From Bacillota bacterium (GTDB lineage Bacteria; Bacillota_I; Bacilli_A; RF39; UBA660): a DNA stretch of 64,000 nucleotides. Shown here piece after piece: positions 1 to 64,000 of this stretch. Location of the stretch: contig SVAW01000001.1 of the NCBI GenBank assembly GCA_015059195.1, forward strand, positions 81,575 to 145,574, in the 5' to 3' direction. The position numbers and the translations under genes are program-made. How positions within the stretch are numbered: position 1 is the first letter of the stretch; every line of letters starts with the position of its first letter. The notes under the pieces were generated by a model that saw nothing but the letters and a program-made list of their open reading frames with translations, had not been told where the DNA came from and ran no database searches.

Positions 1-1
1 A

Positions 2-292
2 TTGATGGCAATAATTGGTGCTATAGTATTTTTCTTTAAGCGTACATTTAGTGGTTTCGTTTATTCTATTGCAGTAGTTGATATATTCTTAAGATTACTG
101 GCATATTTAAAAATGAATTTATTTACTGGAGAAGTCGCAAACTTCTTCGTCAGATATTTCCCAAATAGTGTTCCTGCGATTATTAGTAAGTACACCTCTA
201 ACACATTAGAGACAGTACTTATTTGGATTTATATAGGCGTGATGATAATATTTGAATGCTACATTATTAAAACGTTTTTTAACAAAAAATAA
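2..292 (+). CDS. 3' part of a hydrophobic membrane protein (5' end probably outside window)
   Basis: Open frame from the window edge to the stop at 290-292. Translation is rich in TM-like helices. No family recognised. Confidence 0.4.
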   Translation: MMAIIGAIVFFFKRTFSGFVYSIAVVDIFLRLLAYLKMNLFTGEVANFFVRYFPNSVPAIISKYTSNTLETVLIWIYIGVMIIFECYIIKTFFNKK

Positions 293-350
293 TAATTGAC
301 AAACTGAACAAAGCGTAATAAAATTAAAATAGACAAGGGAGTAAGATAGT

Positions 351-416
351 ATGGTTAGAGTAAGTACAGAAAATAAATTAACAAAAATAACCACCTGGGG
401 GGGGGTATTTAAGTAA
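351..416 (+). CDS. Cassette mini-ORF L1, 21 aa MVRVSTENKLTKITTWGGVFK
   Basis: ATG lies 9 nt after AAGGGAG. The poly-G tract is read as TGG GGG GGG G. Stop TAA 414-416 lies in the 3' arm of the hairpin. Start, SD and N-terminus MVR(V/I) are conserved in all four copies. Confidence 0.45.
   Translation: MVRVSTENKLTKITTWGGVFK
397..405 (+). repeat. Homopolymeric G9 tract inside mini-ORF L1
   Basis: Direct count: ccacct + 9 G + tattt. I noticed no other G or C run of 8 or more outside the four cassettes. Confidence 0.9.
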
Positions 417-441
417 CCATACTATAATAAAAGAAATAAAT

Positions 442-498
442 AAACACGAAAGAATTTTAGAAAATCCATCGTTCTAAAATTTGTTTTCGTGTTTTTTT
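442..498 (+). terminator. Intrinsic terminator inside leader cassette 1
   Basis: aaacacgaaa-g-aattttagaa / loop aatccatcg / ttctaaaatt-tgt-tttcgtgttt, followed by a T-run. Two 10-bp helices are separated by a small internal loop. Confidence 0.8.
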
Positions 499-530
499 GT
501 ATGCCTTGTTAAGAATAGGAGGAAAGAAAG

Positions 531-1481
531 ATGAAGAAAAAAGGATTTACACTAATAGAATTACTAGCGGTAATAGTAGTACTAGCAATAATAGCACTAA
601 TAGCAACACCAATAGTAATGAATGTAATTAGTAACGCACAAAAAGGAGCAGCAGAAAGAAGTGCAGATAACTACGTAAAAGCAGTAGAAACATTAATCGC
701 AACAGAAAGATTAGATGGGGAACCAGTAGAAGATGGTACATACACAATAGATGAGAATGGAAACATTAAATCTGGTGATGTAGAATTAACAGTTGAGTTA
801 AATGGAACAAAACCAAATGGAGGAAGTATTGAAATTAAAGATGGACAAGTAGTAAAAAATGAAAGTTCAATCAAGGTAGGAGATTATACTGTTACTTTTG
901 AAGATGGAAAAGCTGAAGCGAAAGAATTAGCCAAACTACTAGATGTATGTCAATTAACAGATGGAGAGGAAAATGAAGTAGGAGCAGAGTACAATTGTAA
1001 CCTAGGAGATGGAGATAGAACATTCTATGTATTAGAAGCAGGAACAAGTAGTAAACCAGCAACATTAATACTAGAAGGAAACTATGATACGACGACACAA
1101 AGCTGGTGCGATCAAAATGGTGATTACCCTAATAATAGTTTATTATGCCAAGCAGATGGCTTAGCTGCTAAATTAGATGAAATAGCATTAGCATGGACAA
1201 AATTAGATAGAAGTCAAATAGGAATACCAAGTGCAGAACAAATCATGGTAGCAGATGGCCAAGCAGAAGATGCATATATAGATTATCCAATGTTAAATAA
1301 TGAATGGTTATGGAGTTGGGATAATGAAGCATGGGGAAATTCAGTGAACGGATATTGGACATCTACGCCTGTTGAGGGTGACTCTTATTCTATTTGGCTG
1401 GTATATGATGATGGTAGTGTTAATAATGATTTTGTGGATACTGACTTTGGTGTTCGACCAGTTCTAATGCTCTCAATTTAA
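531..1481 (+). CDS. Type IV prepilin-like protein with C-terminal DUF1566/FISUMP-like module (paralogue P1)
   Basis: N-terminus MKKKG|FTLIELLAVIVVLAIIALIA is a class III signal with Glu at +5. C-terminal motifs are NCNLGDGDRTFYVLEAGTSSKP, IGIPSAEQIM, GYWTST and FGVRPV. Strong RBS. Confidence 0.85.
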   Translation: MKKKGFTLIELLAVIVVLAIIALIATPIVMNVISNAQKGAAERSADNYVKAVETLIATERLDGEPVEDGTYTIDENGNIKSGDVELTVELNGTKPNGGSIEIKDGQVVKNESSIKVGDYTVTFEDGKAEAKELAKLLDVCQLTDGEENEVGAEYNCNLGDGDRTFYVLEAGTSSKPATLILEGNYDTTTQSWCDQNGDYPNNSLLCQADGLAAKLDEIALAWTKLDRSQIGIPSAEQIMVADGQAEDAYIDYPMLNNEWLWSWDNEAWGNSVNGYWTSTPVEGDSYSIWLVYDDGSVNNDFVDTDFGVRPVLMLSI

Positions 1482-1506
1482 TCTAGGTTTAACCTAGATT
1501 TTTTTA
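1482..1506 (+). terminator. Intrinsic terminator after P1
   Basis: tctagg-tttaa-cctaga followed by a T7 run. Confidence 0.65.
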
Positions 1507-1564
1507 TATAACATTTTCTTGCTTGCTAAACAAATGTTTGCTATAATGATTTTAGGGTGATGAT

Positions 1565-2119
1565 ATGTATTCATATGTTACAGGAAAAATAGATTTAGTA
1601 GAAAGTAATTATGTTGTTATAGATAATAATGGCATAGGATATCAAATATATACTCCTAATCCATATTCATTTGCTGAGGGAGAACAATATAAAGTTTATC
1701 TATATCAATATGTGAGAGAAGATGAAATAAGCTTATATGGATTTAAGACAAAAGAAGAAAAAAGTCTGTTTTTAAAATTAATAGAAGTTAAAGGATTAGG
1801 TTGTAAGATGGCGTTACCGATTCTAGCAACTGGTTCTATAGAAGGCATTATTGATGCTATTGAAAGGGAAAATGTTTTATATTTAAAGAAATTTCCAAAA
1901 ATAGGCGATAAAGTTGCTCGACAAATTATTTTAGATTTGAAAGGAAAATTAGTAAGTTCAAATACCACTAACTTTCAAAGTAAAGATTATTCTGAATTAA
2001 TAGAGGCATTAAAAGCATTAGGATATAAGCAAAGCGACATAAATAAAGTTTTACCTAATATTACGGAAGAAGATGTTGAAAAACAAATAAAAGAGGCACT
2101 AAGATTACTTTTGAAATAA
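1565..2119 (+). CDS. ruvA: Holliday junction branch migration protein RuvA
   Basis: N-terminus MYSYVTGKI...NGIGYQIY and overall length are typical of RuvA. ruvB lies downstream. Confidence 0.9.
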   Translation: MYSYVTGKIDLVESNYVVIDNNGIGYQIYTPNPYSFAEGEQYKVYLYQYVREDEISLYGFKTKEEKSLFLKLIEVKGLGCKMALPILATGSIEGIIDAIERENVLYLKKFPKIGDKVARQIILDLKGKLVSSNTTNFQSKDYSELIEALKALGYKQSDINKVLPNITEEDVEKQIKEALRLLLK

Positions 2120-2129
2120 GGAGGATTTT

Positions 2130-2696
2130 ATGAGAGTAGGAATTGATATAGACGATACTATATGCAGTACTTTTGACTATGTTTTGCCATATTTTTGTCT
2201 GTTCTATAAATTAGATTATAAAAGTATTAAAAAACAAAATGTTGATTATTATTATTTTAATAGTAGGTATTCAAACTATTATGATGTGGCAAAAGTTATA
2301 TATCAAAAAATTACTCCTAATATACCAGTTAATAAGGGAGTCATTAAATACTTAAAAAAAATCAAAAAGTTAGGGCATGAAATAGTTTTTATTACAGCTA
2401 GAGGGAATAAAGGATATGACCGACCATATCAAATATCATATGATTATTTAGTACAAAATAAGGTTCCTTTTGATGCATTAATTGTTGATGCCCAAGATAA
2501 AGGTAAAGTTTGCTTAGAGGAACACGTAGATATATTTTTCGATGATGATATTAATAACTATAATAGTGTTTCATCTAGAGGAATAGAAGTTTATTTATAT
2601 ACTATAAATTCAAATAAAAAATATAAGGATATTAGGCGAGCAAATAATTTTAGACAAATATATAAAATTGTTAGGAGGAAGAGCCGTGCAAGATGA
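2130..2696 (+). CDS. HAD-superfamily hydrolase, possibly a 5'(3')-nucleotidase-like enzyme
   Basis: N-terminal DxDDT motif (GIDIDDTI) and a later FFDDD motif. It sits between ruvA and ruvB. Confidence 0.5.
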
Positions 2697-3678
2697 TAGA
2701 GTTATAACCACCCATGAATTGGAAGAAGATACTTTTGAACAAAATATTCGCCCGGCTAGTTTAGATGAATATATTGGTCAGAGTGAGGTTAAAGATAACA
2801 TGTCAGTTTTTATAAAGGCTGCTAAAATGAGAGAAGAATCATTAGATCACGTGTTATTGTATGGACCACCAGGACTAGGCAAGACAACTTTGGCGTTTAT
2901 AATTGCTAATGAAATGGGAAGTAATATTAAAACATCTAGTGGACCTGCTATTGAGAAAAGCGGAGATTTAGCTGCGTTACTTTCAAGTTTGGAACCTGGA
3001 GATGTATTATTTATTGATGAAATTCATCGAATTCCTAGATATATTGAAGAAATTTTATATTCTGCTATGGAAGATTTTACACTTGATATCATTATTGGCA
3101 GTGATGCATCTAGCAGAAATATTAAAATTAATTTACCACCATTCACATTAGTTGGGGCAACAACTAGAGCAGGCGATTTAACAGGACCATTAAGAGATAG
3201 ATTTGGGATTGTGTCTAAGTTAAATTATTATACAGAATCAGAATTAACTGAAATTGTTAAACGAACCAGTAGAGTTTTAAATTGTGAAATAGACGATAAA
3301 GCTGCAGCGGAACTAGCAAGGCGTAGTAGAGGTACACCGCGTATTGCTAACAGATTATTTAAACGCGTGCGCGATTATGCGATGGTTATGGGAAGTGGGA
3401 TTATTGATTTAAAAATTACTAAAATTGCATTAGATAAACTTAAAGTTGATAATCTTGGCCTTGATCAAACAGATTACAATCTGTTAAGAGCTATTATTGA
3501 GCGATTTGATGGAGGACCTGTTGGAATAGAGGCTATTGCTTCCTCTATTGGCGAGGAGCAGACAACTATAGAAGATGTTTATGAACCATATTTGTTACAA
3601 CAAGGATTCTTAAAAAGAACTAATCGTGGTAGAGTAGTAACAGATAAAGCATATGAGCACTTAAATATCCAGAAATAA
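2686..3678 (+). CDS. ruvB: Holliday junction DNA helicase RuvB
   Basis: Walker [17 protein letters not shown] and the RuvB C-terminal domain. I prefer GTG 2686 (AGGAGG 7 nt upstream) over the TTG at 2668 in the ORF track. Confidence 0.9.
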
Positions 3679-3740
3679 TTATGTATTGACAAAATGAACA
3701 AGGCATAATAAAATTAAAATAGACAAGGGAGTAAGATAGT

Positions 3741-3803
3741 ATGGTTAGAGTAAGTACAAAATTTAATTCAACAAACCACCCGGGGGGGGGGGTATTTAAG
3801 TAA
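3741..3803 (+). CDS. Cassette mini-ORF L2, 20 aa MVRVSTKFNSTNHPGGGVFK
   Basis: Same SD and start as L1. G11 is read as CCG GGG GGG GGG G. It ends at the same TAA as L1. Confidence 0.45.
   Translation: MVRVSTKFNSTNHPGGGVFK
3782..3792 (+). repeat. Homopolymeric G11 tract inside mini-ORF L2
   Basis: Direct count: caccc + 11 G + tattt. Confidence 0.9.
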
Positions 3804-3828
3804 CCATACTATAATAAAAGAAATAAAT

Positions 3829-3885
3829 AAACACGAAAGAATTTTAGAAAATCCATCGTTCTAAAATTTGTTTTCGTGTTTTTTT
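3829..3885 (+). terminator. Intrinsic terminator inside leader cassette 2
   Basis: Same hairpin sequence as 442-498, followed by a T-run. Confidence 0.8.
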
Positions 3886-3986
3886 GTGTACCTTGTTAAA
3901 ACAAAAAAGTATATACTATTTGTATAATTTGAAGTTAAAAAGTACAAAATAAGATATACTGAATATGAAAATAGGAGGAGAGAAAG

Positions 3987-4943
3987 ATGAAGAAAAAAGG
4001 ATTTACATTAATAGAATTACTAGCGGTAATAGTAGTACTAGCAATAATAGCACTAATCGCAACACCAATAGTAATGAATGTAATTAGTAATGCTTCTAAG
4101 GGAGCAGCAGAAAGAAGTGCAGATAACTACGTAAAAGCAGTAGAAACATTAATCGCAACAAAAAGATTAGATGGAGAACCAGTAGAAGATGGGACATACA
4201 CAATAGGCACAGATGGGAACTTAAGTTTTGGTGATGTTGAGTTGAATGGAACAAAACCCAGTGGAGGAACAATTACAATTAAAGATGGACAAGTAGTTAA
4301 GGAAAATGCTTCAATAAAAGTAGGAGACTACACTGTAACATATGATGATGGAGCTGCAAAAGCCGATCAAATTATTGTATTGTGTAAAGCTATTGCTCCA
4401 ATACAACAAGAACTATATGATGCAACTACGAAAACAATGGTTCCAACAACCGTTGGAATACAAGCTACTTCATCAGCACCATACGCAGCGGGAGCAGTAT
4501 ATAGTTGTAATTTAGGTGATGGAGATAGAACATTTTATGTATTAAGTTCAACTAAAGACACAGTGTCGTTATTAATGGAGGAAAATATGGAAAGTCCAGC
4601 TACATGGTGTGCGACTGGCGATGATAATTCATGTAATGGAGATGGAGCAATCGCAAGTTTGAATTCGCAAACAAGTGGATGGTCAAAACTATTTAGTGTA
4701 AATGGTAAAGTTAGTTTACCGTCATACGATGATATGTATGGAGTTATAGGTGATGACTGGACTGCAATTAATTTGACTAATGTTGTTGCTAACAACGGAT
4801 ATTGGACATCTACGCTATGTGATTTTGAAATTACTGAGGCATGGATTGTAGAAAAAACTGATGTTACGACTACTGCTAGTGTTAACGCAGAATTCGGTAT
4901 CCGTCCAGTAATCACAATTTCCACAGAATATATATCACTTTAA
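3987..4943 (+). CDS. Type IV prepilin-like protein with divergent C-terminal DUF1566/FISUMP-like module (paralogue P2)
   Basis: The first ~110 codons are nearly identical to 51742-52650. C-terminal motifs are SCNLGDGDRTFYVL, VSLPSYDDMY, GYWTST and FGIRPV. Confidence 0.85.
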   Translation: MKKKGFTLIELLAVIVVLAIIALIATPIVMNVISNASKGAAERSADNYVKAVETLIATKRLDGEPVEDGTYTIGTDGNLSFGDVELNGTKPSGGTITIKDGQVVKENASIKVGDYTVTYDDGAAKADQIIVLCKAIAPIQQELYDATTKTMVPTTVGIQATSSAPYAAGAVYSCNLGDGDRTFYVLSSTKDTVSLLMEENMESPATWCATGDDNSCNGDGAIASLNSQTSGWSKLFSVNGKVSLPSYDDMYGVIGDDWTAINLTNVVANNGYWTSTLCDFEITEAWIVEKTDVTTTASVNAEFGIRPVITISTEYISL

Positions 4944-4968
4944 GAATATCTTCGGATATTCTTTTTTC
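4943..4968 (+). terminator. Intrinsic terminator after P2
   Basis: aagaatatc-ttcg-gatattctt followed by a T-run. Confidence 0.8.
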
Positions 4969-5010
4969 TATCGTTGATATTTTTAATGATGCTATGATAT
5001 AATTATAAAG

Positions 5011-5661
5011 ATGATAGTTATGGAAAATATAGATTTGTATAAATATGAAAAAGAGTTATATAGTAATAATGTTAAGTATATAGGTGGTGTAGATGAAGTG
5101 GGACGAGGCCCACTTATTGGACCGGTTGTTGCTGCTTGTGTAGTATTACCACAAGAGTTTAAATTAAATGGCTTAACAGATTCTAAGAAATTAAGTGAGA
5201 AAAAAAGAGATAGTTTTTTTAAATATATTAAAGAACATGCATTATCTATAGGTATTGGTAGTGTTTCACCTCAAGAAATAGATAAGATAAATATTTATGA
5301 GGCCAGCAAAAAGGCAATGATGATGGCTATTGCAGAGGTTAGAAAAAATATTTCGTTAGAACATGTACTAATTGATGCAATGCCTTTAGAATTAGATATA
5401 CCATCTACTTCTATTATAAAAGGAGATGCTAAAAGTATTAGTATTGCAGCAGCAAGTGTCATTGCTAAAGTAACCCGTGATAAAATGATGTATGAGCTTG
5501 ATCAAAAATATCCTGAATATGGGTTTGCTAGTCACAAAGGATATCCAACTAAAAAACATGTTGAGGCTATAAATCAATATGGCCTTATAGATGGATACAG
5601 AAAAAGCTATGGCCCAGTTAAAGATGTAATAGAAAAGAGAGATAAATATGAGTCCAAATAA
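5011..5661 (+). CDS. rnhB: Ribonuclease HII
   Basis: GVDEVGRGPLIGPVV and DSKKLS motifs. The start could be the ATG at 5020. Confidence 0.9.
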   Translation: MIVMENIDLYKYEKELYSNNVKYIGGVDEVGRGPLIGPVVAACVVLPQEFKLNGLTDSKKLSEKKRDSFFKYIKEHALSIGIGSVSPQEIDKINIYEASKKAMMMAIAEVRKNISLEHVLIDAMPLELDIPSTSIIKGDAKSISIAAASVIAKVTRDKMMYELDQKYPEYGFASHKGYPTKKHVEAINQYGLIDGYRKSYGPVKDVIEKRDKYESK

Positions 5662-5908
5662 TTTTCAAAAAAATCCTTTTGTGAGCAATAATGCCACATC
5701 TTCTTACAAACCTAAACATTTTAGCAACTATGATAAATTAGGAAGAAGAACAGTTGAAGAGGTAAAGCAAGACATGGTTGATGTTAAATATAATAACTTT
5801 AAAGAAAGACAAGAACGTAATACAGAAATTGTTAGCACACCACAACCAAAACACACACCGGATTTTAAAGATAGAGTAAATAATTTGCGCAATATTAATA
5901 GAGGTTAA
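5648..5908 (+). CDS. Small basic hypothetical protein
   Basis: ORF overlaps the rnhB end and has a compact operon position. No family recognised. Confidence 0.4.
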   Translation: MSPNNFQKNPFVSNNATSSYKPKHFSNYDKLGRRTVEEVKQDMVDVKYNNFKERQERNTEIVSTPQPKHTPDFKDRVNNLRNINRG

Positions 5909-5911
5909 TAT

Positions 5912-6430
5912 ATGAATGTAAAAAAAGTTGTGGTTGGATTATTAGAAACAAATTGTTATATATTAGAAAAAGGTAAGGAATGTTTGATAATTGATCCTGG
6001 GGATGAGCCACACAAAATAGAACAACAAATAAATAAAACAGTTAAAGCAATAATCGTTACTCATAATCATTTTGATCATGTTGGTGGAGTGTCATATTTT
6101 AAAGAAAAATATGGTGTAGAAGTATATGATTATGACAACTTAAAAGAAGGAATAAATAATATAAGTGAATTCATGTTTGAAGTATTATATATGCCGGGAC
6201 ATACAGTAGATTCTATAGTTATTTATTTTAAAGAAGAACAGATTATGTTTGTGGGAGATTTTATCTTTTATCACACAATCGGTCGGACAGACTTAGAGGG
6301 TGGTAATTTTGTTGATATGAAAAAAAGCATTAGCCGTTTAAAAGAATATAGAGATATTACTTTATATCCTGGACATGGATGTAAGACTACATTAGAGGAA
6401 GAAAGAATAAATAATAGTTATTTTAGATAA
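5912..6430 (+). CDS. MBL-fold metallo-hydrolase
   Basis: THNHFDHVGG metal-binding motif and later GH motifs. Confidence 0.8.
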   Translation: MNVKKVVVGLLETNCYILEKGKECLIIDPGDEPHKIEQQINKTVKAIIVTHNHFDHVGGVSYFKEKYGVEVYDYDNLKEGINNISEFMFEVLYMPGHTVDSIVIYFKEEQIMFVGDFIFYHTIGRTDLEGGNFVDMKKSISRLKEYRDITLYPGHGCKTTLEEERINNSYFR

Positions 6431-6442
6431 GGGGTGTTTAAA

Positions 6443-7138
6443 ATGGGATTATTTTTTAAAGGGAAAGCTAAATTGATGAGAGGAATTACTCCATATATGG
6501 AGGATCAAAAGGCTGTTTTTGATACCAAAGGTGATAAGGAGAAAACAAAACAACAAGAAAATTATGATCAATACGTGATGAGAAAAAAAGATTATTCGAA
6601 TGTTCCTAAATATAAAGCATTTGATGAAAAAAGTGTGGGAGTCGTTATAGATAAGGACCAACTGGGATATCAACAACTAAACGAATGTGTCCAAACTGTT
6701 GAAATAGAAAAAGAAAATTTATATTCAGATTTGCAAGAAATAGTATCTAATCCTCCTATTGAATCTAGTCATGAATTGCAACACAAGTCTATTGATGATA
6801 AGACTTTAGAAACTGAACTTCCGCATAATTCAGAAGTTGATGTGATAGAAGTTGAAAATAATGAGATTGTTATTTCTGATATTTCCGAAGAACGCATAGA
6901 AAAAGATAAGAAATTATCTATTTTTGGAAATTCGGATGAGCCAATTAAAGCAAAGGTTTATGACATAAAGGAAACGCCAATCACAGAAAATGTGGATATT
7001 ATAGATATAGAATTTAAGAAGGAAGAACTCAAACCAGAGGTTAAATTAAATGAACAAGGTCAGAAAATATGCCCTAAATGTGGAGCACCACTTGATCCTA
7101 GGGCTCCTGTATGTTTCTTGTGTGGCCATAAATTTTAA
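6443..7138 (+). CDS. Acidic hypothetical protein with C-terminal zinc ribbon
   Basis: C-terminus is CPKCGAPLDPRAPVCFLCGHKF. The ATG at 6443 is preferred over the GTG at 6434. Confidence 0.5.
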   Translation: MGLFFKGKAKLMRGITPYMEDQKAVFDTKGDKEKTKQQENYDQYVMRKKDYSNVPKYKAFDEKSVGVVIDKDQLGYQQLNECVQTVEIEKENLYSDLQEIVSNPPIESSHELQHKSIDDKTLETELPHNSEVDVIEVENNEIVISDISEERIEKDKKLSIFGNSDEPIKAKVYDIKETPITENVDIIDIEFKKEELKPEVKLNEQGQKICPKCGAPLDPRAPVCFLCGHKF

Positions 7139-7228
7139 TCAAATATATATTATGAAGAAATGATTATGGCAATCATTTCTTTTCTTGTGTTTTTATATGA
7201 TATATAATATAATAAAAATGGTGATAGT

Positions 7229-7597
7229 ATGAAACGTGGATTTACATTAATTGAGTTGTTAGCTATTATGGTAGTTTTAGGGATGATTGCTGTAATTGCG
7301 ATTCCAAACATTCAAACGGCCTTTTCAAAATCGAAACAAAATCTATTAGAAAATCAAATTAAATCTATAGAAAATGTTGCGCGTTCGTGGGGGGTTAAAA
7401 ATACTAACAAACTAGATGATTGTTATGTTTTAACTTTAGACGAATTAAAAAGATTAGGGTATTTAGAGAATCAAGATGTTATTAATCCAGAAACTAAAGA
7501 GGAGTTAGATGGTTGCATAAAAATTACTTTTGATGAAAGTATAAATCAATATAAATATACCTATACTGAAAGTACTTTATGTAGCTGCAATAATTAA
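7229..7597 (+). CDS. Small type IV pilin/pseudopilin-like protein (ComGC-size)
   Basis: MKRG|FTLIELLAIMVVLGMIAVIAIP. The C-terminal core resembles 50707-51108, 51117-51515 and the N-terminal half of 33261-34190. Confidence 0.8.
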   Translation: MKRGFTLIELLAIMVVLGMIAVIAIPNIQTAFSKSKQNLLENQIKSIENVARSWGVKNTNKLDDCYVLTLDELKRLGYLENQDVINPETKEELDGCIKITFDESINQYKYTYTESTLCSCNN

Positions 7598-7599
7598 TT

Positions 7600-9816
7600 A
7601 TGAAAAAGGTTGAACTTTTAGCGCCCGTTGGGTCATTGGCGTCATTATATGCTGCCATTAATGCAGGATGTGATGCAGTATATTTAAGCGGATATATGTT
7701 TGGGGCACGTCAGTTTGCTCCAAATTTTTCAGATGAAGAAATTGTAGAAGCGATAAAAACTTGCCATATTTATGGAGTAAAAGTTTATATTACTGTAAAT
7801 ACTTTAATCAAAGATTCAGAGGTTGAAACGCTTTTAGAGTATGTAGAGTTCTTGCACAAAAATAATGTAGATGCAGTAATTATGCAAGATTTAGGAATGA
7901 TTGATTTAGTTAGAAAAACGTTTCCACAGTTAGAAATTCATGCTTCTACACAGCTACACATTCATAATTTAGAAGGTGTTAAGTTGTGTGAAAAGTTAGG
8001 GATTAAAAGAGTAGTACTAGCTAGAGAAACAGATATTAATACGGTTAAAAACATTAAATCAAACACTAACGTTGAGTTAGAGGTATTTGTTCACGGGGCA
8101 CTATGCGTTAGTTACTCTGGACAATGCTTGATGAGTAGCTTAATTGGTGGTAGAAGTGGAAATAGAGGCTCGTGTGCGGGAACATGTCGTCTTCCGTATA
8201 CTCTTTTAAATAAGGAGGGCAAAAGAATAAATAAAGAAGACTATATCTTGAGCATGAAAGATTTATACACTTTAGAACATATCGATGAACTTATCGAAAG
8301 TGGAATAGAAAGTTTTAAGATAGAAGGTAGAATGAAAAGACCAGAGTATGTTTACTTAGTTGTTTCTCTATACCGTAAAGCAATAGATTCATATTATGAA
8401 ACAGGACATGTAATTATTGATGAAAATTATCTTGATGATTTAAAGAAGATCTTTAATCGTAAATTTACTAAGGGTTTTTTATTTAATGAGCACAATAATA
8501 ATATTACTAATAGTTATAGGCCAAATCACTTGGGAGTCGAAGTTGGTAAAATAGTAGATTTTAATAATAAAAGCATTACTATAAAACTTTTAGATGATTT
8601 AAGAGTTGGAGATGGAATTAGAATTATTGGTGATGATTTTGGTTTTATGGTGACTAGTATTTATAAAAATAAAAACAGAGTTGACTGCGCTAGTAAGAGT
8701 GACATAGTTACTATATTTATGCCAGAAAAAGGTTGTAAGGTTAGTATAAGTAAAAATAATCTGATAGTAAAAACTACCGATTCTAAGCAGATTGAAGAAT
8801 TAAAATCACAAGTTAATTCTATTAATAAAAAAATAATTCTTGAAGGAACTATTGTATTAACTAAAGGAAAGCCTCTTTGTTTAGAACTTAGTGACGGATT
8901 AAACTGTGTGAGGGTAGAGGGTGAAATGGTTGAAGAAGCTAAAAATGCACCTTTGGATATTTCTCAAATAGAAAAACAAATTAAGAAATTGGGTAGTACT
9001 CCATTTGTATTAGGGAAACTATCAGTAGAAAAAGATGAAAAAATATATATTAATAATAAATATATTAATGATCTGAGAAGAAAAGCGACTGATGAATTAG
9101 CAGCTTTGAGAAATTATAAAACTGATTTTGTAAAGGGAAAATATACTATTTCAGTTCCTAGCTTTGAGCGTAAACAAGAAACAAATATTTTGTTAGAAGA
9201 TAGTAAGTTTTATTCAAAAATTAAAGATTTGAATTTGAATTATATTTATACTGATGATTATAATTTGTTTTCTAATAATGATAGCAGATTGATTTTAAAA
9301 CTGCCTAGAGTTATGCATAAATTTGAAGAATATAATAAACCGTTACTAGTGGGAGAGGTAGGAAGCTTACAACTGTGTAACAAAGTTGCTGGGGATTTTT
9401 CTCTAAATGCATTTAATTCGTATACAGTAGCATTCCTTCATTCTATTGGTGTAGAAAAAATTTTACTATCCTATGAACTTAGTATTGAAGATATTAAAGA
9501 ACTTATTATGGCGTATGAGAAAAGATATACTAAAATGCCAAATGTGGAGGTCCTGATTTATGGAAGAGAAGAGATGATGATCAGTAAATTCAGTTTAAAT
9601 AAATTATATAGAGGGGACAACCTTTATTTATGTGATAGATTTAATAATAGTTATCCTGTGAGAGAAAAAGATGATTTAATGTATATATATAACCATAAGC
9701 CAAGAGTTTGGGATTTAGCAATTAAAGATTATTATGATTTAGGAGTTAATGCAGTTAGAATAAATATTTTTGATAATAAAGACCTAGAGTGGGTTTTGTC
9801 AAAAATAGAAAGCTAA
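7600..9816 (+). CDS. Peptidase U32 family protein (long form)
   Basis: N-terminus ELLAPVGS...AGCDAVYLSG and the E-x-F-x-H-G-A-L-C (FVHGALCVSYSGQC) signature. Confidence 0.8.
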   Translation: MKKVELLAPVGSLASLYAAINAGCDAVYLSGYMFGARQFAPNFSDEEIVEAIKTCHIYGVKVYITVNTLIKDSEVETLLEYVEFLHKNNVDAVIMQDLGMIDLVRKTFPQLEIHASTQLHIHNLEGVKLCEKLGIKRVVLARETDINTVKNIKSNTNVELEVFVHGALCVSYSGQCLMSSLIGGRSGNRGSCAGTCRLPYTLLNKEGKRINKEDYILSMKDLYTLEHIDELIESGIESFKIEGRMKRPEYVYLVVSLYRKAIDSYYETGHVIIDENYLDDLKKIFNRKFTKGFLFNEHNNNITNSYRPNHLGVEVGKIVDFNNKSITIKLLDDLRVGDGIRIIGDDFGFMVTSIYKNKNRVDCASKSDIVTIFMPEKGCKVSISKNNLIVKTTDSKQIEELKSQVNSINKKIILEGTIVLTKGKPLCLELSDGLNCVRVEGEMVEEAKNAPLDISQIEKQIKKLGSTPFVLGKLSVEKDEKIYINNKYINDLRRKATDELAALRNYKTDFVKGKYTISVPSFERKQETNILLEDSKFYSKIKDLNLNYIYTDDYNLFSNNDSRLILKLPRVMHKFEEYNKPLLVGEVGSLQLCNKVAGDFSLNAFNSYTVAFLHSIGVEKILLSYELSIEDIKELIMAYEKRYTKMPNVEVLIYGREEMMISKFSLNKLYRGDNLYLCDRFNNSYPVREKDDLMYIYNHKPRVWDLAIKDYYDLGVNAVRINIFDNKDLEWVLSKIES

Positions 9817-9868
9817 CTCCTTTTTTTTTAAATTAAAATAATATATAATTAACATAGGAGGTAGTAGG

Positions 9869-11155
9869 ATGATAGTAGGAAAAAAGATAGAAGATGGAAA
9901 AGAATTAACCAAAACAAAAAAACTAGGCTTTTTTACTAGACCCAAATACGTATATATACCTTTAATCTGTCAAAGTGATAGAGATATTACTACGATTGTA
10001 AAAAAGGGTGAATATGTGTATAAAGGCTCTATTGTAGGTAAACGAAAAGGTGCCTATAGACTACCGATTTATTCTAGCGTTAGTGGAACTGTTGTTGATT
10101 TTGTAGAGAAAAAACATATAGATGGTTCCTTAGTTAAATGTGTTGTTATTGAAAATGATTTTAAAGAAAAATTGGAAGAAAAACAAGCGGTTCGAAAAAG
10201 CATTAATGATTATTCTAAGCAAGAATTCATAAAGAGATTACAAGAATGTGGAATAGTAGGTATGGGAGGTTCTGGTTTCCCTACTTACTTAAAATATAAT
10301 ACGAGTAAGAAACTAAGAACATTAATTGTTGATGCTGTGGAATGTGAGCCATATATTACTGCAGATGTTAGTCTAATAAAAGAAAAATGTGAAGAAATTT
10401 TGGAAGCCATTGATGCTATTATGGAGATTAATGGTATCAAAGAATGTTTTATAGGAATAAAAAAGGATAGTAAAATAATTGAATTATTAGAAAATTATTT
10501 AGGTACTTATCCTAAAATAAAAATAGCTATTGTTCCTAATATTTATCCCATGGGGTGGGAAAGATATTTAGTTAAATATGTTAAAAAAACAAATTATAAA
10601 TTATTACCCTTAGAAAAAGGAATTGTAGTTAATAATATTAGTACTATTTATGCAATTTATGAAGCGTTAAAGTATAATAAACCAATAATAGAAAGGATTG
10701 TGACTTTTACAGGCGAAATGTTAAAAAGTCCTCAAAATGTGTATGTTAAAGTAGGGACTTCTGTACGAGATGTAATTGAATTTATTGGCGGTTATAAAAG
10801 AAATAAAGATGTTGTTATTATTGCTGGAGGTCCAATGATGGGTAAAAGCATAGATGATGATGACTTTGTAGTTACTGCCAATTTAAATTGTGTTGTTGTC
10901 ATGAAAGAACAAAAAAAAGAAGAGGTGTTAAATTGTTTTAGATGTGGCAAATGTGTTTCGATTTGCCCTAGCAGATTATCACCAGTTCTTATTAAGGATA
11001 GTTTGAAAAATATTGATAATTTAAAAGAACTTCGCCCTGAAAAGTGTATTGAGTGTGGTTTGTGTTCGTTTGTTTGTCCTTCTAAAATTAACATTAGAGG
11101 ATGCGTTATAGAAGGAAAAAGAAAAGTTTTTAAAGAAAGGGGCGACACTAAGTGA
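9869..11155 (+). CDS. rnfC: Rnf electron transport complex subunit C
   Basis: GMGGSGFPT motif and two C-terminal CxxCxxCxxxCP ferredoxin motifs. It heads the rnf operon. Confidence 0.85.
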   Translation: MIVGKKIEDGKELTKTKKLGFFTRPKYVYIPLICQSDRDITTIVKKGEYVYKGSIVGKRKGAYRLPIYSSVSGTVVDFVEKKHIDGSLVKCVVIENDFKEKLEEKQAVRKSINDYSKQEFIKRLQECGIVGMGGSGFPTYLKYNTSKKLRTLIVDAVECEPYITADVSLIKEKCEEILEAIDAIMEINGIKECFIGIKKDSKIIELLENYLGTYPKIKIAIVPNIYPMGWERYLVKYVKKTNYKLLPLEKGIVVNNISTIYAIYEALKYNKPIIERIVTFTGEMLKSPQNVYVKVGTSVRDVIEFIGGYKRNKDVVIIAGGPMMGKSIDDDDFVVTANLNCVVVMKEQKKEEVLNCFRCGKCVSICPSRLSPVLIKDSLKNIDNLKELRPEKCIECGLCSFVCPSKINIRGCVIEGKRKVFKERGDTK

Positions 11156-12903
11156 AAGATTTTCATGTAAAGATAGGTCCTTTTAAAAAAAGTGATAATT
11201 CCACCAGAAGAACAATGGTTCATCTTTTAATTGCATTATCACCAATTATAGTTTTTGCGTTTTACAAAAACGGGATTATACCATATCAAAAGGGATATAG
11301 TAATTTCTTAGAAATGTTTTTTCCAATACTATTTATATTACTGCCAACATTAACTTCGTTTATAACAGAATTATTATATTCTATTATCTTTTTGAAAAAG
11401 AAAAATGATGCATTGAAAGAATATTTAAGTGAATCATTTAGTATTTTCCCAGGATTATTTTTAGGACTTATTCTTCCAATTAATACCCCGATTTCAATTG
11501 TAATTTTGGGTGCTTTTTTAGCTACATTTGTTGGAAAGTTACTGTTTGGCGGGTTTGGCAATAATATATTTAATCCAGCATTGATTGGAAGGTTACTTGT
11601 AGTATCATCATATGCACTTGTTATGAGTGAAAGTGGTGGATATTTAAATGCTTATGAGATAGATACTATTGCTTCAGTAACACCTTTATCTAATGCTGTA
11701 TCCGGTATTGGATCATATGAAACGTTAATTTCTCCGTATGGTAGTTTATGGGATTTCTTTTTAGGGACTATTCCTGGTTCTTTAGGTGAAACTAGTTCCG
11801 CACTTTGCATTTTAGGTTTTATTTACTTAACTATTACGAAAGTTATCAAGTGGAAAATACCTACAACGTATATTTTAACTGTTTTTATGATGACTTATAT
11901 GATTGGAAGTATTAACGAGCTTGGGGTTTGGTATCCTTTATTTCAAGTATTTAGTGGAGGCTTGATGTTTGGGGCTATTTTTATGGCAACAGATCCTGTT
12001 ACCAGCCCGACAACACCGATAGGCCAAATTTTATATGGTATAGGTCTTGGAATATTAACTGTGATATTTAGATATTTAACACCTTTCCCAGAGGGTGTAT
12101 TGACAAGTATTCTTACTATGAACATGTTAGTATTTATTATTGATAAGATAGGGGCCAAAGCTAGATTTAATTTTAAACAAGCGTTACTACCGTTTTTAAT
12201 CATGTGGTTTTTAATTATTGGAATAGGTGGTTTTATAGGTAATCATTATCAAAATCAAGAGCCTAATGTAGATCCTGATTTTAATATTATCTCTAAAGAA
12301 ATAAGGGATAATCAAACCACTTATGTAGTAACTCAAAAAGGATATTCTGGTATACTAAAAGCAAGTATTTTATTTGATAAGGGAGTTATTGCGTCAATTG
12401 ACATTATAAGCCAAAATGATTCTTTTTTTCAAAAAATAGAAGATAATAATTACATTAATAAGTTGATTGAAGATGCACAAAGATTAGAAAACATAGATGC
12501 GGTAAGTGGAGCCACAATTACTTCAAATGCATTAAAACAAATGGTAATAAACACCTTAAATGATTATAATAGGGATATGGCTAACGAACAAAATTTTTCG
12601 GTATTAGATCACTATATAGAGGGTGATAACACTATTTATGAAGTGTCTCAAAAAAGCTTTCAAGGGAACTTGCAATTGAGAATTGTATTTCAAGATAATA
12701 TAATTTCTTCCATTACAGTTATTAAGTGTGAAGATTCATATTTTAACTTGATAATAAATGATGACTATATCCAAAAAATAATAACTAATCAACAAAAATT
12801 AGATGAGTTAGATGTGGTTAGCGGAGCTACTATAAGTTCAAATAGCTTGAAGCAAGCTATAACTAATACCAAAAAGGAGTATCAAAAAGATTATGCAAAA
12901 TAA
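11152..12903 (+). CDS. rnfD: RnfD fused to two tandem RnfG-type FMN-binding domains
   Basis: N-terminal polytopic RnfD (NPALIGR, FMATDPVTSP). The C-terminal ~230 aa contain two FMN_bind-like repeats (DAVSGATITSNALKQ and DVVSGATISSNSLKQ). Confidence 0.8.
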   Translation: MKDFHVKIGPFKKSDNSTRRTMVHLLIALSPIIVFAFYKNGIIPYQKGYSNFLEMFFPILFILLPTLTSFITELLYSIIFLKKKNDALKEYLSESFSIFPGLFLGLILPINTPISIVILGAFLATFVGKLLFGGFGNNIFNPALIGRLLVVSSYALVMSESGGYLNAYEIDTIASVTPLSNAVSGIGSYETLISPYGSLWDFFLGTIPGSLGETSSALCILGFIYLTITKVIKWKIPTTYILTVFMMTYMIGSINELGVWYPLFQVFSGGLMFGAIFMATDPVTSPTTPIGQILYGIGLGILTVIFRYLTPFPEGVLTSILTMNMLVFIIDKIGAKARFNFKQALLPFLIMWFLIIGIGGFIGNHYQNQEPNVDPDFNIISKEIRDNQTTYVVTQKGYSGILKASILFDKGVIASIDIISQNDSFFQKIEDNNYINKLIEDAQRLENIDAVSGATITSNALKQMVINTLNDYNRDMANEQNFSVLDHYIEGDNTIYEVSQKSFQGNLQLRIVFQDNIISSITVIKCEDSYFNLIINDDYIQKIITNQQKLDELDVVSGATISSNSLKQAITNTKKEYQKDYAK

Positions 12904-12988
12904 AAAAATACAAGGTGTTTTAGTTTTAACTTTGACTGCTTTAGTTTGTTCAACATTACTTTACATAGTGGTAACAATGACGAGGTGA
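12893..12988 (+). CDS. Possible 31-aa membrane peptide MQNKKIQGVLVLTLTALVCSTLLYIVVTMTR
   Basis: ATG overlaps the rnfD/G end and the stop lies 3 nt before the rnfE ATG. It has a single TM-like helix. SD spacing is long, so it is speculative. Confidence 0.25.
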   Translation: MQNKKIQGVLVLTLTALVCSTLLYIVVTMTR

Positions 12989-12991
12989 TAT

Positions 12992-13624
12992 ATGAAAACA
13001 ATTTTGAATGGAATAATTAAAGAAAATCCTGTATTTGTACTCTTATTAGGGCTTTGTCCTGCTTTAGCTGTTACTACTACAATAGAAAATGCATTTATGA
13101 TGGGATTTTGCGTGTTAGTAGTTTTGTTCTTTAGTAATTTGATTGTTTCAATAATAAAGAAACTGGTTCCAGAAAACGTAAAGATACCTGTATATATTTT
13201 AATCATTGGAACTTTTGTTACAATTGTTGAACTGCTATTAAAAAAGTTTATTCCTGGTTTATATAATTCTTTAAGCATTTATTTGCCGCTAATAGTAGTA
13301 AATTGTATTGTACTAGGTAGGGCGCTATCAGTTGCCTCTAAGGAAAGAGTAAGTAGGAGCTTACTAGATGCAATAGGAGTAGGGTTAGGATATACCTTAT
13401 CACTTATTGTAATTGCTAGTTTTAGAGAAATATTAGGAGGAGGGACTATCACCTTAATCGATGGATTAAGTTCATTAACTGGATTTAAATTAATTTTAAC
13501 TCTTCCAATATCAAACTTGTTTCCATTTAGTGTTTTATTAACTCCTGCCGGTGCATTTCTTACTTTAGGTCTTATTTTAGGAGTTATTAATTATGTAAGG
13601 AGGGATAAGCATGAATCTAATTAG
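12992..13624 (+). CDS. rnfE: Rnf complex subunit E
   Basis: NPVFVLLLGLCPALAVTT N-terminus and gene order. Confidence 0.85.
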   Translation: MKTILNGIIKENPVFVLLLGLCPALAVTTTIENAFMMGFCVLVVLFFSNLIVSIIKKLVPENVKIPVYILIIGTFVTIVELLLKKFIPGLYNSLSIYLPLIVVNCIVLGRALSVASKERVSRSLLDAIGVGLGYTLSLIVIASFREILGGGTITLIDGLSSLTGFKLILTLPISNLFPFSVLLTPAGAFLTLGLILGVINYVRRDKHESN

Positions 13625-14180
13625 TTTGTTCATCGCCAGTTTTCTTACAGAAAATATTGTATTGGCTAAATTTTTAGGGGTTTGTCCATTTATTGGAACT
13701 TCGAATAAAGAAAAAAATGCATTTATGATGGGCCTTGCGGTTACGGGAGTAGTTACTATTTCTAGTTTACTTACTTATTGTTTATACTATTATGTACTTC
13801 TTCCTACCAATACAGGGTATTTAAAAACTATCGTTTTTATTCTCGTAATAGCATCAATGGTTCAAATAGTTGAAATAATTATACGAAACAAATTTAAAAA
13901 AATACATGAATCTCTAGGAATTTACCTACCTTTAATTACAACTAACTGTGCAGTTTTAGGAACAGTATTATTAAATATTAATAATAATTTTACTTTACTA
14001 GAAACATTAGTGTTTAGCTTTGGTAGTGGTGCCGGGTTTACTTTGGTTATTTATATCTTTTCTACAATTAGGGCTAGATTAGAAACTAGTAATGTTCCTA
14101 AATCATTTCGAGGGACGCCTATTGCATTAATTACAGCTGCAATAATGGCTCTAATATTTGGAAGGTATGTAGGTGGATAA
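13611..14180 (+). CDS. rnfA: Rnf complex subunit A
   Basis: ENIVLAKFLGVCPFIG motif and gene order. Confidence 0.85.
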   Translation: MNLISLFIASFLTENIVLAKFLGVCPFIGTSNKEKNAFMMGLAVTGVVTISSLLTYCLYYYVLLPTNTGYLKTIVFILVIASMVQIVEIIIRNKFKKIHESLGIYLPLITTNCAVLGTVLLNINNNFTLLETLVFSFGSGAGFTLVIYIFSTIRARLETSNVPKSFRGTPIALITAAIMALIFGRYVGG

Positions 14181-14181
14181 T

Positions 14182-14286
14182 ATGGGATTTATATTATTAA
14201 TGTTGTTATTTGGGTTAAGTTTATTTTTATATAGTAAAAGTAAATGTCACCATAATTGCTCTAATTGTAAGAGGTGTATGAAATGA
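14182..14286 (+). CDS. Possible 34-aa TM + Cys-rich peptide MGFILLMLLFGLSLFLYSKSKCHHNCSNCKRCMK
   Basis: ATG lies 1 nt after the rnfA stop. Its stop overlaps the next start in an ATGA arrangement. The architecture recalls small Cys-rich membrane anchors. Confidence 0.3.
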   Translation: MGFILLMLLFGLSLFLYSKSKCHHNCSNCKRCMK

Positions 14287-14549
14287 TTGGAATATTAATT
14301 TTAAGTATATTAGCCTTTATATTAAGTCTTATTCTGGTGACATTAGAATACAAACTAAATAAAAAAGATATTAGACAAGAAAAGTATTGTGAGTTGTTAC
14401 CGGGATATAATTGTGGTGCCTGCGGTTTTGGAAGCTGCGAGGGTATGGCAAAAGCTATGCTAGAAGATATTGATAATTATAAAAAGTGTAAGCCACTAAG
14501 GGGAGAGCCTTTAGAAAAATTAAAAGTTTATATTGAAAAAATAAATTAG
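14283..14549 (+). CDS. rnfB: Short RnfB-like protein: TM helix + N-terminal Fe-S domain only
   Basis: LPGYNCGACGFGSCEGMAKAM matches the RnfB N-terminal cluster motif. No ferredoxin-type CxxCxxCxxxCP domains follow. The ATG at 14283 is preferred (SD AGAGGTG). Confidence 0.65.
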   Translation: MIGILILSILAFILSLILVTLEYKLNKKDIRQEKYCELLPGYNCGACGFGSCEGMAKAMLEDIDNYKKCKPLRGEPLEKLKVYIEKIN

Positions 14550-14605
14550 TGAAATTATCGTGTGAAACACAAACAATAAAGTATAATTTGTATTTAAAAA
14601 TAAAA

Positions 14606-14631
14606 GAAAGAATGAAATCATTCTTTTTTTT
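14606..14631 (+). terminator. Intrinsic terminator after the rnf operon
   Basis: aaagaatg-aaat-cattcttt followed by a T-run. This shows the 5' extension of the trmB ORF in the track is not coding. Confidence 0.75.
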
Positions 14632-14668
14632 AAAATATAAATATGTTATAATTGTTATAGGTGATAGA

Positions 14669-15298
14669 GTGAGATTAAGAAACGTAAAGAATGCAAAAGC
14701 GCAAATTGAGTCATCTAGTTATATCTTACTAGAACCAAAACAATATTGTGGAAAATTTCAAAAATTGTTTGGTAATAATAATCCAATTTATATTGAAATT
14801 GGTATGGGGAAAGGTCAATTTATAATAAATAATGCACTTCAATATCCAAATATTAATTTTATTGGTATTGAGAAGTATGATAGTGTCATAGTAAGGGCTA
14901 TTCAAAAACTTGAAGATAAGGAACTGTCAAATTTAAAGTTAATTAGAATGGATGCCTTAGAAATTAATGAGGTATTTAATAAAGAAATAGATAAAATTTA
15001 CTTAAATTTTTCAGACCCTTGGCCAAAAGATAAACATGAACACAGGAGACTTACTAGCAAACAGTTTTTGCAAAAGTATGATTTTATTTTTAAATCTGAA
15101 AAAAACATAGTGATGAAAACAGACAATAGAAAACTATTTGAGTTTTCTATCAAGTCATTTAATAATTACGGATATAAAATAAAAAATCTATCTTTAGATT
15201 TATATAATGATGACCATGAAACAAATATTTCGACAGAATATGAAGATAAGTTTGTATCTTGTGGTCAAGTTATTTATATGACAGATGTTTACAAATAG
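14669..15298 (+). CDS. trmB: tRNA (guanine-N7)-methyltransferase
   Basis: FSDPWPKDKHEHRRL motif. GTG 14669 (VRLRNVKNA) is preferred as start, downstream of the terminator and of a TATAAT at about 14645. Confidence 0.85.
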   Translation: MRLRNVKNAKAQIESSSYILLEPKQYCGKFQKLFGNNNPIYIEIGMGKGQFIINNALQYPNINFIGIEKYDSVIVRAIQKLEDKELSNLKLIRMDALEINEVFNKEIDKIYLNFSDPWPKDKHEHRRLTSKQFLQKYDFIFKSEKNIVMKTDNRKLFEFSIKSFNNYGYKIKNLSLDLYNDDHETNISTEYEDKFVSCGQVIYMTDVYK

Positions 15299-15377
15299 AC
15301 GTTTTATTTACATTTGTTTTATAAAAATAAAGCAATTATAATTAAAATTTGATATAATTTAGTTAAGTAGGTGAAGC

Positions 15378-15992
15378 ATGAAGAAAATCGTGGTACTACT
15401 ATTAGTGACATTTATCCTAACTGGATGTACAATAGTTAGAATAGACACAGACAGTATTGATAATACTATAAATGTTGTCTTATCTAAAAATAATGAATTA
15501 TTTAATCGGGTTGGGAAAGGGTATAAATATTATGTTCCAAGAGGAGTAGGTTATATTGATACGGTAGAATTTAATGACAAACTATATTCTGATGGAAATT
15601 TCTATTACCTATATATCGATGCGATTAGTTATTATTATAATATTGAGAGTGAATATAAAGAAAAAACAGATATTTATTATTCTCGAAAATTTAATTTAAA
15701 CAACAAAAATGGATATTTAGAAATTGAACAGGTAGGAGATAAATATTTAATTAATTTCTTTTATAATTATGCAAGAATTCAAGCAATAGTAAAAGAGGAA
15801 GAAATTAATGATGTAATTTTAAATTCATCATATATATTGTCTACTGTAAAGTTTAACAATGAAGTAATTAAGTTAATGCTAGATGAAGAGTTCTTTACTA
15901 ATAAGGAAGAAAATTATGATATTTTTGATTCCAAAGAGGAAAGTAATGACAATTTCTTGGAAATTGTGGAAGATGAACAAACCAGTTCGTAG
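15378..15992 (+). CDS. Lipoprotein, unknown function
   Basis: Signal peptide with lipobox LTGC. Confidence 0.6.
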   Translation: MKKIVVLLLVTFILTGCTIVRIDTDSIDNTINVVLSKNNELFNRVGKGYKYYVPRGVGYIDTVEFNDKLYSDGNFYYLYIDAISYYYNIESEYKEKTDIYYSRKFNLNNKNGYLEIEQVGDKYLINFFYNYARIQAIVKEEEINDVILNSSYILSTVKFNNEVIKLMLDEEFFTNKEENYDIFDSKEESNDNFLEIVEDEQTSS

Positions 15993-16004
15993 GAGGGTGA
16001 CCAT

Positions 16005-16727
16005 ATGGGATTTTTAGATAAGATGAAAAATTTATTTACGGAGGAAGTAGAAGAAACTCCAATTAAAAAGGATGTTATTCAAGTAGAAATACCAGCACCA
16101 GTAGCGCCAGAAAAAAAAGAAGAAATGGTAACTGAAAGTGAAGTATTAGTGAAAGAAGATAAACCTCAAGCTCCAGTATTTTTTGATGATAATGATTTTG
16201 CAACTTTAGAAAGACGAGAAGAACCAAAACCAAGAAAATTAGAAGAAAAATATAGAGGCAAAGAGGAAGAAAAGAAAATCTTTAAACCTACGCCAATAAT
16301 TTCTCCAGTATATGGTGTTTTAGATAAAAATTATCATAAGGAAGATATTACACCTAAGAAAAAAACAGTTACAACAAATTTTTATGATAGAGGAACAGTA
16401 ACAATTGATGATGTAAGAAAAAAAGCATTTGGAACATTAGAGGATGAATTGGAAACAATTATTCCTGGTGATGATTACGAAATCGTTGAAGAAAAAGAAG
16501 TAACAATTGAAATGGATGCTCATGATGGAATGTTAGAGGATTTGTTGGATCCAAATTATGAACCACGATTTGCGGCCAAAGCAAATGAGACGGATGAAAC
16601 AGAAGAAAATACAACCGATATGTTTGAAGAATTACATCAGGAATTTGAAGAAGCAAAAGAAGATTTAAGCGAAAGTGATTTATTTAATTTGATAGATTCA
16701 ATGTACGATAAGAAAGATGAGGGATAA
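16005..16727 (+). CDS. Highly acidic hypothetical protein
   Basis: E/D/K-rich protein with good RBS context. No family recognised. Confidence 0.45.
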   Translation: MGFLDKMKNLFTEEVEETPIKKDVIQVEIPAPVAPEKKEEMVTESEVLVKEDKPQAPVFFDDNDFATLERREEPKPRKLEEKYRGKEEEKKIFKPTPIISPVYGVLDKNYHKEDITPKKKTVTTNFYDRGTVTIDDVRKKAFGTLEDELETIIPGDDYEIVEEKEVTIEMDAHDGMLEDLLDPNYEPRFAAKANETDETEENTTDMFEELHQEFEEAKEDLSESDLFNLIDSMYDKKDEG

Positions 16728-16729
16728 TT

Positions 16730-17020
16730 ATGGATATTCTTTTAAAACTTTTACCAATCATATTATATATTTTATTAAGTATATTATTAGTAGTACTTAT
16801 AGTATTAATATTTAAAGCTATGAAAACATTAAATAAAGTTGATAAGACTATTGATGATGTTAATGATAAAATGGGAAAGTTAAATGGAGTTTTCTCATTA
16901 GTGGATCGTGGTGCAGATGCGATTAACATGTTAACTAATAAAATAGTCGGTACAGTAGCAACAGGGATTATGTCTCTGTTCCAAAAAAAAAATAAAGATA
17001 AGGAGAATGAAGATGAGTAA
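16730..17020 (+). CDS. DUF948-like small membrane-anchored protein
   Basis: N-terminal TM helix then a coiled region. It is paired with a YtxH-like gene, as in Bacilli. Confidence 0.5.
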   Translation: MDILLKLLPIILYILLSILLVVLIVLIFKAMKTLNKVDKTIDDVNDKMGKLNGVFSLVDRGADAINMLTNKIVGTVATGIMSLFQKKNKDKENEDE

Positions 17021-17420
17021 GAAAAAAGGATTTTGGAAGTTTTTAACTGGAGCTGCGATAGGTGCAGGATTAGGAATTTTATTTGCTCCAAAAGAAGGAA
17101 GTCAAACACGTAAGGAACTAAAGCAAAAACTTGATGACATGATTGCAAAAGTAAAAGAAATTGATGTAGATGAAGTAAAAGAAAATATTGAAACCAAAAT
17201 TGCAGAAATCAAAGTTTCTTTAGAAGAGTTAGATCAAGAGACAGTTTTAAAAGTTGCAAAAAAGAAAGTTAAGGAAGTAGAGGAAGCAACTAAAAAATTA
17301 GTACAATATGCAGTAGAAAAAGGAACTCCTGTTTTAGAGGACGCTGCTAATGCAGTACGTGAAAAAGCAATTGATGTTACAAGAGAAGTTTTAAACAAAT
17401 TAGAAGCAAAAGAAAAATAG
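17007..17420 (+). CDS. YtxH-like general stress protein
   Basis: GAAIGAGLGILFAPKEGSQTRKEL motif. Confidence 0.7.
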   Translation: MKMSKKKGFWKFLTGAAIGAGLGILFAPKEGSQTRKELKQKLDDMIAKVKEIDVDEVKENIETKIAEIKVSLEELDQETVLKVAKKKVKEVEEATKKLVQYAVEKGTPVLEDAANAVREKAIDVTREVLNKLEAKEK

Positions 17421-17524
17421 GACACGTTTTTTAGTGTCTTTTTTATTACACAGTAAATAAATTTGAAAAAATACGATAAATATAGTATAATTAAAAAGCT
17501 AGTTAAAATGATTGGAGTGAGAAA

Positions 17525-18001
17525 ATGAATATTATTAAAAAACATAAGTTTTTAGTATTGTTTATAAGCATTTTTATTGTTTTAATGATTATTGTTATTT
17601 TTGGAGTGATACAGTCAAACTCTTCTTCTGATAGTAACAGCAAGTACGGGAACAGATTAGTTGGAATAGAAAACATGCAAATTACTGATTCTAGGTTACA
17701 AACTGTTAAGGGAAACGTTTTAAGTGATAAAAGTGTGAATGATTTATCACATGATATAACAGGTAGAATAATTAAAATCTTTATTCAGGTCAAACCGGAA
17801 ACAGATGAAATAAAAATACAGTCATTAATGAATATAATTTTAGAAAATTTCACTGATGATGAGAAAAAATTTTATGATTTTCAGGTATTTATAACTAATG
17901 AGGTAGAAGAGACTGAGTTATATCCAATGATTGCATATAAACATCGTAATAATGTAGCTTTTACGATAACAAAGAAGGTAGGAGAAAAGAATGAAAAATA
18001 A
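17525..18001 (+). CDS. Membrane-anchored hypothetical protein
   Basis: N-terminal TM helix. It overlaps the start of the downstream GGDEF-like gene. Confidence 0.4.
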   Translation: MNIIKKHKFLVLFISIFIVLMIIVIFGVIQSNSSSDSNSKYGNRLVGIENMQITDSRLQTVKGNVLSDKSVNDLSHDITGRIIKIFIQVKPETDEIKIQSLMNIILENFTDDEKKFYDFQVFITNEVEETELYPMIAYKHRNNVAFTITKKVGEKNEK

Positions 18002-20054
18002 GAAATTATGGATTCCTATTATTGTAGGTTTGTTAATATTAGTAGTGGGAACTATTGTGTATTTTGTCGCTTTTAAAGAAGACAAAGATACTACGTTAAC
18101 ACTAATTGAAAAACAATGGATAGAAAAAAACAAAAGCAAATTAATTGATTTGTCTATTGTGAACAATATCCCAATGATAACTTATAATGGTGATGGAATA
18201 TTTTTTGATTTCTTAAGTGATTTAGAAGATGATACTAAGTTGGAATTTAATAAGGTAGCATATAAGCAAGGTGAAGAACCAAAAAGTGAGTATGCTTTGA
18301 AGATTGTTGAAAAGGCTTTAGAAAATCAAATACTTTTATATAGAGATAATTATGTATTAGTTACAAATGGTAATACTAAATATAATAAGTTAACAGAAAT
18401 TAAAGATTTAACAATTGGAGTTTTAAATTCGGATATTGAAAAGGTAAATACATATTTAAATGCTGAATCAAATCTTTTATTAAAATCATTTGATAATTAT
18501 ACGACAATGATTAGTGATTTAACAAATTCTGAAGCATCAAGTAAAACAGTAGATGCAATTGTATTACCTAGATTAATATATTTTAAAGATATAGTAGAAA
18601 ATTCAGATTTAAATATCGCTTATCATATTTCAGAAATCACACAAGATTATGTATTACAATTAGGTAATACCGATAAATTAAATGGTATTTTAGTAAAGTA
18701 TTATACTAAATGGGAGAAAGAGTCATATAATGATTCTTATCAGAATCAATTTTTAAATAATTATTTATCATTTTCAAATGTAGATGATATTACAAAAGTC
18801 GAATTTAAAAGCAAAAGATATTCTTATGGATTTGTTCAAAATAGTCCATATGATTTAATCTATGATGGTAGATACGTAGGAATAAATCATATCTTTATGG
18901 CAAAATTTTCTGACTTTGCGGATATAGAAATAAGCTATAAAAAATATGATGATATTGATTCACTAGTTCATGATTTTAATGAAAACAAATTGGATATTAT
19001 ATTTAACAATGCAACATATTCAACATTTAATATGGATGTTTTAAATACGGTTTCTGCATATGATGAAAAAATAGCTGTTATAACCCATCTAGGAAATAAT
19101 TTAGTCGTTAATTCGATTAATTCATTAAAAAATCATGAGGTTATGGCGGTAGCCTCAAGTAAGATTGCAGATATATTAATTAAAAAGGGAATAAACGTGA
19201 AGTCATATGAAAATGTAGATACTTTATTAAGAAATGCAAATAAGAACAGCGTCATTGTTTTAGATTCTGCAGCATATGATTATTATTCTAATAATAGTTT
19301 AAAAAATTATACTACTGCTTATATTTCTGATTTGGGAGAAGATTATACTTTTACAATTAGAAAAACAGCGGATAATGATCTTTTTGCTAATTTATTAAAT
19401 TTCTATTTATCTTTCAATAATGAACAAGAATTAACAAAAGAGGGATATTATGAAGTTATGGAATTAGCAAGACACCCATTCTCACTAAAGAGCTTAGTAT
19501 TATTCATTATTGGTGTTTTAAGCGCCGGAGTATTAACGTTCTTAGGTTTCTTATTGTTGAAGCCAAAGAAAAAGGTAAAGAAAGTTAATTTATCAAAGGA
19601 AGACAAGTTAAAGTATATTGATATGTTAACGTCATTGAAAAATCGTAATTACTTAAATGATAATATTGAAAAGTGGGACGCTAGTGAAGTGTATCCGCAA
19701 ACTATTGTTATCATGGATTTAAATAATGTCGCCTACATTAATGATAATTATGGTCATGCTGAAGGAGATAAAGTTATTGGAGAGGCTGCTAATATACTAA
19801 TTACTACTCAGATGCCAAATAGTGATATAATTCGTACTAATGGTAATGAATTCTTAATATATATGGTTGGATATGATGAAAAACAAGTTGTAAGTTATGT
19901 TCGCAAACTAAATAAAGAATTTAAATCATTATCACATGGATTTGGGGCTGCGATTGGTTATAGTATGATCACAGATGCTATTAAAACGATCGATGATGCA
20001 ATTAATGAAGCCACTGCTTCAATGCGCGAAATTAAAGAAGAAATTAACTATTAA
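17991..20054 (+). CDS. Membrane receptor with large extracytoplasmic domain and degenerate GGDEF domain
   Basis: TM, ~480-aa exterior region, TM, then a GGDEF-fold region (DLNNVAYINDNYGHAEGD). The signature reads NGNEF instead of GG[DE]EF. Confidence 0.7.
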   Translation: MKNKKLWIPIIVGLLILVVGTIVYFVAFKEDKDTTLTLIEKQWIEKNKSKLIDLSIVNNIPMITYNGDGIFFDFLSDLEDDTKLEFNKVAYKQGEEPKSEYALKIVEKALENQILLYRDNYVLVTNGNTKYNKLTEIKDLTIGVLNSDIEKVNTYLNAESNLLLKSFDNYTTMISDLTNSEASSKTVDAIVLPRLIYFKDIVENSDLNIAYHISEITQDYVLQLGNTDKLNGILVKYYTKWEKESYNDSYQNQFLNNYLSFSNVDDITKVEFKSKRYSYGFVQNSPYDLIYDGRYVGINHIFMAKFSDFADIEISYKKYDDIDSLVHDFNENKLDIIFNNATYSTFNMDVLNTVSAYDEKIAVITHLGNNLVVNSINSLKNHEVMAVASSKIADILIKKGINVKSYENVDTLLRNANKNSVIVLDSAAYDYYSNNSLKNYTTAYISDLGEDYTFTIRKTADNDLFANLLNFYLSFNNEQELTKEGYYEVMELARHPFSLKSLVLFIIGVLSAGVLTFLGFLLLKPKKKVKKVNLSKEDKLKYIDMLTSLKNRNYLNDNIEKWDASEVYPQTIVIMDLNNVAYINDNYGHAEGDKVIGEAANILITTQMPNSDIIRTNGNEFLIYMVGYDEKQVVSYVRKLNKEFKSLSHGFGAAIGYSMITDAIKTIDDAINEATASMREIKEEINY

Positions 20055-20117
20055 TTTCTTCTTTTTTTATGATTTGCCTTTTTTCTACTTTTTTGATATT
20101 CTTAATTAGGTGATATA

Positions 20118-20948
20118 GTGAAAAAGTTTAAAACCTTTATTAATAATATTTATGAAATGATTACTAGACCAGAAATGAAAATATTACCTGGGCAATTAGC
20201 GTATTTTTTAGTGTTATCTGTAATTCCTATTACAGTATTGATAGGTTTTATATGTTCTATTATAAATATATCTTTAGATGGATTTATTAACGCAATTAAT
20301 AACGTGCTGCCTGTAGGGATTGCAGAAATTTTAGTACCATTTATTAATGGAGAAGGTTTGAATATAACTGTCGGAATTTCAATGATAGTGGGATTTATAT
20401 TAGCCTCAAATGGGCCGCATTCGATTATAATTACTTCTAATACATTATATGGAATTAAACATTCCAGTTATCTGTCGCGTCACATAAAAGCGTTCTTATT
20501 GACCATATTAATAGTAAACCTATTTATATTTACAATGATAGTATTAGCTTTTGGAAATCATATAGTTCATTTTATTTTTGATGCACGAATATTTGAAACG
20601 ATAAGTCCATATATATATCAAGGATTTGTATATCTTAAGTGGCCAATTGGACTTTTAATAGTGTTTGTTACTGTTAAGCTAATTTATACAATTGCCCCAG
20701 ATGCAAGAATTCCAAGCAAATATAATACTACTGGTTCTATATTGACTACAGTACTGTGGAGTATAGTCACCATTATTTATTCTTATTATGTTTCAAATTT
20801 TAATAACTATGACGTTATTTATGGAAGTCTAGCTAATATAGCTATATTAATGTTATGGGTATATATATTATCGTATATTTTAGTTTTAGGCATGGCAATA
20901 AACGTTCATGAATATGAAATATCAGAAGATTATAATAAAATTTCATAA
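20118..20948 (+). CDS. YihY/BrkB family membrane protein
   Basis: Polytopic protein with N-terminal LPGQLAYFLVLSVIP motif. GTG start. Confidence 0.65.
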   Translation: MKKFKTFINNIYEMITRPEMKILPGQLAYFLVLSVIPITVLIGFICSIINISLDGFINAINNVLPVGIAEILVPFINGEGLNITVGISMIVGFILASNGPHSIIITSNTLYGIKHSSYLSRHIKAFLLTILIVNLFIFTMIVLAFGNHIVHFIFDARIFETISPYIYQGFVYLKWPIGLLIVFVTVKLIYTIAPDARIPSKYNTTGSILTTVLWSIVTIIYSYYVSNFNNYDVIYGSLANIAILMLWVYILSYILVLGMAINVHEYEISEDYNKIS

Positions 20949-21167
20949 AGTGAACATAATAACAATGGTACATATATTATTACCTATATGTATTAAAACA
21001 CAGACTAGTAAATACTCAATCTAGTTTTACTGTGAACTAACAAGTATTTGTTTATGATGGTAATACTTTCTCCTTTTTAGTAAGACAAGCAAATGCTTGT
21101 CTTTTTTTGAAAATTGAAAAAATAGATAAAAAGTGGTATACTTATCACAGTAATTTGAGGTGATATA

Positions 21168-23195
21168 GTGAAAAAGTTGTTTGATAGAATAAAAAACAAA
21201 TCTCGTTTTAACTATAAGCAATATTTTAAAACAAACATATTGTTTTTCACTTTTGTAATTAGTTCTGTGATAAATGCGACTATGTTACGTTATTTAACGG
21301 TTCGCAATTACTTTGATTTTAGGCCAATAATTGCGGATTTAGCAATTGTATTATTAATTGGTGCGTTTGGATATTTTTTTAAGCCCAAGCATCAATTTAA
21401 ATACTTTTTTTCAATTAGTATCTTATTTACAGCGGTGTGTGTTATAAATTCTATGTATTATACGAATTATTTATCATATGCTTCTGTTTCCTTATTAGCA
21501 ACGTCTATGCAAATTGTAGATGTGGGAGATGCCATTGTAGAAAATGTTATGGAACTAAAAGATTTTAGTTATATATGGCAAATATTTGTTATGTATTTTG
21601 TGCATGTGACTTTAAAATCTAAATCATATTATGTAGAGGTTACAAAAACAGAAAATGGTAAGAAGAATTTTAAAGGAACTATTTTAAGCGGTTTAATTTT
21701 TGCGTTAGTTTTTATAGTAACATTAACCGCAACAGATATAGGTCGTTTAGGCAAACAGTGGAATAGAGAGTATATTGTGATGCGCTATGGTATCTACGTA
21801 TATCAAATTAATGATATAATTGGTAATTTATCACCAACAATTAATAGTATGTTTGGTTATGATAGAAATGCGAAAATATTTAGAGAATATTATGAAGAAA
21901 ATCCGCTAGAGGTAACTAATAATCAATATACAGATATATTTAAAGGTAAAAACGTTATTGCCATTCATGCGGAAAGTATTCAACAGTTCACATTGGGTTT
22001 AAGTTTTAATGATAAAGAATTAACGCCAACATTAAATAAGCTAGCTAGTGAAGGTATTTATTTTTCTAACTTTTATGCACAAGAAAGTGTTGGAACAAGT
22101 AGTGATAGTGAGTTTATCTTTAATACAGGTTTAATGCCAGCTTCTAGTGGTACTGTTGCTATTAATTATTTTGACCGTGAATACATTACTATTCAAAAAT
22201 TGTTGAAAAATCAAGGATATTACACATTTAGTATGCATGGAAATAATGGGACATTTTGGAATCGAAATTTATTACATGAAAGCTTTGGATATGATAATTT
22301 TTATTATCATACAAAAGATTATGTGATTGATGAAACCATAGGATTAGGTCTTTCTGACAAATCATTCTTCTTACAATCGATTCCTAAAATTAAAACAATT
22401 AGTGAATCAAATAAAAATTTTTATGGAACATTAATTATGCTTACAAATCACACCCCGTTTTCTTATATAGAGCCATATAGTGATTATAGTGTTGATTTAG
22501 AAATTGAGACAGTTAATCCTAAAACAGGTAAGAAAAAGGTTGAGATTAAACCATATTTAGAAGGAACTGTTTTGGGTAATTATTTGAAATCAGTTCATTA
22601 TGCAGATGAAGCGATTGGAGAATTGATTGAAGGCTTAGATGAAGAAGGAATTTTAGATAATACCGTTATTATTATATACGGTGATCATGATGCTAAAATT
22701 AAACCAAGTGAGTATGAATATTTTTATAATTACAACCCAGAAACAGGAGAAATGTTAGATAAAAATGACCCTAATTATCATGAGGTAGATGCGTATGAGT
22801 ATGAATTAAATCGTAAAGTTCCGTTTATTATTTGGGCAAAAGATCAAGAATTTTCTACAGAAGTAACAGAAGTGATGGGAATGTATGATGTTTTACCAAC
22901 GCTTGGAAATATGATGGGATTCCATAGTGAATATTCATTAGGTCATGACATCTTTAGTGTAGAGGAAAATTTGGTTGTTTTTCCTGAAGGCAACTGGTTA
23001 ACTAATAAAATGTATTATAATAGTCAAAGACAAGAGGGACTACTATTAGATTTGGATATTCCTGTCAGTGTAGATTATATTGAAAAGAATTGCGAAATAG
23101 CAGAAGAATATATTTCTGTTTCTAACGCAATTATTACATATGATTTAATACGAAAAACTAAAGAGTCAAGTCATCTTTTAAAGACATATAAATAA
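21168..23195 (+). CDS. LTA synthase (LtaS) family sulfatase-domain protein
   Basis: Five N-terminal TM helices plus an extracellular sulfatase-like domain (ESVGTSSDSEF, NHTPF, YGDHD). Confidence 0.8.
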   Translation: MKKLFDRIKNKSRFNYKQYFKTNILFFTFVISSVINATMLRYLTVRNYFDFRPIIADLAIVLLIGAFGYFFKPKHQFKYFFSISILFTAVCVINSMYYTNYLSYASVSLLATSMQIVDVGDAIVENVMELKDFSYIWQIFVMYFVHVTLKSKSYYVEVTKTENGKKNFKGTILSGLIFALVFIVTLTATDIGRLGKQWNREYIVMRYGIYVYQINDIIGNLSPTINSMFGYDRNAKIFREYYEENPLEVTNNQYTDIFKGKNVIAIHAESIQQFTLGLSFNDKELTPTLNKLASEGIYFSNFYAQESVGTSSDSEFIFNTGLMPASSGTVAINYFDREYITIQKLLKNQGYYTFSMHGNNGTFWNRNLLHESFGYDNFYYHTKDYVIDETIGLGLSDKSFFLQSIPKIKTISESNKNFYGTLIMLTNHTPFSYIEPYSDYSVDLEIETVNPKTGKKKVEIKPYLEGTVLGNYLKSVHYADEAIGELIEGLDEEGILDNTVIIIYGDHDAKIKPSEYEYFYNYNPETGEMLDKNDPNYHEVDAYEYELNRKVPFIIWAKDQEFSTEVTEVMGMYDVLPTLGNMMGFHSEYSLGHDIFSVEENLVVFPEGNWLTNKMYYNSQRQEGLLLDLDIPVSVDYIEKNCEIAEEYISVSNAIITYDLIRKTKESSHLLKTYK

Positions 23196-23213
23196 AATTA
23201 TATGTCTTTTTTT
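23182..23213 (+). terminator. Intrinsic terminator after the ltaS-like gene
   Basis: agacatata-loop-tatatgtct followed by a T-run. Confidence 0.8.
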
Positions 23214-23286
23214 GTTAAAACGATATGACTTATTGTTTGCAATTTGTGATATAATGTTTTAAGAAAAGTATACGAGGTGTACAATT

Positions 23287-23538
23287 ATGCTGCCTAAATT
23301 AAAAAAAGATGATTATTTAAATCAAGGTTATGACTTTTGGAAAAACTATCGAGAAAGTTTAACAAAATTGTTAGAAGAATCTGATATAGTAGAAAATAAA
23401 TATGAAAAGAGTGCTGAGAATATAGTAGCTATGGCAAAAGAAACTGGTATTAAGCCAACCGCGAGATATTTTAATATTACCCCGGCATCAGTTAGATATT
23501 ACATCAAAAAAGCACACCAAAAAAAAGATATTGATTAA
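23287..23538 (+). CDS. Small hypothetical protein
   Basis: 83-aa ORF followed by the hairpin gatattgat/atcaatatc and a T-run at 23527-23561. Confidence 0.4.
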   Translation: MLPKLKKDDYLNQGYDFWKNYRESLTKLLEESDIVENKYEKSAENIVAMAKETGIKPTARYFNITPASVRYYIKKAHQKKDID

Positions 23539-23674
23539 ATATATTTATCAATATCCTTTTTGTTTTAGGCATCGTATTGCCCTTATACTATTTTAGGATA
23601 ATTCCAATATAATGGATGATTTATTATAATGTTTATGATATAATTAAATTGTATGTAATAGTTTGGAGGAAATT

Positions 23675-24430
23675 ATGAAATTAAAAATTGCTAGTTATAA
23701 TATTAGCGGCGGATTTTATGAAGGCGATCAAAGTGTAGATTTTTTTGATAAAGAAAAATCTAATGATATTGATTTAAGACTTTTAAATGACATTGTTAAA
23801 ATTATTAATGACGAAGATATAGATATTATTTGTTTTCAGGAAATTATTACAACTAAAAGTATTAATTATATAAACATGATTATAGAAAAAACAAATTTAA
23901 AATATGAAGAACATTTTGAATTAAGCCCATGCCACATTATAGAAAATACAGAATGTGGTGTTGCAATTTTATCAAAATACCAAATGGATAATATTATTAA
24001 AAAAATGTTTATAAACCCAATGCTTTCAAAAACTACAAGTAGTGGTAAAACGTATTATACTTTTGATAAGGGATTGTTAATATCCAGAATTAATATTGAT
24101 AATAATTATATAAATATTTTAACGCATCATGGATTTCCATTTAGAAGATTTAATTCAACGCCTGAAGATAACATCAAGACTTTTATAGAATTTGATAATT
24201 ATATTAAAGAATATAATCCAGATGTTATCACAGGAGATTTTAATAGCGAGAATTTTATTAATATGATGCCTTATACAAAAGATAATTATATTAAAACAAT
24301 TAATGAAGCAACTACAGATGACGGAATGAAATTTGATAATATTTTATTAAAACACTATTGCATATATTCATCAAAAATTATTCAATCATTATCTGATCAT
24401 TTTATGATTATAAATGAAATAGAATTTTAG
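23675..24430 (+). CDS. Endonuclease/exonuclease/phosphatase (EEP) family protein
   Basis: IASYNI...CFQEI...SDHF pattern. ATG 23675 lies after GGAGG. Confidence 0.65.
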   Translation: MKLKIASYNISGGFYEGDQSVDFFDKEKSNDIDLRLLNDIVKIINDEDIDIICFQEIITTKSINYINMIIEKTNLKYEEHFELSPCHIIENTECGVAILSKYQMDNIIKKMFINPMLSKTTSSGKTYYTFDKGLLISRINIDNNYINILTHHGFPFRRFNSTPEDNIKTFIEFDNYIKEYNPDVITGDFNSENFINMMPYTKDNYIKTINEATTDDGMKFDNILLKHYCIYSSKIIQSLSDHFMIINEIEF

Positions 24431-24441
24431 GGAGTGACAGA

Positions 24442-24876
24442 ATGGAAGAGAAATTTTTAAAATTAATTAATATGTGTAAAACCGGTATCGATATAACAAA
24501 TGAAAATGTTGGAGAGGGAATGTTTTTGGTAGATAGAGGAACATTTCAACTTGTAATCCCTTCAGATAATACTGATAGTCATGGTGACTTCTTTGTTTAT
24601 TCAATTAAAGGACATGATTGTTATTCTTATAATAGTGAAAGTACTCACGTTTATCATATTATTGATGGTACAGGGAAATTTATTATAGATGATGAAACGG
24701 TTGAGGTTAATCCCGGGGATACAATTACGATTGAACCCAATAAAGTATTTACATATGAAGGGAATATGATTATAACTTTTGAAATGACTCCTAACTTTAA
24801 GGAAGAAAACGATCATTTCGTAAAACAAGTAGATTATGATGTTGATTTAAAAAAGCAAGGGAGAAAGGCAAAATGA
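24442..24876 (+). CDS. Cupin-like small protein
   Basis: HIIDGTGKFIIDDETVEVNPGDTITIEPN resembles a cupin beta-barrel motif. Confidence 0.45.
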   Translation: MEEKFLKLINMCKTGIDITNENVGEGMFLVDRGTFQLVIPSDNTDSHGDFFVYSIKGHDCYSYNSESTHVYHIIDGTGKFIIDDETVEVNPGDTITIEPNKVFTYEGNMIITFEMTPNFKEENDHFVKQVDYDVDLKKQGRKAK

Positions 24877-25589
24877 GAAATATTATTATTACAGGGGCAG
24901 CTAGTGGAGTGGGTAAAGCAGTTGTTAAAGAACTTAAAAATGAAAATTTAATTTTATTAGATATTGATAAAGAAAACTTACATCAAACGGCTAATGAATT
25001 TAGCAAAGATTTCTATGTATGCAATTTAACCGATTGTGACAGCATTAAAAGCGTAATTGCCTCAATTAAAGAAAAATATAATAAAATTGATTGCCTTATA
25101 AACTGTGCAGGAATGTGGATTTCTGGTGACATGTCAAAATTAGAAGAACCATTGTTTGATAGTATGAACTCGTTAGAGAGAATCAAATCAGTTATAGATA
25201 CGAATGTTTTTGGAACTATTGCAATGGTAAAAAGTATATTCCCAATTATGAAAAACCAAGGTTATGGGCAAATAATAAATATTAACTCTCAAAGTGGAGT
25301 TATGTGTGAACCACCATTTCCTATTTATAATGCGACTAAACGTGGAACTTATGCCTTTAGAAAAGCAGTTCAAGATGATCTGGCAAGAAATAATATAAAG
25401 ATTACCGATGTATGTCCAGGATTAATTCAAACTGAATTTTACAAAAGAGCCAGTAATGAACTACCTCAAAATATAATGGATTGCGGATTAACTCCAGAAG
25501 ATGTCGCTAAAACAGTTAAATATGTTTTTGAATTACCACATGAAATAACAATACCTAGTATTGAAGTTAGACATATCAAAAATTATTAA
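24873..25589 (+). CDS. SDR family oxidoreductase
   Basis: TGAASGVGKA Rossmann motif and the YNATK catalytic motif. Confidence 0.85.
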   Translation: MRNIIITGAASGVGKAVVKELKNENLILLDIDKENLHQTANEFSKDFYVCNLTDCDSIKSVIASIKEKYNKIDCLINCAGMWISGDMSKLEEPLFDSMNSLERIKSVIDTNVFGTIAMVKSIFPIMKNQGYGQIININSQSGVMCEPPFPIYNATKRGTYAFRKAVQDDLARNNIKITDVCPGLIQTEFYKRASNELPQNIMDCGLTPEDVAKTVKYVFELPHEITIPSIEVRHIKNY

Positions 25590-26152
25590 ACGATGACTTA
25601 TAATAACAAGCCATCGTCTTTTTATTTTTCTACAAGTAGTGTATCTACTTTATTAAGCCGGGATAGCTATTTTTCATTTTGTTTTGAATAATGATTTTTC
25701 AATAACTATTTCGTGTTTAATAATATTTGCAATAGAACTCATTACTTCTCCTTAAGGTAGTATTTGTATCACCTCAAACTAAAAAACTAATTCATTTCTG
25801 AATTGGCTGTATTTGAGTTTAATGAGTTTGAGCCAATTTATTTATGAAGTTGCCTTTGATGGAATTACAAAAAAAGAATGGCCTCAATTTATTATAATTC
25901 TACTATTATTTTTCATAGTAATCACCTTACTATTTAAATAATAAAAACATCTGATTTCAACAAGAGTTGATTTCAGATGCAATCCATTAAGGGAATGCAT
26001 TTGATTCTCGCAATCAAATGTATCCTTTTTTATTTTATGAAGTTTCCCTCATCTGTATTCATTTTAACATAAAATTAACCTAAAAGCAAATTTTAATATT
26101 AAATTTTATTATAATAATATATGAACTAAATGTTCGGATCATCTTTATATTT

Positions 26153-26758
26153 TTATAATTTTTTTACTTTTCCATTTTTTAATTTTATTTTTTTAGAAAT
26201 ATGATCAATTATAAACATATAACAAGATTCATTTGGATGTAGGCCATCTTCTGTGTAAATATGGTTAATAATTCCATCATCACCAAGTAATTCATTATAT
26301 AAATCTAAATAATCTATTTCATTTTCTTCACAATATTTTCTTAATTTTTCATTTAATATAACCACTTTAGCATTTGTATTAATATATTTAGTTGGATATA
26401 ATAGTTGAACTAAAATATCTTTACCACTACTAATGATATCTTGAATAAATAATTTTATTTTTTCAAAAGTATCATCTAAAGACTCTTTCCCATCATAATC
26501 ACAATCAGGTCTTAATAAATTGTTTATTCCAATCAGCAAAACAAAACAATCTATTTCATCTTTTTCAACATCTTTCCAACAATAATTATGATAACTACCA
26601 ACTCCTATATTAGAAACTCCACAAATATTAAAAATTATATCATTATCAGGTAATTTATCTGAAACCATTGGAACATTAAAACCTCGTCTCATTTCTTTAT
26701 CTATTACATAAGGCATATATTCAGTTATTGAATCACCTAACAAAGCTACTTTTTTCAT
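26153..26758 (-). CDS. SGNH/GDSL hydrolase
   Basis: N-terminal ALLGDSITE block I and C-terminal DGLHPN block V. Confidence 0.75.
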   Translation of the reverse strand: MKKVALLGDSITEYMPYVIDKEMRRGFNVPMVSDKLPDNDIIFNICGVSNIGVGSYHNYCWKDVEKDEIDCFVLLIGINNLLRPDCDYDGKESLDDTFEKIKLFIQDIISSGKDILVQLLYPTKYINTNAKVVILNEKLRKYCEENEIDYLDLYNELLGDDGIINHIYTEDGLHPNESCYMFIIDHISKKIKLKNGKVKKL

Positions 26759-26918
26759 ATTCCCTCCTTTAGTAAATTATACTTTACATATTGCCTTAAA
26801 AAAAGTCAATTGTTGATTTGTTATAATTTATATATCTTTACCACAAAACAAGACCAATTACAAAAACAAAATTATTTAAATATAAAAAAACCTTGAATTT
26901 CAAGGATAAAAATTCTTA

Positions 26919-26992
26919 TGGAGGGCCTAGTCGGATTTGAACCAACGATCAGGGAGTTGCAGTCCCACGCCTTACCACTTGGCTATAGACCC
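26919..26992 (-). tRNA. tRNA-Cys (anticodon GCA), CCA encoded
   Basis: The reverse complement reads GGGTCTA...GGGACTGCAACTCCC...GGTTCAAATCC...TAGGCCCTCCA. It has a 7-bp acceptor stem, a T-loop and discriminator U. A hairpin plus T-run lies downstream on the minus strand (26891-26905). Confidence 0.9.
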
Positions 26993-27116
26993 GTATTGCA
27001 CATTTAATTTTACACTAATAGTTTTTTTTTGTCAATTATTAAATAAATATCATTTTATATATTTTTAAATAATTGATTGATATCCATATTTAATTTTATG
27101 CATAACAGCATAATTG

Positions 27117-27145
27117 TTGACTAACAAAAACAAACGTGTTAAAAT
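27117..27145 (+). promoter_or_regulatory. Candidate sigma-A promoter of the serS leader
   Basis: TTGACT, 17-nt spacer, TAAAAT. Confidence 0.6.
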
Positions 27146-27149
27146 TAAT

Positions 27150-27352
27150 ACATAAATCGTTGACAGAAATTAGTAATAAATAGTTCATTTGTAAGAGAGT
27201 TCGTGGTTGGTGTAAACGAATAATGGATGTTTATGAATCTCTTCTGGAGAGGTGAGGTAATGTTCGCCCGGCTAGTCCGTTAAAAGAAATTAAGACTGTT
27301 AGTAGGATGGTACCGTGGATTTCACTCCTATATGATGGTCTTTTATTATTAT
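27150..27352 (+). promoter_or_regulatory. T-box leader (Ser-specific by context)
   Basis: AGAGAG box, UCU codons in the putative specifier region (gaatctcttctgg) and T-box sequence AGGATGGTACCGTGG at 27304-27318. It lies directly upstream of serS. The terminator helix was not resolved by eye. Confidence 0.75.
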
Positions 27353-27364
27353 AAGGAGGAAAAT

Positions 27365-28651
27365 ATGATAGATATTAATTTAATTAGAGAAAATAAGGAT
27401 TTAGTAAAAGAAAATATTAAAAAGAAATTTCAAGATAACAAATTACCTTTAGTAGATGAAATATTGGAATTAGATAAACAATATCGTGAAGCAAAACAAA
27501 AGGGAGATAATTTGCGTGCGTTAAAAAATAACAAAAGTGCGGAAATTGGGCTTTTAATGCGTGAAGGAAAAAAAGAAGAGGCAGAAAAAGTAAAATCAGA
27601 AATTGCTGGGTATGCCAACGAAATGAATGAATTAGAATTAGTAGAAGAAAAGTTAAGCACACAAATCAAGGAAAAGATGATGGTGATACCAAATATTATT
27701 GATGATTCTGTTCCTATTGGAAAAGATGACAACGAAAATGTTGAAATCGAAAAATTTGGAGATCCTGTAGTGCCTAATTATGAAATACCATACCATGCCG
27801 ATATTTTAGAAAAACTAAATGGTTTAGATAAGGTAAGCGCGGGAAGAACAAGTGGAAATGGATTCTATTATTTAATGGGAGATATCGCTAGACTTCATTC
27901 TGCAATGATAAGTTATGCTAGAGACTTTATGATTGATAAAGGTTTTACTTACTGCGTTCCACCTTTTATGATTAGAAGTGATGTTGTTACTGGAGTTATG
28001 TCATTTGAGGAAATGGATGCGATGATGTATAAAATCGAAAATGAAGATTTATATTTAATTGGTACGAGTGAACATTCAATGATAGGAAAGTTTAAAGATC
28101 AAATTATTAAAGAAAGCGAATTACCACTAAATTTAACTTCATATTCGCCTTGTTTTAGAAAAGAAGTAGGTGCTCATGGTATTGAAGAAAGAGGAATATA
28201 TCGTGTTCACCAATTCGAAAAACAGGAAATGGTTGTACTTTGTAAACCAGAAGATAGTATGGATTGGTATCACAAAATGTGGAGTTATACTGTGGAATTT
28301 TTTAGAAGTTTAGATGTTCCAGTACGAACATTAGAATGTTGTAGTGGAGATTTGGCTGATTTAAAGGTTAAATCTTGCGATATAGAAGCATGGAGCCCAA
28401 GACAACAAAAATACTTTGAAGTAGGTTCTTGTTCTACATTAGGGGATGCTCAAGCAAGACGGCTAGGAATACGTGCTAAGGGTGATATAGGTAACTACTA
28501 TTTACATACTTTAAATAATACAGTGTTAGCAACTCCTCGTGGAATGATTGCAGTAATTGAAAATAATTATAATGAAGATGGAAGTATTAATGTTCCACAA
28601 GCTTTAAGACCATATATGGGTGGAAAAGAAATTATCGAACCCCAAAAATAA
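27365..28651 (+). CDS. serS: Seryl-tRNA synthetase
   Basis: N-terminal coiled-coil arm and class II core motifs. ATG 27365 after AGGAGG is preferred over the track start at 27332. Confidence 0.9.
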   Translation: MIDINLIRENKDLVKENIKKKFQDNKLPLVDEILELDKQYREAKQKGDNLRALKNNKSAEIGLLMREGKKEEAEKVKSEIAGYANEMNELELVEEKLSTQIKEKMMVIPNIIDDSVPIGKDDNENVEIEKFGDPVVPNYEIPYHADILEKLNGLDKVSAGRTSGNGFYYLMGDIARLHSAMISYARDFMIDKGFTYCVPPFMIRSDVVTGVMSFEEMDAMMYKIENEDLYLIGTSEHSMIGKFKDQIIKESELPLNLTSYSPCFRKEVGAHGIEERGIYRVHQFEKQEMVVLCKPEDSMDWYHKMWSYTVEFFRSLDVPVRTLECCSGDLADLKVKSCDIEAWSPRQQKYFEVGSCSTLGDAQARRLGIRAKGDIGNYYLHTLNNTVLATPRGMIAVIENNYNEDGSINVPQALRPYMGGKEIIEPQK

Positions 28652-28675
28652 AGAATTTGTGTAAGGAGTGAAAGT

Positions 28676-29587
28676 ATGAATAAAAAAGAATTTTTAACAG
28701 AAGAAAATTATGAAAAAAGTAAAAAGAAAATAAGTAAGATGGCTTTAATTATATTAATCATAGGTATTTTACTTGGTGGGAGCTTAATTGTAGCTGGTTT
28801 AGTTAAACGATCTCAAACTAATAATAAATATTCAGAGGAGAGTAAAAATGCTAAAATAGAACAATTAACTGCTCAAAAAGAGCAAATCTCAGATGAAGTA
28901 GATTCAGAAAAACAAAACCTTATTACTGCTAAAACAACATTAGAAAATAAAATTAAACCTGTTGAAGATCAAATTAAAAAATTAGAAAGAGAGCCTTTTA
29001 CAGGATTTAATGATGCATATTATGAAAGAGAAGATAAAATAGACGCATTAGAAGAAAGTATTAAAGCCGATAAAAAAAATATTGGAGTTATTGATGATGC
29101 GTTAGACGAAAGTTTTAATCATTGTAATTTTTATGAAGCTAAAAATAATGTATATACATCTAAATATTGTTCTTTAAAAAAACAATTAGAACAAAAAACA
29201 TCAGAAATATATAATGTAGAAAATGATTTTTCTGATTTTAAGAAAGAGTTTGAGTCTCATGATGCAGTACCATTTTTTATGTTTGGAACATTTATAATAA
29301 TTGCAAGTGGAATGATTGCTTTTGCAATATTTATGTTTACAAAGCGAAGAGAAATGCTTGCTTTTACAGCTCAACAAATTATGCCTGTTGCTCAAGAAGG
29401 AATTGAAAAGATGGCACCAACTATCGGTAGTGCCATGGGTACAGTTGGTAAAGAACTTGCTAAGGGCATGAAAGATGGACTGGAAACGATGACTCCGGCT
29501 ATTGGTAATGCAATGGGAACTATGGGAAAAGAAATTGCGAAAGGAATTAAAGAAGGTCTTAACGAGGCTGAGAATAATAAAGAGTAG
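28676..29587 (+). CDS. Membrane protein with coiled-coil ectodomain, unknown function
   Basis: Two TM helices, a coiled-coil-like middle and a duplicated MxPxIGxAMGTxGKExAKG C-terminal repeat. Confidence 0.4.
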   Translation: MNKKEFLTEENYEKSKKKISKMALIILIIGILLGGSLIVAGLVKRSQTNNKYSEESKNAKIEQLTAQKEQISDEVDSEKQNLITAKTTLENKIKPVEDQIKKLEREPFTGFNDAYYEREDKIDALEESIKADKKNIGVIDDALDESFNHCNFYEAKNNVYTSKYCSLKKQLEQKTSEIYNVENDFSDFKKEFESHDAVPFFMFGTFIIIASGMIAFAIFMFTKRREMLAFTAQQIMPVAQEGIEKMAPTIGSAMGTVGKELAKGMKDGLETMTPAIGNAMGTMGKEIAKGIKEGLNEAENNKE

Positions 29588-29696
29588 TTTCAAAACTTTT
29601 GATTAAACAGGTAGATAAGGTACAACTTGTCTACTTTTTTAATATAAAACATTATAAACTATAAAGATATGATATAATAGTTGGGAAGGTGAAATT

Positions 29697-30431
29697 ATGC
29701 GAATAGGTGTATTTGATTCTGGTATTGGTGGATTAACGGTTCTAAAGGAACTTAGAAAGTATCATAAGGACCAAGAATATATATATTTTGGTGATACTAA
29801 AAATCTACCATATGGAACTAAGAGTAAGGAAGAATTATTTGAAGTAGTTTGTAAAGTAATAGATTTTTTAATATCAAAAGATGTAAAAATAATATTTATA
29901 GCATGCGGAACTGTTAGTTCTACAATATATCAAGAATTGTGCAATAAATATTCAGTTCCAATTGTAAGCATTATTGATGCTACTATTGCGGAACTAAAAA
30001 GACAAGAGATTAAGGATGTCGCTATTTTAGCAACCCCTGCTACTATAAATAGTCATGTGTTTAAAAAGAAATTGGCAGATGTAAATGTTTTAGAAATATC
30101 TTGTTCGAAGTTTGTACCAATTATTGAGAATAAAATAGATTCGAAATTCAAGAAATTATATGTAGAGCAATATTTAAAAGATGTAAAAAAAGAAAGAATT
30201 AAGCATGTTGTTTTAGGATGTACTCATTATCCTTTATTAGAAACAGATATAAAAGCGTATCTGGGTGAGGTTAATTGTTATAATATGGGAACCATTTTGG
30301 CTTATAGCACCTATCTAAAACCAGCTAAAGAAGGCCTTGAAGTTTATTTTAGCCATAATTATGAAGGGTTAAATGAAAAAGCCAATACTATTTTAGAAGA
30401 GAAAATTAATATATTAGAACAAGAAATATAG
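29697..30431 (+). CDS. murI: Glutamate racemase
   Basis: IGVFDSGIGGLTV, ACGT and GCTHYP motifs. Confidence 0.85.
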   Translation: MRIGVFDSGIGGLTVLKELRKYHKDQEYIYFGDTKNLPYGTKSKEELFEVVCKVIDFLISKDVKIIFIACGTVSSTIYQELCNKYSVPIVSIIDATIAELKRQEIKDVAILATPATINSHVFKKKLADVNVLEISCSKFVPIIENKIDSKFKKLYVEQYLKDVKKERIKHVVLGCTHYPLLETDIKAYLGEVNCYNMGTILAYSTYLKPAKEGLEVYFSHNYEGLNEKANTILEEKINILEQEI

Positions 30432-30441
30432 GGGTGATTTT

Positions 30442-31260
30442 ATGCCAGAACTACCAGAAGTAGAAACCGTAAAGAATGCATTAAAAAGATTAGTACTAAA
30501 TAAGAAAATATTAAGTGTAGATGTATACCACAATAATATTATTGCTTATCCCTCAGTAGAGGAGTTTAAAGAAAAATTACAAAATCAAACTATAAACGAT
30601 ATAACTAGACGAGGGAAATGGTTAATATTTGCTTTAGACGATTATTTTTTAGTTAGTCATTTAAGAATGGAAGGAAAATATTTTCTAAAAGAAAAAAACG
30701 AAGAACTTATTAAACATGAGCACGTTGTCTTTAAATTTAATGATAATGAGTTAAGATATCATGATACCCGCAAATTCGGAAAAATGTATTTAATAGATAA
30801 AGATAAGCTTGAAACATCTAAACCAATTAATGAACTTGGATTAGAACCCTGGGACAGCAATTTAACTAGTTCTTATTTACAGGAAAAGTATTCTAATAAA
30901 AATATTCCAATCAAGACAATTTTGTTAGATCAATCCATTATCACGGGAATTGGAAATATCTATGCAGATGAAATTTTATTTAAGAGTAAGTTAAACCCAT
31001 TAGCTAAGCCCAAAGATTTAAAAGATAATGAACTAAATGATATTATTAAATATACTAGGGAAACACTAGAGGAAGCTATTAAAATGGGTGGAACTACAAT
31101 TAAAAGCTATCAATCTGAAAATGGCGTTCACGGGTTGTTTCAAACAAAATTATTAGTTCATTCTCATGCAGGTGAAGAATGCCTTATATGTGGGACTGAA
31201 ATAATTAAAATCGTGGTGAATGGAAGAGGAACATATTACTGTAAGAAATGTCAAAAATAA
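30442..31260 (+). CDS. mutM: Formamidopyrimidine-DNA glycosylase
   Basis: MPELPEVE N-terminus and C-terminal zinc finger CxxC...CxxC. Confidence 0.9.
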   Translation: MPELPEVETVKNALKRLVLNKKILSVDVYHNNIIAYPSVEEFKEKLQNQTINDITRRGKWLIFALDDYFLVSHLRMEGKYFLKEKNEELIKHEHVVFKFNDNELRYHDTRKFGKMYLIDKDKLETSKPINELGLEPWDSNLTSSYLQEKYSNKNIPIKTILLDQSIITGIGNIYADEILFKSKLNPLAKPKDLKDNELNDIIKYTRETLEEAIKMGGTTIKSYQSENGVHGLFQTKLLVHSHAGEECLICGTEIIKIVVNGRGTYYCKKCQK

Positions 31261-31276
31261 AAGAAGATTATTGGCT

Positions 31277-32419
31277 TTAATCTTCTTTTATTATTGGTTT
31301 TTCTAATTTATCTTTAAAATTATTGTCAGTAATTAAATCATATATATTGCTTATTTTGTGCTCCAAATTTAACATTGGATTATCAAATGATTTACAGTTA
31401 GTTATAACAGGAATGGAAAAGTTGTTTTTGTTTTTATTTAAATAATTTTGCCCATTTTTATTAAAACCCAACACACGAATATATTCAATTTCTTTCATTC
31501 TAGCCGCATCTGCTTTAGTAAATGAACACAAGATATGAATAAGCATTCTTGAAATTTTATTATATGTGTATCGTTTAGTTTTAATTGATAATATTAATTC
31601 TTCTAATGAAGAGCACTTATCAATATTTTTAAGAATCCTATTTTCAATACCTTCATCTACTGTTTGATAGATACTTAAGTTATTATCACTTATAATTTTA
31701 TATTTTAATAATTCTAAAAGTTTACCTTGATAATTATTTTTATTTACATATTTACTTACATAATTAGGAATAAAATTATCAATATTTTCATTATGATTAA
31801 TTAGGTTTCTAATTGCTGAGGCACTGATAATGTTGGAATTTATATTTAAATTATGATAACTATTTGTTCTTTTTATAGTGATAGGTTTAATATTGAAGTT
31901 ATTTTTTTTAATTTCTCTTACATAACTTAAACCTAATAGGTCATTAGGCTCACTGATTGTAATCTGGGATATTTGATGAAGTGCTTTGGATAAAGCAGTG
32001 GGGTAATTAACTCCATCTTGTAAATACATATTTACTAAAGTGTTATACTCACTGTTATTTAACTGAATATTGGCTAACTCATTTAAAATTTCTATATTAT
32101 TCGATTCACTTCCAAATACTAAGTACTCACATTTCATGTGTTCAAGTAGTTGAACTGCACCCTTAGCAAACATATCAGCAGATTGAGTAGCAAAAGGAAA
32201 TGGCAATTCTATAACCAAATCTATTCCTGCTTCTAATGCAATTTGAGTTTTATCCCATTTATTAATAACGCTGATTTCACCACGTTCTGTAAAAGAGGGG
32301 CTTACAACCAAAATAATTAGATGCTTAGGGAACATTTCTTTTATCTTCTGCAAATGAAATAGATGACCATTATGAAATGGATTATATTCACAAATTATTC
32401 CAACACTTTTCATCATCAC
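31277..32419 (-). CDS. tmcAL: tRNA(Met) cytidine acetate ligase (YlbM/TmcAL family nucleotidyltransferase)
   Basis: GIICEYNPFHNGHLFH motif. Confidence 0.75.
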   Translation of the reverse strand: MMMKSVGIICEYNPFHNGHLFHLQKIKEMFPKHLIILVVSPSFTERGEISVINKWDKTQIALEAGIDLVIELPFPFATQSADMFAKGAVQLLEHMKCEYLVFGSESNNIEILNELANIQLNNSEYNTLVNMYLQDGVNYPTALSKALHQISQITISEPNDLLGLSYVREIKKNNFNIKPITIKRTNSYHNLNINSNIISASAIRNLINHNENIDNFIPNYVSKYVNKNNYQGKLLELLKYKIISDNNLSIYQTVDEGIENRILKNIDKCSSLEELILSIKTKRYTYNKISRMLIHILCSFTKADAARMKEIEYIRVLGFNKNGQNYLNKNKNNFSIPVITNCKSFDNPMLNLEHKISNIYDLITDNNFKDKLEKPIIKED

Positions 32420-32523
32420 GCCTCCGTTTGATATATAATAACATATTTTTTAAATATTTACTATAAATAAACATTTGCAAAATTATTATATCTTATGTAT
32501 AATGTACATGTTGGTGATATACT

Positions 32524-33009
32524 ATGGAATTTAATTTGTTAAGACTTAAAAACAATTTGGAGAAATATATTAATATTGATTTAACACATTCTTTTACTGA
32601 AGATGAGTTGGAAGGAACAGGGCTTCTTAGTTTAAATAATGTGATGATTAAAGGTGAAATCACAAAAAACGCAATGGATGATATAATGCTTCATTTAGTT
32701 GTTGAAGGTGTTATGGACCTTCCTTGCGCAATAACATTAGTGCCTGTAAGTCATGCTTTTAAGGTCGAAATTGATGGAAGTAGAGATGAATTAATGGATG
32801 AACAGGCGGAAAATGTAAAAAAAGATGAAAATATACTTGATATTTTACCAATAATATGGGAAAATATATTAATGGAAATTCCCATGAGAGTTGTGAGCCC
32901 GGGAGCAGAAGAGAAACTTACCAATTTACAAGGTGAAGGTTGGAAGGTTATCACTGAGGAAGAAAAAGACATCAATCCTGAATTGGCTAAGTTAAAAGAT
33001 TTATTGTAA
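32524..33009 (+). CDS. YceD/DUF177 family protein
   Basis: Acidic ~160-aa protein immediately upstream of rpmF, a conserved pairing. Confidence 0.7.
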   Translation: MEFNLLRLKNNLEKYINIDLTHSFTEDELEGTGLLSLNNVMIKGEITKNAMDDIMLHLVVEGVMDLPCAITLVPVSHAFKVEIDGSRDELMDEQAENVKKDENILDILPIIWENILMEIPMRVVSPGAEEKLTNLQGEGWKVITEEEKDINPELAKLKDLL

Positions 33010-33024
33010 GAAAGAGGTGGAATC

Positions 33025-33216
33025 ATGGCTGTACCATTTAGAAAAGTAAGTAAAACTAGAGGAAGAATGAGAAGAACTCATTATAAAATAAGTGCTAATG
33101 AAACAACTAAATGTCCAAAATGTGGTGCTGATGTAAGACCACATCGTGTATGTCCAGAATGTGGATCATATAAGGGAAAAGAAGTTGTAAAGACTACTGA
33201 AGAAACAACTAAATAG
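33025..33216 (+). CDS. rpmF: 50S ribosomal protein L32 (Zn-ribbon form)
   Basis: [17 protein letters not shown] plus CPKCG...CPECG. Confidence 0.9.
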
Positions 33217-33260
33217 TTGTTTTTTTTGTTGTATGTTGTTATAATTATGATGGTGATAGT

Positions 33261-34190
33261 ATGAAAAATAAAGGCTTTACTTTAGTAGAACTACTTGCAG
33301 TTTTAGTTCTTATTTCTGCAATAATATTAATTGTTGTTCCAAGTATTATTAATTATGTAAATGAAAGTAAGGATAATATTAGTGAAGCGACAGCACAAAT
33401 ACTTTATTCTGGTGCGCAGTTATATGTAGATGCTAATCCAGACAAGTTTTCAAAAGTTGAAGGAAGACAAATTTGTGTAACGCTAGAAGAAATAGTTGCT
33501 TTAAACTATTTGACAGAACCAATAGTTGATAGTATAAGTGGTGAGGAGATAGATTTAGAAACTGCAATAACGATTACTTATACATATGACAAAAATTTGC
33601 AGTATTTAAAACCAGAATATGATGTTTCTGATTCTTGTAAACTTTGTACATTAGTAAATGGCGCGTTTAATGAAGTTGGTTCAAAATATACTTGCGACTT
33701 AGGAGATGGAGATAGAACATTTTATGTATTAGAAGCAGGAACAAGTAGTAAATCAGCAACATTAATACTATATGGGAATTATGATACAATGACTTTGGCG
33801 TGGTGTGACCAGAATGGAGATAATCCGAAAAACAATTCGTGTCATGCAGATGGCTTAGAACTAAAATTAGATGAAATAGCATTAGCTTGGAACAAATTAG
33901 GTAGAAGCCAAATAGGATTACCAAGCATGGAGCAAATTATGGTGGCAGATGGAAGAGGCGAAAATGATTATGAAGGAGGGCAACTGCAGCTAAGTAACAA
34001 ATTTTTATATAGTGGTTATCCGACAACCGATACAACAACACAGGGTTATTGGACATCTACAGGCAGTCCCACTAATGCCTATTATGCACTGCTTTTAAAT
34101 CGCTATGGCAAAACTGCCTCAAATTATGTATATGCAAATCATCTTTATGGCATTCGCCCAGTAATTTATTTAGATTTAAAACAAATATAA
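33261..34190 (+). CDS. Chimeric pilin: small-pilin body fused to the shared DUF1566/FISUMP-like C-terminal module (paralogue P3)
   Basis: MKNKG|FTLVELLAVLVLISAI. Residues ~1-125 resemble the small pilins at 7229, 50707 and 51117. The rest carries TCDLGDGDRTFYVLEAGTSSKS, IGLPSMEQIM, GYWTST and YGIRPV. It has an ordinary promoter region and no leader cassette. Confidence 0.85.
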   Translation: MKNKGFTLVELLAVLVLISAIILIVVPSIINYVNESKDNISEATAQILYSGAQLYVDANPDKFSKVEGRQICVTLEEIVALNYLTEPIVDSISGEEIDLETAITITYTYDKNLQYLKPEYDVSDSCKLCTLVNGAFNEVGSKYTCDLGDGDRTFYVLEAGTSSKSATLILYGNYDTMTLAWCDQNGDNPKNNSCHADGLELKLDEIALAWNKLGRSQIGLPSMEQIMVADGRGENDYEGGQLQLSNKFLYSGYPTTDTTTQGYWTSTGSPTNAYYALLLNRYGKTASNYVYANHLYGIRPVIYLDLKQI

Positions 34191-34214
34191 CGAATGCAGT
34201 AGCATTCGTTTTTT
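34190..34214. terminator. Bidirectional terminator between P3 and the ftsW/rodA-type gene
   Basis: acgaatgc-agta-gcattcgt followed by a T-run. It lies between convergent genes. Confidence 0.8.
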
Positions 34215-35352
34215 AGTTAGTAAATCTAATTAATTCATTTGATATATTAAAAACTATGCCAAGCATGATCATATAGCTAATCAAGCTAGAACCACCATAG
34301 CTAATAAATGGTAGAGTAATGCCCGTAATCGGCATTAATCCTATAGTCATTCCAATATTTTGGAACTGTTGATAGATTAGCATCCCCACAATACCACTGA
34401 TAATATATTTATTTCTGTTGGAATTAGTTTTAATAGCCAAAAATATTAATTTGATATCAAAATATGCGATTAATATGAGTAATATAATTGAACCTAGAAA
34501 TCCAGTATTGTTGCTATAGACTGCAAAGATAAAATCTGTCTGTGGTTCAGGAAAGTATATTGGTGTATTAGTAAAACCCAAACCCAATATTCCTCCAGAA
34601 CCAATAGAGGCCATTCCGTGTTCTAATTGATATCCGGAAGCACTTGACCAATCTAGAATGCGGTCTATTCTTAAAAAAAAGCTTGTGCCAAATATTTTAA
34701 CAAATAATTCCTCATTTAAAAAATATATTATTAATATGCCTCCAATTAAAATAAAAGCTAGAGAAAAACAAATAATAAACCACCTATATCTGATACCTGA
34801 AACAAAAAGCATTGTTAGTGTTGTTAGCAGATAGATTAAAACTACACCAGTATCCGGTTGTAGGAAAGTTAATAAGCTTGGTATTAGTACTACTATCATT
34901 ACTTTAAATAAAAAAAGGAATTCTTGTTTAATACTCGGATTTGGGTCTTTTTCATGAAACTTTTGGATTAATGATCCTAATGTGATTATTAAAATGATTT
35001 TCATAAATTCACTGGGCTGGAAAGCACCAATTCCAGGAATTGTAAACCAACATTTCGCTTCATTAATTGGTTCTGCAAAAATTAGTAATCCAATTAATGA
35101 TAATATACCAATAATATATAATATCCATATATGTTTGTATATATATTCATTACCTATATACATAATAAAGAAAATTGTTAAAAAACCAATTCCATACCAC
35201 ATAATTTGTTTCAATACTAAATTATTCATGTAACTTGGCAATAAATTTTGGGCACTATAAATACTTAAAACACTGATTAAGAAAAACGATATTATACAAA
35301 AAAGTAATTCTCCATTTATTTTATATTTTGATATTTTTTTCATTAATATCAC
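34213..35352 (-). CDS. FtsW/RodA/SpoVE family peptidoglycan polymerase
   Basis: Polytopic SEDS protein (QPSEFMKI, FISYGGSS motifs). Confidence 0.8.
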   Translation of the reverse strand: MILMKKISKYKINGELLFCIISFFLISVLSIYSAQNLLPSYMNNLVLKQIMWYGIGFLTIFFIMYIGNEYIYKHIWILYIIGILSLIGLLIFAEPINEAKCWFTIPGIGAFQPSEFMKIILIITLGSLIQKFHEKDPNPSIKQEFLFLFKVMIVVLIPSLLTFLQPDTGVVLIYLLTTLTMLFVSGIRYRWFIICFSLAFILIGGILIIYFLNEELFVKIFGTSFFLRIDRILDWSSASGYQLEHGMASIGSGGILGLGFTNTPIYFPEPQTDFIFAVYSNNTGFLGSIILLILIAYFDIKLIFLAIKTNSNRNKYIISGIVGMLIYQQFQNIGMTIGLMPITGITLPFISYGGSSLISYMIMLGIVFNISNELIRFTN

Positions 35353-35461
35353 CCGTTATTATCTTGTACTAAAGTTTTGATTATATAATAAATGTTAATT
35401 TATTATATAAAGTAATAGTAAAATGTTTCTATTTATAGTATAATATTGGTAGGTGATAAAA

Positions 35462-35776
35462 ATGCAATATATAGAGTATTTAATAATAATTGTTATTTTA
35501 CTTATCGTGGCTCTTTCTATTACAAAAACAAAAAAGAAAGATTACAAGATTGAAGTAAATAAATTAGTGGATTATTTAGGTGGCAAGAAAAACATTATTG
35601 ATTATGAGTTTAATAAATCCAGATTTGTTGTAAGATTGGAAAATGTAGAATTAGTCAATAAAGAAGCAATACAAAAGATGGGTGCTCAAGGAATTGTTGA
35701 AATTGATAATCAGCTAAAAATTATTTTAGGACCAGACGCTAAACAAATAAAAAAATATATAAACGATTTAAAGTGA
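35462..35776 (+). CDS. Membrane-anchored PTS EIIB-like domain lacking the phospho-Cys
   Basis: LVDYLGGKKNIIDYEFNKSRFVVRL aligns to the EIIB(Glc) motif, but the Cys position is not Cys. N-terminal TM helix. A terminator lies at 35771-35797. Confidence 0.5.
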   Translation: MQYIEYLIIIVILLIVALSITKTKKKDYKIEVNKLVDYLGGKKNIIDYEFNKSRFVVRLENVELVNKEAIQKMGAQGIVEIDNQLKIILGPDAKQIKKYINDLK

Positions 35777-35853
35777 AAAAATTCACTTTTTTTCTTTTTT
35801 CGACAAAATACGACATGCGAATTTGGTATATTATTGTCGAAAGGGGAGGAAAT

Positions 35854-37101
35854 ATGAATTTTTTTGAAACATTAATATTAAATACGATCTATATATTGTT
35901 CCCATTAATACTGTATTTATTTTATTTCGCACATAATAAAGCATTTGAAAAAGATGTGCAGAATATTGTGCTTGATTTTTGCTTATTAACATCTTTTTAT
36001 TTAGTAAGTAGGTTTGGATGTTTATCTGATATACAAATGTCAGTTTTAATTTTTAATATCCCATTATTAATTGCCTATTTATACAAAAGAGATTTGAGTA
36101 TTATAATTCTATCACTATGTATTGTGGTTTATTATCACAAATTTAATCCTAGCTTTTATATATACACTTTAATTGAATATTTTATTTATTATTTGATTTA
36201 TCTAAAAACTTTTAAAAAAAATAGCAATTATAATTTATTCACACTTTTATTTATTATTTTAAAAGTTATTTCAACCGCCATATTCATTTTTTTACTAAAA
36301 GTAGATAATCTATATTTAGAAATAGGGATATCACAAGTATTAATTTACCTAGTTTTATATGTTTTTTTAAATATATTAGTTATTTTTATTTTAAAAAAGG
36401 GCGAACAAATAGTTAAACTAGAAATGACCTTAAAAGAACTTCAAAAAGAAAAGCAGGTGAGGATGTCGTTATTTAAAATCACGCATGAAATAAAAAATCC
36501 TATTGCGGTGTGCAAAGGCTATTTAGATATGTTTGACATTAACAATGAGAAACACAGTAGAAAGTATATTCCTATTATTAGATCAGAAATCAATAGGACG
36601 TTACTATTATTACAAGATTTTCTCGACTACAATCATTTAAAGATTAATAAAGAAATTTTAGATATTAATCTTTTATTACAAGATGTAGAGGATGAATGCA
36701 CACCATTATTAGAAAATAAAAAAATTAATTATATTTCTAATATAGATGAAGAAGAATTATACATAGAGGGAGATTATGAAAGACTAAAGCAAGTTTTTAT
36801 TAATATCGTAAAAAATAGTGTAGAAGCTATAGTCCCTAAAGATGATAGTTATATTGAAATTACTACATTTGTAGATAAAAGTTATATTCATATTATTATA
36901 GAGGATAATGGTTCAGGAATATCTAAGGAAGATTTGAATAAAATAAAAGAACCATTCTATACCACTAAACAAAATGGCACAGGATTAGGAATAACTTTAT
37001 CAACAGAAATAATTGAAGCACATAACGGAAAAATCATTTATTCATCAGAGTATGAGAGTTGGACTAAAGTAGAGGTAATATTACCATTAAAAAACAGCTA
37101 A
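35854..37101 (+). CDS. Sensor histidine kinase with polytopic N-terminal domain (sporulation-kinase-like)
   Basis: H-box THEIKNPIAV, N-box and G-boxes (DNGSGI, GTGLGI). ATG 35854 lies after GGGGAGG. Confidence 0.8.
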   Translation: MNFFETLILNTIYILFPLILYLFYFAHNKAFEKDVQNIVLDFCLLTSFYLVSRFGCLSDIQMSVLIFNIPLLIAYLYKRDLSIIILSLCIVVYYHKFNPSFYIYTLIEYFIYYLIYLKTFKKNSNYNLFTLLFIILKVISTAIFIFLLKVDNLYLEIGISQVLIYLVLYVFLNILVIFILKKGEQIVKLEMTLKELQKEKQVRMSLFKITHEIKNPIAVCKGYLDMFDINNEKHSRKYIPIIRSEINRTLLLLQDFLDYNHLKINKEILDINLLLQDVEDECTPLLENKKINYISNIDEEELYIEGDYERLKQVFINIVKNSVEAIVPKDDSYIEITTFVDKSYIHIIIEDNGSGISKEDLNKIKEPFYTTKQNGTGLGITLSTEIIEAHNGKIIYSSEYESWTKVEVILPLKNS

Positions 37102-37102
37102 A

Positions 37103-38041
37103 TTAGTTAGCCGTTTTTGTTTCCAAATAATAATTTTTATTAAATGTGTGTTTGCTTGTATTGATTTTTTCTAGTTGGTCTGTATTAATTAAAAAGAAAT
37201 CATATATTAACATATCATTGCCCTCAACTAAAGGATCATCCCAAGTTAAGTCTAAATGATACCATTTACCGTCAACAAAAGCATAGTTCCATACGTGTCC
37301 TTCATCTGGATTGTCGGATAAAACATTAGAAATCTTATAATTTTTAATCCCAATCTTATCTAAAAAAATTGCCATCACATCACTATAACCGCTGCAAACT
37401 GCCATTCCTTCGACTAAAGGTCCATAAGCACTATATGGATGGTAGGGGTAGGCCTCTTTATCTGTTGCAGCCGTAAAGTTTTTATCATATTTAGTTTGAT
37501 TTATGATCCAGTCGTGAAATAATTTAATTTTCTTGCGATCATTCATATCATCTGTAATGCTCTGCTTTATAAAATTATCTATAATTTGATTAATGATTAG
37601 CTCGTGTTCTGTTGAATATAATTTTTCTATTTTAATCGTTATCTTGTTAAAATTATTTGGAGTTACAACAATTTTATCAAACGAATTAAATGGATGTACA
37701 TAATTATTAATAACCTCTACATAATCACTTGTTGTAATATACTGTGTAAAGTCATTGATACAGTCAGTATATTTAAAATCACAGAAAAAGGAAAAGGAAG
37801 TCCATCCACTGTTCAAAATAGTATATAAAAAATTATTAAAATCATCTTTGTTTTTTACCGTTAATTCCTTCTGATTTTCAAACAATAAAAATTCTTCCGT
37901 CTTATAATAATTATTTGGTGTCTCTAACTCAAATTTATCTTTAAAAATGACTTTTTGTACAATAAATTGTGAAACTTCGTCTTTTTTCCAAACGATTATT
38001 CCGGCACTAATTATAAGTAATAATACAAATATTTTTTTCAC
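37103..38041 (-). CDS. Transglutaminase-like (Cys-His-Asp) domain protein, membrane anchored
   Basis: CSGYSDV...GHVWNY...HLDLTWDD triad. The GTG start (VKKIFVLLL) after AGGTGA is preferred over the track start at 38095. Confidence 0.65.
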   Translation of the reverse strand: MKKIFVLLLIISAGIIVWKKDEVSQFIVQKVIFKDKFELETPNNYYKTEEFLLFENQKELTVKNKDDFNNFLYTILNSGWTSFSFFCDFKYTDCINDFTQYITTSDYVEVINNYVHPFNSFDKIVVTPNNFNKITIKIEKLYSTEHELIINQIIDNFIKQSITDDMNDRKKIKLFHDWIINQTKYDKNFTAATDKEAYPYHPYSAYGPLVEGMAVCSGYSDVMAIFLDKIGIKNYKISNVLSDNPDEGHVWNYAFVDGKWYHLDLTWDDPLVEGNDMLIYDFFLINTDQLEKINTSKHTFNKNYYLETKTAN

Positions 38042-38095
38042 CTTATCACCTAGATTAATTATATCAAAAAGCAAATAAAAAAAGAAGTATAACAA

Positions 38096-38359
38096 TTACT
38101 TCATTTCATTTACTTTTTTTGTTAAACGAGATTTGTTACGAGCACAAGTGTTCTTTGCGGTAACACCTTTAGAAGCGGCTTTATCAATTCTTTTGATTGC
38201 GATTTTTAAAGCGCCTTCAGCTTTTTCTTTATCTTTAGCTACAACTGCTTTTTCTACGTTTTTAATTGCAGTACGCATACTAGCTTTATATTCATTATTA
38301 CTTACATTTTTCTTACCGATTACTTTAACAGCTTTTTTTGCATTTTTCATATTTGGCAT
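38096..38359 (-). CDS. rpsT: 30S ribosomal protein S20
   Basis: MPNMKNAKKAVK...RNKSRLTK. Confidence 0.9.
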   Translation of the reverse strand: MPNMKNAKKAVKVIGKKNVSNNEYKASMRTAIKNVEKAVVAKDKEKAEGALKIAIKRIDKAASKGVTAKNTCARNKSRLTKKVNEMK

Positions 38360-38481
38360 AATCTCACCTCCAAGTCATTTCAACACATAATATTTTAACA
38401 AACATTTAAGTAAAATGCAACGTTTTTATTAAATAATCATAATATTTCAATAATTGATAACACTATTATTGGTGAAATGTT

Positions 38482-39519
38482 ATGAATCATGAAATAGATT
38501 TATCTAAATATGGAATTAGAACAGATTTAGCAATAGAATTACTTAATGAAAATACAGGAATTGAAGGAATAGTTTGTGCAAAGTCATCTTATGAGAAAGT
38601 AAATATTACAGATGTAGAAGTAAATCCTTTAGGAAGCAAGGCGATCGGGAAAAAGCCGGGTTTATATATCACTATAGAATTTGAGGATGTGACTGATAAA
38701 AATAATCAAAATCAAGTCTTAGAAGTTTTTCAAATAAAACTAAAAGAAATGTTACAAAAATTAAATATTGAAGCAGAAGATAGTTGTTTAGTTATAGGAC
38801 TTGGCAATGATCGATCTACCCCAGATTCCTTAGGGCCGCTTTCTATAGATAATATATTAGTTACAAATCATTTATTTGAATTGGGCGAATTATCTTCTGA
38901 TTTTAGAAGAGTAAGTGCTATAAACCCAGGAGTAATGGGGACAACGGGAATTGAAACAAGTGATATCATAGTAAGTGTTGTTAAAAAAATTAAACCTGAC
39001 TTTGTTATTGTGATTGATGCTCTAGCTAGTCAATCTGTTGAAAGAGTAAATAAAACAATTCAGATGACTGATACGGGAATACACCCAGGAAGTGGAGTAG
39101 GCAATAGTAGAAAAGAAATTAGTAGAGAAGTACTAGGTGTTCCTGTTATTGCAATAGGTGTCCCAACCACAGTTGACGCAGTAACAATTGTAAGTGATAC
39201 AATAAATTATATGTATAAACATTTTTCATATACGAAAGATAATATTAATAATCCAAGCCACAAACTAATGGTATCAACACCTAACTATTTAAAAAAGAGT
39301 TTTAAGGTTGATAAAGAAGACAAGCATAAATTGCTAGGAATGATTGGCGATTTAAATGAACAGGAAATAAGACAGTTAATCTTTGAAGTACTCACTCCAG
39401 TTGGTTATAACTTAATGGTTACTCCAAAAGAAATAGATTTTTTAATAGATAAATTAAGCTACATAATTGGAGAAGGAATCAATATGTCATTACATAATAA
39501 TCTTGACGACTTTTGTTAA
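38482..39519 (+). CDS. gpr: Germination protease
   Basis: GLGNDRSTPDSLGP and IVIDALA motifs. It lies in the rpsT-gpr-spoIIP neighbourhood. Confidence 0.85.
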   Translation: MNHEIDLSKYGIRTDLAIELLNENTGIEGIVCAKSSYEKVNITDVEVNPLGSKAIGKKPGLYITIEFEDVTDKNNQNQVLEVFQIKLKEMLQKLNIEAEDSCLVIGLGNDRSTPDSLGPLSIDNILVTNHLFELGELSSDFRRVSAINPGVMGTTGIETSDIIVSVVKKIKPDFVIVIDALASQSVERVNKTIQMTDTGIHPGSGVGNSRKEISREVLGVPVIAIGVPTTVDAVTIVSDTINYMYKHFSYTKDNINNPSHKLMVSTPNYLKKSFKVDKEDKHKLLGMIGDLNEQEIRQLIFEVLTPVGYNLMVTPKEIDFLIDKLSYIIGEGINMSLHNNLDDFC

Positions 39520-39555
39520 AAAGTGTATACTGAATACAGTAGAGGTGATTGTCTT

Positions 39556-40932
39556 ATGAATCAAAAATATTGCGTTTTGAAGATGAAACACTCTGTAAAG
39601 AATATAGGCAAGTTTATGGGCATTTTTATTTTTGTATGTGTTTTTTTTCACGGAAAAATTAATGTTCAAGCGCAAGTTTTTCCACCGTTTGACGGGTGGG
39701 CATGTCAAATCACTAATAATGCTATGAATCCACTTCAATGTTATATGTCTGGAACGCAAAACGCAGATATTACGTATAAAGGTGGTACAACGCATTGTGG
39801 TCCAAATGACGAATGGTGTTGGCAATATGATACGGGGTTATTTTGGTCTAAATCGGGTTCATGTCAGTTACATTTTACGCAGGAGGCAACTCCCACTTTA
39901 GAGGATCAAAAAAATGAAAACTGTGATCTACAGTTGAGCGACGTAGGGTCAGGATATTATAAATATCCAGCATCCTACTATGAATCAAATTGGGAATTGC
40001 AGGTTTCATCTACTAATCCAATTGTTGGTATTTGGGACTTAGAAAAGAATGCTGGTAGTAATGGTTCATGTCCTATTGTTGATGGAAATATCGGTGTTTA
40101 TGATGAAGAGGAAAATAAGTGTTATTACAGTATGTATGTTCAAGAACCGACAGGTGGATCTTGCGGAACTATAGCTGGTGTTACAGGTAGATTGCAAACG
40201 TTTATGACGGCACAGTACTGTATTTATACATTATATGGTTATGAAGAAAGCGATTGTGTTAATGCTGAATTGGATGTTTCTGGGAAGTATTTACCTAACT
40301 ATGAGGGTTGTATTGTTGGATCTGTAGATAATAACGAAGAAGTGGATCCTTATGATGGGGACATTTATTGTTTTGATGGTGCTTCAAAGTTTGAACCGAT
40401 TGAACATTATGATGGAGCTTATGAAAATAAGAAACATTATTACTATTTTTGCCCAGCTACGCAAGAAATTATGGGAGATTATGAAACTGTGTGTAATATG
40501 GGATACAACTTTATGGATGAAGCTGCTGTTGTAGGGAAATTTGGGACAGCCAATTCTGGACATATTGCGCTTTATTGTGAAAAAAGTATAGAACAAGCCC
40601 CACCCCCTCCACTACCTGAGCCAGAACCTGAACCTGAACCTAACCCTGGGGATCCAGTGACTGGTTGTGAAGTAATTCCTGCTTCTATTAGAATATGGAT
40701 AAAGGATACATTAAATTTAGTAAAATATGTTGTACTAGTTGTAGTAATAGTACTAGGCATATTAGACTTCTTAAAAGCAGCAGGAAGTGGAGAAGCAGAA
40801 GCCATGAAAAAGGCTGGAACAGACTTTTTGAAACGAGTTATAGCGGTAATAGTATTATTCTTGCTTCCATTAATAGTAGATTTAATATTAAATTTAATTG
40901 AAATCTATGGGGCAGATTCAACTTGCCTTTAA
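39556..40932 (+). CDS. Secreted Cys-rich protein with PEPEPEPEP linker and two C-terminal TM helices
   Basis: Signal peptide ...GKINVQA|Q and many Cys in a ~330-aa ectodomain. PPPPLPEPEPEPEPNPGDP linker, then two hydrophobic helices separated by KAAGSGEAEAMKKAGTDFLKR. ATG 39556 lies after AGAGGTGA. Confidence 0.6.
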   Translation: MNQKYCVLKMKHSVKNIGKFMGIFIFVCVFFHGKINVQAQVFPPFDGWACQITNNAMNPLQCYMSGTQNADITYKGGTTHCGPNDEWCWQYDTGLFWSKSGSCQLHFTQEATPTLEDQKNENCDLQLSDVGSGYYKYPASYYESNWELQVSSTNPIVGIWDLEKNAGSNGSCPIVDGNIGVYDEEENKCYYSMYVQEPTGGSCGTIAGVTGRLQTFMTAQYCIYTLYGYEESDCVNAELDVSGKYLPNYEGCIVGSVDNNEEVDPYDGDIYCFDGASKFEPIEHYDGAYENKKHYYYFCPATQEIMGDYETVCNMGYNFMDEAAVVGKFGTANSGHIALYCEKSIEQAPPPPLPEPEPEPEPNPGDPVTGCEVIPASIRIWIKDTLNLVKYVVLVVVIVLGILDFLKAAGSGEAEAMKKAGTDFLKRVIAVIVLFLLPLIVDLILNLIEIYGADSTCL

Positions 40933-41024
40933 TAAATTAATTTAATTGAAATTATAAGAGAAGATTGCTGATAAAATTCAACAATCTTTTTTTTCATATT
41001 GTGATATTATTTGAATAATATAGA

Positions 41025-42038
41025 TTGGGTGATAATGTGGCAAAAAAATTTAAAGGTAAAAAGAGTAAAATTAAAATTTTAAAATATGCCGTTATATTAA
41101 TCGTTATATATTTAATATATTCATTATTTTCGTTTTTACTTTTGAATATTAAGTTAGTAGATAATAATGAAGATTTTATTAGAAACTTGTTAGGGGATTC
41201 TAATTATCATATGTTTTATGAAAAAAGAAGTCAAAATGTGATTTATCGTATTGCTAGCATTTTAACTAATTTCAATCTTAAAGAGCCATTATCAATTTTG
41301 GAAAATAGTTTTGGCTATGAAAGCGTAGATAATTCTAACTCCAATTTAGTTTATAATGGGGATTATGAAGTTGATAATTCAATACAGTCTATAATAGATT
41401 ATATGAGTAAGGATGAAGATATTAAAGAACCTCTAGTATATATTTATAATTCACATCAAACGGAAGGATATAGTAAAGAATATTTAAAAAATGAAAATAT
41501 TACACCAAATGTGTTAATGGCAGGATATCTTTTGAAGGAAAAGTTGGATAAATTAGGGGTCCCTACAATAATAGAAGAATCAAACATTTCAGAGTTTTTA
41601 AGAATCAATAATTGGAATTATAATGCTAGCTATAAAGCGAGCAGATTTTATTTGTTAGATGTAATGGAAAAGTATCCTAGTATTAAATTATTTATAGATT
41701 TGCATAGGGATGCACTTTCTAAAAATAGTTCTACAGTAACTCTTAATAATAAAAAGTATGCGAAAGTGTTATTTGTGGTTGGAAAGGAACACAAAGATTA
41801 TCAACAAAATCTAAATCTTGCTAATCAATTAAATGATCTGATTAAGGCTAAATATCCAACGCTAACAAGAGGTGTTTTACAAAAAGAGGGTTCTAACGTA
41901 AATGGAATATATAATCAGGACTTAAGTTCCAATATTATCTTATTAGAACTAGGTGGTCATGAAAACACGATAACAGAAGTATTAAATACTATAGAAATTA
42001 TATCTATAATTATAAAGGAGCATATAAATGAAAACTGA
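41025..42038 (+). CDS. spoIIP: Stage II sporulation protein P
   Basis: YIYNSHQTEGY, IDLHRDA and LELGG motifs. An N-terminal TM helix is present. The start may be the GTG at 41037. Confidence 0.8.
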   Translation: MGDNVAKKFKGKKSKIKILKYAVILIVIYLIYSLFSFLLLNIKLVDNNEDFIRNLLGDSNYHMFYEKRSQNVIYRIASILTNFNLKEPLSILENSFGYESVDNSNSNLVYNGDYEVDNSIQSIIDYMSKDEDIKEPLVYIYNSHQTEGYSKEYLKNENITPNVLMAGYLLKEKLDKLGVPTIIEESNISEFLRINNWNYNASYKASRFYLLDVMEKYPSIKLFIDLHRDALSKNSSTVTLNNKKYAKVLFVVGKEHKDYQQNLNLANQLNDLIKAKYPTLTRGVLQKEGSNVNGIYNQDLSSNIILLELGGHENTITEVLNTIEIISIIIKEHINEN

Positions 42039-42372
42039 AACTAAAATTAAACGCAGAAATAAAATATTTAGGTGGACAATGTTTTTCCTTTTTCTTCTTT
42101 TTTTAACATTGTATCTATCTCAAGCTACTGGATATTATGAATATGAACAAAGTAGAAAAACAGCTTTTACAGAAGAGCAAATAAAACAATTTGAACAAGA
42201 TGTAAAAGATGGGAAAGAAATAGATGTCAACTCATATTTAGAAAATACGAATAAAAATTATCAAAACAATATATCGAAAGCTACGCTTAGTATATCTGAG
42301 GCCATATCAAAATATATGAAATTAGGAATCGAAAAAATGTTTGAAGGTATAGCCAAAATAATTGAGGAGTAA
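42028..42372 (+). CDS. YqxA-like small membrane protein (by position after spoIIP)
   Basis: 114 aa with an N-terminal TM helix, overlapping the spoIIP end. B. subtilis has yqxA in this position. Confidence 0.45.
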   Translation: MKTETKIKRRNKIFRWTMFFLFLLFLTLYLSQATGYYEYEQSRKTAFTEEQIKQFEQDVKDGKEIDVNSYLENTNKNYQNNISKATLSISEAISKYMKLGIEKMFEGIAKIIEE

Positions 42373-42385
42373 TGGATGATTACCA

Positions 42386-42443
42386 AAACATGAAAGAATT
42401 TTAGAGATTACGTTATTCTAAAATTTGTTTTCATGTTTTTTTT
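42386..42443 (+). terminator. Intrinsic terminator related in sequence to the pilin-cassette terminator
   Basis: aaacatgaaa-g-aattttaga...ttctaaaatt-tgt-tttcatgttttttt. The scaffold matches 442-498, with a compensatory C-G to T-A change and a different loop. Confidence 0.8.
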
Positions 42444-42486
42444 GATTGTTTAATATGTTATAATTATTTTAGAAAAGAGGTTAGTT

Positions 42487-43395
42487 ATGGAATTAATTAT
42501 AGGTTCACATGTGTCATTTAAACATAAAGATCAATTAGTAGGAAGTGTAGCTGAAGCGTTATCTTATGGGGCTAATACATTTATGTTTTATACTGGGGCA
42601 CCTCAAAATACTAATAGAGCAGAGATAAATGAAGATTTAACTAAGGAAGCATTTAGTCTTATGCAAAAAAATAACATTAATCCACTTAATGTTATTGTTC
42701 ATGCACCATATATAATTAATCTAGCCAATAACGGAATAAATTTTGACTTTGCCATCAAATTTTTAAAAGAAGAAATTAGACGAGTTGAAAAATTAGGAAT
42801 GAAATATTTAGTTCTTCATCCAGGAAGTCATGTGGGGCTTGGTGTAGATGCTGGTATTAAAAATATTATTGAAGCTTTAAACTTTGTACTTACAGAAGAT
42901 ACTAATGTAGTTATTTGTTTGGAAACTATGGCTGGAAAAGGTAGTGAAATTGGCTCTACTTTTAATGAGCTAAAAAGAATAATTGATGGAGTTAAATTTA
43001 ATGATAAATTAATGGTTTGTATGGATACATGCCATATGCATGATGCCGGATATAACGTAGAAGATTTTGATTCGTTATTAGAAGATTTTGATAAAATTAT
43101 TGGTATTGATAAAATTGCTTGTATCCATATAAATGACAGTAAAAATGTAATAGGTGCACATAAAGATCGCCACGATAACTTTGGTATTGGAAAAATTGGC
43201 TTTGATAATCTTATTAAAATCATTTATAACGAAAGACTAGATGGTGTGCCTAAAATTTTAGAAACTCCATATATTGGGGAGGTTGATGACTCCAAAGAGC
43301 GACTTTATCCACCGTATAAATTTGAAATTGAAATGATTAGAAATAAAAAGTTTGACCCTGAGGTTTTAAAGAATATTAGAAAATACTACAAGTAA
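42487..43395 (+). CDS. nfo: Endonuclease IV
   Basis: HAPYIINLA, LHPGSH and CMDTCH motifs. Confidence 0.9.
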   Translation: MELIIGSHVSFKHKDQLVGSVAEALSYGANTFMFYTGAPQNTNRAEINEDLTKEAFSLMQKNNINPLNVIVHAPYIINLANNGINFDFAIKFLKEEIRRVEKLGMKYLVLHPGSHVGLGVDAGIKNIIEALNFVLTEDTNVVICLETMAGKGSEIGSTFNELKRIIDGVKFNDKLMVCMDTCHMHDAGYNVEDFDSLLEDFDKIIGIDKIACIHINDSKNVIGAHKDRHDNFGIGKIGFDNLIKIIYNERLDGVPKILETPYIGEVDDSKERLYPPYKFEIEMIRNKKFDPEVLKNIRKYYK

Positions 43396-43649
43396 GAAGA
43401 ATATTTATTTTTAAATTCAATATATAAATTTTCAATTTTTTGATATGTTAAGCCATCTACTTTAGACCTTAAGTCTTCTAAGATTGGTTTAGGATTGCCA
43501 TAAACAATTGTTCTCCAATTGTTTTTTATGTGGTAAAAAACAAGTTCTAATTCATCATTGTTTAAAACAATTCCATTTTTTCTTGCGAATGAATCAATAT
43601 CATTTAGATTCATTCTGTTTATATATTGAATAATTAATTTTTCAATCAT
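43386..43649 (-). CDS. Small hypothetical protein
   Basis: 87-aa ORF convergent with nfo, with SD GAGGTGAAAAAATG. No family assigned with confidence. Confidence 0.4.
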   Translation of the reverse strand: MIEKLIIQYINRMNLNDIDSFARKNGIVLNNDELELVFYHIKNNWRTIVYGNPKPILEDLRSKVDGLTYQKIENLYIEFKNKYSSYL

Positions 43650-43730
43650 TTTTTCACCTCACAATAATATATGAAAGTAACTCTGAATAATGTAATTTAA
43701 ATGTAATAAACTATAATAAGGAGGTATTTT

Positions 43731-44336
43731 ATGTATAAGTTAGAATCATTACCTTATGATTATAATGCGTTAGAACCATTCATTAGTGGTACTACGGTAA
43801 ATATTCATTATAATAAACATCACAAACATTATTTAGAACGACTAAATAATCTTTTGAATAGTATTAACTATCAATATAATAAGCCTATTGAAGATATTAT
43901 TATAAATATAGATAAATTCCCAATCAGTGCTAGAGGCGATATTTTATTTAATGCTGGAGGAGCGCTTAATCACGATTTATATTGGAAAAGCATGAATCCA
44001 GTTTCCAAAATGCCTATAGGATTATTATTAGAGCAAATAACAAATACCTATGGAAGTTTTCAAAATTTTAAACAAGAATTTATTGAATCAACTAAGAAGT
44101 TAGTAGGGTCTGGATATACATTTTTGGTTATGGACAAAAATAAAAATTTAAAGATAATAAATACAAGTAACCAAGAAAGCCCGTATAGTTATGGATTTAT
44201 TCCGTTATTAACCATAGACTTATGGGAACATGCCTATTATTTAGATTACCAAAACAGAAAAGAAGATTATGTTAATAGTTTTTTTTCAATTATAAACTTT
44301 GAATACGCAGAACAAATATATGAAAAAAACCTATAG
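43731..44336 (+). CDS. sodA: Fe/Mn superoxide dismutase
   Basis: LPYDYNALEP, HYNKHH and DLWEHAYYLDYQNRK. Confidence 0.9.
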   Translation: MYKLESLPYDYNALEPFISGTTVNIHYNKHHKHYLERLNNLLNSINYQYNKPIEDIIINIDKFPISARGDILFNAGGALNHDLYWKSMNPVSKMPIGLLLEQITNTYGSFQNFKQEFIESTKKLVGSGYTFLVMDKNKNLKIINTSNQESPYSYGFIPLLTIDLWEHAYYLDYQNRKEDYVNSFFSIINFEYAEQIYEKNL

Positions 44337-46401
44337 AAAAAAAGTTTCAAAAAGATATAATAAATATAAACAGGATCAAACAATCAAAGAGAAAATTGAA
44401 AAAAGATATAAAGTATTAATTACAATAATATGTGTTATTTTGAGTTTTTTAATGTGCACATTATTTTATATTCAAATTATTAAGAATTCATTTTATAAAG
44501 AACGGGTCGCATTTTTAACACAAAATATAGTTTATGGTAACAGCGTGCCAAGAGGAAGAATATATGATAGAAATGGCAAAGTATTAGTTGATAATGTTGC
44601 AGTCAAGGTTATTTCTTATAAAAAAAATAGTGGAATATCTACATCAGAGGAAATCAACATGGCTTATAAGATTGCTTCTTTAATTGAAATGAATACAAAT
44701 CTGTTAAACAATTCAGATCTAAAGAAGTTTTGGATAGTTAACAATGCTGATTTAGCTAAAATAAAAATCACATCAGAAGAATGGCGATTATTAGAGGAAA
44801 GAAAAATTACTCAGAAGGAAATAGAAAAACTTAAATTAGAACGAATAACAGAAGAGGATTTGAAACAATATACTGAAATTGATCAAGAAGCTGCTTTAGT
44901 ATATACTTTGATGAATAAAGGTTATTCTTATAGTGAAAAAGAAATTAAGAAAAATGTTACTGACGTTGAGTATGCGCTGGTTGCTGAAAATATAGAAGAT
45001 TTACCGGGCTTTAGTACGAAGTTGGACTGGGATAGAATTTACCCATATGGAAGCACTTTTAGAAGCATTTTAGGTAATGTTTCCACAAGAGAATCAGGTA
45101 TTCCATATGAATTAAAAAACCACTATTTAGCCTTAGGATATAGTTTAAATGATAGAGTAGGAACTAGCTACTTGGAATATCAATATGAACATCTCTTAAA
45201 AGGAGAAAAAGCATTATATAAGATATCTAATATTGGTGATAATATTCTATTAGAAGAAGGTAAGCGAGGAAATGATATCGTTTTAACCATTGATATTGAT
45301 TTACAAATAGAAGTCGAAAAGATTTTAGAACAGGAACTTGTTAAAGCGAAAAAAGAGGCTAATACAGAATACTATAATAAGTCGTTTGTTGTGATTACTA
45401 ATCCAAAAACAGGCGAAATATTAGCTATGTCAGGTAAACAAATAATACAAAGTGGAGAAAGCTATAAGATGTATGATTATACCCCAGGTGTTTTAACATC
45501 ATCAGTGGTTGCTGGTTCTATAGTAAAGGGTGCTTCGCAAATTGTAGGATATAATACCGGAGCTTTAGAAATAGGAGAAGTAAGAAGTGATGATTGTATT
45601 AAAATTGCCGCAACTCCATTAAAATGTTCTTGGAAATATTTAGATAATATAGATGATATAGAAGCGCTTAAATATTCATCAAATACTTACCAATTTAATA
45701 CCGCTATTAATGTAGGAAAAGGAGTGTATCGTTATGATAAACCGTTAATTTTAGATCAAGAAGCATTTTCAATTTATCGTAATACATTTGCTGAATTCGG
45801 ATTAGGAGTAAAAACAGGAATTGATTTACCTAATGAAAGTTTAGGTTATATGGGAACTAGTACTTTATCAGGACACCTATTTGATTTTTCAATTGGCCAA
45901 TATGATACATATACTCCAATTCAACTTGCGCAATATATTAACACTATTGCAAATGGCGGCATGAGACTTTCCCCATATTTACTAAAGGCTGTTTATGAGC
46001 CGACTAGTGACCCACTAACCAATTTAATAACTGAAACTAAGCCTAATATATTAAACGAGTTAAATACTAATATAGAATATTTAAATAGGGTCAAATTAGG
46101 ATTTCAGGCTGTTATGGAAAAAGGTGGAACTGGGAGTGGGTATATAAATCTTGAATATAAACCTGCAGGGAAAACTGGCACTAGTCAAAGTTTTATAGAC
46201 TCTGATGGCGATGGCAAAGTTGATAAAGAAACCATTAGTGCGACTTTTGCGGCCTATGCTCCTTATGATAATCCTATAGTATCCTTTACCGTAGTTTCTC
46301 CTGATATATATCATTATGGCAATAATAGTTCTTTAAGAACCAATGTAAATATGCGTATTAGTAAAGAAGTTTCAAAAAAGTTCTTTGAAATTTATCAATA
46401 A
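44320..46401 (+). CDS. Class B penicillin-binding protein (PBP2/SpoVD-like transpeptidase)
   Basis: N-terminal TM helix, dimerisation domain, and SxxK (GSIVK), SSN and KTGT motifs. ATG 44320 is preferred over the TTG at 44299. Confidence 0.8.
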   Translation: MKKTYRKKVSKRYNKYKQDQTIKEKIEKRYKVLITIICVILSFLMCTLFYIQIIKNSFYKERVAFLTQNIVYGNSVPRGRIYDRNGKVLVDNVAVKVISYKKNSGISTSEEINMAYKIASLIEMNTNLLNNSDLKKFWIVNNADLAKIKITSEEWRLLEERKITQKEIEKLKLERITEEDLKQYTEIDQEAALVYTLMNKGYSYSEKEIKKNVTDVEYALVAENIEDLPGFSTKLDWDRIYPYGSTFRSILGNVSTRESGIPYELKNHYLALGYSLNDRVGTSYLEYQYEHLLKGEKALYKISNIGDNILLEEGKRGNDIVLTIDIDLQIEVEKILEQELVKAKKEANTEYYNKSFVVITNPKTGEILAMSGKQIIQSGESYKMYDYTPGVLTSSVVAGSIVKGASQIVGYNTGALEIGEVRSDDCIKIAATPLKCSWKYLDNIDDIEALKYSSNTYQFNTAINVGKGVYRYDKPLILDQEAFSIYRNTFAEFGLGVKTGIDLPNESLGYMGTSTLSGHLFDFSIGQYDTYTPIQLAQYINTIANGGMRLSPYLLKAVYEPTSDPLTNLITETKPNILNELNTNIEYLNRVKLGFQAVMEKGGTGSGYINLEYKPAGKTGTSQSFIDSDGDGKVDKETISATFAAYAPYDNPIVSFTVVSPDIYHYGNNSSLRTNVNMRISKEVSKKFFEIYQ

Positions 46402-46443
46402 TTTGTTATAATATTAGCGTATTTAGTAAAAAGGAGGGAAATT

Positions 46444-46611
46444 ATGGCAAAAAAAGGAGAAGCAAGAGAAAGAATTACGCTTGCATGTACTGTTTGTAAA
46501 GAAGAAAATTACCGTACTGAAAAAAATAAAAAGAATACTACAGATCGTTTAGAATTAAATAAATTCTGTCCTAAATGTAAAACAACAACAACACATAAAG
46601 AAAAGAAGTAG
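46444..46611 (+). CDS. rpmG: 50S ribosomal protein L33 (Zn-ribbon form); not in the ORF track
   Basis: Hand translation: [66 protein letters not shown]. Confidence 0.85.
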
Positions 46612-46618
46612 GTGAATT

Positions 46619-46813
46619 ATGGCAACAAGTAAAAATGGCCCAATTATATCTGTTGAAAATTTCGTCGACAATAGAGGTATGAGACCATTAATTGAATCTC
46701 AAGCAAATATCCAAACGGGTACAGTTAATAGTAGTGAAGTTAATGGTAAAAATGCTCCAAAGGTTAAAAGAAAAGATTACATAAGAATAAATCAACCTAA
46801 AAAAACAAAATAA
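46619..46813 (+). CDS. Small hypothetical protein between rpmG and efp
   Basis: 64-aa ORF with an SD-like GTAGGTGA upstream. No family recognised. Confidence 0.35.
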   Translation: MATSKNGPIISVENFVDNRGMRPLIESQANIQTGTVNSSEVNGKNAPKVKRKDYIRINQPKKTK

Positions 46814-46825
46814 TGGAGGTGTTCT

Positions 46826-47383
46826 ATGATAAATGTTAATGATATAAAAAACGGAATGACTATTATATTTGAAGATAACCTATATATGATTTTAGAATTT
46901 TTACACGTAAAACCTGGAAAAGGAGCTGCTTTTGTTAAAACTAAACTTCGTAATTTAAGAACAGGTTCTATTGTGGAAAAAACATTTAATTCTAGTATTA
47001 AATTAGAAAAAGCTATGATTTCTAAAACAAACATGCAATATTTATATGGTTCCGGAGATGTTTATAATTTTATGAACATGGAAACATATGAACAAATAGA
47101 ACTTACAAGAGACCAAATTGGTGAAGATGCTAAGTTTTTAAAAGATGGAATAAATGTAGATATTACTTTCTATGAAGGCGAAATGTTAGGAATTTCTCTT
47201 CCTGACAAAATAGAATATACCATTACGCATACAGAACCAGCTGTTAAAGGAAACACTACTAATAACGCATTAAAAGACGCTGAGTTAGAAAATGGATTAA
47301 TGATTAGAGTTCCTTTATTTATCCAAGAAGGAGAGCACGTTCTAGTAACTACAAGTGATGGTAAATATGATTCAAGAGCATAA
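46826..47383 (+). CDS. efp: Elongation factor P
   Basis: HVKPGKGAAFVKTKLRNLRTGS motif. Confidence 0.9.
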   Translation: MINVNDIKNGMTIIFEDNLYMILEFLHVKPGKGAAFVKTKLRNLRTGSIVEKTFNSSIKLEKAMISKTNMQYLYGSGDVYNFMNMETYEQIELTRDQIGEDAKFLKDGINVDITFYEGEMLGISLPDKIEYTITHTEPAVKGNTTNNALKDAELENGLMIRVPLFIQEGEHVLVTTSDGKYDSRA

Positions 47384-47429
47384 TTAACTTTATGCTTTTT
47401 TGTTATAATTATGGCACAAAAAAAAGCAA

Positions 47430-47600
47430 TTAACTTGCTTTTTTTAATGTTTTTAATTCTTTAGCAGTCATGCGAATAGTTTCACCATTATCTAAAGTAA
47501 CTTTTTGTAGATTTGGTTTTTGTGCATGTCTAGTAGCACGACAAGAGTGTGATCTTCTATTTCCAAATAAAGGTTTAGTTGCTGTAACTTTCTTAGCCAT
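47430..47600 (-). CDS. rpmB: 50S ribosomal protein L28; not in the ORF track
   Basis: Hand translation of the minus strand: MAKKVTATKPLFGNRRSHSCRATRHAQKPNLQKVTLDNGETIRMTAKELKTLKKAS. SD AAGGAGGA. Confidence 0.8.
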   Translation of the reverse strand: MAKKVTATKPLFGNRRSHSCRATRHAQKPNLQKVTLDNGETIRMTAKELKTLKKAS

Positions 47601-47741
47601 AATAATCCTCCTTTTATAATTAAACTTTTTTCCCTATGCCTTATAACTTTACCATAATATTCTTTTTAAGTCAAATAATTTTGGTAAAAATATTTAAAAA
47701 TAGTACAAAATATAGTAGAATAATGTTAGGGAGGTTAAAGT

Positions 47742-50663
47742 ATGAATTATGTTCCTTTATATGTAAAAACACACAATTCCTTATTGTCTAGCTTCATTAA
47801 AGAAAATGATTTAATTGAATATGCGAAGAAGAATGATTTAACCTCACTTACTATAACAGATAATAATATGTATGGTGTATTAGATTTTTATCATTTATGT
47901 CTAAAAAATAATATTAAGCCAATTGTTGGTTTAGAAGTTAATTATTTAGATAAAAAAATAGTTTTGTATTGTAAAAACTATGAAGGCTATCAAAATTTAA
48001 TATATTTAAGTACTAAAATGTCTGAAGGAAATATCACTTTAGATATAATTAAAGAAAAAAGCAGTAATTTAATATGCATTGTACCTTTTAATAGTAGAGA
48101 TTTGTATTATATCTTGTTAGATATTTATGTTGATATATTTCAGGGATACAGCACAATTGCAGAAAGAAAAGAGTTAGACGGGGATAATTTAATTTATCTA
48201 AGTGAGACATTATGCCTTGATGAGAAAGATTCTAAATATCTAAACTATTTAGAATGTATTAAAACTGGACGTCCAATAGATGAAATAAATTTTGATAAAA
48301 AAAACAGCTTTATGCATGAGGTAAAAACAATACTAATTGAATTTAAAGAGGATTTAAAAAATAATGAATATATTTTTAAAAATTGTAATTTAGAAATAAA
48401 AACCAATCAACAATTACTGCCTATTTATCAGTGCCCTAATAATTTAGATAGTTATTCATATTTGAAAAAACTATGTATAGGGGGCTTAAAGAAGATATTT
48501 GGTGAAAAAGTTAGCGTTATATATCAAGAAAGATTAAAGTACGAATTAGAAGTTATAAACAAAATGGGTTTCTGCAACTATTTTTTAGTAGTATGGGATT
48601 ATGTAAAATATGCGAAAGAACACGATATTTTAGTAGGACCAGGAAGAGGGAGTGCGGCAGGTTCATTAGTGTCTTACTTGTTAAATATTACTACAATAGA
48701 TCCGATTAAATATAAGTTATTATTTGAAAGATTTTTAAACCCTGAAAGAATAACTATGCCTGATATTGATATTGATTTTGAGTATACAAGAAGAGAAGAA
48801 GTAGTAAATTATTGTATAGAAAAATATGGGTTAAAAAAGGTTGCGCCAATTATAACCTTTGGAACACTAGGAGCAAAACAAGCTATTCGTGATGTAGGAA
48901 GAGCAATGAATATTAGTTTAAAGTCGGTAGATCATTTATGCAGTTTAGTTGATTCTAGGCTATCCTTAAAAGAAAATTATAATAAAAATAAGAAAATACA
49001 AGATTATTTAGAAATAAATCAAAACTTTAAACAGTTATTTAAAATTGCTAGTAAATTAGAGGGGTTAAAAAGACACACCAGTATCCATGCTGCTGGCATT
49101 GTTATGAGTAATATAGATTTAGATTTAGTGATACCATTGGATAAAAATCACGACAATTTTTATACCACAGCCTATTCTATGGATTATTTAGAAGAGTTAG
49201 GGCTTTTAAAAATGGATTTTTTGGCCCTTCGTAATCTTACATTAATAAAAGAGGTATTGGATGAAATACCTGATTTAACATTTGATTTAGTGCCTTCTAA
49301 TGATCCTAAGGCAATTAATATATTTACAACTGTGAATACTTCAGGAATTTTTCAATTTGAATCTAGTGGAATGATTAATTTTTTACGGAAATTTAAACCA
49401 AATTCTTTTGAAGATATAGTGGCTTCAATTGCGCTTTTTAGACCAGGACCTATGAATAATATTGATTCCTATATAAAAAGGAAAAAGGGACAAGAAAAAA
49501 TTGATTATATTGATGATAGTTTGGTAGATATTTTAAAACCTACTTATGGAATAATAGTTTATCAAGAACAAATTATGCAGATAGCCAATGTACTAGCTGG
49601 TTATTCATTTGGTGAAGCAGACGTTTTAAGACGTGCCATGAGTAAGAAAAAAGAAGATATATTGCTTGCTGAAAAAGAAAAATTTATAAAACGCAGTATT
49701 AATAAAGGATATAAAGAAGAAGTAGCAACTAAAGTTTATAATCTTATCTTAAAGTTTGCTTCATATGGATTTAATAGGGCCCATTCGGTCGCGTATTCGA
49801 TGATCTCTTATCGAATGGCTTATTTAAAAGCACACTATCCATACTTATTTATGAAAAATCTGCTTACTATGAATATTGGTAGTGAATTAAAAATAAAAGA
49901 ATATATTTATGAGTGTAAAATGAATAATATAAATATTTTACCCCCTAATATTAATTTAAGTAGTAATAGATTTGAGGTAGAAGGGGAAGCAATTAGATAT
50001 CCATTAACTGGTATTAAGAGTGTGGGTGTAAACTCAATTAACGCTATTTTAGAGGAACGCAAGAAAGGACAATTTAAAGATATATATGATTTCATCAAGA
50101 GGTGTTATGGAAAGAGCATTAACAAAAAAACAATTGAGAGTTTAATTTTTGCAGGTTGTTTTGATGATTTAGGATTTAATAGAAAAACACTTTTTGCTAA
50201 TTTAGATATGTTGATTAATTATGGGGAAATAGGAGATATTTTAGCAGAAGAAGAATCATTAAAACCGGTTTTACAAGAATGTCCTGAATTCTTAGAAAAA
50301 GAAATTCTTTTAAATGAATTATCCGTGTTTGGGTTTTATTTAAGCAGCCATCCAATTATTAACTATAAAAACAAATATCCGGAAACGGTATTTATATGTG
50401 ATTTGGGTAATTATTTTGATAAACATATAGATATAATTGTTTACGTGGATAAATTAAAAGAAATAAGCACAAAAAAAGATGATAAAATGTTATTTATTAC
50501 TGGTAGTGATGAGCTAAATACAGTGGATATTGTTTTGTTCCCAAGGGTGTATGAAAATATTTCAGATGTTAATATAGGGGATATAATTAAAATTAGTGGC
50601 AAAGTTGAAAAACGCTTTGATAAGCTGCAAATCATTGCGAGTGAGCTTAATAAGTTAGATTGA
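47742..50663 (+). CDS. dnaE: DNA polymerase III alpha subunit (DnaE type)
   Basis: N-terminal PHP domain, GPGRGSAAGSLV, MPDIDIDF and an OB fold at the C-terminus. Confidence 0.9.
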   Translation: MNYVPLYVKTHNSLLSSFIKENDLIEYAKKNDLTSLTITDNNMYGVLDFYHLCLKNNIKPIVGLEVNYLDKKIVLYCKNYEGYQNLIYLSTKMSEGNITLDIIKEKSSNLICIVPFNSRDLYYILLDIYVDIFQGYSTIAERKELDGDNLIYLSETLCLDEKDSKYLNYLECIKTGRPIDEINFDKKNSFMHEVKTILIEFKEDLKNNEYIFKNCNLEIKTNQQLLPIYQCPNNLDSYSYLKKLCIGGLKKIFGEKVSVIYQERLKYELEVINKMGFCNYFLVVWDYVKYAKEHDILVGPGRGSAAGSLVSYLLNITTIDPIKYKLLFERFLNPERITMPDIDIDFEYTRREEVVNYCIEKYGLKKVAPIITFGTLGAKQAIRDVGRAMNISLKSVDHLCSLVDSRLSLKENYNKNKKIQDYLEINQNFKQLFKIASKLEGLKRHTSIHAAGIVMSNIDLDLVIPLDKNHDNFYTTAYSMDYLEELGLLKMDFLALRNLTLIKEVLDEIPDLTFDLVPSNDPKAINIFTTVNTSGIFQFESSGMINFLRKFKPNSFEDIVASIALFRPGPMNNIDSYIKRKKGQEKIDYIDDSLVDILKPTYGIIVYQEQIMQIANVLAGYSFGEADVLRRAMSKKKEDILLAEKEKFIKRSINKGYKEEVATKVYNLILKFASYGFNRAHSVAYSMISYRMAYLKAHYPYLFMKNLLTMNIGSELKIKEYIYECKMNNINILPPNINLSSNRFEVEGEAIRYPLTGIKSVGVNSINAILEERKKGQFKDIYDFIKRCYGKSINKKTIESLIFAGCFDDLGFNRKTLFANLDMLINYGEIGDILAEEESLKPVLQECPEFLEKEILLNELSVFGFYLSSHPIINYKNKYPETVFICDLGNYFDKHIDIIVYVDKLKEISTKKDDKMLFITGSDELNTVDIVLFPRVYENISDVNIGDIIKISGKVEKRFDKLQIIASELNKLD

Positions 50664-50706
50664 CAAAATCCGTAATTTAACTTATACTGAAAAAGTAGGT
50701 GATTGT

Positions 50707-51108
50707 ATGAATAAAAGAGGATTTACACTTGTAGAGTTAGTGGCAATAATTACACTCCTTGCGGTAATATTAATGATAGTTGTTCCAACAGTCGGGACAT
50801 CCATTAAAAATGCTCGTGAAAACTCATATCTGAAGCAAATTGATTTGATAGAAAAGGCGGCTAAAAATTTTGGAGTAGAGAATGACCACCTTCTTCCTGA
50901 ATTTAATTCAAATCAAATTATAACGATAGATTTTAATACATTATATACTTCGGGTTATTTAAAAGATAAAGCACCTATGAATCCCAAAACAGAAGAGGGG
51001 TTAACTGGTTGTGTGAAAGTTTCATATAATTCTGATTATAACCAATATGAGTATAAATATATTGATAATTTAGTAGAGTGTGATAACTATAATATAAATA
51101 ACAAGTAG
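50707..51108 (+). CDS. Small type IV pilin/pseudopilin-like protein
   Basis: MNKRG|FTLVELVAIITLLAVILMIVVP. The C-terminus ...GCVKVSYNSDYNQYEYKY is shared with its neighbour. Confidence 0.8.
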   Translation: MNKRGFTLVELVAIITLLAVILMIVVPTVGTSIKNARENSYLKQIDLIEKAAKNFGVENDHLLPEFNSNQIITIDFNTLYTSGYLKDKAPMNPKTEEGLTGCVKVSYNSDYNQYEYKYIDNLVECDNYNINNK

Positions 51109-51116
51109 GTGATAAA

Positions 51117-51515
51117 ATGAAAAAAGGCTTTACACTAGTAGAACTGCTTGCGGTTTTGTCAATTTTGGGGATATTAGCGGTGATTATAATTCCATCCGTA
51201 GCTACTACTATAAAAAATTCAAGAGTTGCTGCCTATGATAAACAGCTTTATGTTTTAGCTACGGCCACAGAAAAATGGGGAACTCAGCACCTAAACGAAC
51301 TTCCTGAGACAACATCTAACAACATAGTTGCAGTTGATTTTGAAACACTATATCAAGCTGGGGAAATTGCTTCTTATCCTGTACAAAACCCAATTACTGG
51401 GAACGACTTAGAAGGCTGTATCTTAATTTCGTATAACTTGCAATATAAACAATATGAGTACAAATATTCTGATAATTTAGCAGTATGCGATGATAACCAT
51501 TATAATAATGATTGA
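51117..51515 (+). CDS. Small type IV pilin/pseudopilin-like protein (tandem paralogue)
   Basis: MKKG|FTLVELLAVLSILGILAVIIIP ... GCILISYNLQYKQYEYKY. Confidence 0.8.
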   Translation: MKKGFTLVELLAVLSILGILAVIIIPSVATTIKNSRVAAYDKQLYVLATATEKWGTQHLNELPETTSNNIVAVDFETLYQAGEIASYPVQNPITGNDLEGCILISYNLQYKQYEYKYSDNLAVCDDNHYNND

Positions 51516-51566
51516 CAAAATGAACAAGGCATAATAAAATTAAAATAGACAAGGGAGTAAGATAGT

Positions 51567-51623
51567 ATGGTTAGAGTAAGTACAAAATTTAATTCAACAA
51601 ACCACCTGGGGGGGGGTATTTAA
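51567..51623 (+). CDS. Cassette mini-ORF L3, 18 aa MVRVSTKFNSTNHLGGGI
   Basis: Same SD and start. G9 is read as CTG GGG GGG GGT. It ends at the alternative TAA (ATT TAA), a different frame from L1 and L2. Confidence 0.45.
   Translation: MVRVSTKFNSTNHLGGGI
51608..51616 (+). repeat. Homopolymeric G9 tract inside mini-ORF L3
   Basis: Direct count: cacct + 9 G + tattt. The flanks are otherwise almost identical to copy 2, which has G11. Confidence 0.9.
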
Positions 51624-51652
51624 GTAACCATACTATAACTAGAAAAATAAAT

Positions 51653-51709
51653 AAACACGAAAGAATTTTAGAAAATCCATCGTTCTAAAATTTGTTTTCG
51701 TGTTTTTTT
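51653..51709 (+). terminator. Intrinsic terminator inside leader cassette 3
   Basis: Same hairpin as 442-498, followed by a T-run. Confidence 0.8.
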
Positions 51710-51741
51710 GTGTACCTTGTTAAGAATAGGAGGAGAATTTT

Positions 51742-52650
51742 ATGAAAAAGAAAGGATTTACATTAATTGAGTTACTAGCGGTAATAGTAGTACTAGCAAT
51801 AATAGCGTTAATCGCAACACCAATAGTAATGAATGTAATTAGTAATGCTTCTAAGGGAGCAGCAGAAAGAAGTGCAGATAATTATATTAAAGCAGTAGAA
51901 ACATTAATCGCAACAAAAAGATTAGATGGAGAACCAGTAGAAGATGGTGTATACACAATAAGGGCAGATGGGAACCTTAAATTTGGTAATGTTGTGTTAA
52001 ATGGAACAAAACCAAGTGGAGGAAGTATTGAAATTAAAGATGGACAAGTAGTTAAAAATGAAAGTTCAATCCAGGTGGGCGACTACGTAGTAAGTTATAA
52101 AGATGGAAAAGCAGAAGCAAAAGGATTAGCGAAACTAGACGATGTATGTCAATTAACAGATGGAGAAAAAAATGAAGTAGGAGCAGAGTACAATTGTAAC
52201 CTAGGAGATGGAGATAGAACATTCTATGTATTAGAAGCAGGAACAAGTAGTAAACCAGTAACATTAATATTAGAAGAAAACTATGATGTGGAAACTCTAG
52301 CATGGTGCGATCCTGATGTAGAACATTCTGAAGAAGAGGGTTGTAATGCAGATGGATTAACAGAAAAATTTAATTCGATTAGAGGAGCATGGTCGAAATT
52401 GGATAAAAAACAAATAGCTTTACCAACTTATGAGCAAATTTATGCGGTTAATGATGATGAATCATTCAAAAACGTTGGTTGGTTATATGATAACTTGGAG
52501 GAATCATCAGCACCATACGGTTATTGGCTTTCTGATTCATTGAATTGGGATGAAACATGGTTTGTTGACTATACAGGAATTATGAATTTTGATTCAACAT
52601 CGATAGCTAATAGGTATGGTGTTCGCCCAGTAGTAATGCTTCATATTTAG
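51742..52650 (+). CDS. Type IV prepilin-like protein with DUF1566/FISUMP-like C-terminal module (paralogue P4)
   Basis: The N-terminal ~190 codons form a mosaic of P1-like and P2-like sequence. C-terminal motifs are IALPTYEQIY, GYWLSD and YGVRPV. Confidence 0.85.
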   Translation: MKKKGFTLIELLAVIVVLAIIALIATPIVMNVISNASKGAAERSADNYIKAVETLIATKRLDGEPVEDGVYTIRADGNLKFGNVVLNGTKPSGGSIEIKDGQVVKNESSIQVGDYVVSYKDGKAEAKGLAKLDDVCQLTDGEKNEVGAEYNCNLGDGDRTFYVLEAGTSSKPVTLILEENYDVETLAWCDPDVEHSEEEGCNADGLTEKFNSIRGAWSKLDKKQIALPTYEQIYAVNDDESFKNVGWLYDNLEESSAPYGYWLSDSLNWDETWFVDYTGIMNFDSTSIANRYGVRPVVMLHI

Positions 52651-52702
52651 TTTTGATTGCAATTTAAAATAGGAAAATAGAAAAAGAGGAGTATATCCTC
52701 TT

Positions 52703-52909
52703 TTAATTTAGACCCTTTTTTAATGTATTTAAAATATATTCTTGACTAGATGAATCACTATATTCCCAAAGTATTTCAAAAAATACCCCCATACCTGGTA
52801 ATGTTATCTCATCATGCTCTGTAATTGAAGATTCAATTGAAGCTTTAATTTCATCTGGTTCTGCATCTTTAAAATTATTTTTAATATGATTTCTAATATC
52901 AATGTTCAT
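52703..52909 (-). CDS. sspI: Small acid-soluble spore protein SspI-like
   Basis: MNIDIRNHI...LPGMGVFFEILW...LNTLKKGL parallels B. subtilis SspI. The internal ATG at 52909 is preferred over the track start at 52960. Confidence 0.65.
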   Translation of the reverse strand: MNIDIRNHIKNNFKDAEPDEIKASIESSITEHDEITLPGMGVFFEILWEYSDSSSQEYILNTLKKGLN

Positions 52910-53004
52910 AAAATCATCCTTTCTTTTGTTATAGTGAGAAAAAATAGAATAATTATTCAAAATTTATTGTAAAAAGCTGTATTTTAATATATACTTATAT
53001 TAGA

Positions 53005-53574
53005 ATGGAGAGGATAAATATGGATTGGATTTGGATAATTATAATTGTGACAATCGTTTTAATTACAGTTTGGGTAATAGGAAGTTATAACTCACTAGTT
53101 CAATTAAGAAATGCAGTAAAAGATCAATGGAGTCAAATTGATGTACATTTAAAACGTCGTGCAGACTTAATTCCTAATATTGTGGAAACTGTAAAAGGAT
53201 ATGCCGGACATGAAAAAGAAACACTAGAAGCGGTTATTAATGCCCGCAATAAAGCAGTAAGTGCTGGAACTAAAGAAGAAGAAATGAAAGCAAACGGAGA
53301 ATTAACCAATGCTTTAAGTCGTTTATTTGCTTTAACTGAAGCTTATCCTGAATTAAAAGCAAATACTAACTTTATGGATTTGCAATCCACATTGAAAGAA
53401 ACAGAAGATAAAATTGCGTTCGCAAGACAATTTTATAATGATACTGTTTTAAAGTATAAAAATAAATTAGAAATGTTTCCAACAAACTTAGTAGCTTCAT
53501 TATTTGGATTTAAACCAGAACTATTTTTTGAAGCAACAGCTGCAGAAAAAGAAGCTCCAAAAGTACAATTCTAG
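53005..53574 (+). CDS. lemA: LemA family protein
   Basis: YNSLVQLRN...WSQIDVHLKRRADLIPN motif. Confidence 0.85.
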   Translation: MERINMDWIWIIIIVTIVLITVWVIGSYNSLVQLRNAVKDQWSQIDVHLKRRADLIPNIVETVKGYAGHEKETLEAVINARNKAVSAGTKEEEMKANGELTNALSRLFALTEAYPELKANTNFMDLQSTLKETEDKIAFARQFYNDTVLKYKNKLEMFPTNLVASLFGFKPELFFEATAAEKEAPKVQF

Positions 53575-53607
53575 GCTTACTAAGGTAAGTCTTTTTTAGG
53601 AGGAATT

Positions 53608-55671
53608 ATGAAAAAAATATATATAATTATTACATTAGTTCTACTGATGATGTTTATTCCTGTAAAAATTAGTGCATATGAAGAGGGAATTAGTAAATAT
53701 TATATTGATATGACTATTTTGGATAATGGAGATTTGCATGTTAAAGAACTGATTATCTTAAATGGCGATTTTAATGGATTTCAAAGAATCATTAATTATA
53801 GTAACAATAGACTCCAAAAGTTTGATGGCAGCTTGAATTCGTTTCGTGGCAGCGATATTTATAATGGAACAGGAATTGAGTTAATAAGTATTAAAAATAT
53901 TAAAGCTGATAGTAATTCAGATTTTAATGTGTTATATAATAGTGGTGATATATTTGAAGAAGTTTCATCGGCTTCAAAGGGTGATTATGGAGTTTTTGTT
54001 AGGGATATTAATGCTAATGGTGAGGAATATTTAATTTATAATCCTGATAAGGGTAGCGAAAAAGGATTTTATTTAGAATATACACTAGAAAATGTTGGAG
54101 TAGTACATAATGATGTTTCTGAAGTTGCAGTAAATTTATTTGATGAACTTACAGAGTATGTAGATATCTTGGAAATGAAAATTCATGTCCCAAATAATGA
54201 AAATTTATTAAGAGGATGGGCGCATGGACCATTAACAGGAGAAATTACTCTTGTTAATAATAATTTAATAGAGGTCAGAGCAACTAAAATAGAACCTAAC
54301 AATCCAATAGATGTTAGATTTGCCTTTGATAAAGCGGTATTAAATAATTCTACTAAATTTAGTAACGTAGAAGCACTGGATAAGATTGTGGAAGTTGAAA
54401 CGGAGTTAGCTAATATAGCAAATTCCGAAAGAGAACAATATAAAAAGTATTTAGAAGCAGAAGCAAAAAGTTTGGTGGCTTATGCAAAAGAAAACCCAAC
54501 AAGGGAAAACTATGAAGCAGCACTAACAAGCGTTAACTATTTATCTAATGGAATAGTAAAAACTGATTTAGAAGATCAATTAAAAGACATTTTATTAATT
54601 GTAGAGACAAAGGAAAAATATGTTAAAATCTTATTTGTTTCTATTCTTGCAGTATGGTCTTTAGGGCTTATTTTAATTATCAGACATGTTTATAAAAGAT
54701 ACGATAAAGAATATGAAGCCCAATTTAAGGGTGATTATTATCGTGAAATACCCGCTAATTATGGCCCTGAAGTTTTAGGATACTTATTAAATAAAAAGGT
54801 TGGCTCGAATGAATTATCTGCGTCACTTATGAATCTAGTCTATAAGAAGGTTGTAATAGCAGAAAAGGTGCCGAATGTTAAAAAGGAAGACTATATTTTT
54901 AAACGACAAGAGTCTAGCATTAAAATAACAGCGCCAGAACAAAAAGCTTTGCAACTGCTATTTAATGATAGAACAGAAGTAAAATTAAGCGTATTTAAAA
55001 AGGAAGCTAAAACCTTATATACTAGCTTTTTAGATACTTATAATGACTGGGTGTTACAAGCTACAGCATTATCTGAGGCTGAGGAGTTTTATGAAGAAAA
55101 TAACAAAAAGTATGTTTGGATTCTATATTCTGTTTTGGGGTTTATATTAACGTTTATGCTATATCGTAATTATATAAATATGTTTATTTACATAATAATG
55201 TTCTGTTTAAGTTTAGGATCTTTGATTTATTTTGCAAGCATTACTAAACGAAGTAAAAAGGGTAATGAAGATTATGCCAAGTGGAAGGGACTACAAAGAT
55301 TTTTAAATGACTTTAGCACCATGGATACTAAGTCTTTGCCAGAAATTGTTTTATGGGAAAAATATTTAGTATATTCTATAACATTAGGGTGTGCTAAGAA
55401 ACTTGCTAAAGATATGCAAATAAAAGTTCAAGAAATGAATGTTTATGATTCAACAATGCTAGATATGTATGACATAGGTTATATGTTAAATTTGAATAGA
55501 GTGATTAACTCCACTATTATTAGTTCCGTACAAGCAGCCCAAGCTGAGCTTACAAGAGAAAAAATGTCTGAAATATCTAGTTCTTCTTCATCTTCAGGTG
55601 GTGGATTTGGGGGAGGTTTTTCATCAGGAGGAGGTTCCTTTGGTGGTGGAGGTGGTGGAGGCCGCTTCTAA
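53608..55671 (+). CDS. DUF2207-type membrane protein with Gly-rich C-terminus
   Basis: Signal peptide, a large exterior domain, TM helices and a GGGFGGGFSSGGGSFGGGGGGGRF tail. The pairing with lemA is conserved. Confidence 0.7.
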   Translation: MKKIYIIITLVLLMMFIPVKISAYEEGISKYYIDMTILDNGDLHVKELIILNGDFNGFQRIINYSNNRLQKFDGSLNSFRGSDIYNGTGIELISIKNIKADSNSDFNVLYNSGDIFEEVSSASKGDYGVFVRDINANGEEYLIYNPDKGSEKGFYLEYTLENVGVVHNDVSEVAVNLFDELTEYVDILEMKIHVPNNENLLRGWAHGPLTGEITLVNNNLIEVRATKIEPNNPIDVRFAFDKAVLNNSTKFSNVEALDKIVEVETELANIANSEREQYKKYLEAEAKSLVAYAKENPTRENYEAALTSVNYLSNGIVKTDLEDQLKDILLIVETKEKYVKILFVSILAVWSLGLILIIRHVYKRYDKEYEAQFKGDYYREIPANYGPEVLGYLLNKKVGSNELSASLMNLVYKKVVIAEKVPNVKKEDYIFKRQESSIKITAPEQKALQLLFNDRTEVKLSVFKKEAKTLYTSFLDTYNDWVLQATALSEAEEFYEENNKKYVWILYSVLGFILTFMLYRNYINMFIYIIMFCLSLGSLIYFASITKRSKKGNEDYAKWKGLQRFLNDFSTMDTKSLPEIVLWEKYLVYSITLGCAKKLAKDMQIKVQEMNVYDSTMLDMYDIGYMLNLNRVINSTIISSVQAAQAELTREKMSEISSSSSSSGGGFGGGFSSGGGSFGGGGGGGRF

Positions 55672-55737
55672 GCTAGAAAACATACAAATTTTAGTAATTT
55701 GTGATATAATATTTCTATATGCTAAAGAGGTGTAACT

Positions 55738-56139
55738 ATGAGAGAATCTATGTGGGGTGTATTTGTCATTACAGTAGGAGTGTTTTTAATAATACTTATA
55801 TATTTATTTCAAGGGATAACAAACACTGATGAACATAATTATTATTTATTAAAAGAAGTGACAGAAGCTTCAATGATTGATGCTTTAGATGTTGCGGATT
55901 ATAGAGTTACGGGTAATGTATCTATAAACCGTGAGAAGTTTGTTGAGGTTTTTGTAAGAAGATTTGCAGAAAGTGCGAATCTAGCTAATACTTATGTGAT
56001 AGAAATATATGATATTAATGAAACTCCTCCTAAGGTGAGTTTAATGGTAAAAGCAAAGACTCAAGGAAATGTAAGCAGTGAAACAATAGAGTTTGATATT
56101 TCAAATAGATTGGACGCTGTTTTAGAGTCTTTGAACTAA
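55738..56139 (+). CDS. Small membrane-anchored hypothetical protein
   Basis: N-terminal TM helix. No family recognised. Confidence 0.4.
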   Translation: MRESMWGVFVITVGVFLIILIYLFQGITNTDEHNYYLLKEVTEASMIDALDVADYRVTGNVSINREKFVEVFVRRFAESANLANTYVIEIYDINETPPKVSLMVKAKTQGNVSSETIEFDISNRLDAVLESLN

Positions 56140-56160
56140 AATATTATAATAAAAAAATAC

Positions 56161-56204
56161 CTAATTGAAATTGATTTTCAATTAGGTATTTTATATTGTT
56201 TTCA
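56161..56204. terminator. Bidirectional intrinsic terminator
   Basis: 15-bp perfect stem aatacctaattgaaa/tttcaattaggtatt, flanked by an A-run and a T-run, between convergent genes. Confidence 0.85.
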
Positions 56205-56207
56205 AAC

Positions 56208-56501
56208 CTACATTACTTGATAGTTTGAATTGTTATATTTGGAATTAGGACTCCCCACTAGTGATTCTAATGACATTATTCTTCTTTCTAAAGAGTTTAC
56301 TTGATTAGTTAAATTAGAAAGTTGTTGCTCGATGATGCCGGACATGTTATTCATGTCGGGCGTGTAATTAGGTGTTGTATTAAACATATTAGGCATCATG
56401 TTGTTCATAGGCATATTTTGAATAGGCATTACACCTGGATAAGCAGGATAAATAGGGTATGGCATACCACCACCACAATTGCGATCTTTTTTCATAAACA
56501 C
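56208..56501 (-). CDS. Small Met/Asn/Pro-rich protein with C-terminal coiled segment
   Basis: MPYPIYPAYPGVMPIQNMPMNNMMPNMFNTTPNYTPDMNNM then LSNLTNQVNSLERRIMSLESL. SD AAGGAGTG. Confidence 0.5.
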   Translation of the reverse strand: MFMKKDRNCGGGMPYPIYPAYPGVMPIQNMPMNNMMPNMFNTTPNYTPDMNNMSGIIEQQLSNLTNQVNSLERRIMSLESLVGSPNSKYNNSNYQVM

Positions 56502-56551
56502 ACTCCTTTAACATTTCTAATTAATTATATGAGTTATGTTTTGAATTGTGC

Positions 56552-57487
56552 TTATATTTCTAAATTTTTGCCTTGATAACTATCTCTTCTTTTCATCTCT
56601 TTATCTATTTCATTTAGCACACAGAATTTTTTTACTAACCAATCGGGTTCAATTAAGTCACTAGCTTTTGGATCTCCTGTGATACGATTAATGACTATTT
56701 CTGGTCTTAGATATTCTAGTTGATCACAAACGATATCTACATATTCTTCTTTGGTTAAGACATGAAACTTTGTTTTAGTATATAAATTTGCTAAAGCAGT
56801 ATTTTTTAATATACTAAGCATATGAATTTTTATACCCTGAATATCTAATTGGTTTAAAAATTTAATTGTTTCTATCATCATCTCTTTTGTTTCATATGGA
56901 AGACCATTGATTATATGAACTACCACGTTAATATTTCTTTTTCTCAAACTTAATACCATTTTAGTAAAGCAATCCAATGAATGACAACGGTTAATCAATT
57001 TAGAAGTGCTTTCGTGAATGGTTTGCAATCCTAATTCTATAGTTAGATAAGTTTTTTGAGATAATTCCTCTAAATAGTTTAAACATTCATCGCTAATAGC
57101 ATCTGGCCTAGTTGCAATATTAAGACCAACCACATTTTCTAAATTTAAAATACTTTCATATTTTTCTTTTAATATTTCTACTGGCGCATATGTATTGGTG
57201 TTTGCTTGAAAATAACCTATATACAAACTATTTGGCCACTTTTTAGATATAATATTCTTTATTTCGTTGAATTGAGTGATTAAATTATCCTCCTTGTTAC
57301 CTGCATACTCTCCACTACCAAGTTTAGAACAATAAATACAACCTCCGAAACCCACAGTGCCATCTATATTTGGACAAGAAAATCCTGCATTTAGACTAAC
57401 TTTAAAAACCTTACTATTGAATTTGTGCTTATAAAAATAATCTAGAGTATGATATCTTTTATTTGAATCACTGTATTTAAAACTCAT
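56552..57487 (-). CDS. Radical SAM protein, TIGR01212 (YhcC-like) family
   Basis: CPNIDGTVGFGGCIYC cluster motif and typical length. Confidence 0.8.
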   Translation of the reverse strand: MSFKYSDSNKRYHTLDYFYKHKFNSKVFKVSLNAGFSCPNIDGTVGFGGCIYCSKLGSGEYAGNKEDNLITQFNEIKNIISKKWPNSLYIGYFQANTNTYAPVEILKEKYESILNLENVVGLNIATRPDAISDECLNYLEELSQKTYLTIELGLQTIHESTSKLINRCHSLDCFTKMVLSLRKRNINVVVHIINGLPYETKEMMIETIKFLNQLDIQGIKIHMLSILKNTALANLYTKTKFHVLTKEEYVDIVCDQLEYLRPEIVINRITGDPKASDLIEPDWLVKKFCVLNEIDKEMKRRDSYQGKNLEI

Positions 57488-57587
57488 AATTTCACTTCCA
57501 TATTTATTATATCGTAAATTAGGATAAATTTGGTTGGCAAAATGAACAAAGCGTAATAAAATTAAAATAGACGAGGAGTAAGATAGT

Positions 57588-57716
57588 ATGGTTAGAATAA
57601 ATGTAAAAAAACAAATAACAAAAAAGCTCCTGGGGGGGGGGAGGTATTTAAGTAATCATACTATAACTAGAAAAATAAATAAACACGAAATAATTTTAGA
57701 AAATCCATCGTTCTAA
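57588..57716 (+). CDS. Cassette mini-ORF L4, 42 aa MVRINVKKQITKKLLGGGRYLSNHTITRKINKHEIILENPSF (read-through frame)
   Basis: G10-A-GG puts the ribosome in the third frame. The ORF runs through the hairpin 3' arm and the terminator 5' arm and loop. It stops at TAA 57714-57716 inside the terminator 3' arm. Confidence 0.4.
   Translation: MVRINVKKQITKKLLGGGRYLSNHTITRKINKHEIILENPSF
57632..57641 (+). repeat. Homopolymeric G10 tract (then AGG) inside mini-ORF L4
   Basis: Direct count: ctcct + 10 G + a + gg + tattt. Confidence 0.9.
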
Positions 57717-57736
57717 AGTTTGTTTTCGTGTTTTTT
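57681..57736 (+). terminator. Intrinsic terminator inside leader cassette 4
   Basis: Same scaffold as the other copies, with one wobble substitution and a T6 run. Confidence 0.75.
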
Positions 57737-57768
57737 GTATGCCTTGTTAAGAATAGGAGGAAAGAAAG

Positions 57769-58296
57769 ATGAAGAAAAAAGGATTTACACTAATTGAATT
57801 ACTAGCGGTAATAGTAGTACTAGCAATAATAGCATTAATAGCATTAATAGCATTAATAGCAACAGAAAGATTAGATGGGGAACCAGTAGAAGCTGGTACA
57901 AACAGCAAACCAGTAACGTTATTACTATCAGGACTCTATGATGGAACACCTATAAACTGGGTAGATGCTCACACTACCAAATTAGATGAAATGGCACGTG
58001 CTTGGACAAAATTAGATAGAAGTCATATAGGATTACCAAGCTTGGAACAACTTCTAGTAGCAGATGGTCAATCAGCAGATGATTATATTCTTGGTGATAC
58101 CATGTTAGGCAGACAATGGTTAACTCAATGTGATCATGAGGAGTGGACTAATACAATACACGCATATTGGACATCTACTTCTATCAATGATAATACTGCA
58201 GTTGATATTCCTGTTGGTGGTATGTTGGAGAGCTCTAGTATTACAGTCGTTGGTGATGTAGGTATTCGCCCAGTTATAACATTATCTATAAATTAG
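57769..58296 (+). CDS. Internally deleted pilin-like paralogue P5 (prepilin helix joined to C-terminal module; possibly a pseudogene)
   Basis: MKKKG|FTLIELLAVIVVLAIIALIALIALIA-TERLDGEPVE-AGTNSKPVTLLL... Two in-frame deletions relative to P1 and a 9-bp tandem expansion at 57822-57857. It retains IGLPSLEQLL, AYWTST and GIRPV. Confidence 0.6.
   Translation: MKKKGFTLIELLAVIVVLAIIALIALIALIATERLDGEPVEAGTNSKPVTLLLSGLYDGTPINWVDAHTTKLDEMARAWTKLDRSHIGLPSLEQLLVADGQSADDYILGDTMLGRQWLTQCDHEEWTNTIHAYWTSTSINDNTAVDIPVGGMLESSSITVVGDVGIRPVITLSIN
57822..57857 (+). repeat. 9-bp tandem repeat (agcattaat x3 plus one imperfect unit) in the P5 N-terminal helix
   Basis: agcaataat agcattaat agcattaat agcattaat. P1 has only two imperfect units at the homologous site. 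Confidence 0.85.
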
Positions 58297-58365
58297 GATT
58301 TAAAATCCCAATTTTTTTTGTATAAAAATGTTGTTTGTTACCATAATACTTTTAGGAGGTAATAT

Positions 58366-58806
58366 ATGGAAAAAAGTAGATATAAGCAAATTGTGGATAA
58401 ACATACTCCTAAAGAAAATAGGCTTATCAATGTGTTAGTCTGTTTTTTTACTGGGGGAATTATGGGAGTAATTGGACAAGCTTTAATAGACACATACTCC
58501 AATTGTTTAAATATTCCGACAAAAGATGCATCTGTTTTTATGATAGTTACATTAATTTTTGTAGGGTGTTTATTAACATGTTTAGGTTGGTTTGATAAAA
58601 TTGTTAATTTTTGCAAATGTGGACTTATAGTTCCAATTACAGGATTCGCTCATGCGATGATGAGTGCTGCTTTAGAATATCGTAAAGAAGGAATGGTTAC
58701 AGGAATAGGGGCAAATATGTTAAAACTTGCGGGCAGTGTTATTATTTTTGGAGTTGTTAGTGCCTGGTTTTTTGGCCTAATTAGAATTTTTATTATGGGT
58801 GCTTAA
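58366..58806 (+). CDS. spoVAC: Stage V sporulation protein AC
   Basis: Typical N-terminus YKQIVDKHTPKEN..., four TM helices and the spoVAC-AD-AE gene order. Confidence 0.85.
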   Translation: MEKSRYKQIVDKHTPKENRLINVLVCFFTGGIMGVIGQALIDTYSNCLNIPTKDASVFMIVTLIFVGCLLTCLGWFDKIVNFCKCGLIVPITGFAHAMMSAALEYRKEGMVTGIGANMLKLAGSVIIFGVVSAWFFGLIRIFIMGA

Positions 58807-59795
58807 TGACGACAAAATATAATAATGTATATTTAAATGAAACTAGTACTGTAACCGGTCCGTACGAATCAAAAGGACCCTTTAGTAAACTTTACGATAA
58901 AAGCTATGATGAATTTTATTTTAATACAAAAACTTGGGAACAAGCCGAAAGCAAGCTTATCGATGATAGTGTAGATATTTTACTGGCAAAAATAGGTAAA
59001 ACTAAGTTTGATATTGATTTATTTATTTCGGGTGATTTATTAAATCAAATCACCGCTTCTAATTATGCAGCTTCGCGTTTAAAAATACCTTATTTAGGAA
59101 TTTATAATGCTTGCGCCAGTAGTGTAGAAGGATTAATAATTGGAGCGAATTTCGTGGAACAAGGTCAAGCGAATAGCGTCATTACATCTGTGTCTTCGCA
59201 TAATAATAGTGCAGAAAAACAATTTCGCTATCCAGTTGAATATGGTGGGCCTAAAAGAAAAACAACAACCTTTACAACTACGGGGGGAGCTAGCGCATAT
59301 TTATCACAAGAAAAATCTGATATAAGAATTGAAAGTAGCACTATTGGGGTAGTAGAAGATTTAGGTATTACAGATGTTTATAGTATGGGTGCAGTAATGG
59401 CGCCAGCAGCAGCAAGTACTATTTATAAACATTTAAGTGATCTAAAACGAGAAGTTGGTTATTATGATTTGATTCTGACTGGGGACTTAGGCATATATGG
59501 TAAAAAGATATTAAAGGAATATATGAAAGTTGAATATAATATAGATTTAAATAATTATGATGATGCTGCTTCGATGATTTTCGATATAGAAAAGGAGCCG
59601 GTTTATTCTGGTGGAAGTGGGCCTGCATGCCTACCATTAGTTACTTATAGTTATATTTTATCCGAAATGAAAAAAGGAAATTTGAAAAGAGTTTTGTTGG
59701 TAGCAACTGGAGCGTTAATGTCGCCGACAACAGTAAACCAGAAACTAAGTATCCCAAGTATTGCGCATGCTATTAGTTTGGAGGTAGTATCATGA
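58806..59795 (+). CDS. spoVAD: Stage V sporulation protein AD
   Basis: Thiolase-like fold protein of ~330 aa (NACASS motif) between spoVAC and spoVAE. Confidence 0.85.
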   Translation: MTTKYNNVYLNETSTVTGPYESKGPFSKLYDKSYDEFYFNTKTWEQAESKLIDDSVDILLAKIGKTKFDIDLFISGDLLNQITASNYAASRLKIPYLGIYNACASSVEGLIIGANFVEQGQANSVITSVSSHNNSAEKQFRYPVEYGGPKRKTTTFTTTGGASAYLSQEKSDIRIESSTIGVVEDLGITDVYSMGAVMAPAAASTIYKHLSDLKREVGYYDLILTGDLGIYGKKILKEYMKVEYNIDLNNYDDAASMIFDIEKEPVYSGGSGPACLPLVTYSYILSEMKKGNLKRVLLVATGALMSPTTVNQKLSIPSIAHAISLEVVS

Positions 59796-60142
59796 TATAT
59801 ATAAATTCATTTATATTCTGCGGTTTAGTATGTGTTTTAGGGCAAGTGATTTTAGATAATACAAAACTAACTCCGGGACATGTTACGACATTATTTGTAG
59901 TTATTGGAGCACTTTTAGATACATTTAATATTTATGACAAGATTATTTTATGGGCAGGTGGGGGAGCTTTAGTGCCAATTACTAGCTTTGGGCATTTATT
60001 AATTCACGGAGCAATGGCTGGTGCATATGATTATGGCATAATGGGATTATTTATGGGGATATTTGATTTGACTGCTTCTGGTATTGCTTCTGCTATTATA
60101 TTCTCATTTGTATTAAGTTTACTTTTTACGCCGAAAGATTAA
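59792..60142 (+). CDS. spoVAEB: Stage V sporulation protein AEb
   Basis: 116-aa polytopic protein. PITSFGH parallels the spoVAC motif PITGFAH. Confidence 0.8.
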   Translation: MIYINSFIFCGLVCVLGQVILDNTKLTPGHVTTLFVVIGALLDTFNIYDKIILWAGGGALVPITSFGHLLIHGAMAGAYDYGIMGLFMGIFDLTASGIASAIIFSFVLSLLFTPKD

Positions 60143-60171
60143 AAAACTTCAGCAATAATGCTGAAGTTTTT
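60141..60171. terminator. Bidirectional intrinsic terminator
   Basis: aacttcagc-aataat-gctgaagtt flanked by an A-run and a T-run, between convergent genes. Confidence 0.85.
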
Positions 60172-60811
60172 ATGATGGAAATTTCTTTGACTTTTGAAAT
60201 GATATCTCTGATATAGAGGATTCTGGGATAGATGTTTCTATATGTTGTTGTGATATTGTTTTCGTTGTCGGAACTCTTTCACTGCACATTTGTTGCTCTA
60301 TTTCACTAATCAGCTTTTCTAAATCTCTTAATTCTTTGTTTTTTAAGATGATTTTGTCGACTATAGCATCCAGCTCTTTTTTGCTGTTTTCTAATTTTAT
60401 TTGTAATTCTTCTGGATTTTCGTGAACTAGGCTTTTGTTGTAGCTGGTATATGCATAAAATGATAATCCAGATAAGGATACTGTTGAAATTGCAGATGAA
60501 GCAATTAATGCGGTAATAATTTCATTTATTTTAAAACCGGTTTCTAAATTATAACCCCTACAAGCAACGATAGAAGTTATAAAAAAGGTAAATAATAATA
60601 TTGTCAAAATATTATATTTTATTAAATCTTTTCGTTTTTTCTTTAAATAGAGCGGTGTCATTCTTGCTTCTAATGCTAATGATGTTAATTTGACGACTGA
60701 TTCCTCTAGTTCTAGTTCTTTTGAATTGAGTTTTCTTAGTTCTTTGTGTATGCTACCATATTGAGCTGTTAATCTTGCATGTTGTTGTTTTAATGTTAGG
60801 ATATCATCCAT
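60170..60811 (-). CDS. Coiled-coil membrane protein, unknown function
   Basis: Two central TM helices flanked by coiled-coil-like segments. Confidence 0.4.
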   Translation of the reverse strand: MDDILTLKQQHARLTAQYGSIHKELRKLNSKELELEESVVKLTSLALEARMTPLYLKKKRKDLIKYNILTILLFTFFITSIVACRGYNLETGFKINEIITALIASSAISTVSLSGLSFYAYTSYNKSLVHENPEELQIKLENSKKELDAIVDKIILKNKELRDLEKLISEIEQQMCSERVPTTKTISQQHIETSIPESSISEISFQKSKKFPS

Positions 60812-60920
60812 AAAACATCTCCTTTACGCACTAGACATTATAGACTAATAATAGTTCCTAGTCAAGACATCAATTGCATTTGCCAAGTAAATGTGCTATT
60901 ATCATTACGGAAGTGATTTT

Positions 60921-62339
60921 ATGAATTTACCAAATTTAAAAGAAGCGCAAAAAAGAACTAAAAAAGAGGTATTAGTAAAAACAAATGAATATATAGTAAG
61001 CGAAAATTTTAAAAACTTAGGTTTAGGTAAAAAGTATTTTGTAAAGACTTATGGCTGTCAAATGAATGAACATGACAGCGAAAATATTAAAGCTATTTTG
61101 GAAGATATGAATTTTACTGAAGCTAGTTCGATGGAACAAGCAGATTTAATTCTTTTAAATACTTGTGCGATTAGAGAAAACGCGCACAATAAGGTATTTG
61201 GGATGGTAGGAAGAATTAAACATTTGAAAGAGTCTAAGCCTAATTTAATTGCGGGTATTTGTGGGTGTATGGCACAGGAAGAACACATCGTTGAAGAAAT
61301 TTTAAATAAATATAGATGGTTAGATATAGTGTTTGGAACTCACAATATTCATGAATTACCAAAAATACTAAATGAATCATTACAAAAACAAAAGCTAGAA
61401 ATAGATGTTCAAAGTATCGAAGGTGATGTTATTGAAAATGTTCCTGTTAAAAGAGATAGTAAATATAAAGCGTGGGTTAATATTATGTATGGGTGCGATA
61501 AATTCTGCACTTATTGTATAGTTCCCTATACACGCGGAAAACAAAGAAGTAGGACGCCGGAATTTATTATTAATGAGGTTAAACAATTAGTAATAGATGG
61601 TTATAAAGAAGTAACTTTGCTAGGACAAAATGTTAATGCATATGGTAAAGATTTAAATATTAATTATGGTATGGCTAATTTACTTAGAGATGTTGCGGAA
61701 ACAGGGATAGAAAGGGTAAGATTTGTTACTAGTCATCCATGGGATTTTACTGATGATATGATTGATGCAATTGCCAAATATGAAAATATAATGCCTTATA
61801 TTCATCTTCCATTACAATCTGGTTCTTCTAGTATTTTAAAGAAAATGGGAAGACGCTATACTAAGGAAGAATATTTAGGTTTATTTAATAAAATTAAAGA
61901 AAGAATTCCGGGATGTGCGATTACCACCGATATTATTGTTGGTTTCCCTAATGAAACAAATGAGGATTTTTTAGAAACACTAGATGTGGTAAACAAATGT
62001 AAATATGATTCTGCCTTTACATTTATCTTTTCTCCAAGGATTGGGACTCCTGCTATGCGTATGGAAGATAGAATTTCTTTAGAAGTAAAAGAGTCTCGTC
62101 TTCAAGAATTAAATCAATTAATTAACAAATACTCTAAAGAAGCAAACGATAAATATTTGGGTCAAGTTGTTCCTGTTTTACTTGAAGGCTATAGTGAAAA
62201 GGGAGAAGATATGCTAATGGGATATACTGATACAATGAAACTGGTTAATGTTAAGGGTAATAAAACAATGATAGGTAAAATTGTAGATGTTAAAATAACA
62301 GATGTCAAAACCTGGAGTATGGACGGGGAAATTATTTAA
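60921..62339 (+). CDS. miaB: tRNA-i6A37 methylthiotransferase
   Basis: KTYGCQMNEHDSE, the radical SAM CDKFCTYC motif and a TRAM domain. ATG 60921 is preferred. Confidence 0.9.
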   Translation: MNLPNLKEAQKRTKKEVLVKTNEYIVSENFKNLGLGKKYFVKTYGCQMNEHDSENIKAILEDMNFTEASSMEQADLILLNTCAIRENAHNKVFGMVGRIKHLKESKPNLIAGICGCMAQEEHIVEEILNKYRWLDIVFGTHNIHELPKILNESLQKQKLEIDVQSIEGDVIENVPVKRDSKYKAWVNIMYGCDKFCTYCIVPYTRGKQRSRTPEFIINEVKQLVIDGYKEVTLLGQNVNAYGKDLNINYGMANLLRDVAETGIERVRFVTSHPWDFTDDMIDAIAKYENIMPYIHLPLQSGSSSILKKMGRRYTKEEYLGLFNKIKERIPGCAITTDIIVGFPNETNEDFLETLDVVNKCKYDSAFTFIFSPRIGTPAMRMEDRISLEVKESRLQELNQLINKYSKEANDKYLGQVVPVLLEGYSEKGEDMLMGYTDTMKLVNVKGNKTMIGKIVDVKITDVKTWSMDGEII

Positions 62340-62407
62340 TAGAGTCTATACTCTTTTTTGTGCACTTTTCCCAAACTTTATCATACATTAAAGTGAGGGG
62401 TGATTAT

Positions 62408-62944
62408 ATGGCTTCATTCAAAGAAATAGTTACAAAAGCTATCATTGGCAAAGGGAAAAAGTATTTTAAAAACAATTATAGTATTGGCGTTACTGATAAT
62501 CCTACTACAGTATTAGGGTGCTGGGTTATAAATCATAAATTTAAAGGATATAAATCAGGAGAAAAGATTGGTGTAGACGGGTCTTATGATGTAAATATTT
62601 GGTATTCTTATGATAATGACTCTAAGACTACTGTTGTTAACAAGAAGGTTGATTACAACGATATATTTAATGTTAGAGTCAGAGAAAATGCGGATTTAAC
62701 AGGGGATACTGATATTATTGTAAGAACGTTAAAACAACCAACTTGCTCTAAAGTAAATATTGAAGAAGATGGAAGTATTAGTTTCGATATAGAAAAAGAA
62801 CTTGGCGTTGAAATAGTAGGGGAAACAAAAATGAAAATTTCGATAGAGGAAGATGAGGAACCTTGGGATGAAATTGATGATGATATAACTGAAGAGGAAC
62901 TTCAAAATATTGATGCGACTGTAACGGCTGATTATATAGAATAA
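62408..62944 (+). CDS. cotE: Spore coat morphogenetic protein CotE-like
   Basis: MASFKEIVTKAIIGKGKKY...GCWVINHKF...NIWYSYDND... and an acidic C-terminus parallel B. subtilis CotE. ATG 62408 is preferred. Confidence 0.7.
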   Translation: MASFKEIVTKAIIGKGKKYFKNNYSIGVTDNPTTVLGCWVINHKFKGYKSGEKIGVDGSYDVNIWYSYDNDSKTTVVNKKVDYNDIFNVRVRENADLTGDTDIIVRTLKQPTCSKVNIEEDGSISFDIEKELGVEIVGETKMKISIEEDEEPWDEIDDDITEEELQNIDATVTADYIE

Positions 62945-62972
62945 GCACTAATAAGTGCTTTTTGTTTTTTTG
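62944..62972 (+). terminator. Intrinsic terminator after cotE
   Basis: agcact-aata-agtgct followed by a T-rich run. Confidence 0.7.
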
Positions 62973-63094
62973 AAACAAAAAATAAAAAAATAAAAAAATG
63001 AGTTGAAAGAAAAAACAAAAAGTTTTCAAAAAAAACATTGACTTTAGACTCGGTGTTTGTTATGATGATGTTAACCTAAGATAGGAGGTAGAAC

Positions 63095-64000
63095 ATGATT
63101 GACAAAAAGATACTAGATAATCTTATTGTGGTTAAAAGAAGTGGTCAACGTGTAGAGTTTAATAGTACCAAAATAGTTGTTGCTATCAAGAAAGCTTTTG
63201 ATCATGTTATGCCTTTTAATAGTGAAAAAGAAATAAATAAAACATATGAAGACGTTTTAAATTATATTAATGATAATTATGCTGAACGTAAGACCATACA
63301 TGTAGAAGATATTCAGGATATTATAGAAACTAAATTAAAAGAAAATGGTTTTGTTGATGTTTATTTGGCATTTAGTGGATACAGAATTAGAAGGGCTAAC
63401 TCTAGAAAAATGTTTGAATTAAAACAGCAACATAAATTTGCACGTGCAATTGAAAGAATTGCTGCGCGTAGTAAAGACAACGCTAATTTAACTCCAAACG
63501 AAATAATGCTTGATTTTGGTAAAACAATATCGTGTGAATATACAAAAGCTTTTGTATTAGATAATAAGTTTGTAAGAGCCCATGAGGAAGGGAATTTATA
63601 TATTCATAACTTAGATTATTTTAATTTAGGAAAGCTTTCTTCTACACATCTTATTTTTGATAAAAATATAGATGATACTTTTCCTAGCGACTTAATTTGT
63701 GAAGCAATTAATGCGAAGTGTGAGATAGATGGGGAAGTTTGTATCGATTCAATTGACGAGTTAGTTATTCCTTTCTTACATAAAAAAACAAAAGAAAAGT
63801 TTAAAGAAAATTTATCTAATTATCTAGCTGTTGCGGGTTTGTTAGAATATATAAATTTAAAAAAAGTTGAAGAAATAGTAGAGAGGCAATCAAGTATTTA
63901 TTTTGGTGAGTATTTGTTTGAATCTTTTATACTAAACAAACAGGTGGGGGAAATTTTTTCGTTAGCATATCAAAATAGTATTGATTATATTTCTGAATTT
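63095..64000 (+). CDS. 5' part of an ATP-cone-containing ribonucleotide reductase, probably class III NrdD-like (runs off window)
   Basis: ATG follows AGGAGG, with TTGACT-17-TATGAT upstream at 63039-63067. It has an N-terminal ATP-cone (VVKRSGQRVEFNSTKI) and HEEGNLYIHNLDYF. The frame is open to the window end and is not in the ORF track. Confidence 0.6.
   Translation, partial: MIDKKILDNLIVVKRSGQRVEFNSTKIVVAIKKAFDHVMPFNSEKEINKTYEDVLNYINDNYAERKTIHVEDIQDIIETKLKENGFVDVYLAFSGYRIRRANSRKMFELKQQHKFARAIERIAARSKDNANLTPNEIMLDFGKTISCEYTKAFVLDNKFVRAHEEGNLYIHNLDYFNLGKLSSTHLIFDKNIDDTFPSDLICEAINAKCEIDGEVCIDSIDELVIPFLHKKTKEKFKENLSNYLAVAGLLEYINLKKVEEIVERQSSIYFGEYLFESFILNKQVGEIFSLAYQNSIDYISEF

Follow-up and report, generated by a model that had tools for sequence, protein, structure and literature searches.

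A proposed phase-variable leader-peptide attenuator with a poly-G tract upstream of type IV pilin-like genes in an uncultured gut Bacillota

In Neisseria, the repeats of the opa genes (CTCTT) and of pilC (poly-G) are located in the signal-peptide coding region, where they frameshift the protein. A homopolymer in the promoter spacer underlies the phase variation of porA and opc in Neisseria and of fim in Bordetella. The cwpV gene of Clostridioides difficile has an invertible switch that creates a terminator, and this gives a heritable phase switch. In the trp and his attenuators and in the antibiotic-resistance attenuators of Firmicutes, the position of the ribosome on a leader ORF decides whether the terminator forms. 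Classical leader-peptide attenuators are also discussed in the study of the pil1 and pil3 loci of S. gallolyticus, the described system closest to the one reported here (Danne 2014, PMC3894217). The leaders of these loci, which encode sortase-assembled pili, contain 13 to 22 GCAGA repeats. Leader peptides that stop at least 28 nt before the terminator lead to low expression, and long leader peptides that end in or after the terminator lead to high expression (PMC3894217). In the literature that we searched, phase variation by a leader-peptide repeat that gates a terminator was documented only in S. gallolyticus, and the same was true of its experimental proof.

We analyzed a window of 64 kb (the whole stretch of DNA, 64,000 nucleotides) and found four near-identical cassettes, each directly 5' of a type-IV-pilin-like gene (Table 1). 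An earlier note on this DNA had described four cassettes of about 235 bp made of a promoter, a mini-ORF with an SD and an ATG, a long hairpin, and a two-helix terminator, and an alignment of the whole cassette bore this out. According to the alignment, homology among the four copies starts 1 to 3 nt 5' of the -35 hexamer. We propose, with a probability of about 0.7, that each cassette is a phase-variable leader-peptide transcription attenuator, switched by slipped-strand mispairing, for one pilin-like gene. The layout is like that of pil1 and pil3: a promoter, an SD-led leader ORF with a simple-sequence repeat, a terminator, and a promoterless pilus gene, present at more than one locus per genome. 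Among the Pil1-type features, the promoter, the leader ORF with its own RBS, the repeat inside this ORF, the terminator, and the shift of the stop codon were all found. However, the cassette has no sequence homology to the S. gallolyticus leaders. Its repeat is a G homopolymer (G9 to G11) instead of GCAGA, and the genes behind it are type-IV-pilin-like (prepilin-type) instead of encoding sortase-assembled pili. Because both the repeat and the pilus type differ, we regard the cassette as an analogue, not a homologue, of the S. gallolyticus leader. It also has two additional elements, a hairpin (hairpin 1) that encloses the ATG together with the tract and the short-frame stops, and a helix that we call P0. 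Finally, it is a dispersed multicopy module (four copies in 64 kb), known here from sequence alone.

Table 1. Coordinates of the cassettes and associated features in the window
Feature	Position	Strand	Description
Cassette copies 1 to 4	296-530, 3686-3986, 51512-51741, 57534-57768	+	Full extent, from alignment
Copy 1 promoter	296..324	+	-35 TTGACA 296-301, 17-nt spacer, -10 TAAAAT 319-324
Copy 1 helix P0, 5' strand	332..338	+	GACAAGG; overlaps leader SD; part of whole-leader MFE
Copy 1 leader mini-ORF	335..416	+	SD AAGGGAG 335-341, ATG 351-353; frame analysis: present G9 frame, TAA 414-416 (21 aa); other short frame, TAA 410-412; long frame, TAA 475-477 (41-42 aa)
Copy 1 hairpin 1	346..425	+	Lower stem 346-357/414-425, upper stem 361-367/405-411
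Copy 1 poly-G	397..405	+	G9; within mini-ORF, top of hairpin 1
Copy 1 intrinsic terminator	442..498	+	Outer helix 442-451/485-494, inner helix 452-462/472-482, U-tract 492-498
Copy 1 helix P0, 3' strand	505..511	+	CCUUGUU; 6 nt after U-tract, just 5' of pilin RBS AGGAGG 517-522
Pilin-like gene 1	531..1481	+	316 aa; prepilin N-terminal motif, C-terminal DUF6273-like domain; PF07963, PF19789, TIGR02532
Copy 2 cassette	3686..3885	+	Promoter 3686-3714, ATG 3741, terminator 3829-3881, U-tract to 3885
Copy 2 leader			G11 at 3782-3792; short frame; stop 3801-3803
Copy 2-specific insert	3903..3971	+	About 69 nt; between P0 3' strand and pilin RBS; gap in alignment A1
Pilin-like gene 2	3987..4943	+	318 aa; PF07963, TIGR02532
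Stand-alone terminator module	42385..42441	+	Fifth, terminator-only copy; 3' end of ordinary ORF 42028-42372
Copy 3 cassette	51512..51741	+	Promoter 51512-51540, ATG 51567, terminator 51653-51705, U-tract to 51709
Copy 3 leader			G9 at 51608-51616; short frame; stop 51621-51623
Pilin-like gene 3	51742..52650	+	302 aa; PF07963, TIGR02532; on 18 contigs in public collection
Copy 4 cassette	57534..57768	+	TTGGCA 57534-57539, TAAAAT 57557-57562, ATG 57588, terminator 57681-57733
Copy 4 leader	57588-57716		G10 at 57632-57641 then AGG; long frame, 42 aa; stop within 3' arm of terminator
Pilin-like gene 4, truncated	57769..58296	+	175 aa; PF07963, TIGR02532

In the 3.9 kb scanned for promoters, the TTGACA-17-TAAAAT sequences of copies 1 and 2 were the two best sigma-70-like matches (11/12). 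The near-consensus promoter reported previously was thus confirmed, with TTGGCA as the -35 element of copy 4, and the copy 1 promoter was invariant in alignment A1. Transcription of copy 1 is predicted to start at about position 331. The ATG of each mini-ORF lies 9 to 10 nt after a GGAG, and the arrangement of SD and ATG was kept in all four copies as well as in the diverged cassettes described below. A poly-G tract is present in each of the four mini-ORFs (G9, G11, G9, and G10 in copies 1 to 4, respectively), and these four tracts are all the G or C runs of at least 8 in the window, which has a GC content of 29%. When GGGGGGGG was searched on either strand of the window, 11 overlapping matches were found, all in the four tracts, versus 0.19 expected. 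The earlier note made no mention of the tracts. In copy 1, the tract begins 73 nt 3' of the -10 element and so lies in the leader, outside the -35/-10 spacer, unlike the tracts of porA, opc, and fim. As in those systems, the length of a poly-G or poly-C run would set the transcription of a surface-protein gene.

The anatomy of the cassette and the layout of its reading frames could be established directly. For two of the three frames, the stop codon falls within the 3' arm of hairpin 1, at 25 and 29 nt upstream of the terminator; the remaining frame stays open for about 23 codons beyond the tract and closes 36 nt into the terminator, with 17 nt left to the terminator 3' end. This layout was the same in all window-type copies. 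On a single sequence it is only weakly unusual, with one frame open for at least 23 codons and the other two closed within 4 codons in 6.3% of dinucleotide shuffles. In copy 1, the next stop in frame with TAA 414-416 is TAA 429-431, which is still 10 nt 5' of the terminator, and past TAA 410-412 the next stop in that frame is TAG 467-469, within the terminator. As in S. gallolyticus, an out-of-frame change of the repeat shifts the leader stop from a position upstream of the terminator (at least 28 nt there, 25 to 29 nt here) to one in or past it. In contrast to S. gallolyticus, in which both out-of-frame states are long, only one of the three frames reaches the terminator here. Neither the sequence of the leader peptide nor the length before the tract is conserved (MVRVSTENK.., MVRINVKK.., MVILNKN.., MVKDVKIN.., and MLANSKW), and a protein search with the leader peptide returned only three clusters. 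Conservation of the SD and ATG hints at translation, and with its variable peptide the mini-ORF fits a spacer-like ORF and not a functional peptide.

In the mechanism that we propose, a strong constitutive promoter would start the leader RNA at about 331, and a ribosome would load at the leader SD and ATG and translate the mini-ORF with its poly-G tract. Slipped-strand mispairing at replication would add or remove one G and thereby select one of the three frames. In two of them, the ribosome would meet a TAA within the 3' arm of hairpin 1 and stop 25 to 29 nt short of the two-helix terminator, which would then fold; the transcript would end at the U-tract, and the pilin would be OFF or low. 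In the third frame, the ribosome would translate about 23 further codons, passing over the A-rich spacer and the terminator 5' arm, and would stop at a TAA in the terminator 3' arm. The hairpin would be blocked while RNA polymerase is on the U-tract, transcription would enter the pilin gene, and the pilin would be ON. Translation of the mini-ORF and antitermination by the ribosome are predictions of this mechanism, as are a rate of switching and a phenotypic consequence. Transcription-translation coupling is reportedly weak in Bacillus subtilis, and this counts against the proposed switch, because ribosome-mediated antitermination requires a ribosome that keeps pace with RNA polymerase. The proposal shares with the trp and his attenuators a ribosome whose position on a short leader ORF would gate the terminator. 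Unlike them, the cassette has no regulatory codon run, no drug-dependent stalling, and no antiterminator hairpin, and the position of the ribosome would be set genetically, by the reading frame, and not physiologically. The expected outcome is the same as in S. gallolyticus, namely, a gut-associated Gram-positive bacterium that switches a surface filament on and off stochastically. As with opa and pilC, dispersed paralogous surface-protein genes each have a slippage-prone tract of their own and would switch independently and in combination. Here, however, the tract lies in a separate leader ORF, its proposed action is on termination, and the pilin ORF stays intact. Since each paralogue has its own tract, a population would therefore show a shifting subset of pilin-like surface proteins.

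By its structure, the cassette terminator is a genuine Rho-independent terminator. The copy 1 stem-loop (442-494), followed by U7 to 498, had a folding energy of -17.3 kcal/mol (z = -5.0). The cassette terminators, each a stem-loop followed by a U-tract with a modest G+C content, had z values from -5.0 to -6.3, and the terminator motif occurred 4 times at up to 2 mismatches, versus 0 expected. It had been claimed earlier that the substitutions in copy 4 keep both helices paired. Most of them do, through G-U pairs, but the change of G to T at 57691 breaks one pair by converting the closing G-U of the inner terminator helix to U-U. That the terminator structure is under selection was upheld by the compensatory changes that diverged cassettes and the stand-alone copy carry. 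In the Hadza-type cassettes, the outer helix has two compensatory pairs (G-C to A-U and A-U to G-C), and the inner helix has been fully replaced yet is perfectly paired. The stand-alone module, which matched model positions 112 to 168 in an nhmmer search (E = 3e-7; -16 kcal/mol, z = -4.1), is likewise built of two helices, and in its outer helix a C-G pair has become U-A, a compensatory change. MAFFT alignment A3 misplaces the terminators of two clades by 2 nt, and the terminators were compared by hand.

In copies 1, 3, and 4, only 18 nt separate the U-tract from the AGGAGG, which supports the earlier statement that there is no room for a promoter in between. Transcription of these pilin genes must cross the cassette terminator, and expression must therefore depend on read-through, i.e., attenuation, as the earlier note held. 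The absence of an intervening promoter, as in the Pil1 type, thus applies to copies 1, 3, and 4 and is uncertain in copy 2, owing to its 69-nt insert with a TATAAT. This TATAAT (3923-3928) has no good -35 element, and the promoter scan gave nothing of at least 9/12 in the insert. The insert, which is shared with L018 to L022, may itself act as a weak promoter, and in copy 2 and its relatives it could bypass the attenuator. Wherever an extra insert was present (copy 2, L018 to L022, L029, and L030), it was always located 3' of the P0 3' strand. P0 itself is a covarying long-range helix in which the leader SD is paired with the sequence just past the U-tract. The duplex has about -10 kcal/mol in all copies, and two compensatory pairs were found between clades in a hand-anchored mini-alignment. 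P0 can form only in the read-through RNA, where it may shut off leader translation and provide the full-length mRNA with a 5' end that is structured and protected.

These data bear on the idea that the cassette is an independent sRNA gene of about 168 nt, with the pilin being expressed from elsewhere. The cassette is indeed a complete promoter-to-terminator unit with a stable fold, and copy 2 and related loci carry the TATAAT insert between the terminator and the pilin RBS. However, all of the more than 30 cassette instances that we recovered had a pilin-like gene directly 3' of them in the same orientation, copies 1, 3, and 4 leave no space for a pilin promoter, and cassette and pilin decay together in L025 (see below). 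In addition, P0 ties the 5' end of the leader to the sequence after the terminator, implying a read-through RNA. We consider an independent sRNA gene very improbable. An invertible-DNA switch was also considered, as hairpin 1 has arms that form 12-bp inverted repeats on either side of a segment of about 56 bp. It was rejected because every instance (more than 30) has the same orientation, with the G-run on the pilin coding strand.

Hairpin 1 had a folding energy of -19.3 kcal/mol (z = -3.05) in copy 1 and of -17 kcal/mol (z = -3.5) in copy 4. Its 5' arm holds the leader ATG, and its 3' arm holds both short-frame stop codons. The location of the ATG within the stem could limit translation of the mini-ORF, and hairpin 1 may pause RNA polymerase or limit leader translation to the first ribosome. 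The case for RNA-structure covariation in this hairpin was weak. Because the arms are almost invariant, with wobble changes only and an A.C mismatch in L003, there is no real covariation to read. The interior varies freely in sequence and length, and the rabbit-type cassettes have no hairpin 1 yet keep the ORF, the poly-G tract, and the terminator.

These properties are important for judging the suggestion in the earlier note that the element is an unrecognized conditional leader class, i.e., a signal-responsive attenuator or riboswitch in which a ligand, a protein, or a tRNA acts on hairpin 1 and the spacer and the poly-G tract is merely structural. A strong promoter, a structured leader, a strong terminator, and no downstream promoter fit such a regulator, and a GGDEF protein is encoded in the window. 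In C. difficile, a c-di-GMP riboswitch on a terminator controls type IV pilus genes (before pilA1). The cassette is like the pilA1 riboswitch and cwpV in that a terminator in a 5' leader gates a surface or pilus gene. Unlike these C. difficile systems, it has neither a riboswitch aptamer, according to Rfam, nor DNA inversion. At the gathering threshold, Rfam identified only a tRNA in the whole window, in agreement with the earlier note, whose author recognized no known riboswitch or leader class in the element, and even at E values up to 10, copy 1 gave only miRNA/sRNA noise far below the gathering scores. The variable interior of hairpin 1, its arms without covariation, and its absence from the rabbit-type cassettes all argue against a signal sensor, and constrained folds with a ribosome footprint gave no antiterminator pairing that competes with the terminator. 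A riboswitch would also leave unexplained why long G runs occur only in an SD-led ORF and why the three frames end so far apart. A signal-responsive leader is, in our view, improbable, and the length of the poly-G tract is most likely the deciding input, i.e., stochastic phase variation, for which S. gallolyticus provides a precedent (PMC3894217).

The proposed switch relies on changes in tract length, and differences of one G were observed directly at three orthologous loci, each of which switches the ORF between the short and the long frame; they come from metagenome assemblies, not reads. At the c3 locus, the window has G9 (short frame) versus G10 (long frame) in L117 to L119, and the rest of the cassette is identical. 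At the SecDF locus, L018 and L019 have G11 (short) versus G10 (long) in L022, and at the miaA locus, L020 has G10 (short) versus G11 (long) in L021. At these three loci there is thus natural variation of repeat number as in the Pil1 type, at the level of assemblies, with homopolymer lengths being error-prone in short-read assemblies; L133 has a run of N within its tract. The long-frame peptide of c3 was called on 7 contigs versus 18 with the pilin. For c4, the 42-aa long-frame product (P0121) was called on 19 contigs versus 24 with the pilin; because the long frame is present in most assemblies, copy 4 may not switch. Copy 4 is also the only long-frame copy in the window, and it precedes the truncated pilin. 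At c1 (10 pilin contigs), neither of the predicted long-frame peptides was found at that locus; the G8 form of the peptide was absent from the collection, and its G11 form occurred only at the miaA locus. P0126, a candidate for the "ON" allele of copy 2, was dropped, as it sits at a different locus (ApbE-NusG_II). Interrupted tracts were found in L003 (GGGGTGGGGG; long frame) and L030 (GGTGGGG; short frame), and this is how "locked" alleles would be expected to look.

Long homopolymers are slippage sites for bacterial RNA polymerase. If the polymerase slipped on G9 to G11, each allele would give mixed leader frames and a graded, nonheritable read-through. Such transcriptional slippage would use the same anatomy as the phase-variable attenuator and would explain some pilin production from a copy in the "short" frame. 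However, the tract differences between assemblies at orthologous loci are at the DNA level, and therefore heritable variation exists whatever RNA polymerase does. As the sole basis of the switch, slippage by the polymerase is unlikely, and we view it as a modifier of the phase-variable attenuator, not as an alternative to it.

Diverged cassettes were found in other Bacilli MAGs. Those from human-gut MAGs from Hadza and Nepal samples (L029, L030, L033, L050, and L126) share 70 to 75% identity and differ in the inner helix of the terminator; the short-frame stops in these cassettes are 27 and 16 nt before the terminator, and the long-frame stop is 34 nt inside it. In those from rabbit-gut MAGs (L057, L078, and L105), an SD, a G9-containing ORF, and a terminator are still present, and the long frame stops directly next to the 5' foot of this terminator. 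The frame logic is therefore kept despite sequence turnover and different terminators. In still other MAGs (L051, L079, L093, and L099), the same pilin-like family has a poly-G tract in the promoter spacer, the arrangement found in porA and opc. Poly-G switching is thus a recurring theme for these genes.

The pilin-like identity of the four genes was confirmed, as PF07963 and TIGR02532 (prepilin N-terminal motif) scored above their cutoffs in 4/4. A prepilin cleavage/methylation motif (G|FTLxE) followed by a hydrophobic helix is present in each of them. Only the N-terminal helix of pilin-like gene 1 matched solved type IV pilins (PDB). Pilin-like gene 4 has lost an internal segment and contains ATAGCATTA in tandem near 57828-57860. 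Among the ORFs of at least 80 aa that were scanned (about 40 of the 92 in the window), no prepilin peptidase, PilB-type ATPase, or PilC platform was found, and the only pilus-related genes in that scan were two small pilin-like genes at 50707-51515. Distant pilin homologues (43 to 46% identical; L004, L014, L028, and L031) have plain promoters and no cassette.

The cassettes directly adjoin neighboring genes, as had been noted: the ruvB stop ends at 3678, 7 nt 5' of the -35 element of copy 2, and the -35 element of copy 3 overlaps the stop of the upstream pilin gene (51513-51515). The notion that cassette and gene spread as a unit held in part. Paralogues are nearly identical in the cassette and in the first ~120 codons but differ in their 3' parts and flanks. 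Cassette and gene also decay together in L025, which has mutations in both the SD and the pilin RBS, an interrupted tract, and a pilin remnant of only 76 aa. Antigenic variation in Neisseria occurs by shuffling between pilE and pilS, and by analogy the cassette and the 5' coding region could mainly be a homology block through which pilin paralogues recombine or undergo gene conversion. The near-identical 5' part with diverging C-terminal parts fits this idea. Furthermore, the gene upstream of the identical pilin P0037 differs between L018 and L020, L108, L109, and L110 have the same upstream genes and cassette with different pilins and downstream genes, and L134 is another upstream context for pilin 3. 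However, the repeat of about 600 bp is longer than short reads, so that mosaics may be assembly chimeras, and many contigs end at the cassette; part of the apparent reshuffling between contigs could thus be chimerism. A homology block also leaves the poly-G tract, the ORF, and the terminator unexplained. We find it doubtful as the main function of the cassette, although it could act beside the phase-variable attenuator.

An nhmmer search recovered all cassette copies. Exact-pattern scans with the 3' arm GTATTTAAGTAAYCAYACTATAA gave 0 matches in collections of viral, genome, and metagenome contigs, so that the lineage of the window is not represented in these three collections; the same scan, viral contigs included, gave no sign of a phage origin of the cassette. 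A second metagenome scan (5' arm plus G7) gave 13 loci, of which 12 were chance matches and only L126 was a real cassette. A wider and more speculative reading, which we put forward only tentatively, is that of a portable, multilayer RNA switch in several uncultured gut Bacilli lineages. It would combine the poly-G frame switch with hairpin 1 as a pause site or translation gate at the tract and with P0, which would silence the leader ORF and stabilize the mRNA after read-through, and would have been duplicated to many chromosomal sites together with the 5' part of the gene, giving an opa-like repertoire of lectin-tipped type IV pilins that is reshuffled by recombination between cassettes.

If the cassette is an independent, nonhomologous version of the S. 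gallolyticus switch, then the mechanism would be a general solution and not a curiosity; the version described here relies on a homopolymer, serves another type of pilus, and occurs in several gut lineages, with many copies per genome. Screens for repeats within genes or between promoter hexamers miss such loci, because the pilin ORFs are intact and the switch is in "intergenic" DNA. As a compact module of about 235 bp, the cassette may also be of use as a synthetic stochastic switch. For the organisms themselves, which are uncultured, spore-forming gut Bacillota, the finding suggests that adhesin-like type IV pilins vary stochastically on the cell surface, and such variation would bear on colonization, immune evasion, and phage evasion.

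Full-length alignment of the four copies of the cassette (A1), the ~235-bp unit of promoter, poly-G-containing mini-ORF, hairpin 1 and two-helix terminator in front of a pilin-like gene, confirmed the copies that the earlier note had described. Similarity began within 1 to 3 nt of the -35 hexamer and extended into the downstream coding sequence. The near-consensus promoter was also recovered: in the 3.9 kb scanned, TTGACA-17-TAAAAT at 296-324 and 3686-3714 were the top two sigma-70-like sites (11/12). The 50-nt core of the shared strong terminator was found in four places, each within 2 mismatches, against none expected. The leader from 331 to 545 folded at -48.8 kcal/mol, compared with -29.3 +/- 3.1 kcal/mol for shuffles (z -6.3), hairpin 1 and the terminator contributing predicted folds of -19.3 and -17.3 kcal/mol (z -5.0 for the terminator). 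As the earlier note had pointed out, copies 1, 3 and 4 leave no room for another promoter, the U-tract being only 18 nt away from AGGAGG there. In copy 2 this gap is widened by a 69-nt insert, with TATAAT at 3923-3928 and without a good -35 box, which may give this copy a weak promoter of its own. The window has a G+C content of 27-32%, and the cassettes are flanked by ordinary housekeeping genes (ruvA, ruvB, RNase HII, dnaE, LemA, radical SAM, SpoVAC/AD).

Features of the cassettes and of related loci
Feature	Position or loci	Description
Cassettes, copies 1 to 4	296-530; 3686-3986; 51512-51741; 57534-57768	full-length alignment
Mini-ORF ATGs, copies 1 to 4	351; 3741; 51567; 57588	conserved
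Poly-G tracts, copies 1 to 4	397-405; 3782-3792; 51608-51616; 57632-57641	G9; G11; G9; G10 then AGG
Hairpin 1, copy 1	346-425	
Terminator, copy 1	442-498	
Short-frame stops, copy 1	TAA 410-412, 414-416	29 and 25 nt before the terminator's first base
Long-frame stop, copy 1	TAA 475-477	within the inner terminator helix (3' arm); hairpin ends 17 nt later
Insert, copy 2	3903-3971	between P0 3' strand and pilin RBS
Pilin-like genes 1 to 4	531-1481; 3987-4943; 51742-52650; 57769-58296	prepilin N-terminal motif
Type A	L029, L030, L033, L050, L126	homologues of the window cassette (blastn, 70-75%)
Type B	L051, L079, L093, L099 (about 2086)	G10-G11 in promoter spacer, same pilin-like family
Type C	L057, L078, L105 (rabbit-gut MAGs)	leader design located 150-240 nt before position 1501

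Every mini-ORF contains a poly-G tract, a feature overlooked in the earlier note. All 11 overlapping matches to GGGGGGGG on both strands of the 64 kb fall in the four tracts, whereas dinucleotide shuffles gave an expectation of 0.19 matches. The mini-ORF ATG follows GGAG by 9 to 10 nt and sits in the stem of hairpin 1, a position that could reduce its translation and so speaks against the switch model. Each copy was translated with the tract shortened or lengthened, and the frame layout was identical in 4/4 copies. Two of the three frames (short frames) reach a TAA stop in the 3' arm of hairpin 1, before the terminator, and give peptides of 18-22 aa; the third (long frame) continues for ~23 further codons (..YLSNHTIIKEINKHERILENPSF) to a stop inside the terminator. 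Three of the window's copies (1 to 3) are in short frames, and the only long-frame copy, copy 4 (42 aa, 57588-57716), lies upstream of a truncated pilin. This layout was found in 6.3% of shuffles of the single sequence tested; what speaks for a switch is the enrichment of poly-G, the conservation seen across related loci and the differences in tract length. The leader peptide sequence is not conserved except for its Met-Val start, which the hairpin fixes. A mini-ORF acting as a ruler would suit such a non-conserved peptide.

The simplest account of the cassette is a phase-variable leader-peptide attenuator. Slipped-strand mispairing would change the G count. In one frame out of three, the ribosome would trail RNA polymerase into the terminator and block hairpin formation; in the other two, it would be released 25-29 nt upstream of the terminator, and termination would follow. 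A mechanism of this kind was demonstrated genetically for pil1 and pil3 of S. gallolyticus, where the leader ORF contains 13-22 GCAGA repeats (PMC3894217). There, a leader stop at least 28 nt before the stem-loop leads to low expression, out-of-frame variants with a stop in or beyond the stem-loop show high expression, and ATG mutants, added stops and deletion of the terminator behave as the model predicts (PMC3894217). The distances in the window cassette, known from sequence alone, fit this stop-distance rule. The two leaders are not homologous, and unlike that of S. gallolyticus, the window cassette has a G homopolymer, type-IV-pilin-like genes, two extra RNA elements and multiple copies. 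Transcription-translation coupling is weak in B. subtilis, which counts against the model, but the S. gallolyticus precedent shows that a mechanism of this kind can operate in a Firmicute. Transcriptional slippage on the G run may add non-heritable leakiness, which would be compatible with the attenuator model.

The pilin-like family has more than 6000 relatives, and the cassette is confined to part of it. The closest relatives came from JGI and ENA metagenomes, and pilins 58-100% identical to gene 1 have the same cassette. Three orthologous comparisons showed a one-G difference and little else, with tract lengths read from short-read assemblies, where homopolymer lengths are unreliable. At the locus dnaE / two small pilins / cassette / 302-aa pilin / SSPI / LemA, the window has G9 (short), whereas contigs L117, L118 and L119 have G10 (long) in a cassette otherwise the same as copy 3. 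At the SecDF locus, G11 (short frame) in L018 and L019 contrasts with G10 (long frame) in L022, and at the miaA locus, G10 (short frame) in L020 contrasts with G11 (long frame) in L021. Contig counts, as an approximate guide, were 7 for the called long-frame peptide of copy 3 and 18 for its pilin, and 19 for the called long-frame peptide of copy 4 and 24 for its pilin. At the copy 1 locus (pilin on 10 contigs), neither predicted long-frame peptide was found: the G8 version was absent from the contig collection, and the G11 version was present on a single contig, L021, at the miaA locus. Interrupted tracts were found in L003 (GGGGTGGGGG, long frame) and L030 (GGTGGGG, short frame). L025 is a decayed copy with a mutated leader SD, an interrupted tract, a mutated pilin RBS and a 76-aa pilin remnant. 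In L133, the tract, ~150 nt upstream of position 401, reads GGGGGGG-NNNNNNNNNN-GGGG with ten N's in the assembly, reflecting either heterogeneity in the sample or sequencing difficulty.

Many contigs terminate at the cassette. Among L018 and L020, L108 to L110, and L133 and L134, identical pilins were found behind different upstream genes, and the same upstream genes and cassette led into different pilins and downstream genes. Contigs joining one pilin to different neighbors, and one neighborhood to different pilins, suggest recombination between cassettes, but mis-assembly induced by the repeat (~600 bp) explains them equally well.

A pilin-alignment search with one genome per species gave 80 loci in MAGs of uncultured gut 'Bacilli'/'Tenericutes', with full-length identity of at most 43%. 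At 11 of the 80, a run of at least 9 G's was present just upstream of the pilin-like gene, in three designs. In type A, the arms of the hairpin that encloses the ATG and the tract are those of the window, and the terminator differs: two pairs of its outer helix have changed in a compensatory way (G-C to A-U; A-U to G-C), and its inner helix is wholly replaced (TCTAGACT/AGTCTAGA versus GAATTTTAGAA/TTCTAAAATTT in the window). The frames are as in the window: the terminator begins 27 and 16 nt beyond the two short stops, and the long stop falls 34 nt into it. Type C has an SD, a shorter ORF (MLANSKWGG..) with G9 and a simpler terminator, without hairpin 1; in its long frame the stop codon touches or overlaps the terminator's 5' foot, its short stops lie upstream, and the surroundings of its tract (TGGGGGGGGGTATTTAG) resemble the window cassette. 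In type B, the order is TTGACA, 3-7 nt, G run, 1-7 nt, and TAAAAT or TACAAT, the same arrangement as in classical promoter-spacer phase variation. The distant pilin paralogues L004, L014, L028 and L031 have plain promoters. With three poly-G designs upstream of its genes, the pilin-like family has repeatedly been brought under poly-G control, and two of the three designs have the tract within a leader ORF that precedes a terminator.

The earlier note had taken the cassette for an unrecognized leader with conditional attenuation or antitermination. A ligand- or protein-responsive leader is disfavored, since no Rfam match to the cassette was found, hairpin 1 varies in its interior and is missing from type C cassettes, and no antiterminator was found in the leader.

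Compensatory changes, together with a terminator-only copy 3' of an ORF and its paired fold, argue that the cassette terminator is a real terminator. This fifth copy, found with an nhmmer profile of the cassette, lies at 42385-42441, right after the ORF 42028-42372, where an ordinary terminator belongs; it shares both helices with the cassette terminator but not the loop, one of its pairs has changed from C-G to U-A, a compensatory substitution, and it folds at -16 kcal/mol. The terminator module therefore exists outside cassettes.

The whole-leader fold also contained a long-range helix, P0, between GACAAGG at 332-338, which overlaps the leader SD, and CCUUGUU at 505-511, six bases downstream of the U-tract. 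The duplex was predicted in every cassette (-9.6 to -14.2 kcal/mol), its strands being AGUAAAGGUA and UACCUUUACU in human-gut type A cassettes. In a hand-anchored alignment, 87% of the cells paired, versus 36-52% with the partner slid by 1-3 columns. At two pairs both partners changed (A-U to U-A; C-G to A-U). This gives moderate support for covariation between window-type and human-gut-type cassettes, only two clades being compared, with roughly a single event for each pair. Formation of P0 requires an RNA that extends past the terminator. We infer that it would silence the leader SD and give the read-through mRNA a base-paired 5' end; its role may thus be leader silencing or mRNA stabilization. 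Extra inserts of 69-110 nt with TATAAT-like boxes (copy 2, L018-L022, L029 and L030) always follow the P0 3' strand, before the pilin RBS, and may be independent weak promoters bypassing the attenuator. A stand-alone sRNA is disfavored by P0, by the constant position and orientation of the cassette and by the fact that cassette and gene have decayed together.

The downstream genes, claimed to be pilin-like, all score above the Pfam and NCBIfam cut-offs for a prepilin N-terminal motif, and their match to solved type IV pilins was confined to the N-terminal helix. The C terminus of gene 1 touches DUF6273, and a motif in this region (1340-1481) is conserved in other pilin-like genes (..GYWTST..AW.V...G......GVRPVI.). 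In the literature, DUF6273 comes up in papers about phage receptor-binding proteins that diversity-generating retroelements target, which suggests that the C-terminal region may be a ligand-binding tip domain. Gene 4 (175 aa) is truncated through an internal deletion, with ~3.5 tandem ATAGCATTA copies at the junction (near 57828-57860), within the region coding for the hydrophobic helix. Most assemblies show the gene 4 cassette in the long frame. Between dnaE and cassette 3, and adjoining both, two small pilin/pseudopilin-like genes (50707-51108 and 51117-51515; 133 and 132 aa) may encode minor pilins. The window ORFs that were scanned included none for pilus assembly. A 687-aa protein (17991-20054) carries a GGDEF (diguanylate cyclase) domain at its C terminus; in some Firmicutes, type IV pili are under the control of c-di-GMP, and no link between this protein and the cassettes was found.

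No second repeat-in-leader-peptide switch was found in the literature citing the S. gallolyticus work or sharing its vocabulary, and one genus has so far been known to use a switch of this kind. What is new here is a homopolymer-based, non-homologous, multi-copy cassette in several uncultured gut Bacilli lineages, of relevance to research on both phase variation and the gut microbiota.

Follow-up and report, generated by a model that had tools for sequence, protein, structure and literature searches.

Poly-G tracts in leader mini-ORFs upstream of type IV pilin genes in gut Bacilli: a probable phase-variable, ribosome-mediated attenuator

The pil1 and pil3 pilus operons of Streptococcus gallolyticus carry GCAGA repeats in a leader peptide gene, and these repeats shift the stop codon of the gene relative to a terminator (Danne et al. 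2014, PLoS Pathog 10:e1003860; PMC3894217). Short peptides stop 28-39 nt upstream of the hairpin (-18.7 or -28.2 kcal/mol) and give low expression, while long ones stop in or after it and give high expression. This logic was proven with ATG*, 3-STOP and delta-terminator mutants and works in Streptococcus as well as in Lactococcus (PMC3894217). This one species and one repeat type have so far been the sole basis for joining slipped-strand phase variation to leader-peptide attenuation.

Several other systems share parts of this logic. Homopolymers are found in the promoter spacers of Bordetella fim, Neisseria porA/opc and Mycoplasma vlp. The classical leader-peptide attenuators are those of trp, his and pyrBI, and the pyrBI type relies on the ribosome covering the terminator. 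In C. difficile cwpV an inversion switch acts via an intrinsic terminator. Phase-variable termination by DNA inversion is also described for the E. coli fim and C. difficile flgB switches, via Rho. Finally, poly-G or poly-C tracts lie inside coding regions in Campylobacter contingency genes and Neisseria pilC, and a frameshift in meningococcal siaD is reported to provoke Rho-dependent termination (Lavitola 1999).

Here we describe four near-identical copies of a cassette found in the window, that is, the whole 64-kb stretch of DNA analysed. Each cassette consists, in this order, of a promoter, a mini-ORF with a Shine-Dalgarno sequence (SD), an ATG and a tract of G9-G11, a long predicted intrinsic terminator, a ribosome binding site (RBS) and a type IV pilin gene. 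The features are as follows.

296..324, + strand: copy 1 promoter, TTGACA, 17-nt spacer, TAAAAT; 11/12 consensus matches, kept in 4/4 copies
332..338, + strand: copy 1 helix P0, 5' arm GACAAGG, predicted from MFE structures; covaries with the 3' arm across homologues
346..357, + strand: copy 1 helix P1, 5' arm AUAGUAUGGUUA, predicted by folding; includes the mini-ORF AUG
351..416, + strand: copy 1 leader mini-ORF in the assembled G9 short frame, 21 aa, MVRVSTENKLTKITTWGGVFK to the stop; the long frame would end at TAA 475-477
397..405, + strand: copy 1 poly-G tract, G9 (run scan); also G9 in locus L105
414..425, + strand: copy 1 helix P1, 3' arm UAACCAUACUAU, predicted by folding; short-frame stops TAA 410-412 and 414-416 at its 5' edge
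444..498, + strand: copy 1 predicted intrinsic terminator, hairpin 444-492 and T7 run 492-498 (folding, -17.7 kcal/mol); long-frame stop TAA 475-477 in the 3' arm
504..510, + strand: copy 1 helix P0, 3' arm CCUUGUU, predicted from MFE structures; right after the terminator and 7 nt 5' of the pilin RBS
517-522, + strand: copy 1 pilin RBS, AGGAGG (sequence)
531..1481, + strand: pilin paralogue 1, 316 aa, N_methyl prepilin signal
3686..3897, + strand: copy 2 cassette; promoter 3686-3714, mini-ORF 3741-3803 (20 aa), predicted terminator 3831-3885, P0 3' arm 3891-3897
3782..3792, + strand: copy 2 poly-G tract, G11, short frame (run scan); G10 (long frame) in L110, G12 in L108
3987..4943, + strand: pilin paralogue 2, 318 aa
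51512..51721, + strand: copy 3 cassette; promoter 51512-51540, mini-ORF 51567-51623 (18 aa), predicted terminator 51655-51709, P0 3' arm 51715-51721
51608..51616, + strand: copy 3 poly-G tract, G9, the other short frame (run scan); G10 in L101 and L102, G11 in L103, G7-N10-G4 in L098
51742..52650, + strand: pilin paralogue 3, 302 aa
57534..57748, + strand: copy 4 cassette; promoter TTGGCA 57534 to TAAAAT 57562, mini-ORF 57588-57716, predicted terminator 57683-57736, P0 3' arm 57742-57748
57632..57644, + strand: copy 4 tract, G10-A-GG, invariant in ~24 independent contigs
57769..58296, + strand: pilin paralogue 4, 175 aa, shortened; its N-terminal helix has an IALIALIALIA repeat

The SD of the copy 1 mini-ORF (GGGAG, 337-341) lies 9 nt 5' of the ATG and is overlapped by the P0 5' arm. 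All four downstream genes score above the cut-off for PF07963 (prepilin methylation motif G/FTLIE) and are type IV pilins. The pilin loci are dispersed among housekeeping genes, and no type IV pilus machinery gene was found among the ten larger window ORFs searched. In copies 1, 3 and 4 the pilin RBS follows the T-run after only ~25 nt, which contain no promoter match; copy 2 has ~90 extra nt between the cassette and the pilin ATG at 3987.

The preliminary description had placed the tract inside the mini-ORF, with the four copies occupying all three frames and only one frame reading into the terminator, and our analysis bears this out. Its translations of the four mini-ORFs (351-416, 3741-3803, 51567-51623 and 57588-57716) are identical to ours, as is its account of copy 1, in which two frames meet an early TAA and the third is open as far as the TAA in the 3' arm of the hairpin. 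Copies 1 and 2 are in one short frame and copy 3 is in the other; copy 4 is in the long frame, with a 42-aa mini-ORF that stops within the terminator 3' arm. One distance needs correction: the short-frame stops of the window copies end 27-31 nt 5' of the terminator stem, where ~25 nt had been given. Counted from the stem start, short-frame stops lie at -34 and -30 in the window and at -32 and -21 in relatives. Two frames stop 21-34 nt 5' of the stem in every copy, and the long-frame stop is always inside the hairpin, at +11 to +31. This short/short/long layout is kept in every homologue, and the long frame is always identical relative to CAU ACU AUA of the P1 3' arm.

Upstream of the tract, the ATG frame is stop-free in 8/8 distinct copies (from the window and from L001, L003, L004, L021 and L086, representing several species). 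The other two frames hold 19 and 12 stops in total over the same 8 copies, with 1-4 per copy and never zero. The pre-tract segments are 57-82% identical and their codons are variable. Shuffling gives a product of 8.7e-5 over the 8 copies for the open ATG frame, which errs on the optimistic side since the copies are relatives of one another. Past the tract, the open long frame is by itself weakly significant (shuffle product 2e-3, for copies that share ancestry), in line with the earlier caution that it is weak statistical evidence. On direct reading the ATG frame of L116 is open to the tract as well, and the mini-ORFs of L119-L122 are gene-called as intact long-frame products. The leader peptide is non-conserved save for residues forced by the P1 arm. 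With its promoter, RBS and ATG, this short ORF resembles the leader ORF of a pil1/pil3-type attenuator and is apparently translated.

The tracts are the sole runs of G>=7 or C>=7 in the 64 kb; the preliminary description had likewise seen no other G9-G11 run in the window. Overlapping G7 matches number 15 in the window versus 0.93 expected, and 0/100 shuffles reach 15. Each tract is a mononucleotide repeat starting 41-46 nt past the A of the mini-ORF ATG. The preliminary description had suggested comparing tract lengths between strains; a comparison between assemblies reveals variation at two of the loci. Among independent assemblies of the same strain, with flanking proteins identical to those of the window, the locus 3 tract is G9, G10 or G11 and the locus 2 tract is G10, G11 or G12; together these lengths span all three frames, although they come from consensus assemblies and could partly be homopolymer consensus errors. 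The G10 state of tract 3 (L101, L102) corresponds to the long frame and a 40-aa ORF is gene-called there. Breaks in the assemblies at the tract, described below, agree with variable length. Copy 4, which serves as an error control, does not vary: its G10 gives the identical 42-aa product on 24 contigs, versus 23 contigs for the neighbouring gene.

Next, we folded the leaders. The predicted terminator, a 21-bp hairpin with a 9-nt loop and a T7 run, is present in every homologue, with energies from -16.5 to -17.7 kcal/mol in the window copies and down to -22.9 kcal/mol in homologues. It was called by folding in place of a simple terminator scan, which misses the hairpin because of the 9-nt loop. 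Two further helices are predicted. P1 is a 12-bp helix (hairpin -20.4 kcal/mol) with the leader AUG in its 5' arm and its 3' arm just past the tract, and translation therefore depends on the time until the 3' arm is transcribed, a kinetic window. P0 has 7-bp arms that accept G.U pairs (copy 4, L004, L021, L120) and pairs the SD region with the segment just 3' of the terminator. This pairing of the 5' end with sequence past the terminator covaries across homologues, so the read-through RNA appears to be under selection. From G5 to G14, P1 and the terminator are unaltered, and at none of the tract lengths folded is an antiterminator predicted to pair with the terminator. Tract length alone therefore does not switch the RNA in these predictions, and an RNA-only switch was rejected on this ground.

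We consider it likely that each cassette is a phase-variable, ribosome-mediated transcription attenuator. The leader RNA would start at the strong sigma-A-type promoter, with SD and AUG in its first ~65 nt, and a ribosome would load co-transcriptionally and translate 13-15 variable codons followed by the G-tract. Slipped-strand mispairing at replication would change the G count and so determine in which frame the ribosome exits the tract. In two frames it would meet a UAA within 12 nt of the tract in the window copies (5-20 nt in relatives) and be released 27-31 nt before the stem; the 21-bp hairpin and U-run would then form, transcription would stop, and the pilin would be OFF or basal. In the third frame it would read ~22 more codons to the stop inside the hairpin and would sit on the 5' arm as RNA polymerase synthesises the 3' arm and the U-run; the terminator would stay unfolded and the pilin would be ON. 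P1 and P0 would form only once their downstream segments are made, and would then block subsequent rounds of leader translation and leave the read-through mRNA with a structured 5' end.

A slipped-strand switch wired into a leader attenuator, with separate control of each pilin paralogue, had been put forward in the preliminary description. It gains from the conserved ORF and frame layout, the polymorphic lengths, the lack of a predicted RNA-only switch and the pil1/pil3-like geometry. From these we infer the mechanism itself, namely that ribosomes translate the leader, that the hairpin terminates transcription, that the long frame means ON, and what P0 and P1 do. Several points speak against the model. 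Among them are the AUG enclosed in P1, the weak significance of the open long frame and possible consensus errors in tract length, as well as locus L035, the type B leaders and the -10-like boxes past some terminators, all described below. In addition, the two long-frame copies of this strain precede the shortened pilin (copy 4) and a pilin remnant (L115), and most full-length pilins stand behind short-frame leaders. The model would then make the short pilin the main product in most cells, which is odd.

The earlier statement that no described system has this logic was wrong, given pil1 and pil3 (PMC3894217). As in those operons, a promoter, a leader ORF with RBS, ATG and a simple sequence repeat, a stem-loop terminator and pilus genes follow one another, and repeat number sets the frame. 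The stop-to-hairpin geometry matches and the hairpin energies are comparable; both cases concern gut-associated Firmicutes with a surface filament as the target. The pil1/pil3 precedent, which works in Streptococcus and Lactococcus, also eases the worry that transcription-translation coupling is weak in such bacteria. Nonetheless there is no sequence homology and there are no GCAGA repeats here, which makes the cassette an analogue and not a homologue. The repeat is a G homopolymer rather than 13-22 GCAGA units, and one of three frames is long, whereas in pil1 any out-of-frame change lengthens the peptide. The targets are type IV pilin genes instead of sortase-assembled pili. Unlike pil1/pil3, the cassette, which is known from sequence alone, is multi-copy, standing before at least five paralogous genes, and its SD and AUG are enclosed by the covarying helices P0 and P1. 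The cassette appears to be an independently evolved version of pil1/pil3 logic and not a new principle. What would be new is the homopolymer tract, the type IV pilins, the multi-copy cassette and the two predicted RNA helices sequestering the leader start region. In our literature searches, attenuation by a leader ORF turned up neither with a homopolymer nor for type IV pili. If the two systems evolved independently, this combination is a recurrent solution rather than a curiosity.

The remaining systems share less with the cassette. Like the promoter-spacer systems, it places a slippage-prone homopolymer upstream of a surface-structure gene, for stochastic expression, and relatives use exactly the spacer arrangement for pilins. 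The window tract differs in lying 73 nt downstream of the -10 box, in a transcribed and apparently translated leader, and therefore does not act through -35/-10 spacing. This rules out a promoter-spacer reading of the window tract. A TATAAT-like box at 423-428, 17 nt past the tract, was rejected as a promoter: its -35 would be GGGGGG, and the box is TATAAC in copies 3 and 4. As in the Campylobacter, pilC and siaD cases, tract length causes a frameshift, and siaD is reported to couple a premature translation stop to transcription termination. Here the shifted ORF is a dedicated non-conserved leader and not a structural gene, and an intrinsic terminator stands between it and a separate gene. The fim, flgB and cwpV switches likewise use a heritable, reversible DNA change in the 5' leader to decide termination before a surface-structure gene, but by recombinase-mediated inversion and without leader translation, where the cassette would use slippage. 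The P0 arms tolerate G.U and so are RNA pairings and not inverted repeats for a recombinase. An invertible element at these arms is also ruled out by their short length of 7 bp, by a hairpin that would terminate both ways and by a promoter outside the arms. The proposed dependence of terminator folding on ribosome position is that of trp, his and pyrBI, with physical covering as in pyrBI. There are, however, no regulatory codons, antiterminator structure or metabolic signal, and the input would be mutation. A metabolite-sensing attenuator of the trp/his type was rejected on the lack of a predicted antiterminator pairing and the variable pre-tract codons.

Two further readings were discarded. 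A riboswitch does not fit the junctions, which are unconserved between species, or the variable region enclosed by P1. With Rfam 15, only a tRNA reaches the gathering score in the window, and at permissive E-values nothing relevant was found for either leader type (best leader match E=0.079, a microRNA hairpin). A G-quadruplex, as at Neisseria pilE, is ruled out since one run of 9-11 G is insufficient; to our knowledge, such a single run cannot form an intramolecular three-tier quadruplex.

Relatives show what happens to the cassette in other contexts. The genome has more than four cassettes, L115 being a fifth locus. L117 is a further cassette locus from the same sample series. At L115 the tract is interrupted (G6-T-G5), the SD is mutated from GGGAG to GGGAT, and only a 76-aa pilin remnant follows; loss of the pilin thus appears to go together with decay of the tract. 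In L035 the terminator is kept, but the tract is absent and ACG replaces ATG. Wherever downstream sequence is present, the cassette stands directly 5' of a pilin-type gene or pilin remnant. In copy 2, L021, L116 and L120-122, extra sequence with -10-like boxes follows the terminator and could allow terminator-independent expression. Among 80 related loci there are 16 runs of G>=7, all 16 on the pilin sense strand and 14 directly upstream of pilin genes. Counting all sources, more than 20 tracts were found, always G on the sense (non-template) strand and never C. Relatives also have two other leader types. In type C the tract lies in a promoter spacer (L046, TTGACA-18-TACAAT with G10; L044 with G16; also L010 and L042). 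Type B leaders are without an SD/ATG mini-ORF, and their G-tract is itself the 5' arm of the terminator, with extra G's pairing G.U with the U-run. Type B couples the tract to the terminator without a mini-ORF, and translation is therefore not the sole route by which a tract can act.

Type B leaders lend some weight to the idea that the tract is hypermutable and regulatory without translation, its length tuning elongation or termination through G-rich non-template blockage or an R-loop, polymerase slippage or RNA geometry near the terminator, with the mini-ORF incidental. G-runs block transcription in an orientation-dependent manner, and this, together with the constant sense orientation of the tracts, points the same way. 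For the cassette of the window (type A) we nevertheless regard the idea as unlikely. Its tract is 38-41 nt from the terminator and the predicted structure is the same from G5 to G14. The idea also leaves unexplained why stops are missing from the ATG frame in all copies but present in the other frames, why the layout of two early stops plus one long frame is conserved, and why SD, ATG and tract decay jointly in L115 and L035.

It is less probable still that the cassette is a separate small gene, in which the tract switches only a phase-variable small protein or small RNA and the pilins are expressed from other promoters. The complete promoter and predicted terminator would suit such a gene, as would the 39-44 aa long-frame products reported by gene callers and the -10-like boxes between terminator and pilin at some loci. 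The peptide, however, is conserved only where the P1 arm forces it, the cassette is always followed directly by a pilin-type gene or remnant where this can be seen, copies 1, 3 and 4 have no promoter match in the ~25 nt that lead to the pilin RBS, and P0 ties the 5' end to sequence beyond the terminator. Most improbable is a reading in which assembly or sequencing error created the length differences and the G-run was carried along neutrally when the cassette was recently duplicated. In its favour, runs of 9-12 G invite errors, the window holds four near-identical paralogues, and several contigs break in or near the cassette, although repeats alone can cause such breaks. Against artefact, the G10 of copy 4 is identical on ~24 contigs of the same sample series, and G10 and G12 cannot come from mixing G9 and G11 paralogues. 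Moreover, diverged species with 27% G+C retain tracts at the corresponding position and have no G5 or G6 runs upstream of their other pilin genes, and it is precisely at the degenerate pilin (L115) that the tract is interrupted.

Judged by their placement, the tracts apparently serve the clade as contingency loci for pilins. More tentatively, the ribosome-mediated attenuator may be one part of a clade-wide modular system in which a single mutable element has three read-outs: spacing in type C, leader frame in type A and a translation-independent one in type B, where tract length would set how far the stem invades the U-run and so tune termination directly. Our literature searches, which were not aimed at type B, found no precedent for it. 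In the same scheme P1 and P0 would limit leader translation to the pioneer co-transcriptional ribosome, such that each transcript is read once, digitally. Combined with mosaic recombination between the paralogues, of which there are at least five or six, such a scheme would let a commensal vary its pili combinatorially.

Several uncultured Bacilli of the gut, sampled from animals and humans, carry the cassette. A gapped pattern search of metagenome contigs gave 13 matches, one of them a true cassette (L086), and an exact 21-mer of the P1 3' arm had no match in the genome contigs of GTDB representatives, which places the source species outside that set. In an exact-protein look-up, pilin 1 and the 336-aa RuvB ORF had no record; the collection has a 330-aa RuvB product, so the 336-aa start is probably wrong. 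If the attenuator model is true, tract length modulo 3 would be a sequence-only read-out of the ON/OFF state of each pilin locus from metagenomes, and pilus variation in uncultured commensals becomes testable with existing data. The tracts also create annotation and assembly pitfalls in such genomes, in the form of 40-aa "genes" and contig breaks. For example, the contigs of L109 and L111 end within the tract, and a scaffold gap falls exactly within tract 3 on a contig that resolves tract 4.

The window carries four copies of a cassette of about 215 nt, found by sequence inspection and alignment, each ahead of a type IV pilin paralogue:

296-510, + strand, cassette copy 1
3686-3897, + strand, cassette copy 2
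51512-51721, + strand, cassette copy 3
57534-57748, + strand, cassette copy 4

From 5′ to 3′, the cassette contains a near-consensus promoter (TTGACA-17-TAAAAT in copy 1, 11 of 12 matches), GGGAG, a mini-ORF ATG at a distance of 9 nt, a variable A-rich segment of 38-43 nt, a G-tract (G9, G11, G9 and G10-A-GG in copies 1 to 4, respectively), the conserved sequence GUAUUUAAGUAAYCAUACUAU, a short A-rich linker, and a long hairpin with a T-run. The pilin RBS and start follow after about 25 nt (about 100 nt in copy 2), and the downstream genes contain the prepilin N-methylation motif. As the preliminary description had noted, the tracts stand out in this DNA: they are the only runs of at least seven G or C in the 64 kb, giving 15 overlapping matches compared to 0.93 expected.

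The sequence observation on the four cassettes is confirmed. Re-translation reproduced the earlier hand translations of the mini-ORFs exactly, and only one of the frames leaving the tract reads into the terminator (long frame), with the four copies occupying all three frames. In copies 1 and 2, the tract leads into the short frame that stops at 414-416 in copy 1. Copy 3 has the other short frame (stop equivalent to 410-412), and copy 4 is in the long frame, ending at a TAA in the 3′ arm of the hairpin (57714-57716, equivalent to 475-477 in copy 1).

Eight distinct copies of this cassette type (type A), from the window and from related loci, were used to evaluate the leader ORF; their pre-tract segments are 57-82% identical. 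All eight lack stops between the ATG and the tract in the ATG frame, compared to 19 and 12 summed stops in the other two frames, with at least one per copy. Shuffling gives an open ATG frame with a probability of 0.24-0.40 per copy, and the product of 8.7e-5 is optimistic because the copies are related. GAUAGUAUG is invariant among the aligned type A copies except for L119, which has GGUAGUAUG (L numbers denote loci or contigs from related MAGs or other assemblies), and an SD-like AAGG(G)AG or AAAGGUAG is retained in every copy. Apart from MV(K/R) and the residues forced by one arm of an RNA helix, P1, the leader peptide is unconserved, as expected if the act of translation matters rather than its product.

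In the sequences compared, the three-frame layout is conserved across type A copies. Two frames always stop early (-34/-30 from the stem start for the window group, -32/-21 for the other group), and the third always stops inside the hairpin, at +11 to +31. In every copy, the long frame has the same register to the CAU ACU AUA of the P1 3′ arm, and it stays open despite a linker that differs in sequence and length (17 nt vs 19 nt). The earlier caution that this open frame is weak evidence was right, the shuffle product being 2e-3 for non-independent copies.

The preliminary description had proposed comparing tract lengths between strains. Independent same-strain assemblies from JGI, ENA and Logan were retrieved by exact-protein look-up of flanking genes.

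Tract at loci 1 to 3 in the assemblies compared
Locus 1: G9 in the window and L105
Locus 2 (after ruvB): G11 in the window, L105, L106, L107, L112 and L113
Locus 2: G12 in L108
Locus 2: G10 in L110
Locus 2: contig ends within the tract in L109 and L111
Locus 3: G9 in the window, L099 and L100
Locus 3: G10 in L101 and L102, with the long 40-aa ORF called by gene callers
Locus 3: G11 in L103
Locus 3: G7-N10-G4 in L098, a scaffold gap inside the tract

In these consensus assemblies (not reads), the lengths differ at loci 2 and 3 and at each of them cover all three frames. Homopolymer error was controlled for internally with copy 4: on 24 contigs, its G10 yields an identical 42-aa product, compared to 23 contigs for the adjoining radical-SAM gene, and the contig of sample 3300024268 with the gap in tract 3 is the one that resolves it.

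The cassette of pilin 4 is the sole long-frame one in the window, and its G10 is invariant in about 24 assemblies. Pilin 4 itself (57769-58296) has 175 aa, an IALIALIALIA repeat in its N-terminal helix and no middle domain. In 14 of 24 collection blocks, the ruvAB segment between pilins 1 and 2 was assembled as a short 2-5 kb contig broken in the flanking cassettes or pilin genes (L106-L114 are contigs of 2-3 kb with ruvA, NT5C and ruvB). Long-frame leaders are annotated by gene callers as hypothetical proteins of 39-44 aa. In practice, such breaks and leader calls can mislead work on MAGs of this clade.

The copy 1 leader folds at -48.8 kcal/mol (z = -5.2 compared to shuffles) with three predicted helices. 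P1 is a helix of 12 bp in which AUAGUAUGGUUA (346-357) pairs with UAACCAUACUAU (414-425), enclosing the start codon and the tract. The terminator hairpin (444-492) has a predicted energy of -17.7 kcal/mol, with a range of -16.5 to -22.9 among copies and homologues. In P0, GACAAGG (332-338, overlapping the SD) pairs with CCUUGUU (504-510, just past the T-run). Each helix was recovered when homologues were folded singly (MFE), and RNAalifold found P1 and the terminator, and P0 in part. Read from the sequences, P0 covaries, with three of its seven pairs altered on both sides.

Arms of helix P0 in type A leaders
Window copies 1-3: 5′ arm GACAAGG, 3′ arm CCUUGUU
Copy 4: 5′ arm GACGAGG, 3′ arm CCUUGUU, one G.U pair
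L003 and L086: 5′ arm GUAAAGG, 3′ arm CCUUUAC
L004: 5′ arm GUAAAGG, 3′ arm CCUUUAU
L021: 5′ arm GUAAAAG, 3′ arm CUUUUAU

In P1, the only differences are G.U pairs on the sense strand (seen in copy 4, L004, L021 and L119), which argues for RNA pairing of that strand. The 3′ arm of P1 is transcribed later than the tract and that of P0 later than the terminator, and neither helix can therefore decide termination. Instead, P0 and P1 may close the start site of leader translation once the first co-transcriptional ribosome has passed, and may leave the read-through mRNA with a structured 5′ end. On refolding with G5 to G14, the predicted P1 and terminator are the same throughout; tract length alone has no effect on the predicted type A RNA. 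An Rfam search of the window and leader gave no family match. The window also encodes a GGDEF-domain protein (diguanylate cyclase, 687 aa, 17991-20054) and the organism therefore has c-di-GMP signalling; the pilin leaders contain no c-di-GMP riboswitch match.

The logic of the cassette had been thought to be unprecedented, a claim refuted by Streptococcus gallolyticus (Danne et al. 2014, PMC3894217). There, 22 GCAGA repeats lie inside a 38-aa leader ORF 5′ of a stem-loop of -18.7 kcal/mol; the short leader peptide stops 39 nt before the stem-loop, and out-of-frame repeat changes give longer peptides with a stop in or after the hairpin. Mutants with ATG*, three stops or a terminator deletion demonstrated ribosome-mediated anti-termination. 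Low expression predominates among isolates with a leader stop 28 nt or more before the stem, pil3 is built on the same design, and the leader system is functional in Lactococcus too (PMC3894217). On structural criteria, the window cassette agrees with this system throughout. Unlike it, the cassette has a homopolymer as its repeat, targets type IV pilins, occurs in copies ahead of at least five paralogous genes, has only one long frame out of three and contains the P0 and P1 helices. This structural match without shared sequence indicates an independently evolved analogue. Our follow-up literature search found no further described case, and invertible DNA is the only means of stochastic termination control listed in a 2025 review of Rho-dependent termination. 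Backed by the comparative evidence and the proven analogue, a phase-variable leader-peptide attenuator is a reasonably probable reading of the cassette. To a specialist in phase variation, it would be a second origin worth noting and would offer a useful read-out for metagenomes, rather than a novel principle.

The GTDB representatives do not include the source species. A pilin-based scan yielded 80 loci from uncultured gut Bacilli, "Tenericutes", Erysipelotrichaceae MAGs and Clostridium sp. CAG:433. These contain 16 runs of at least seven G, all with G on the pilin sense strand and 14 directly 5′ of pilin-type start codons; no intermediate G5 or G6 runs were found upstream of the other pilin genes. 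The tracts among relatives occur in three contexts. Type A is found in L003, L004, L021 and L001 (second site, 5914), with L086 added by a metagenome pattern scan and L116-L122 by long-frame peptide searches.

Type B (L016 at 2347-2470, L017, L018, L045, L050 and L053) lies about 50-130 nt 5′ of the pilin ATG (2501 in L016), in a conserved leader distinct from and unrelated to type A that lacks the SD/ATG mini-ORF and has no Rfam match. It consists of a promoter, a conserved UAAAAURGUUUG...GYRAAC hairpin, G9 or G10, UAUA, CCCC, U7 and the RBS, the tract forming the terminator 5′ arm (G9-UAUA-CCCC-U7). On folding, each extra G extends the stem into the U-run by one more G.U pair, and tract length may tune termination directly in a graded, translation-independent manner. 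L016 and L017, the same locus in two MAGs, have G9 and G10, respectively. If the system contains anything truly new, type B leaders are the likeliest place for it.

In type C, the tract is in the promoter spacer. L046 has TTGACA-18-TACAAT with G10 at two sites (1836-1865 and about 3073-3102), and in L044 (2403-2437), where no promoter was called, G16 leads to a 23-nt spacer. The L010 and L042 contigs (1-30) start at a G9 that lies 50 nt before the pilin ATG and just before an extended -10 box. With tracts upstream of pilins in three contexts, this clade appears to use G-tracts as pilin contingency elements.

Across the window and L001-L122, all tracts (more than 20, in the three contexts) have G and never C on the pilin sense strand. 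This extends to promoter spacers, in which the strand should be irrelevant to spacing; a replication-strand or mutational bias is possible. In L065 (2140-2330), a pilin gene is preceded at a distance of 300 nt by a small ORF with SD, ATG and a G10 tract. The product would have about 60 aa in one frame, and the remaining frames reach stops within about 20 nt. No obvious terminator follows; the locus may represent a different wiring of this tract-in-small-ORF idea.

Extra segments of 70-150 nt separate terminator and pilin RBS at window 3898-3986 (copy 2), L021:2415-2500, L116:790-890 and L120:1640-1767. They contain TATAAT-like boxes, e.g. TTTGTATAAT and GGGTATAAT, which could provide terminator-independent basal transcription.

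A fifth cassette locus of the same organism lies outside the window, after ackA (L115, 2945-3390). Its tract reads G6-T-G5, its SD is mutated from GGGAG to GGGAU, and what follows downstream is no more than a 76-aa pilin remnant; its locked leader product is fixed on 22 contigs. Such decay fits selection on the tract only as long as it serves a pilin. A further cassette outside the window, after smc (L117:2440-2653), has G11 in the long frame, and the contig ends in the cassette. The diverged type-A-like leader of L035 (2318-2500), with ACG for ATG and GUGGGAGAGUGG in place of the G-tract, has an intact terminator directly 5′ of the pilin RBS. It is a complication for the attenuator model, under which this pilin would be permanently low.

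Same-locus pilin alleles diverge strongly between strains with identical flanking genes or leader. Window 3987-4943 and L105:5923-6846 are 59% identical, window 51742-52650 and L099:3126-4067 63%, and L120 and L121 (at 1768) encode pilins of 335 and 356 aa behind identical leaders. An N-terminal region of about 100 aa is conserved among the paralogues, and their C-terminal domains are mosaic; L099 also differs in the gene following the pilin (mutL). This pattern suggests recombination among pilin paralogues on top of phase variation.

Follow-up and report, generated by a model that had tools for sequence, protein, structure and literature searches.

Five genes scattered over the stretch of DNA analyzed here (64,000 nt; the window), designated P1 to P5, join a pilin-like 5' end to a variable 3' half. 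They raise the question of what the encoded proteins are, how they came to differ, and how their expression is controlled. The explanation that we favor, and that we consider reasonably probable when taken as a whole with the recombination and switching proposed below, is that P1 to P5 are members of a scattered family, with at least eight genes, that encodes bimodular type IV pilins in a single uncultured Bacillota species that is low in GC and forms spores.

A scattered family of pilin genes

The family members and the small prepilins in the window are the following:

531-1481, plus strand: P1, predicted bimodular type IV pilin, 316 aa (GenBank MBE6138194.1)
531-926, plus strand: P1 prepilin leader (MKKKG/F) and pilin module, aa 1-132
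933-1478, plus strand: P1 predicted C-type-lectin-like module of DUF6273/Lcl_C type (C-module), aa 135-316
3987-4943, plus strand: P2, predicted bimodular pilin, 318 aa; 5' half like P1 and P4, C-module diverged
7229-7597, plus strand: small classical prepilin, 122 aa
33261-34190, plus strand: P3, predicted bimodular pilin, 309 aa; different, small-pilin-like pilin module, without poly-G leader
50707-51108 and 51117-51515, plus strand: small classical prepilins of 133 and 132 aa, immediately ahead of the P4 leader
51742-52650, plus strand: P4, predicted bimodular pilin, 302 aa (GenBank MBE6138252.1)
57769-58296, plus strand: P5, in-frame deletion derivative, 175 aa; junction ALIALIALIATERLDGEPVEAGT

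Searches of the window with tblastn and blastn found only the five large genes and the three small pilins. P5 lacks the C-terminal part of the α1 helix (α1-C), the pilin β-sheet and the first third of the C-module, and is probably non-functional as a pilin. Within the window, no promoterless silent cassettes of the pilS kind were found, and all copies have their own start codon and an RBS-like sequence.

Further family genes lie beyond the window, namely, P0014, P0038 and a 304-aa gene in locus L089. The first two are probably located on the same contig as P1, since the longest contig is 239,718 bp for all three. Identical proteins recur across assemblies: P1 is encoded on 10 contigs, P4 on 16, P0014 on 8 and P0038 on 13, and the loci carrying them originate from several JGI samples. 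The exact recurrence of P1 and P4 indicates that these genes are not assembly one-offs. When metagenomes were scanned with a 35-mer conserved in the 5' coding part, four loci were returned, all from other species; a scan with the poly-G run and its downstream 22-mer returned no matches.

The N-terminal module is a predicted type IV pilin

The proteins start with a class III signal, MKKKG/FTLIELLAV in P1, P2, P4 and P5 and MKNKG/FTLVELLAV in P3, and residues G5, F6, T7, L8 and E10 are invariant across 60 homologues. Profile searches bear out the earlier reading of this segment as a prepilin N terminus. PF07963 is matched by all five proteins with 25 to 31.4 bits (P1, 31.4; cut-off, 21.2), and TIGR02532, with 33.1 bits against a cut-off of 16.3, is likewise above threshold in all copies. 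A profile of the family also matches solved type IV pilins in the PDB over α1, including Streptococcus sanguinis PilE1, Geobacter, MshA and PilA structures (E values of 2e-7 to 1e-3). None of the equivalog models (ComGC, GspG, PilA and others) reaches its cut-off for the pilin module, so that no subtype is assigned. In the AlphaFold2 model (pLDDT, 89.8), helix α1 spans residues 8 to 61 and the strands residues 69 to 132. The predicted fold is thus that of a type IV pilin, a long α1 packed on an antiparallel β-sheet of four to five strands.

As modeled, the proteins correspond to bimodular pilins as defined by Raynaud et al. (2021), with two separately folding modules, the second of a type also known outside type IV pilus biology, from Legionella Lcl, an IgA peptidase and phage proteins. 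The fusion of pilin and C-module is the rule, as a canonical prepilin N terminus is present in 76 of the 150 best C-module-bearing representatives; the remainder are mostly fragments or pilin-like variants.

The C-terminal module has a predicted C-type-lectin-like fold

The first-pass annotation had assigned the C-terminal parts to the DUF1566 (Lcl C-terminal) and Fibrobacter major paralogous (FISUMP) domains on the basis of three sequence anchors. These anchors, I/VxI/LPS/TxxQ/D, (G/A)YW(T/L)S(T/D) and (F/Y/V)G(V/I)RPV, are found in all five proteins. Structure prediction supports the DUF1566 part of this assignment. Because each module dilutes the signal of the other, the full-length model was uninformative against the PDB apart from a match to 9qa6, and the C-module (~180 residues) was then predicted alone (pLDDT, 94.8; pTM, 0.90). 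The top PDB match in Foldseek is 8q4e_A, the C-terminal domain of Lcl (E = 7.6e-4; probability, 1.0; TM-score, 0.42 by query and 0.55 by target; 15% identity), followed by 9qa6 (E = 8.7e-4). The N-terminal domain of the latter, the Thomasclavelia ramosa IgA peptidase, is a DUF6273 domain (PMC12402451). Against BFVD, six DUF6273 phage proteins lead (E values of 3e-5 to 5e-4; probability, 0.99 to 1.0; TM-score, 0.45 to 0.62), and DUF1566 proteins and receptor-binding proteins come next.

Sequence profiles point in the same direction with weak but recurrent matches. DUF6273 (PF19789) is the only Pfam family reached by the C-module of P1, at 23.8 bits against a cut-off of 23.5 (E = 4.4e-5), a marginal match that covers only HMM positions 127 to 171 of 172 and the last 45 residues of the protein. 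P2 to P5 do not match this HMM. Among 60 relatives, DUF6273 is matched at E ≤ 1 by 34 (best, 1.5e-5) and Lcl_C (PF07603) by 24 (best, 1.3e-4). The HMM check proposed by the first-pass annotation hence gave a divided answer, as none of the five window proteins matches PF07603 at E ≤ 1. The FISUMP part of its assignment did not stand: TIGR02145 is missing from the 21 NCBIfam matches of P1 (E ≤ 1) and from the top 25 families over the 60 members. A sequence profile searched against the PDB recovered pilin N termini only, and Lcl was not reached by sequence. Taken together, the models and profiles support membership of the disulfide-containing C-module in the DUF6273/DUF1566 (Lcl_C) superfamily, with a predicted C-type-lectin-like fold. 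DUF6273 has itself been described as C-type-lectin-like (PMC10743442).

Variability within the family is highest in this module, chiefly between GYWTST and GVRPV. Column entropy reaches 2.4 to 2.9 bits at residues 241 to 270 and 281 to 300, versus 0.2 to 0.4 at residues 1 to 30, while C140 and C156 are invariant in the family. This peak of variability suggests that the heads most likely bind different ligands, either glycans or other surface molecules. A carbohydrate ligand is only putative, since canonical C-type lectins (CD23, CD72, MGL and snake-venom CTLDs) were matched in the PDB at non-significant levels (Foldseek E of 0.4 to 2; probability, ≤0.25) and the C-terminal domain of Lcl, which is C-type-lectin-like and binds glycosaminoglycans, does so without Ca2+/sugar motifs (PMC11162425).

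Pilus machinery and predicted function

In the proposed mechanism, the pilin module would insert the protein into a type IV filament and the heads would act as alternative pilus-displayed adhesins. Neither the 64-kb window nor loci L002/L003 and L087 to L090, which are apparently of the same species, up to ~21 kb each, and partly overlapping, yielded a prepilin peptidase, a pilus ATPase or a platform protein. Across 1.26 Mb of related loci, regular expressions for the A24 motif and for the Walker boxes of T2SSE matched only in L045 and L074. In L074, a pilin that is 47% identical to the P1 N terminus has as neighbors a T2SSF protein of PilC type and an A24 peptidase of PilD type. In L045, a TadE/TadZ/T2SSE/T2SSF cluster encloses a pilin whose first 70 residues are 54% identical.

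It is also conceivable, although we regard it as unlikely, that the proteins serve as pseudopilins or anchors and not as host adhesins. A short Com-, T2SS- or Tad-like filament would then present a domain resembling phage receptor-binding proteins, which would bind cell wall glycans of the own or a neighboring cell and function in co-aggregation, biofilm formation or DNA or substrate capture, with variation driven by pilus-using phages and not by host immunity. The Tad-like setting of the L045 relative would suit such a role, as would the N-terminal HMM similarity, which is the same to ComGC, GspG and GspH as to PilA. In addition, the nearest structural relatives of the head after Lcl are phage DUF6273/DUF1566 and receptor-binding proteins. 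However, the best solved match, Lcl, is an adhesin for host glycosaminoglycans (PMC11162425), and the architecture with its variable head is equally compatible with host-directed adhesion, which we retain as the predicted function.

The L045 pilin was also considered as a member of the family, as its C terminus contains an anchor-like FWTMSP ... CVRPVINV. It was rejected, being undetected by BLASTP, hhalign, the C-module HMM and Pfam.

A conserved poly-G leader precedes four of the five genes

P1, P2, P4 and P5 share a conserved leader, composed of a promoter, an upstream ORF (uORF) with a poly-G run, an intrinsic terminator and the pilin RBS:

296-324, plus strand: P1 leader promoter, sigma-70-type TTGACA-17-TAAAAT (11/12 match)
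351-416, plus strand: P1 leader uORF, MVRVSTENKLTKITTWGGVFK followed by a stop, with RBS AAGGGAG ahead and G9 at 397-405; short frame
436-500, plus strand: P1 intrinsic-terminator-like hairpin and U-run (-20.6 kcal/mol; z, -6.7)
3686-3887, plus strand: P2 leader, with promoter 3686-3714, uORF 3741-3803 (G11 at 3782-3792; short frame) and terminator ~3823-3887
51512-51711, plus strand: P4 leader, with promoter 51512-51540, uORF 51567-51623 (G9 at 51608-51616; short frame) and terminator ~51647-51711
57534-57738, plus strand: P5 leader, with promoter TTGGCA-17-TAAAAT at 57534-57562, uORF 57588-57716 (G10 at 57632-57641) and terminator ~57675-57738

The promoter of the P1 leader is kept in P2, P4, P5 and other species, and the P2 leader contains an additional ~70-nt insert between terminator and RBS. 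Translation of the uORFs reveals a common frame geometry, in which one of the three frames reads 57 to 90 nt past the G run and the other two stop after 3 to 17 nt. In the window and in most related leaders, the long frame ends within the 3' arm of the terminator (for P1, it would end at 475-477); in L083, it overruns the terminator. The P5 uORF is in the long frame, with 42 codons that run into the terminator. The one-in-three geometry is kept in the four window leaders and in L087 to L089, apparently from the same species, as well as in the leaders of L005, L006, L010, L026 (two) and L083, which represent at least three other assemblies and whose terminators differ in sequence but still fold. 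A pattern of one open and two closed frames would arise by chance with a probability of ~0.13 in each leader, and the compared leaders share ancestry; hence, the frame statistics are only suggestive.

This anatomy suggests individual control of four of the five window copies by a phase-variable attenuator. In our model, a strong promoter would drive a short leader uORF with a G9 to G11 run, followed by the intrinsic terminator and the pilin RBS, and slipped-strand gain or loss of a single G would shift the uORF frame. In one of the three frames, the ribosome would translate into the terminator, which should block its folding and turn the gene ON. In the other two, it would stop soon after the G run, leaving the gene OFF. 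The full-length poly-G copies in the window are all in the short, predicted OFF frame, and the only long-frame leader is that of the truncated P5.

Alternatively, the leader might not be a phase switch at all, and instead be an ordinary attenuator working constitutively, a riboregulator or a small RNA gene in its own right, with the G run as a structural or binding element of no functionally variable length. Several observations would fit such an element. The G run is not polymorphic per locus, with lengths of 9/9/9/9 for P1 and 11/11/11 for P2 in the window and two to three other assemblies, although consensus assemblies are a weak test. Moreover, the start region of the uORF (AUAGUAUGGUUA) forms a conserved stem with UAACCAUACUAU, which lies immediately past the G run, with only G-U-compatible changes, and the longer leaders (P2, L005, L006, L083 and L087) have extra promoter-like sequence after the terminator. 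Nevertheless, we consider a non-switching leader improbable. Run lengths vary from 8 to 11 between paralogues and species, and the uORF, its RBS and the frame geometry are conserved. Within DNA of ~30% GC, G runs are strongly enriched upstream of pilin genes: 27 runs of at least eight Gs occur in 1.26 Mb of related loci, 21 of them with a prepilin motif at most 450 nt downstream. In other relatives (L011, L027 and L075), the run is truly located between TTGACA and the -10 box, exactly in the promoter spacer and thus in a classic phase-variation position. Rfam offers no family for such an RNA, with no riboswitch or other known RNA in the leader when the whole window was searched at gathering thresholds and positions 280 to 540 at E ≤ 10. 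The phase-variable attenuator thus remains the preferred reading.

Two other candidates for the leader were set aside. The pilA1 gene of Clostridioides difficile has a c-di-GMP riboswitch, and a similar element was suspected here until Rfam returned no match. Likewise, the poly-G run beside a TATAAT -10 box was initially taken as a promoter element; the spacing does not fit in this species and the -35 box would be GGGGGG, and this interpretation was replaced by the uORF.

The genes are mosaics of one another

The first-pass annotation had described P1, P2 and P4 as a patchwork, with a near-identical 5' end, variants shared by P2 and P4 only, and a second block shared by P1 and P4 only, and had attributed this to recombination or gene conversion between paralogues. 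Each of these elements was recovered. The first 60 codons of the three genes are about 90 to 95% identical at the nucleotide level, and 85 to 98% in windows of 20 codons (P1/P2, 98, 88 and 98%; P1/P4, 92, 85 and 92%; P2/P4, 93, 97 and 93%). In the protein alignment, P2 and P4 have NASKG, ATKRL and NGTKPSGG where P1 has NAQKG, ATERL and NGTKPNGG. The block DVCQLTDGE.NEVGAEYNCNLGDGDRTFYVLEAGTSSKP.TLILE.NYD (alignment columns 161 to 200) is common to P1 and P4 with 96 to 98% nucleotide identity, and P2 has diverged to 53 to 72% over the same columns.

A maximum chi-square test on informative sites (2,000 permutations) yields breakpoints with P ≤ 0.0005 for the triplets P1/P2/P4, P1/P3/P4, P1/P3/P2 and P1/P3/P5. 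In addition, synonymous divergence within a single gene pair varies more than 10-fold: dS along P1 and P4 is 0.43, 0.37, 0.07, 0.95 and 1.75, and that of P1 and P3 is 3.39 at the N terminus versus 0.40 in columns 161 to 205. Together, the breakpoints and the dS variation indicate real recombination mosaics. P3 combines a small-pilin-like module (29 to 30% identity to the ORFs at 7229 and 51117) with a P1-like head, in which nucleotide identity to P1 reaches 97% over 60 nt. Locus L002 is 98.2% identical to window positions 1 to 4545 and then continues into another C-module in the P2 slot, an apparent case of module exchange between strains. In the proposed mechanism, the copies would diversify by homologous recombination or gene conversion with one another. 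Concerted evolution would keep the leader and the first ~65 codons near-identical, and this part could serve as a recombination handle, while C-module segments would be exchanged blockwise, even onto a different pilin module, as in P3.

All sequences stem from short-read metagenome assemblies, and the flanks joined at these repeats differ between assemblies. The mosaic could therefore be partly or wholly an artifact, if reads of paralogues or strains had been joined across the ~0.5-kb near-identical leader/5' repeat and shorter blocks. L087 and L088, which contain the same gene in different upstream contexts, would fit such joining, as would the divergence of L002 from the window in mid-P2, with different downstream genes. 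However, this is very unlikely given the exact recurrence of P1, P4, P0014 and P0038 across contigs and samples described above. Furthermore, the shared blocks carry scattered substitutions and are not identical, each copy is an intact ORF with a high-confidence fold, and the bimodular architecture and the leader are found in other species as well. A diversity-generating retroelement (DGR) as the source of the C-terminal variability, suggested by the frequent targeting of DUF6273 domains by DGRs in phages (PMC10743442) and by the location of the hypervariable stretch at the C-terminal end of the fold, the usual site of DGR variable regions, is highly improbable, as the window ORFs include no reverse transcriptase, no template-repeat-like copy of the 3' 300 nt of any gene occurs elsewhere in the window, and the paralogues (~50% nucleotide identity) are separated by indels as well as substitutions affecting every type of base.

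Comparison with known systems

The first-pass annotation knew of no characterized fusion of this kind; the literature tells otherwise. S. sanguinis has the modular pilins PilB, with a vWA module, and PilC, with a concanavalin-A-like lectin module that has been characterized (Raynaud et al. 2021, PMC8179133; Shahin et al. 2023, PMC9934059), and the InterPro survey in Dataset S1 of PMC8179133 lists the combination of prepilin motif and DUF1566 (IPR012902-IPR011460) seven times, plus two more cases with two DUF1566 copies. Like PilB and PilC, the proteins described here have a class III signal peptide, a small pilin module and a grafted ligand-binding module behind a short linker, occur in a monoderm host, and are predicted to be displayed at the tip as adhesins. 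In contrast, their head is of the DUF6273/Lcl_C, C-type-lectin-like type, as judged from sequence and models, and not vWA or concanavalin-A-like. Moreover, PilB and PilC are encoded by single genes inside the pil locus, whereas at least eight dispersed, recombining paralogues are present per genome here, most with their own poly-G leader.

The head shares its predicted C-type-lectin-like fold with the C-terminal domain of Legionella pneumophila Lcl (8q4e; PMC11162425), which is the head of a surface adhesin, the role also proposed here, at a sequence identity of about 15%. Lcl is a T2SS-secreted trimer with a collagen-like stalk and without disulfides; the pilin heads have conserved cysteines and an extra N-terminal β segment. 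The fold and the variable surface near the C terminus are also common to the DUF6273 domains of phage receptor-binding proteins and DGR targets (tentaclins; PMC10743442) and of the T. ramosa IgA peptidase. However, those proteins belong to phage tails or fibers or, in one case, are a protease anchored by sortase, and DGRs often diversify them, whereas the present domain is joined to a pilin and varies by recombination between paralogues, with no DGR seen in the window.

For the leader, the closest parallel is Streptococcus gallolyticus pil1, which is regulated by leader peptide length and transcription attenuation, with longer peptides reaching the terminator and turning expression on (Danne et al. 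2014, PMC3894217). Its elements follow one another as they do here, from promoter to leader ORF with a slippage-prone repeat, stem-loop terminator and pilus gene(s). The repeat is GCAGA in pil1 and a G9 to G11 homopolymer here, and pil1 is one sortase-pilus operon, in contrast to several independent type IV pilin genes. Switching and its polarity are proven for pil1 and proposed here.

In Neisseria, variant pilins recombine through conserved 5' parts between one expression locus, pilE, and promoterless, silent, partial pilS copies. Poly-G and poly-C tracts mediate stochastic ON/OFF expression of Neisseria pilC and opa and of Bordetella fim genes. The family described here likewise forms a repertoire of pilin variants with conserved 5' parts. 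Unlike in Neisseria, however, no silent cassettes are present in the window and four of the five copies have a full, promoter-containing leader. The variable part is a whole grafted domain instead of the hypervariable loop of the pilin itself, and the tract is proposed to act through the leader uORF and terminator, and not through the coding frame or promoter spacing.

Implications

Modular lectin pilins and the prepilin-DUF1566 architecture had already been catalogued; the new element is the conserved poly-G uORF/terminator leader in four of the five genes. A bolder reading, which we consider less likely than not, is a lineage of uncultured gut Bacilli with combinatorial surface variation, in which at least eight pilin genes across the genome, their C-type-lectin-like heads (of the type found in phage receptor-binding proteins) shuffled by gene conversion, might each be switched independently by a poly-G run. 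If so, single cells would show different combinations of adhesins on one pilus, with heritable, reversible diversity in its binding targets. This would constitute a commensal, monoderm counterpart of the Neisseria pilE/pilS and Opa systems built from different parts. It would also join in one system modular pilins, variable domains of C-type-lectin fold that are otherwise diversified by DGRs in phages, and leader peptide attenuators, whose use in phase variation is known from one streptococcal sortase pilus. Hardly any work exists on type IV pili in monoderm gut commensals, and the organisms in question are uncultured. Repeats of this kind break or misjoin short-read assemblies, which calls for caution with such loci. 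Heterogeneity in G-run length is a concrete prediction for existing metagenomic reads, and the naturally varying heads of the family offer starting material for finding ligands.

Dispersed genes for modular pilins

The window (~29% GC) is part of the chromosome of a spore-forming member of the Bacillota, with genes that include ruvAB, rnhB, rnfCDGEA, serS, gpr, spoIIP, dnaE, spoVA and cotE. A six-frame scan found the prepilin motif in eight ORFs. The P1-family genes are dispersed amid housekeeping genes, and their GenBank annotation is generic.

ORFs with a prepilin motif (window positions)
531-1481, P1, 316 aa
3987-4943, P2, 318 aa
7229-7597, small ORF
33261-34190, P3, 309 aa
50707-51108, small ORF
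51117-51515, small ORF
51742-52650, P4, 302 aa
57769-58296, P5, 175 aa

The proteins begin with a genuine class III signal peptide and pilin helix. Both PF07963 and TIGR02532 match above cut-offs, and the family profile matches solved type IV pilins. An AlphaFold2 model with 60 homologues (pLDDT 89.8) comprises alpha1 (residues 8-61), a beta-sheet (69-132) and a separate C-terminal module, the head. The first-pass annotation had likened this module to DUF1566, and the predicted structure bears this out. Modeled alone (pLDDT 94.8, pTM 0.90), the head has as its top PDB match the Legionella Lcl C-terminal domain (8q4e; E, 7.6e-4; probability, 1.0), followed by the IgA peptidase of Thomasclavelia ramosa, a protein with an N-terminal DUF6273 domain (PMC12402451). 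C-type lectin domains match further down the list with nonsignificant E values. Among predicted viral structures, DUF6273 proteins score best (E, 3e-5 to 5e-4; TM, up to 0.62), ahead of DUF1566 proteins and receptor-binding proteins. Both DUF6273 (PMC10743442) and the Lcl C-terminal domain (PMC11162425) are described as C-type-lectin-like.

At the sequence level, the assignment is weak but recurrent. P1 scores 23.8 against the DUF6273 model (gathering score, 23.5) over its last 45 residues only, and among 60 relatives Lcl_C matches 24 and DUF6273 matches 34. TIGR02145, to which similarity had also been suggested, is missing from the matches of P1 and from the top-25 family table. Variability in the family peaks in the head (residues 241 to 270 and 281 to 300), between conserved core motifs, and two cysteines are invariant. 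The head subfamily has few members, 190 representatives out of 1.84 billion at E ≤ 1e-3, and in most of its complete proteins the head follows a prepilin or pilin-like N-terminus. With a pilin N-terminus and a separate head, the P1-family proteins are thus modular pilins as Raynaud et al. 2021 use the term; Dataset S1 of that paper already contains the prepilin-DUF1566 architecture (PMC8179133). We consider this domain architecture very likely.

Six proteins of 470 to 906 aa (P0126, P0137, P0141, P0142, P0167, and P0172) carry three to five tandem head copies behind a pilin-like N-terminus, MKNNKGFAISS..., without Glu at +5.

Mosaicism of the pilin genes

Protein and DNA alignments reproduced every feature from which a mosaic family had initially been proposed. 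P1, P2, and P4 share ~90 to 95% nucleotide identity over the first 60 codons, P2 and P4 have S37, K59, and PSGG in common to the exclusion of P1, and P1 and P4 share a second block of 50 residues (96 to 98% nucleotide identity) in which P2 is 53 to 72% identical. The three C-terminal anchor motifs occur in all five large proteins. In sliding windows the closest partner switches along the gene, and the proposed recombination patchwork is upheld by a maximum chi-square test on informative sites, in which four triplets reached P ≤ 0.0005; breakpoints fall close to alignment columns 75 to 79, 110, and 192 to 211. Values of dS for P1-P4 run 0.43, 0.37, 0.07, 0.95, and 1.75 along the gene, and for P1-P3 they are 3.39 in the pilin module versus 0.40 in columns 161 to 205. 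Such strong heterogeneity within one gene pair shows that the patchwork does not simply reflect differing protein constraint.

The clearest mosaic is P3. Its pilin module is essentially unalignable with that of P1 (32 to 42% nucleotide identity) and shows 29 to 30% identity to the small pilin ORFs at 7229 and 51117, while its head reaches 97% nucleotide identity to P1 over 60 nt. A head exchange is also seen between strains: the contig L002 is 98.2% identical to window positions 1 to 4545, and past this stretch the gene in its P2 slot (L002:13457-14380 versus window 3987-4943) has an unrelated head.

An assembly artefact is a rival explanation for the mosaic. The sequences are short-read metagenome assemblies, and the flanks joined to the pilin genes differ between assemblies (L087 versus L088; L002 versus the window), which may reflect rearrangement at a ~0.5-kb repeat or chimeric joins across it. 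The pilin genes themselves recur exactly, on 8 to 16 contigs. Diversification of the heads by a diversity-generating retroelement finds little footing, as neither a reverse transcriptase nor a template repeat was found in the window. We regard mosaicism of the family as highly likely.

Assemblies of different samples agree in one flank and in the 5' portion of a pilin gene and differ in the other flank. The P2 slot is followed by ybeY/era/recO in L002 and by rnhB in the window. In the L087/L088 pair, the neighbour upstream of a 313-aa pilin gene is ezrA in one assembly, its counterpart having a sigma-factor gene there.

P5 retains its leader and signal peptide. Most of alpha1-C and the pilin sheet are missing, and the head has lost its first third, the other two thirds being kept. 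Its sequence marks it as an in-frame deletion derivative, with two deletions whose junctions lie at short repeats (ALIALIALIA; EPVE/AGT). The copy is probably decaying, or it may act only as a donor of sequence; the P1 head is nearest to P5 in alignment columns 221 to 280 (75 to 81% nucleotide identity).

A poly-G leader upstream of four pilin genes

P1, P2, P4, and P5 have ~230 nt of upstream sequence in common.

Leader regions (window positions)
296-530, leader of P1, G9
3686-3986, leader of P2, G11
51512-51741, leader of P4, G9
57534-57768, leader of P5, G10

Each has a near-consensus promoter (TTGACA-17-TAAAAT), a ribosome-binding site (AAGGGAG), and a short upstream ORF (uORF) of 19 to 22 codons, verified by conceptual translation, that contains the G run. 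A long AT-rich hairpin with a U-run follows (-20.6 kcal/mol; z, about -6), resembling an intrinsic terminator, and then the pilin ribosome-binding site and ATG. No Rfam family matches the leader. The same anatomy recurs in L087 to L089, apparently of the same species, and in L005, L006, L010, L026 (two loci), and L083, which stem from three or more further assemblies and in which the hairpin sequence differs and still folds.

Past the G run, each leader copy has a single frame that stays open, for 57 to 90 nt. This frame ends in the 3' arm of the terminator in the window and in most related leaders, and beyond the terminator in L083; the remaining two end 4 to 17 nt past the run. Among the window leaders, only that of P5 has its uORF in the long frame. 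This architecture is the same as that of Streptococcus gallolyticus pil1, where experiments proved that repeat length in a leader-peptide gene controls a premature terminator via the translating ribosome, long leader peptides being ON (PMC3894217). By that logic, P1, P2, and P4 would be OFF in the assembled consensus, with the truncated P5 alone in the long frame. A leader that does not switch is the competing reading. For a given locus, the G-run length is the same in the window and two to three other assemblies, and the one-open-frame pattern alone has a chance probability of ~0.13 per leader. In 1.26 Mb of related loci, 21 of the 27 runs of G≥8 have a prepilin motif within 450 nt downstream. 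In other related MAGs, a G9-G11 run directly 5' of pilin genes lies between the TTGACA -35 and the -10 hexamer, the classic promoter-spacer arrangement for phase variation.

Promoter-spacer G runs
L011:~920-990
L027:~130-200
L067:1-53
L075:~9330-9400
L075:~10570-10640

With uORF-type runs in some loci and promoter-spacer runs in others, the clade has two putative poly-G switch designs for pilins.

Within the leader, window positions 354 to 365 at the uORF start (AUAGUAUGGUUA) pair with 413 to 424 just past the G run (UAACCAUACUAU). The stem is conserved at the same positions in the other leaders, variants from other species still pairing via G-U, and it could gate uORF initiation. Elsewhere, the ORF at 42028-42372 is followed by a terminator (42386-42442) with 86% identity to the terminator region of the L002 leader (near-identical to that of the window) and with a compensatory change in its stem (CACG/CGTG to CATG/CATG). 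The terminator module is thus used again at an unrelated gene.

Pilus machinery and proposed role

The window and the flanks of three further paralogues (P0014, P0038, and a 304-aa gene), apparently of the same species, yielded no ATPase, platform protein, or peptidase; P0014 and P0038 are probably on the same contig as P1 (longest contig for each, 239,718 bp). The relatives are MAGs of uncultured gut Bacilli/"Tenericutes," two of which link related pilins to machinery. L074:6086-11280 has a row of genes that resembles the S. sanguinis PilC arrangement: a 649-aa T2SSF protein of PilC type and an A24 peptidase of PilD type, then two unknown ORFs, and after these a 167-aa pilin, which shares 47% identity with the P1 N-terminus, and a Laminin_G_3 protein (ConA-like lectin). 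In an Erysipelotrichaceae MAG (L045:79-7164), an N_methyl-type pilin (341 aa, G/FTLIE) is embedded in a Tad-like cluster with two TadE, a ParA/TadZ-like protein, T2SSE, and two T2SSF, an unusual pairing of pilin and machinery types.

We propose that P1-family proteins would be alternative pilus-displayed binding subunits, with heads diversified through recombination among paralogues and with expression controlled separately for each copy by a leader-peptide attenuator that contains a poly-G run. This chain as a whole seems moderately probable; adhesin function and actual switching are less probable than architecture and mosaicism. A pseudopilin, co-aggregation, or phage-evasion role is the rival to host adhesion. 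Modular lectin pilins, the DUF1566/DUF6273 C-type-lectin-like binding domain, and phase-variable leader-peptide attenuation are each already known. What appears to be new is that they occur together: uncultured monoderm gut bacteria have a multigene family of such pilins that is dispersed and recombining, and most of its members carry a poly-G attenuator of their own.

A 687-aa GGDEF-domain protein (diguanylate cyclase) is encoded at window positions 17991-20054. In Clostridia, type IV pili are often under c-di-GMP control, but no c-di-GMP riboswitch was found here. An rnfD-like ORF at 11152-12903 (583 aa) combines NQR2_RnfD with two FMN_bind stretches, an apparent RnfD-RnfG fusion.
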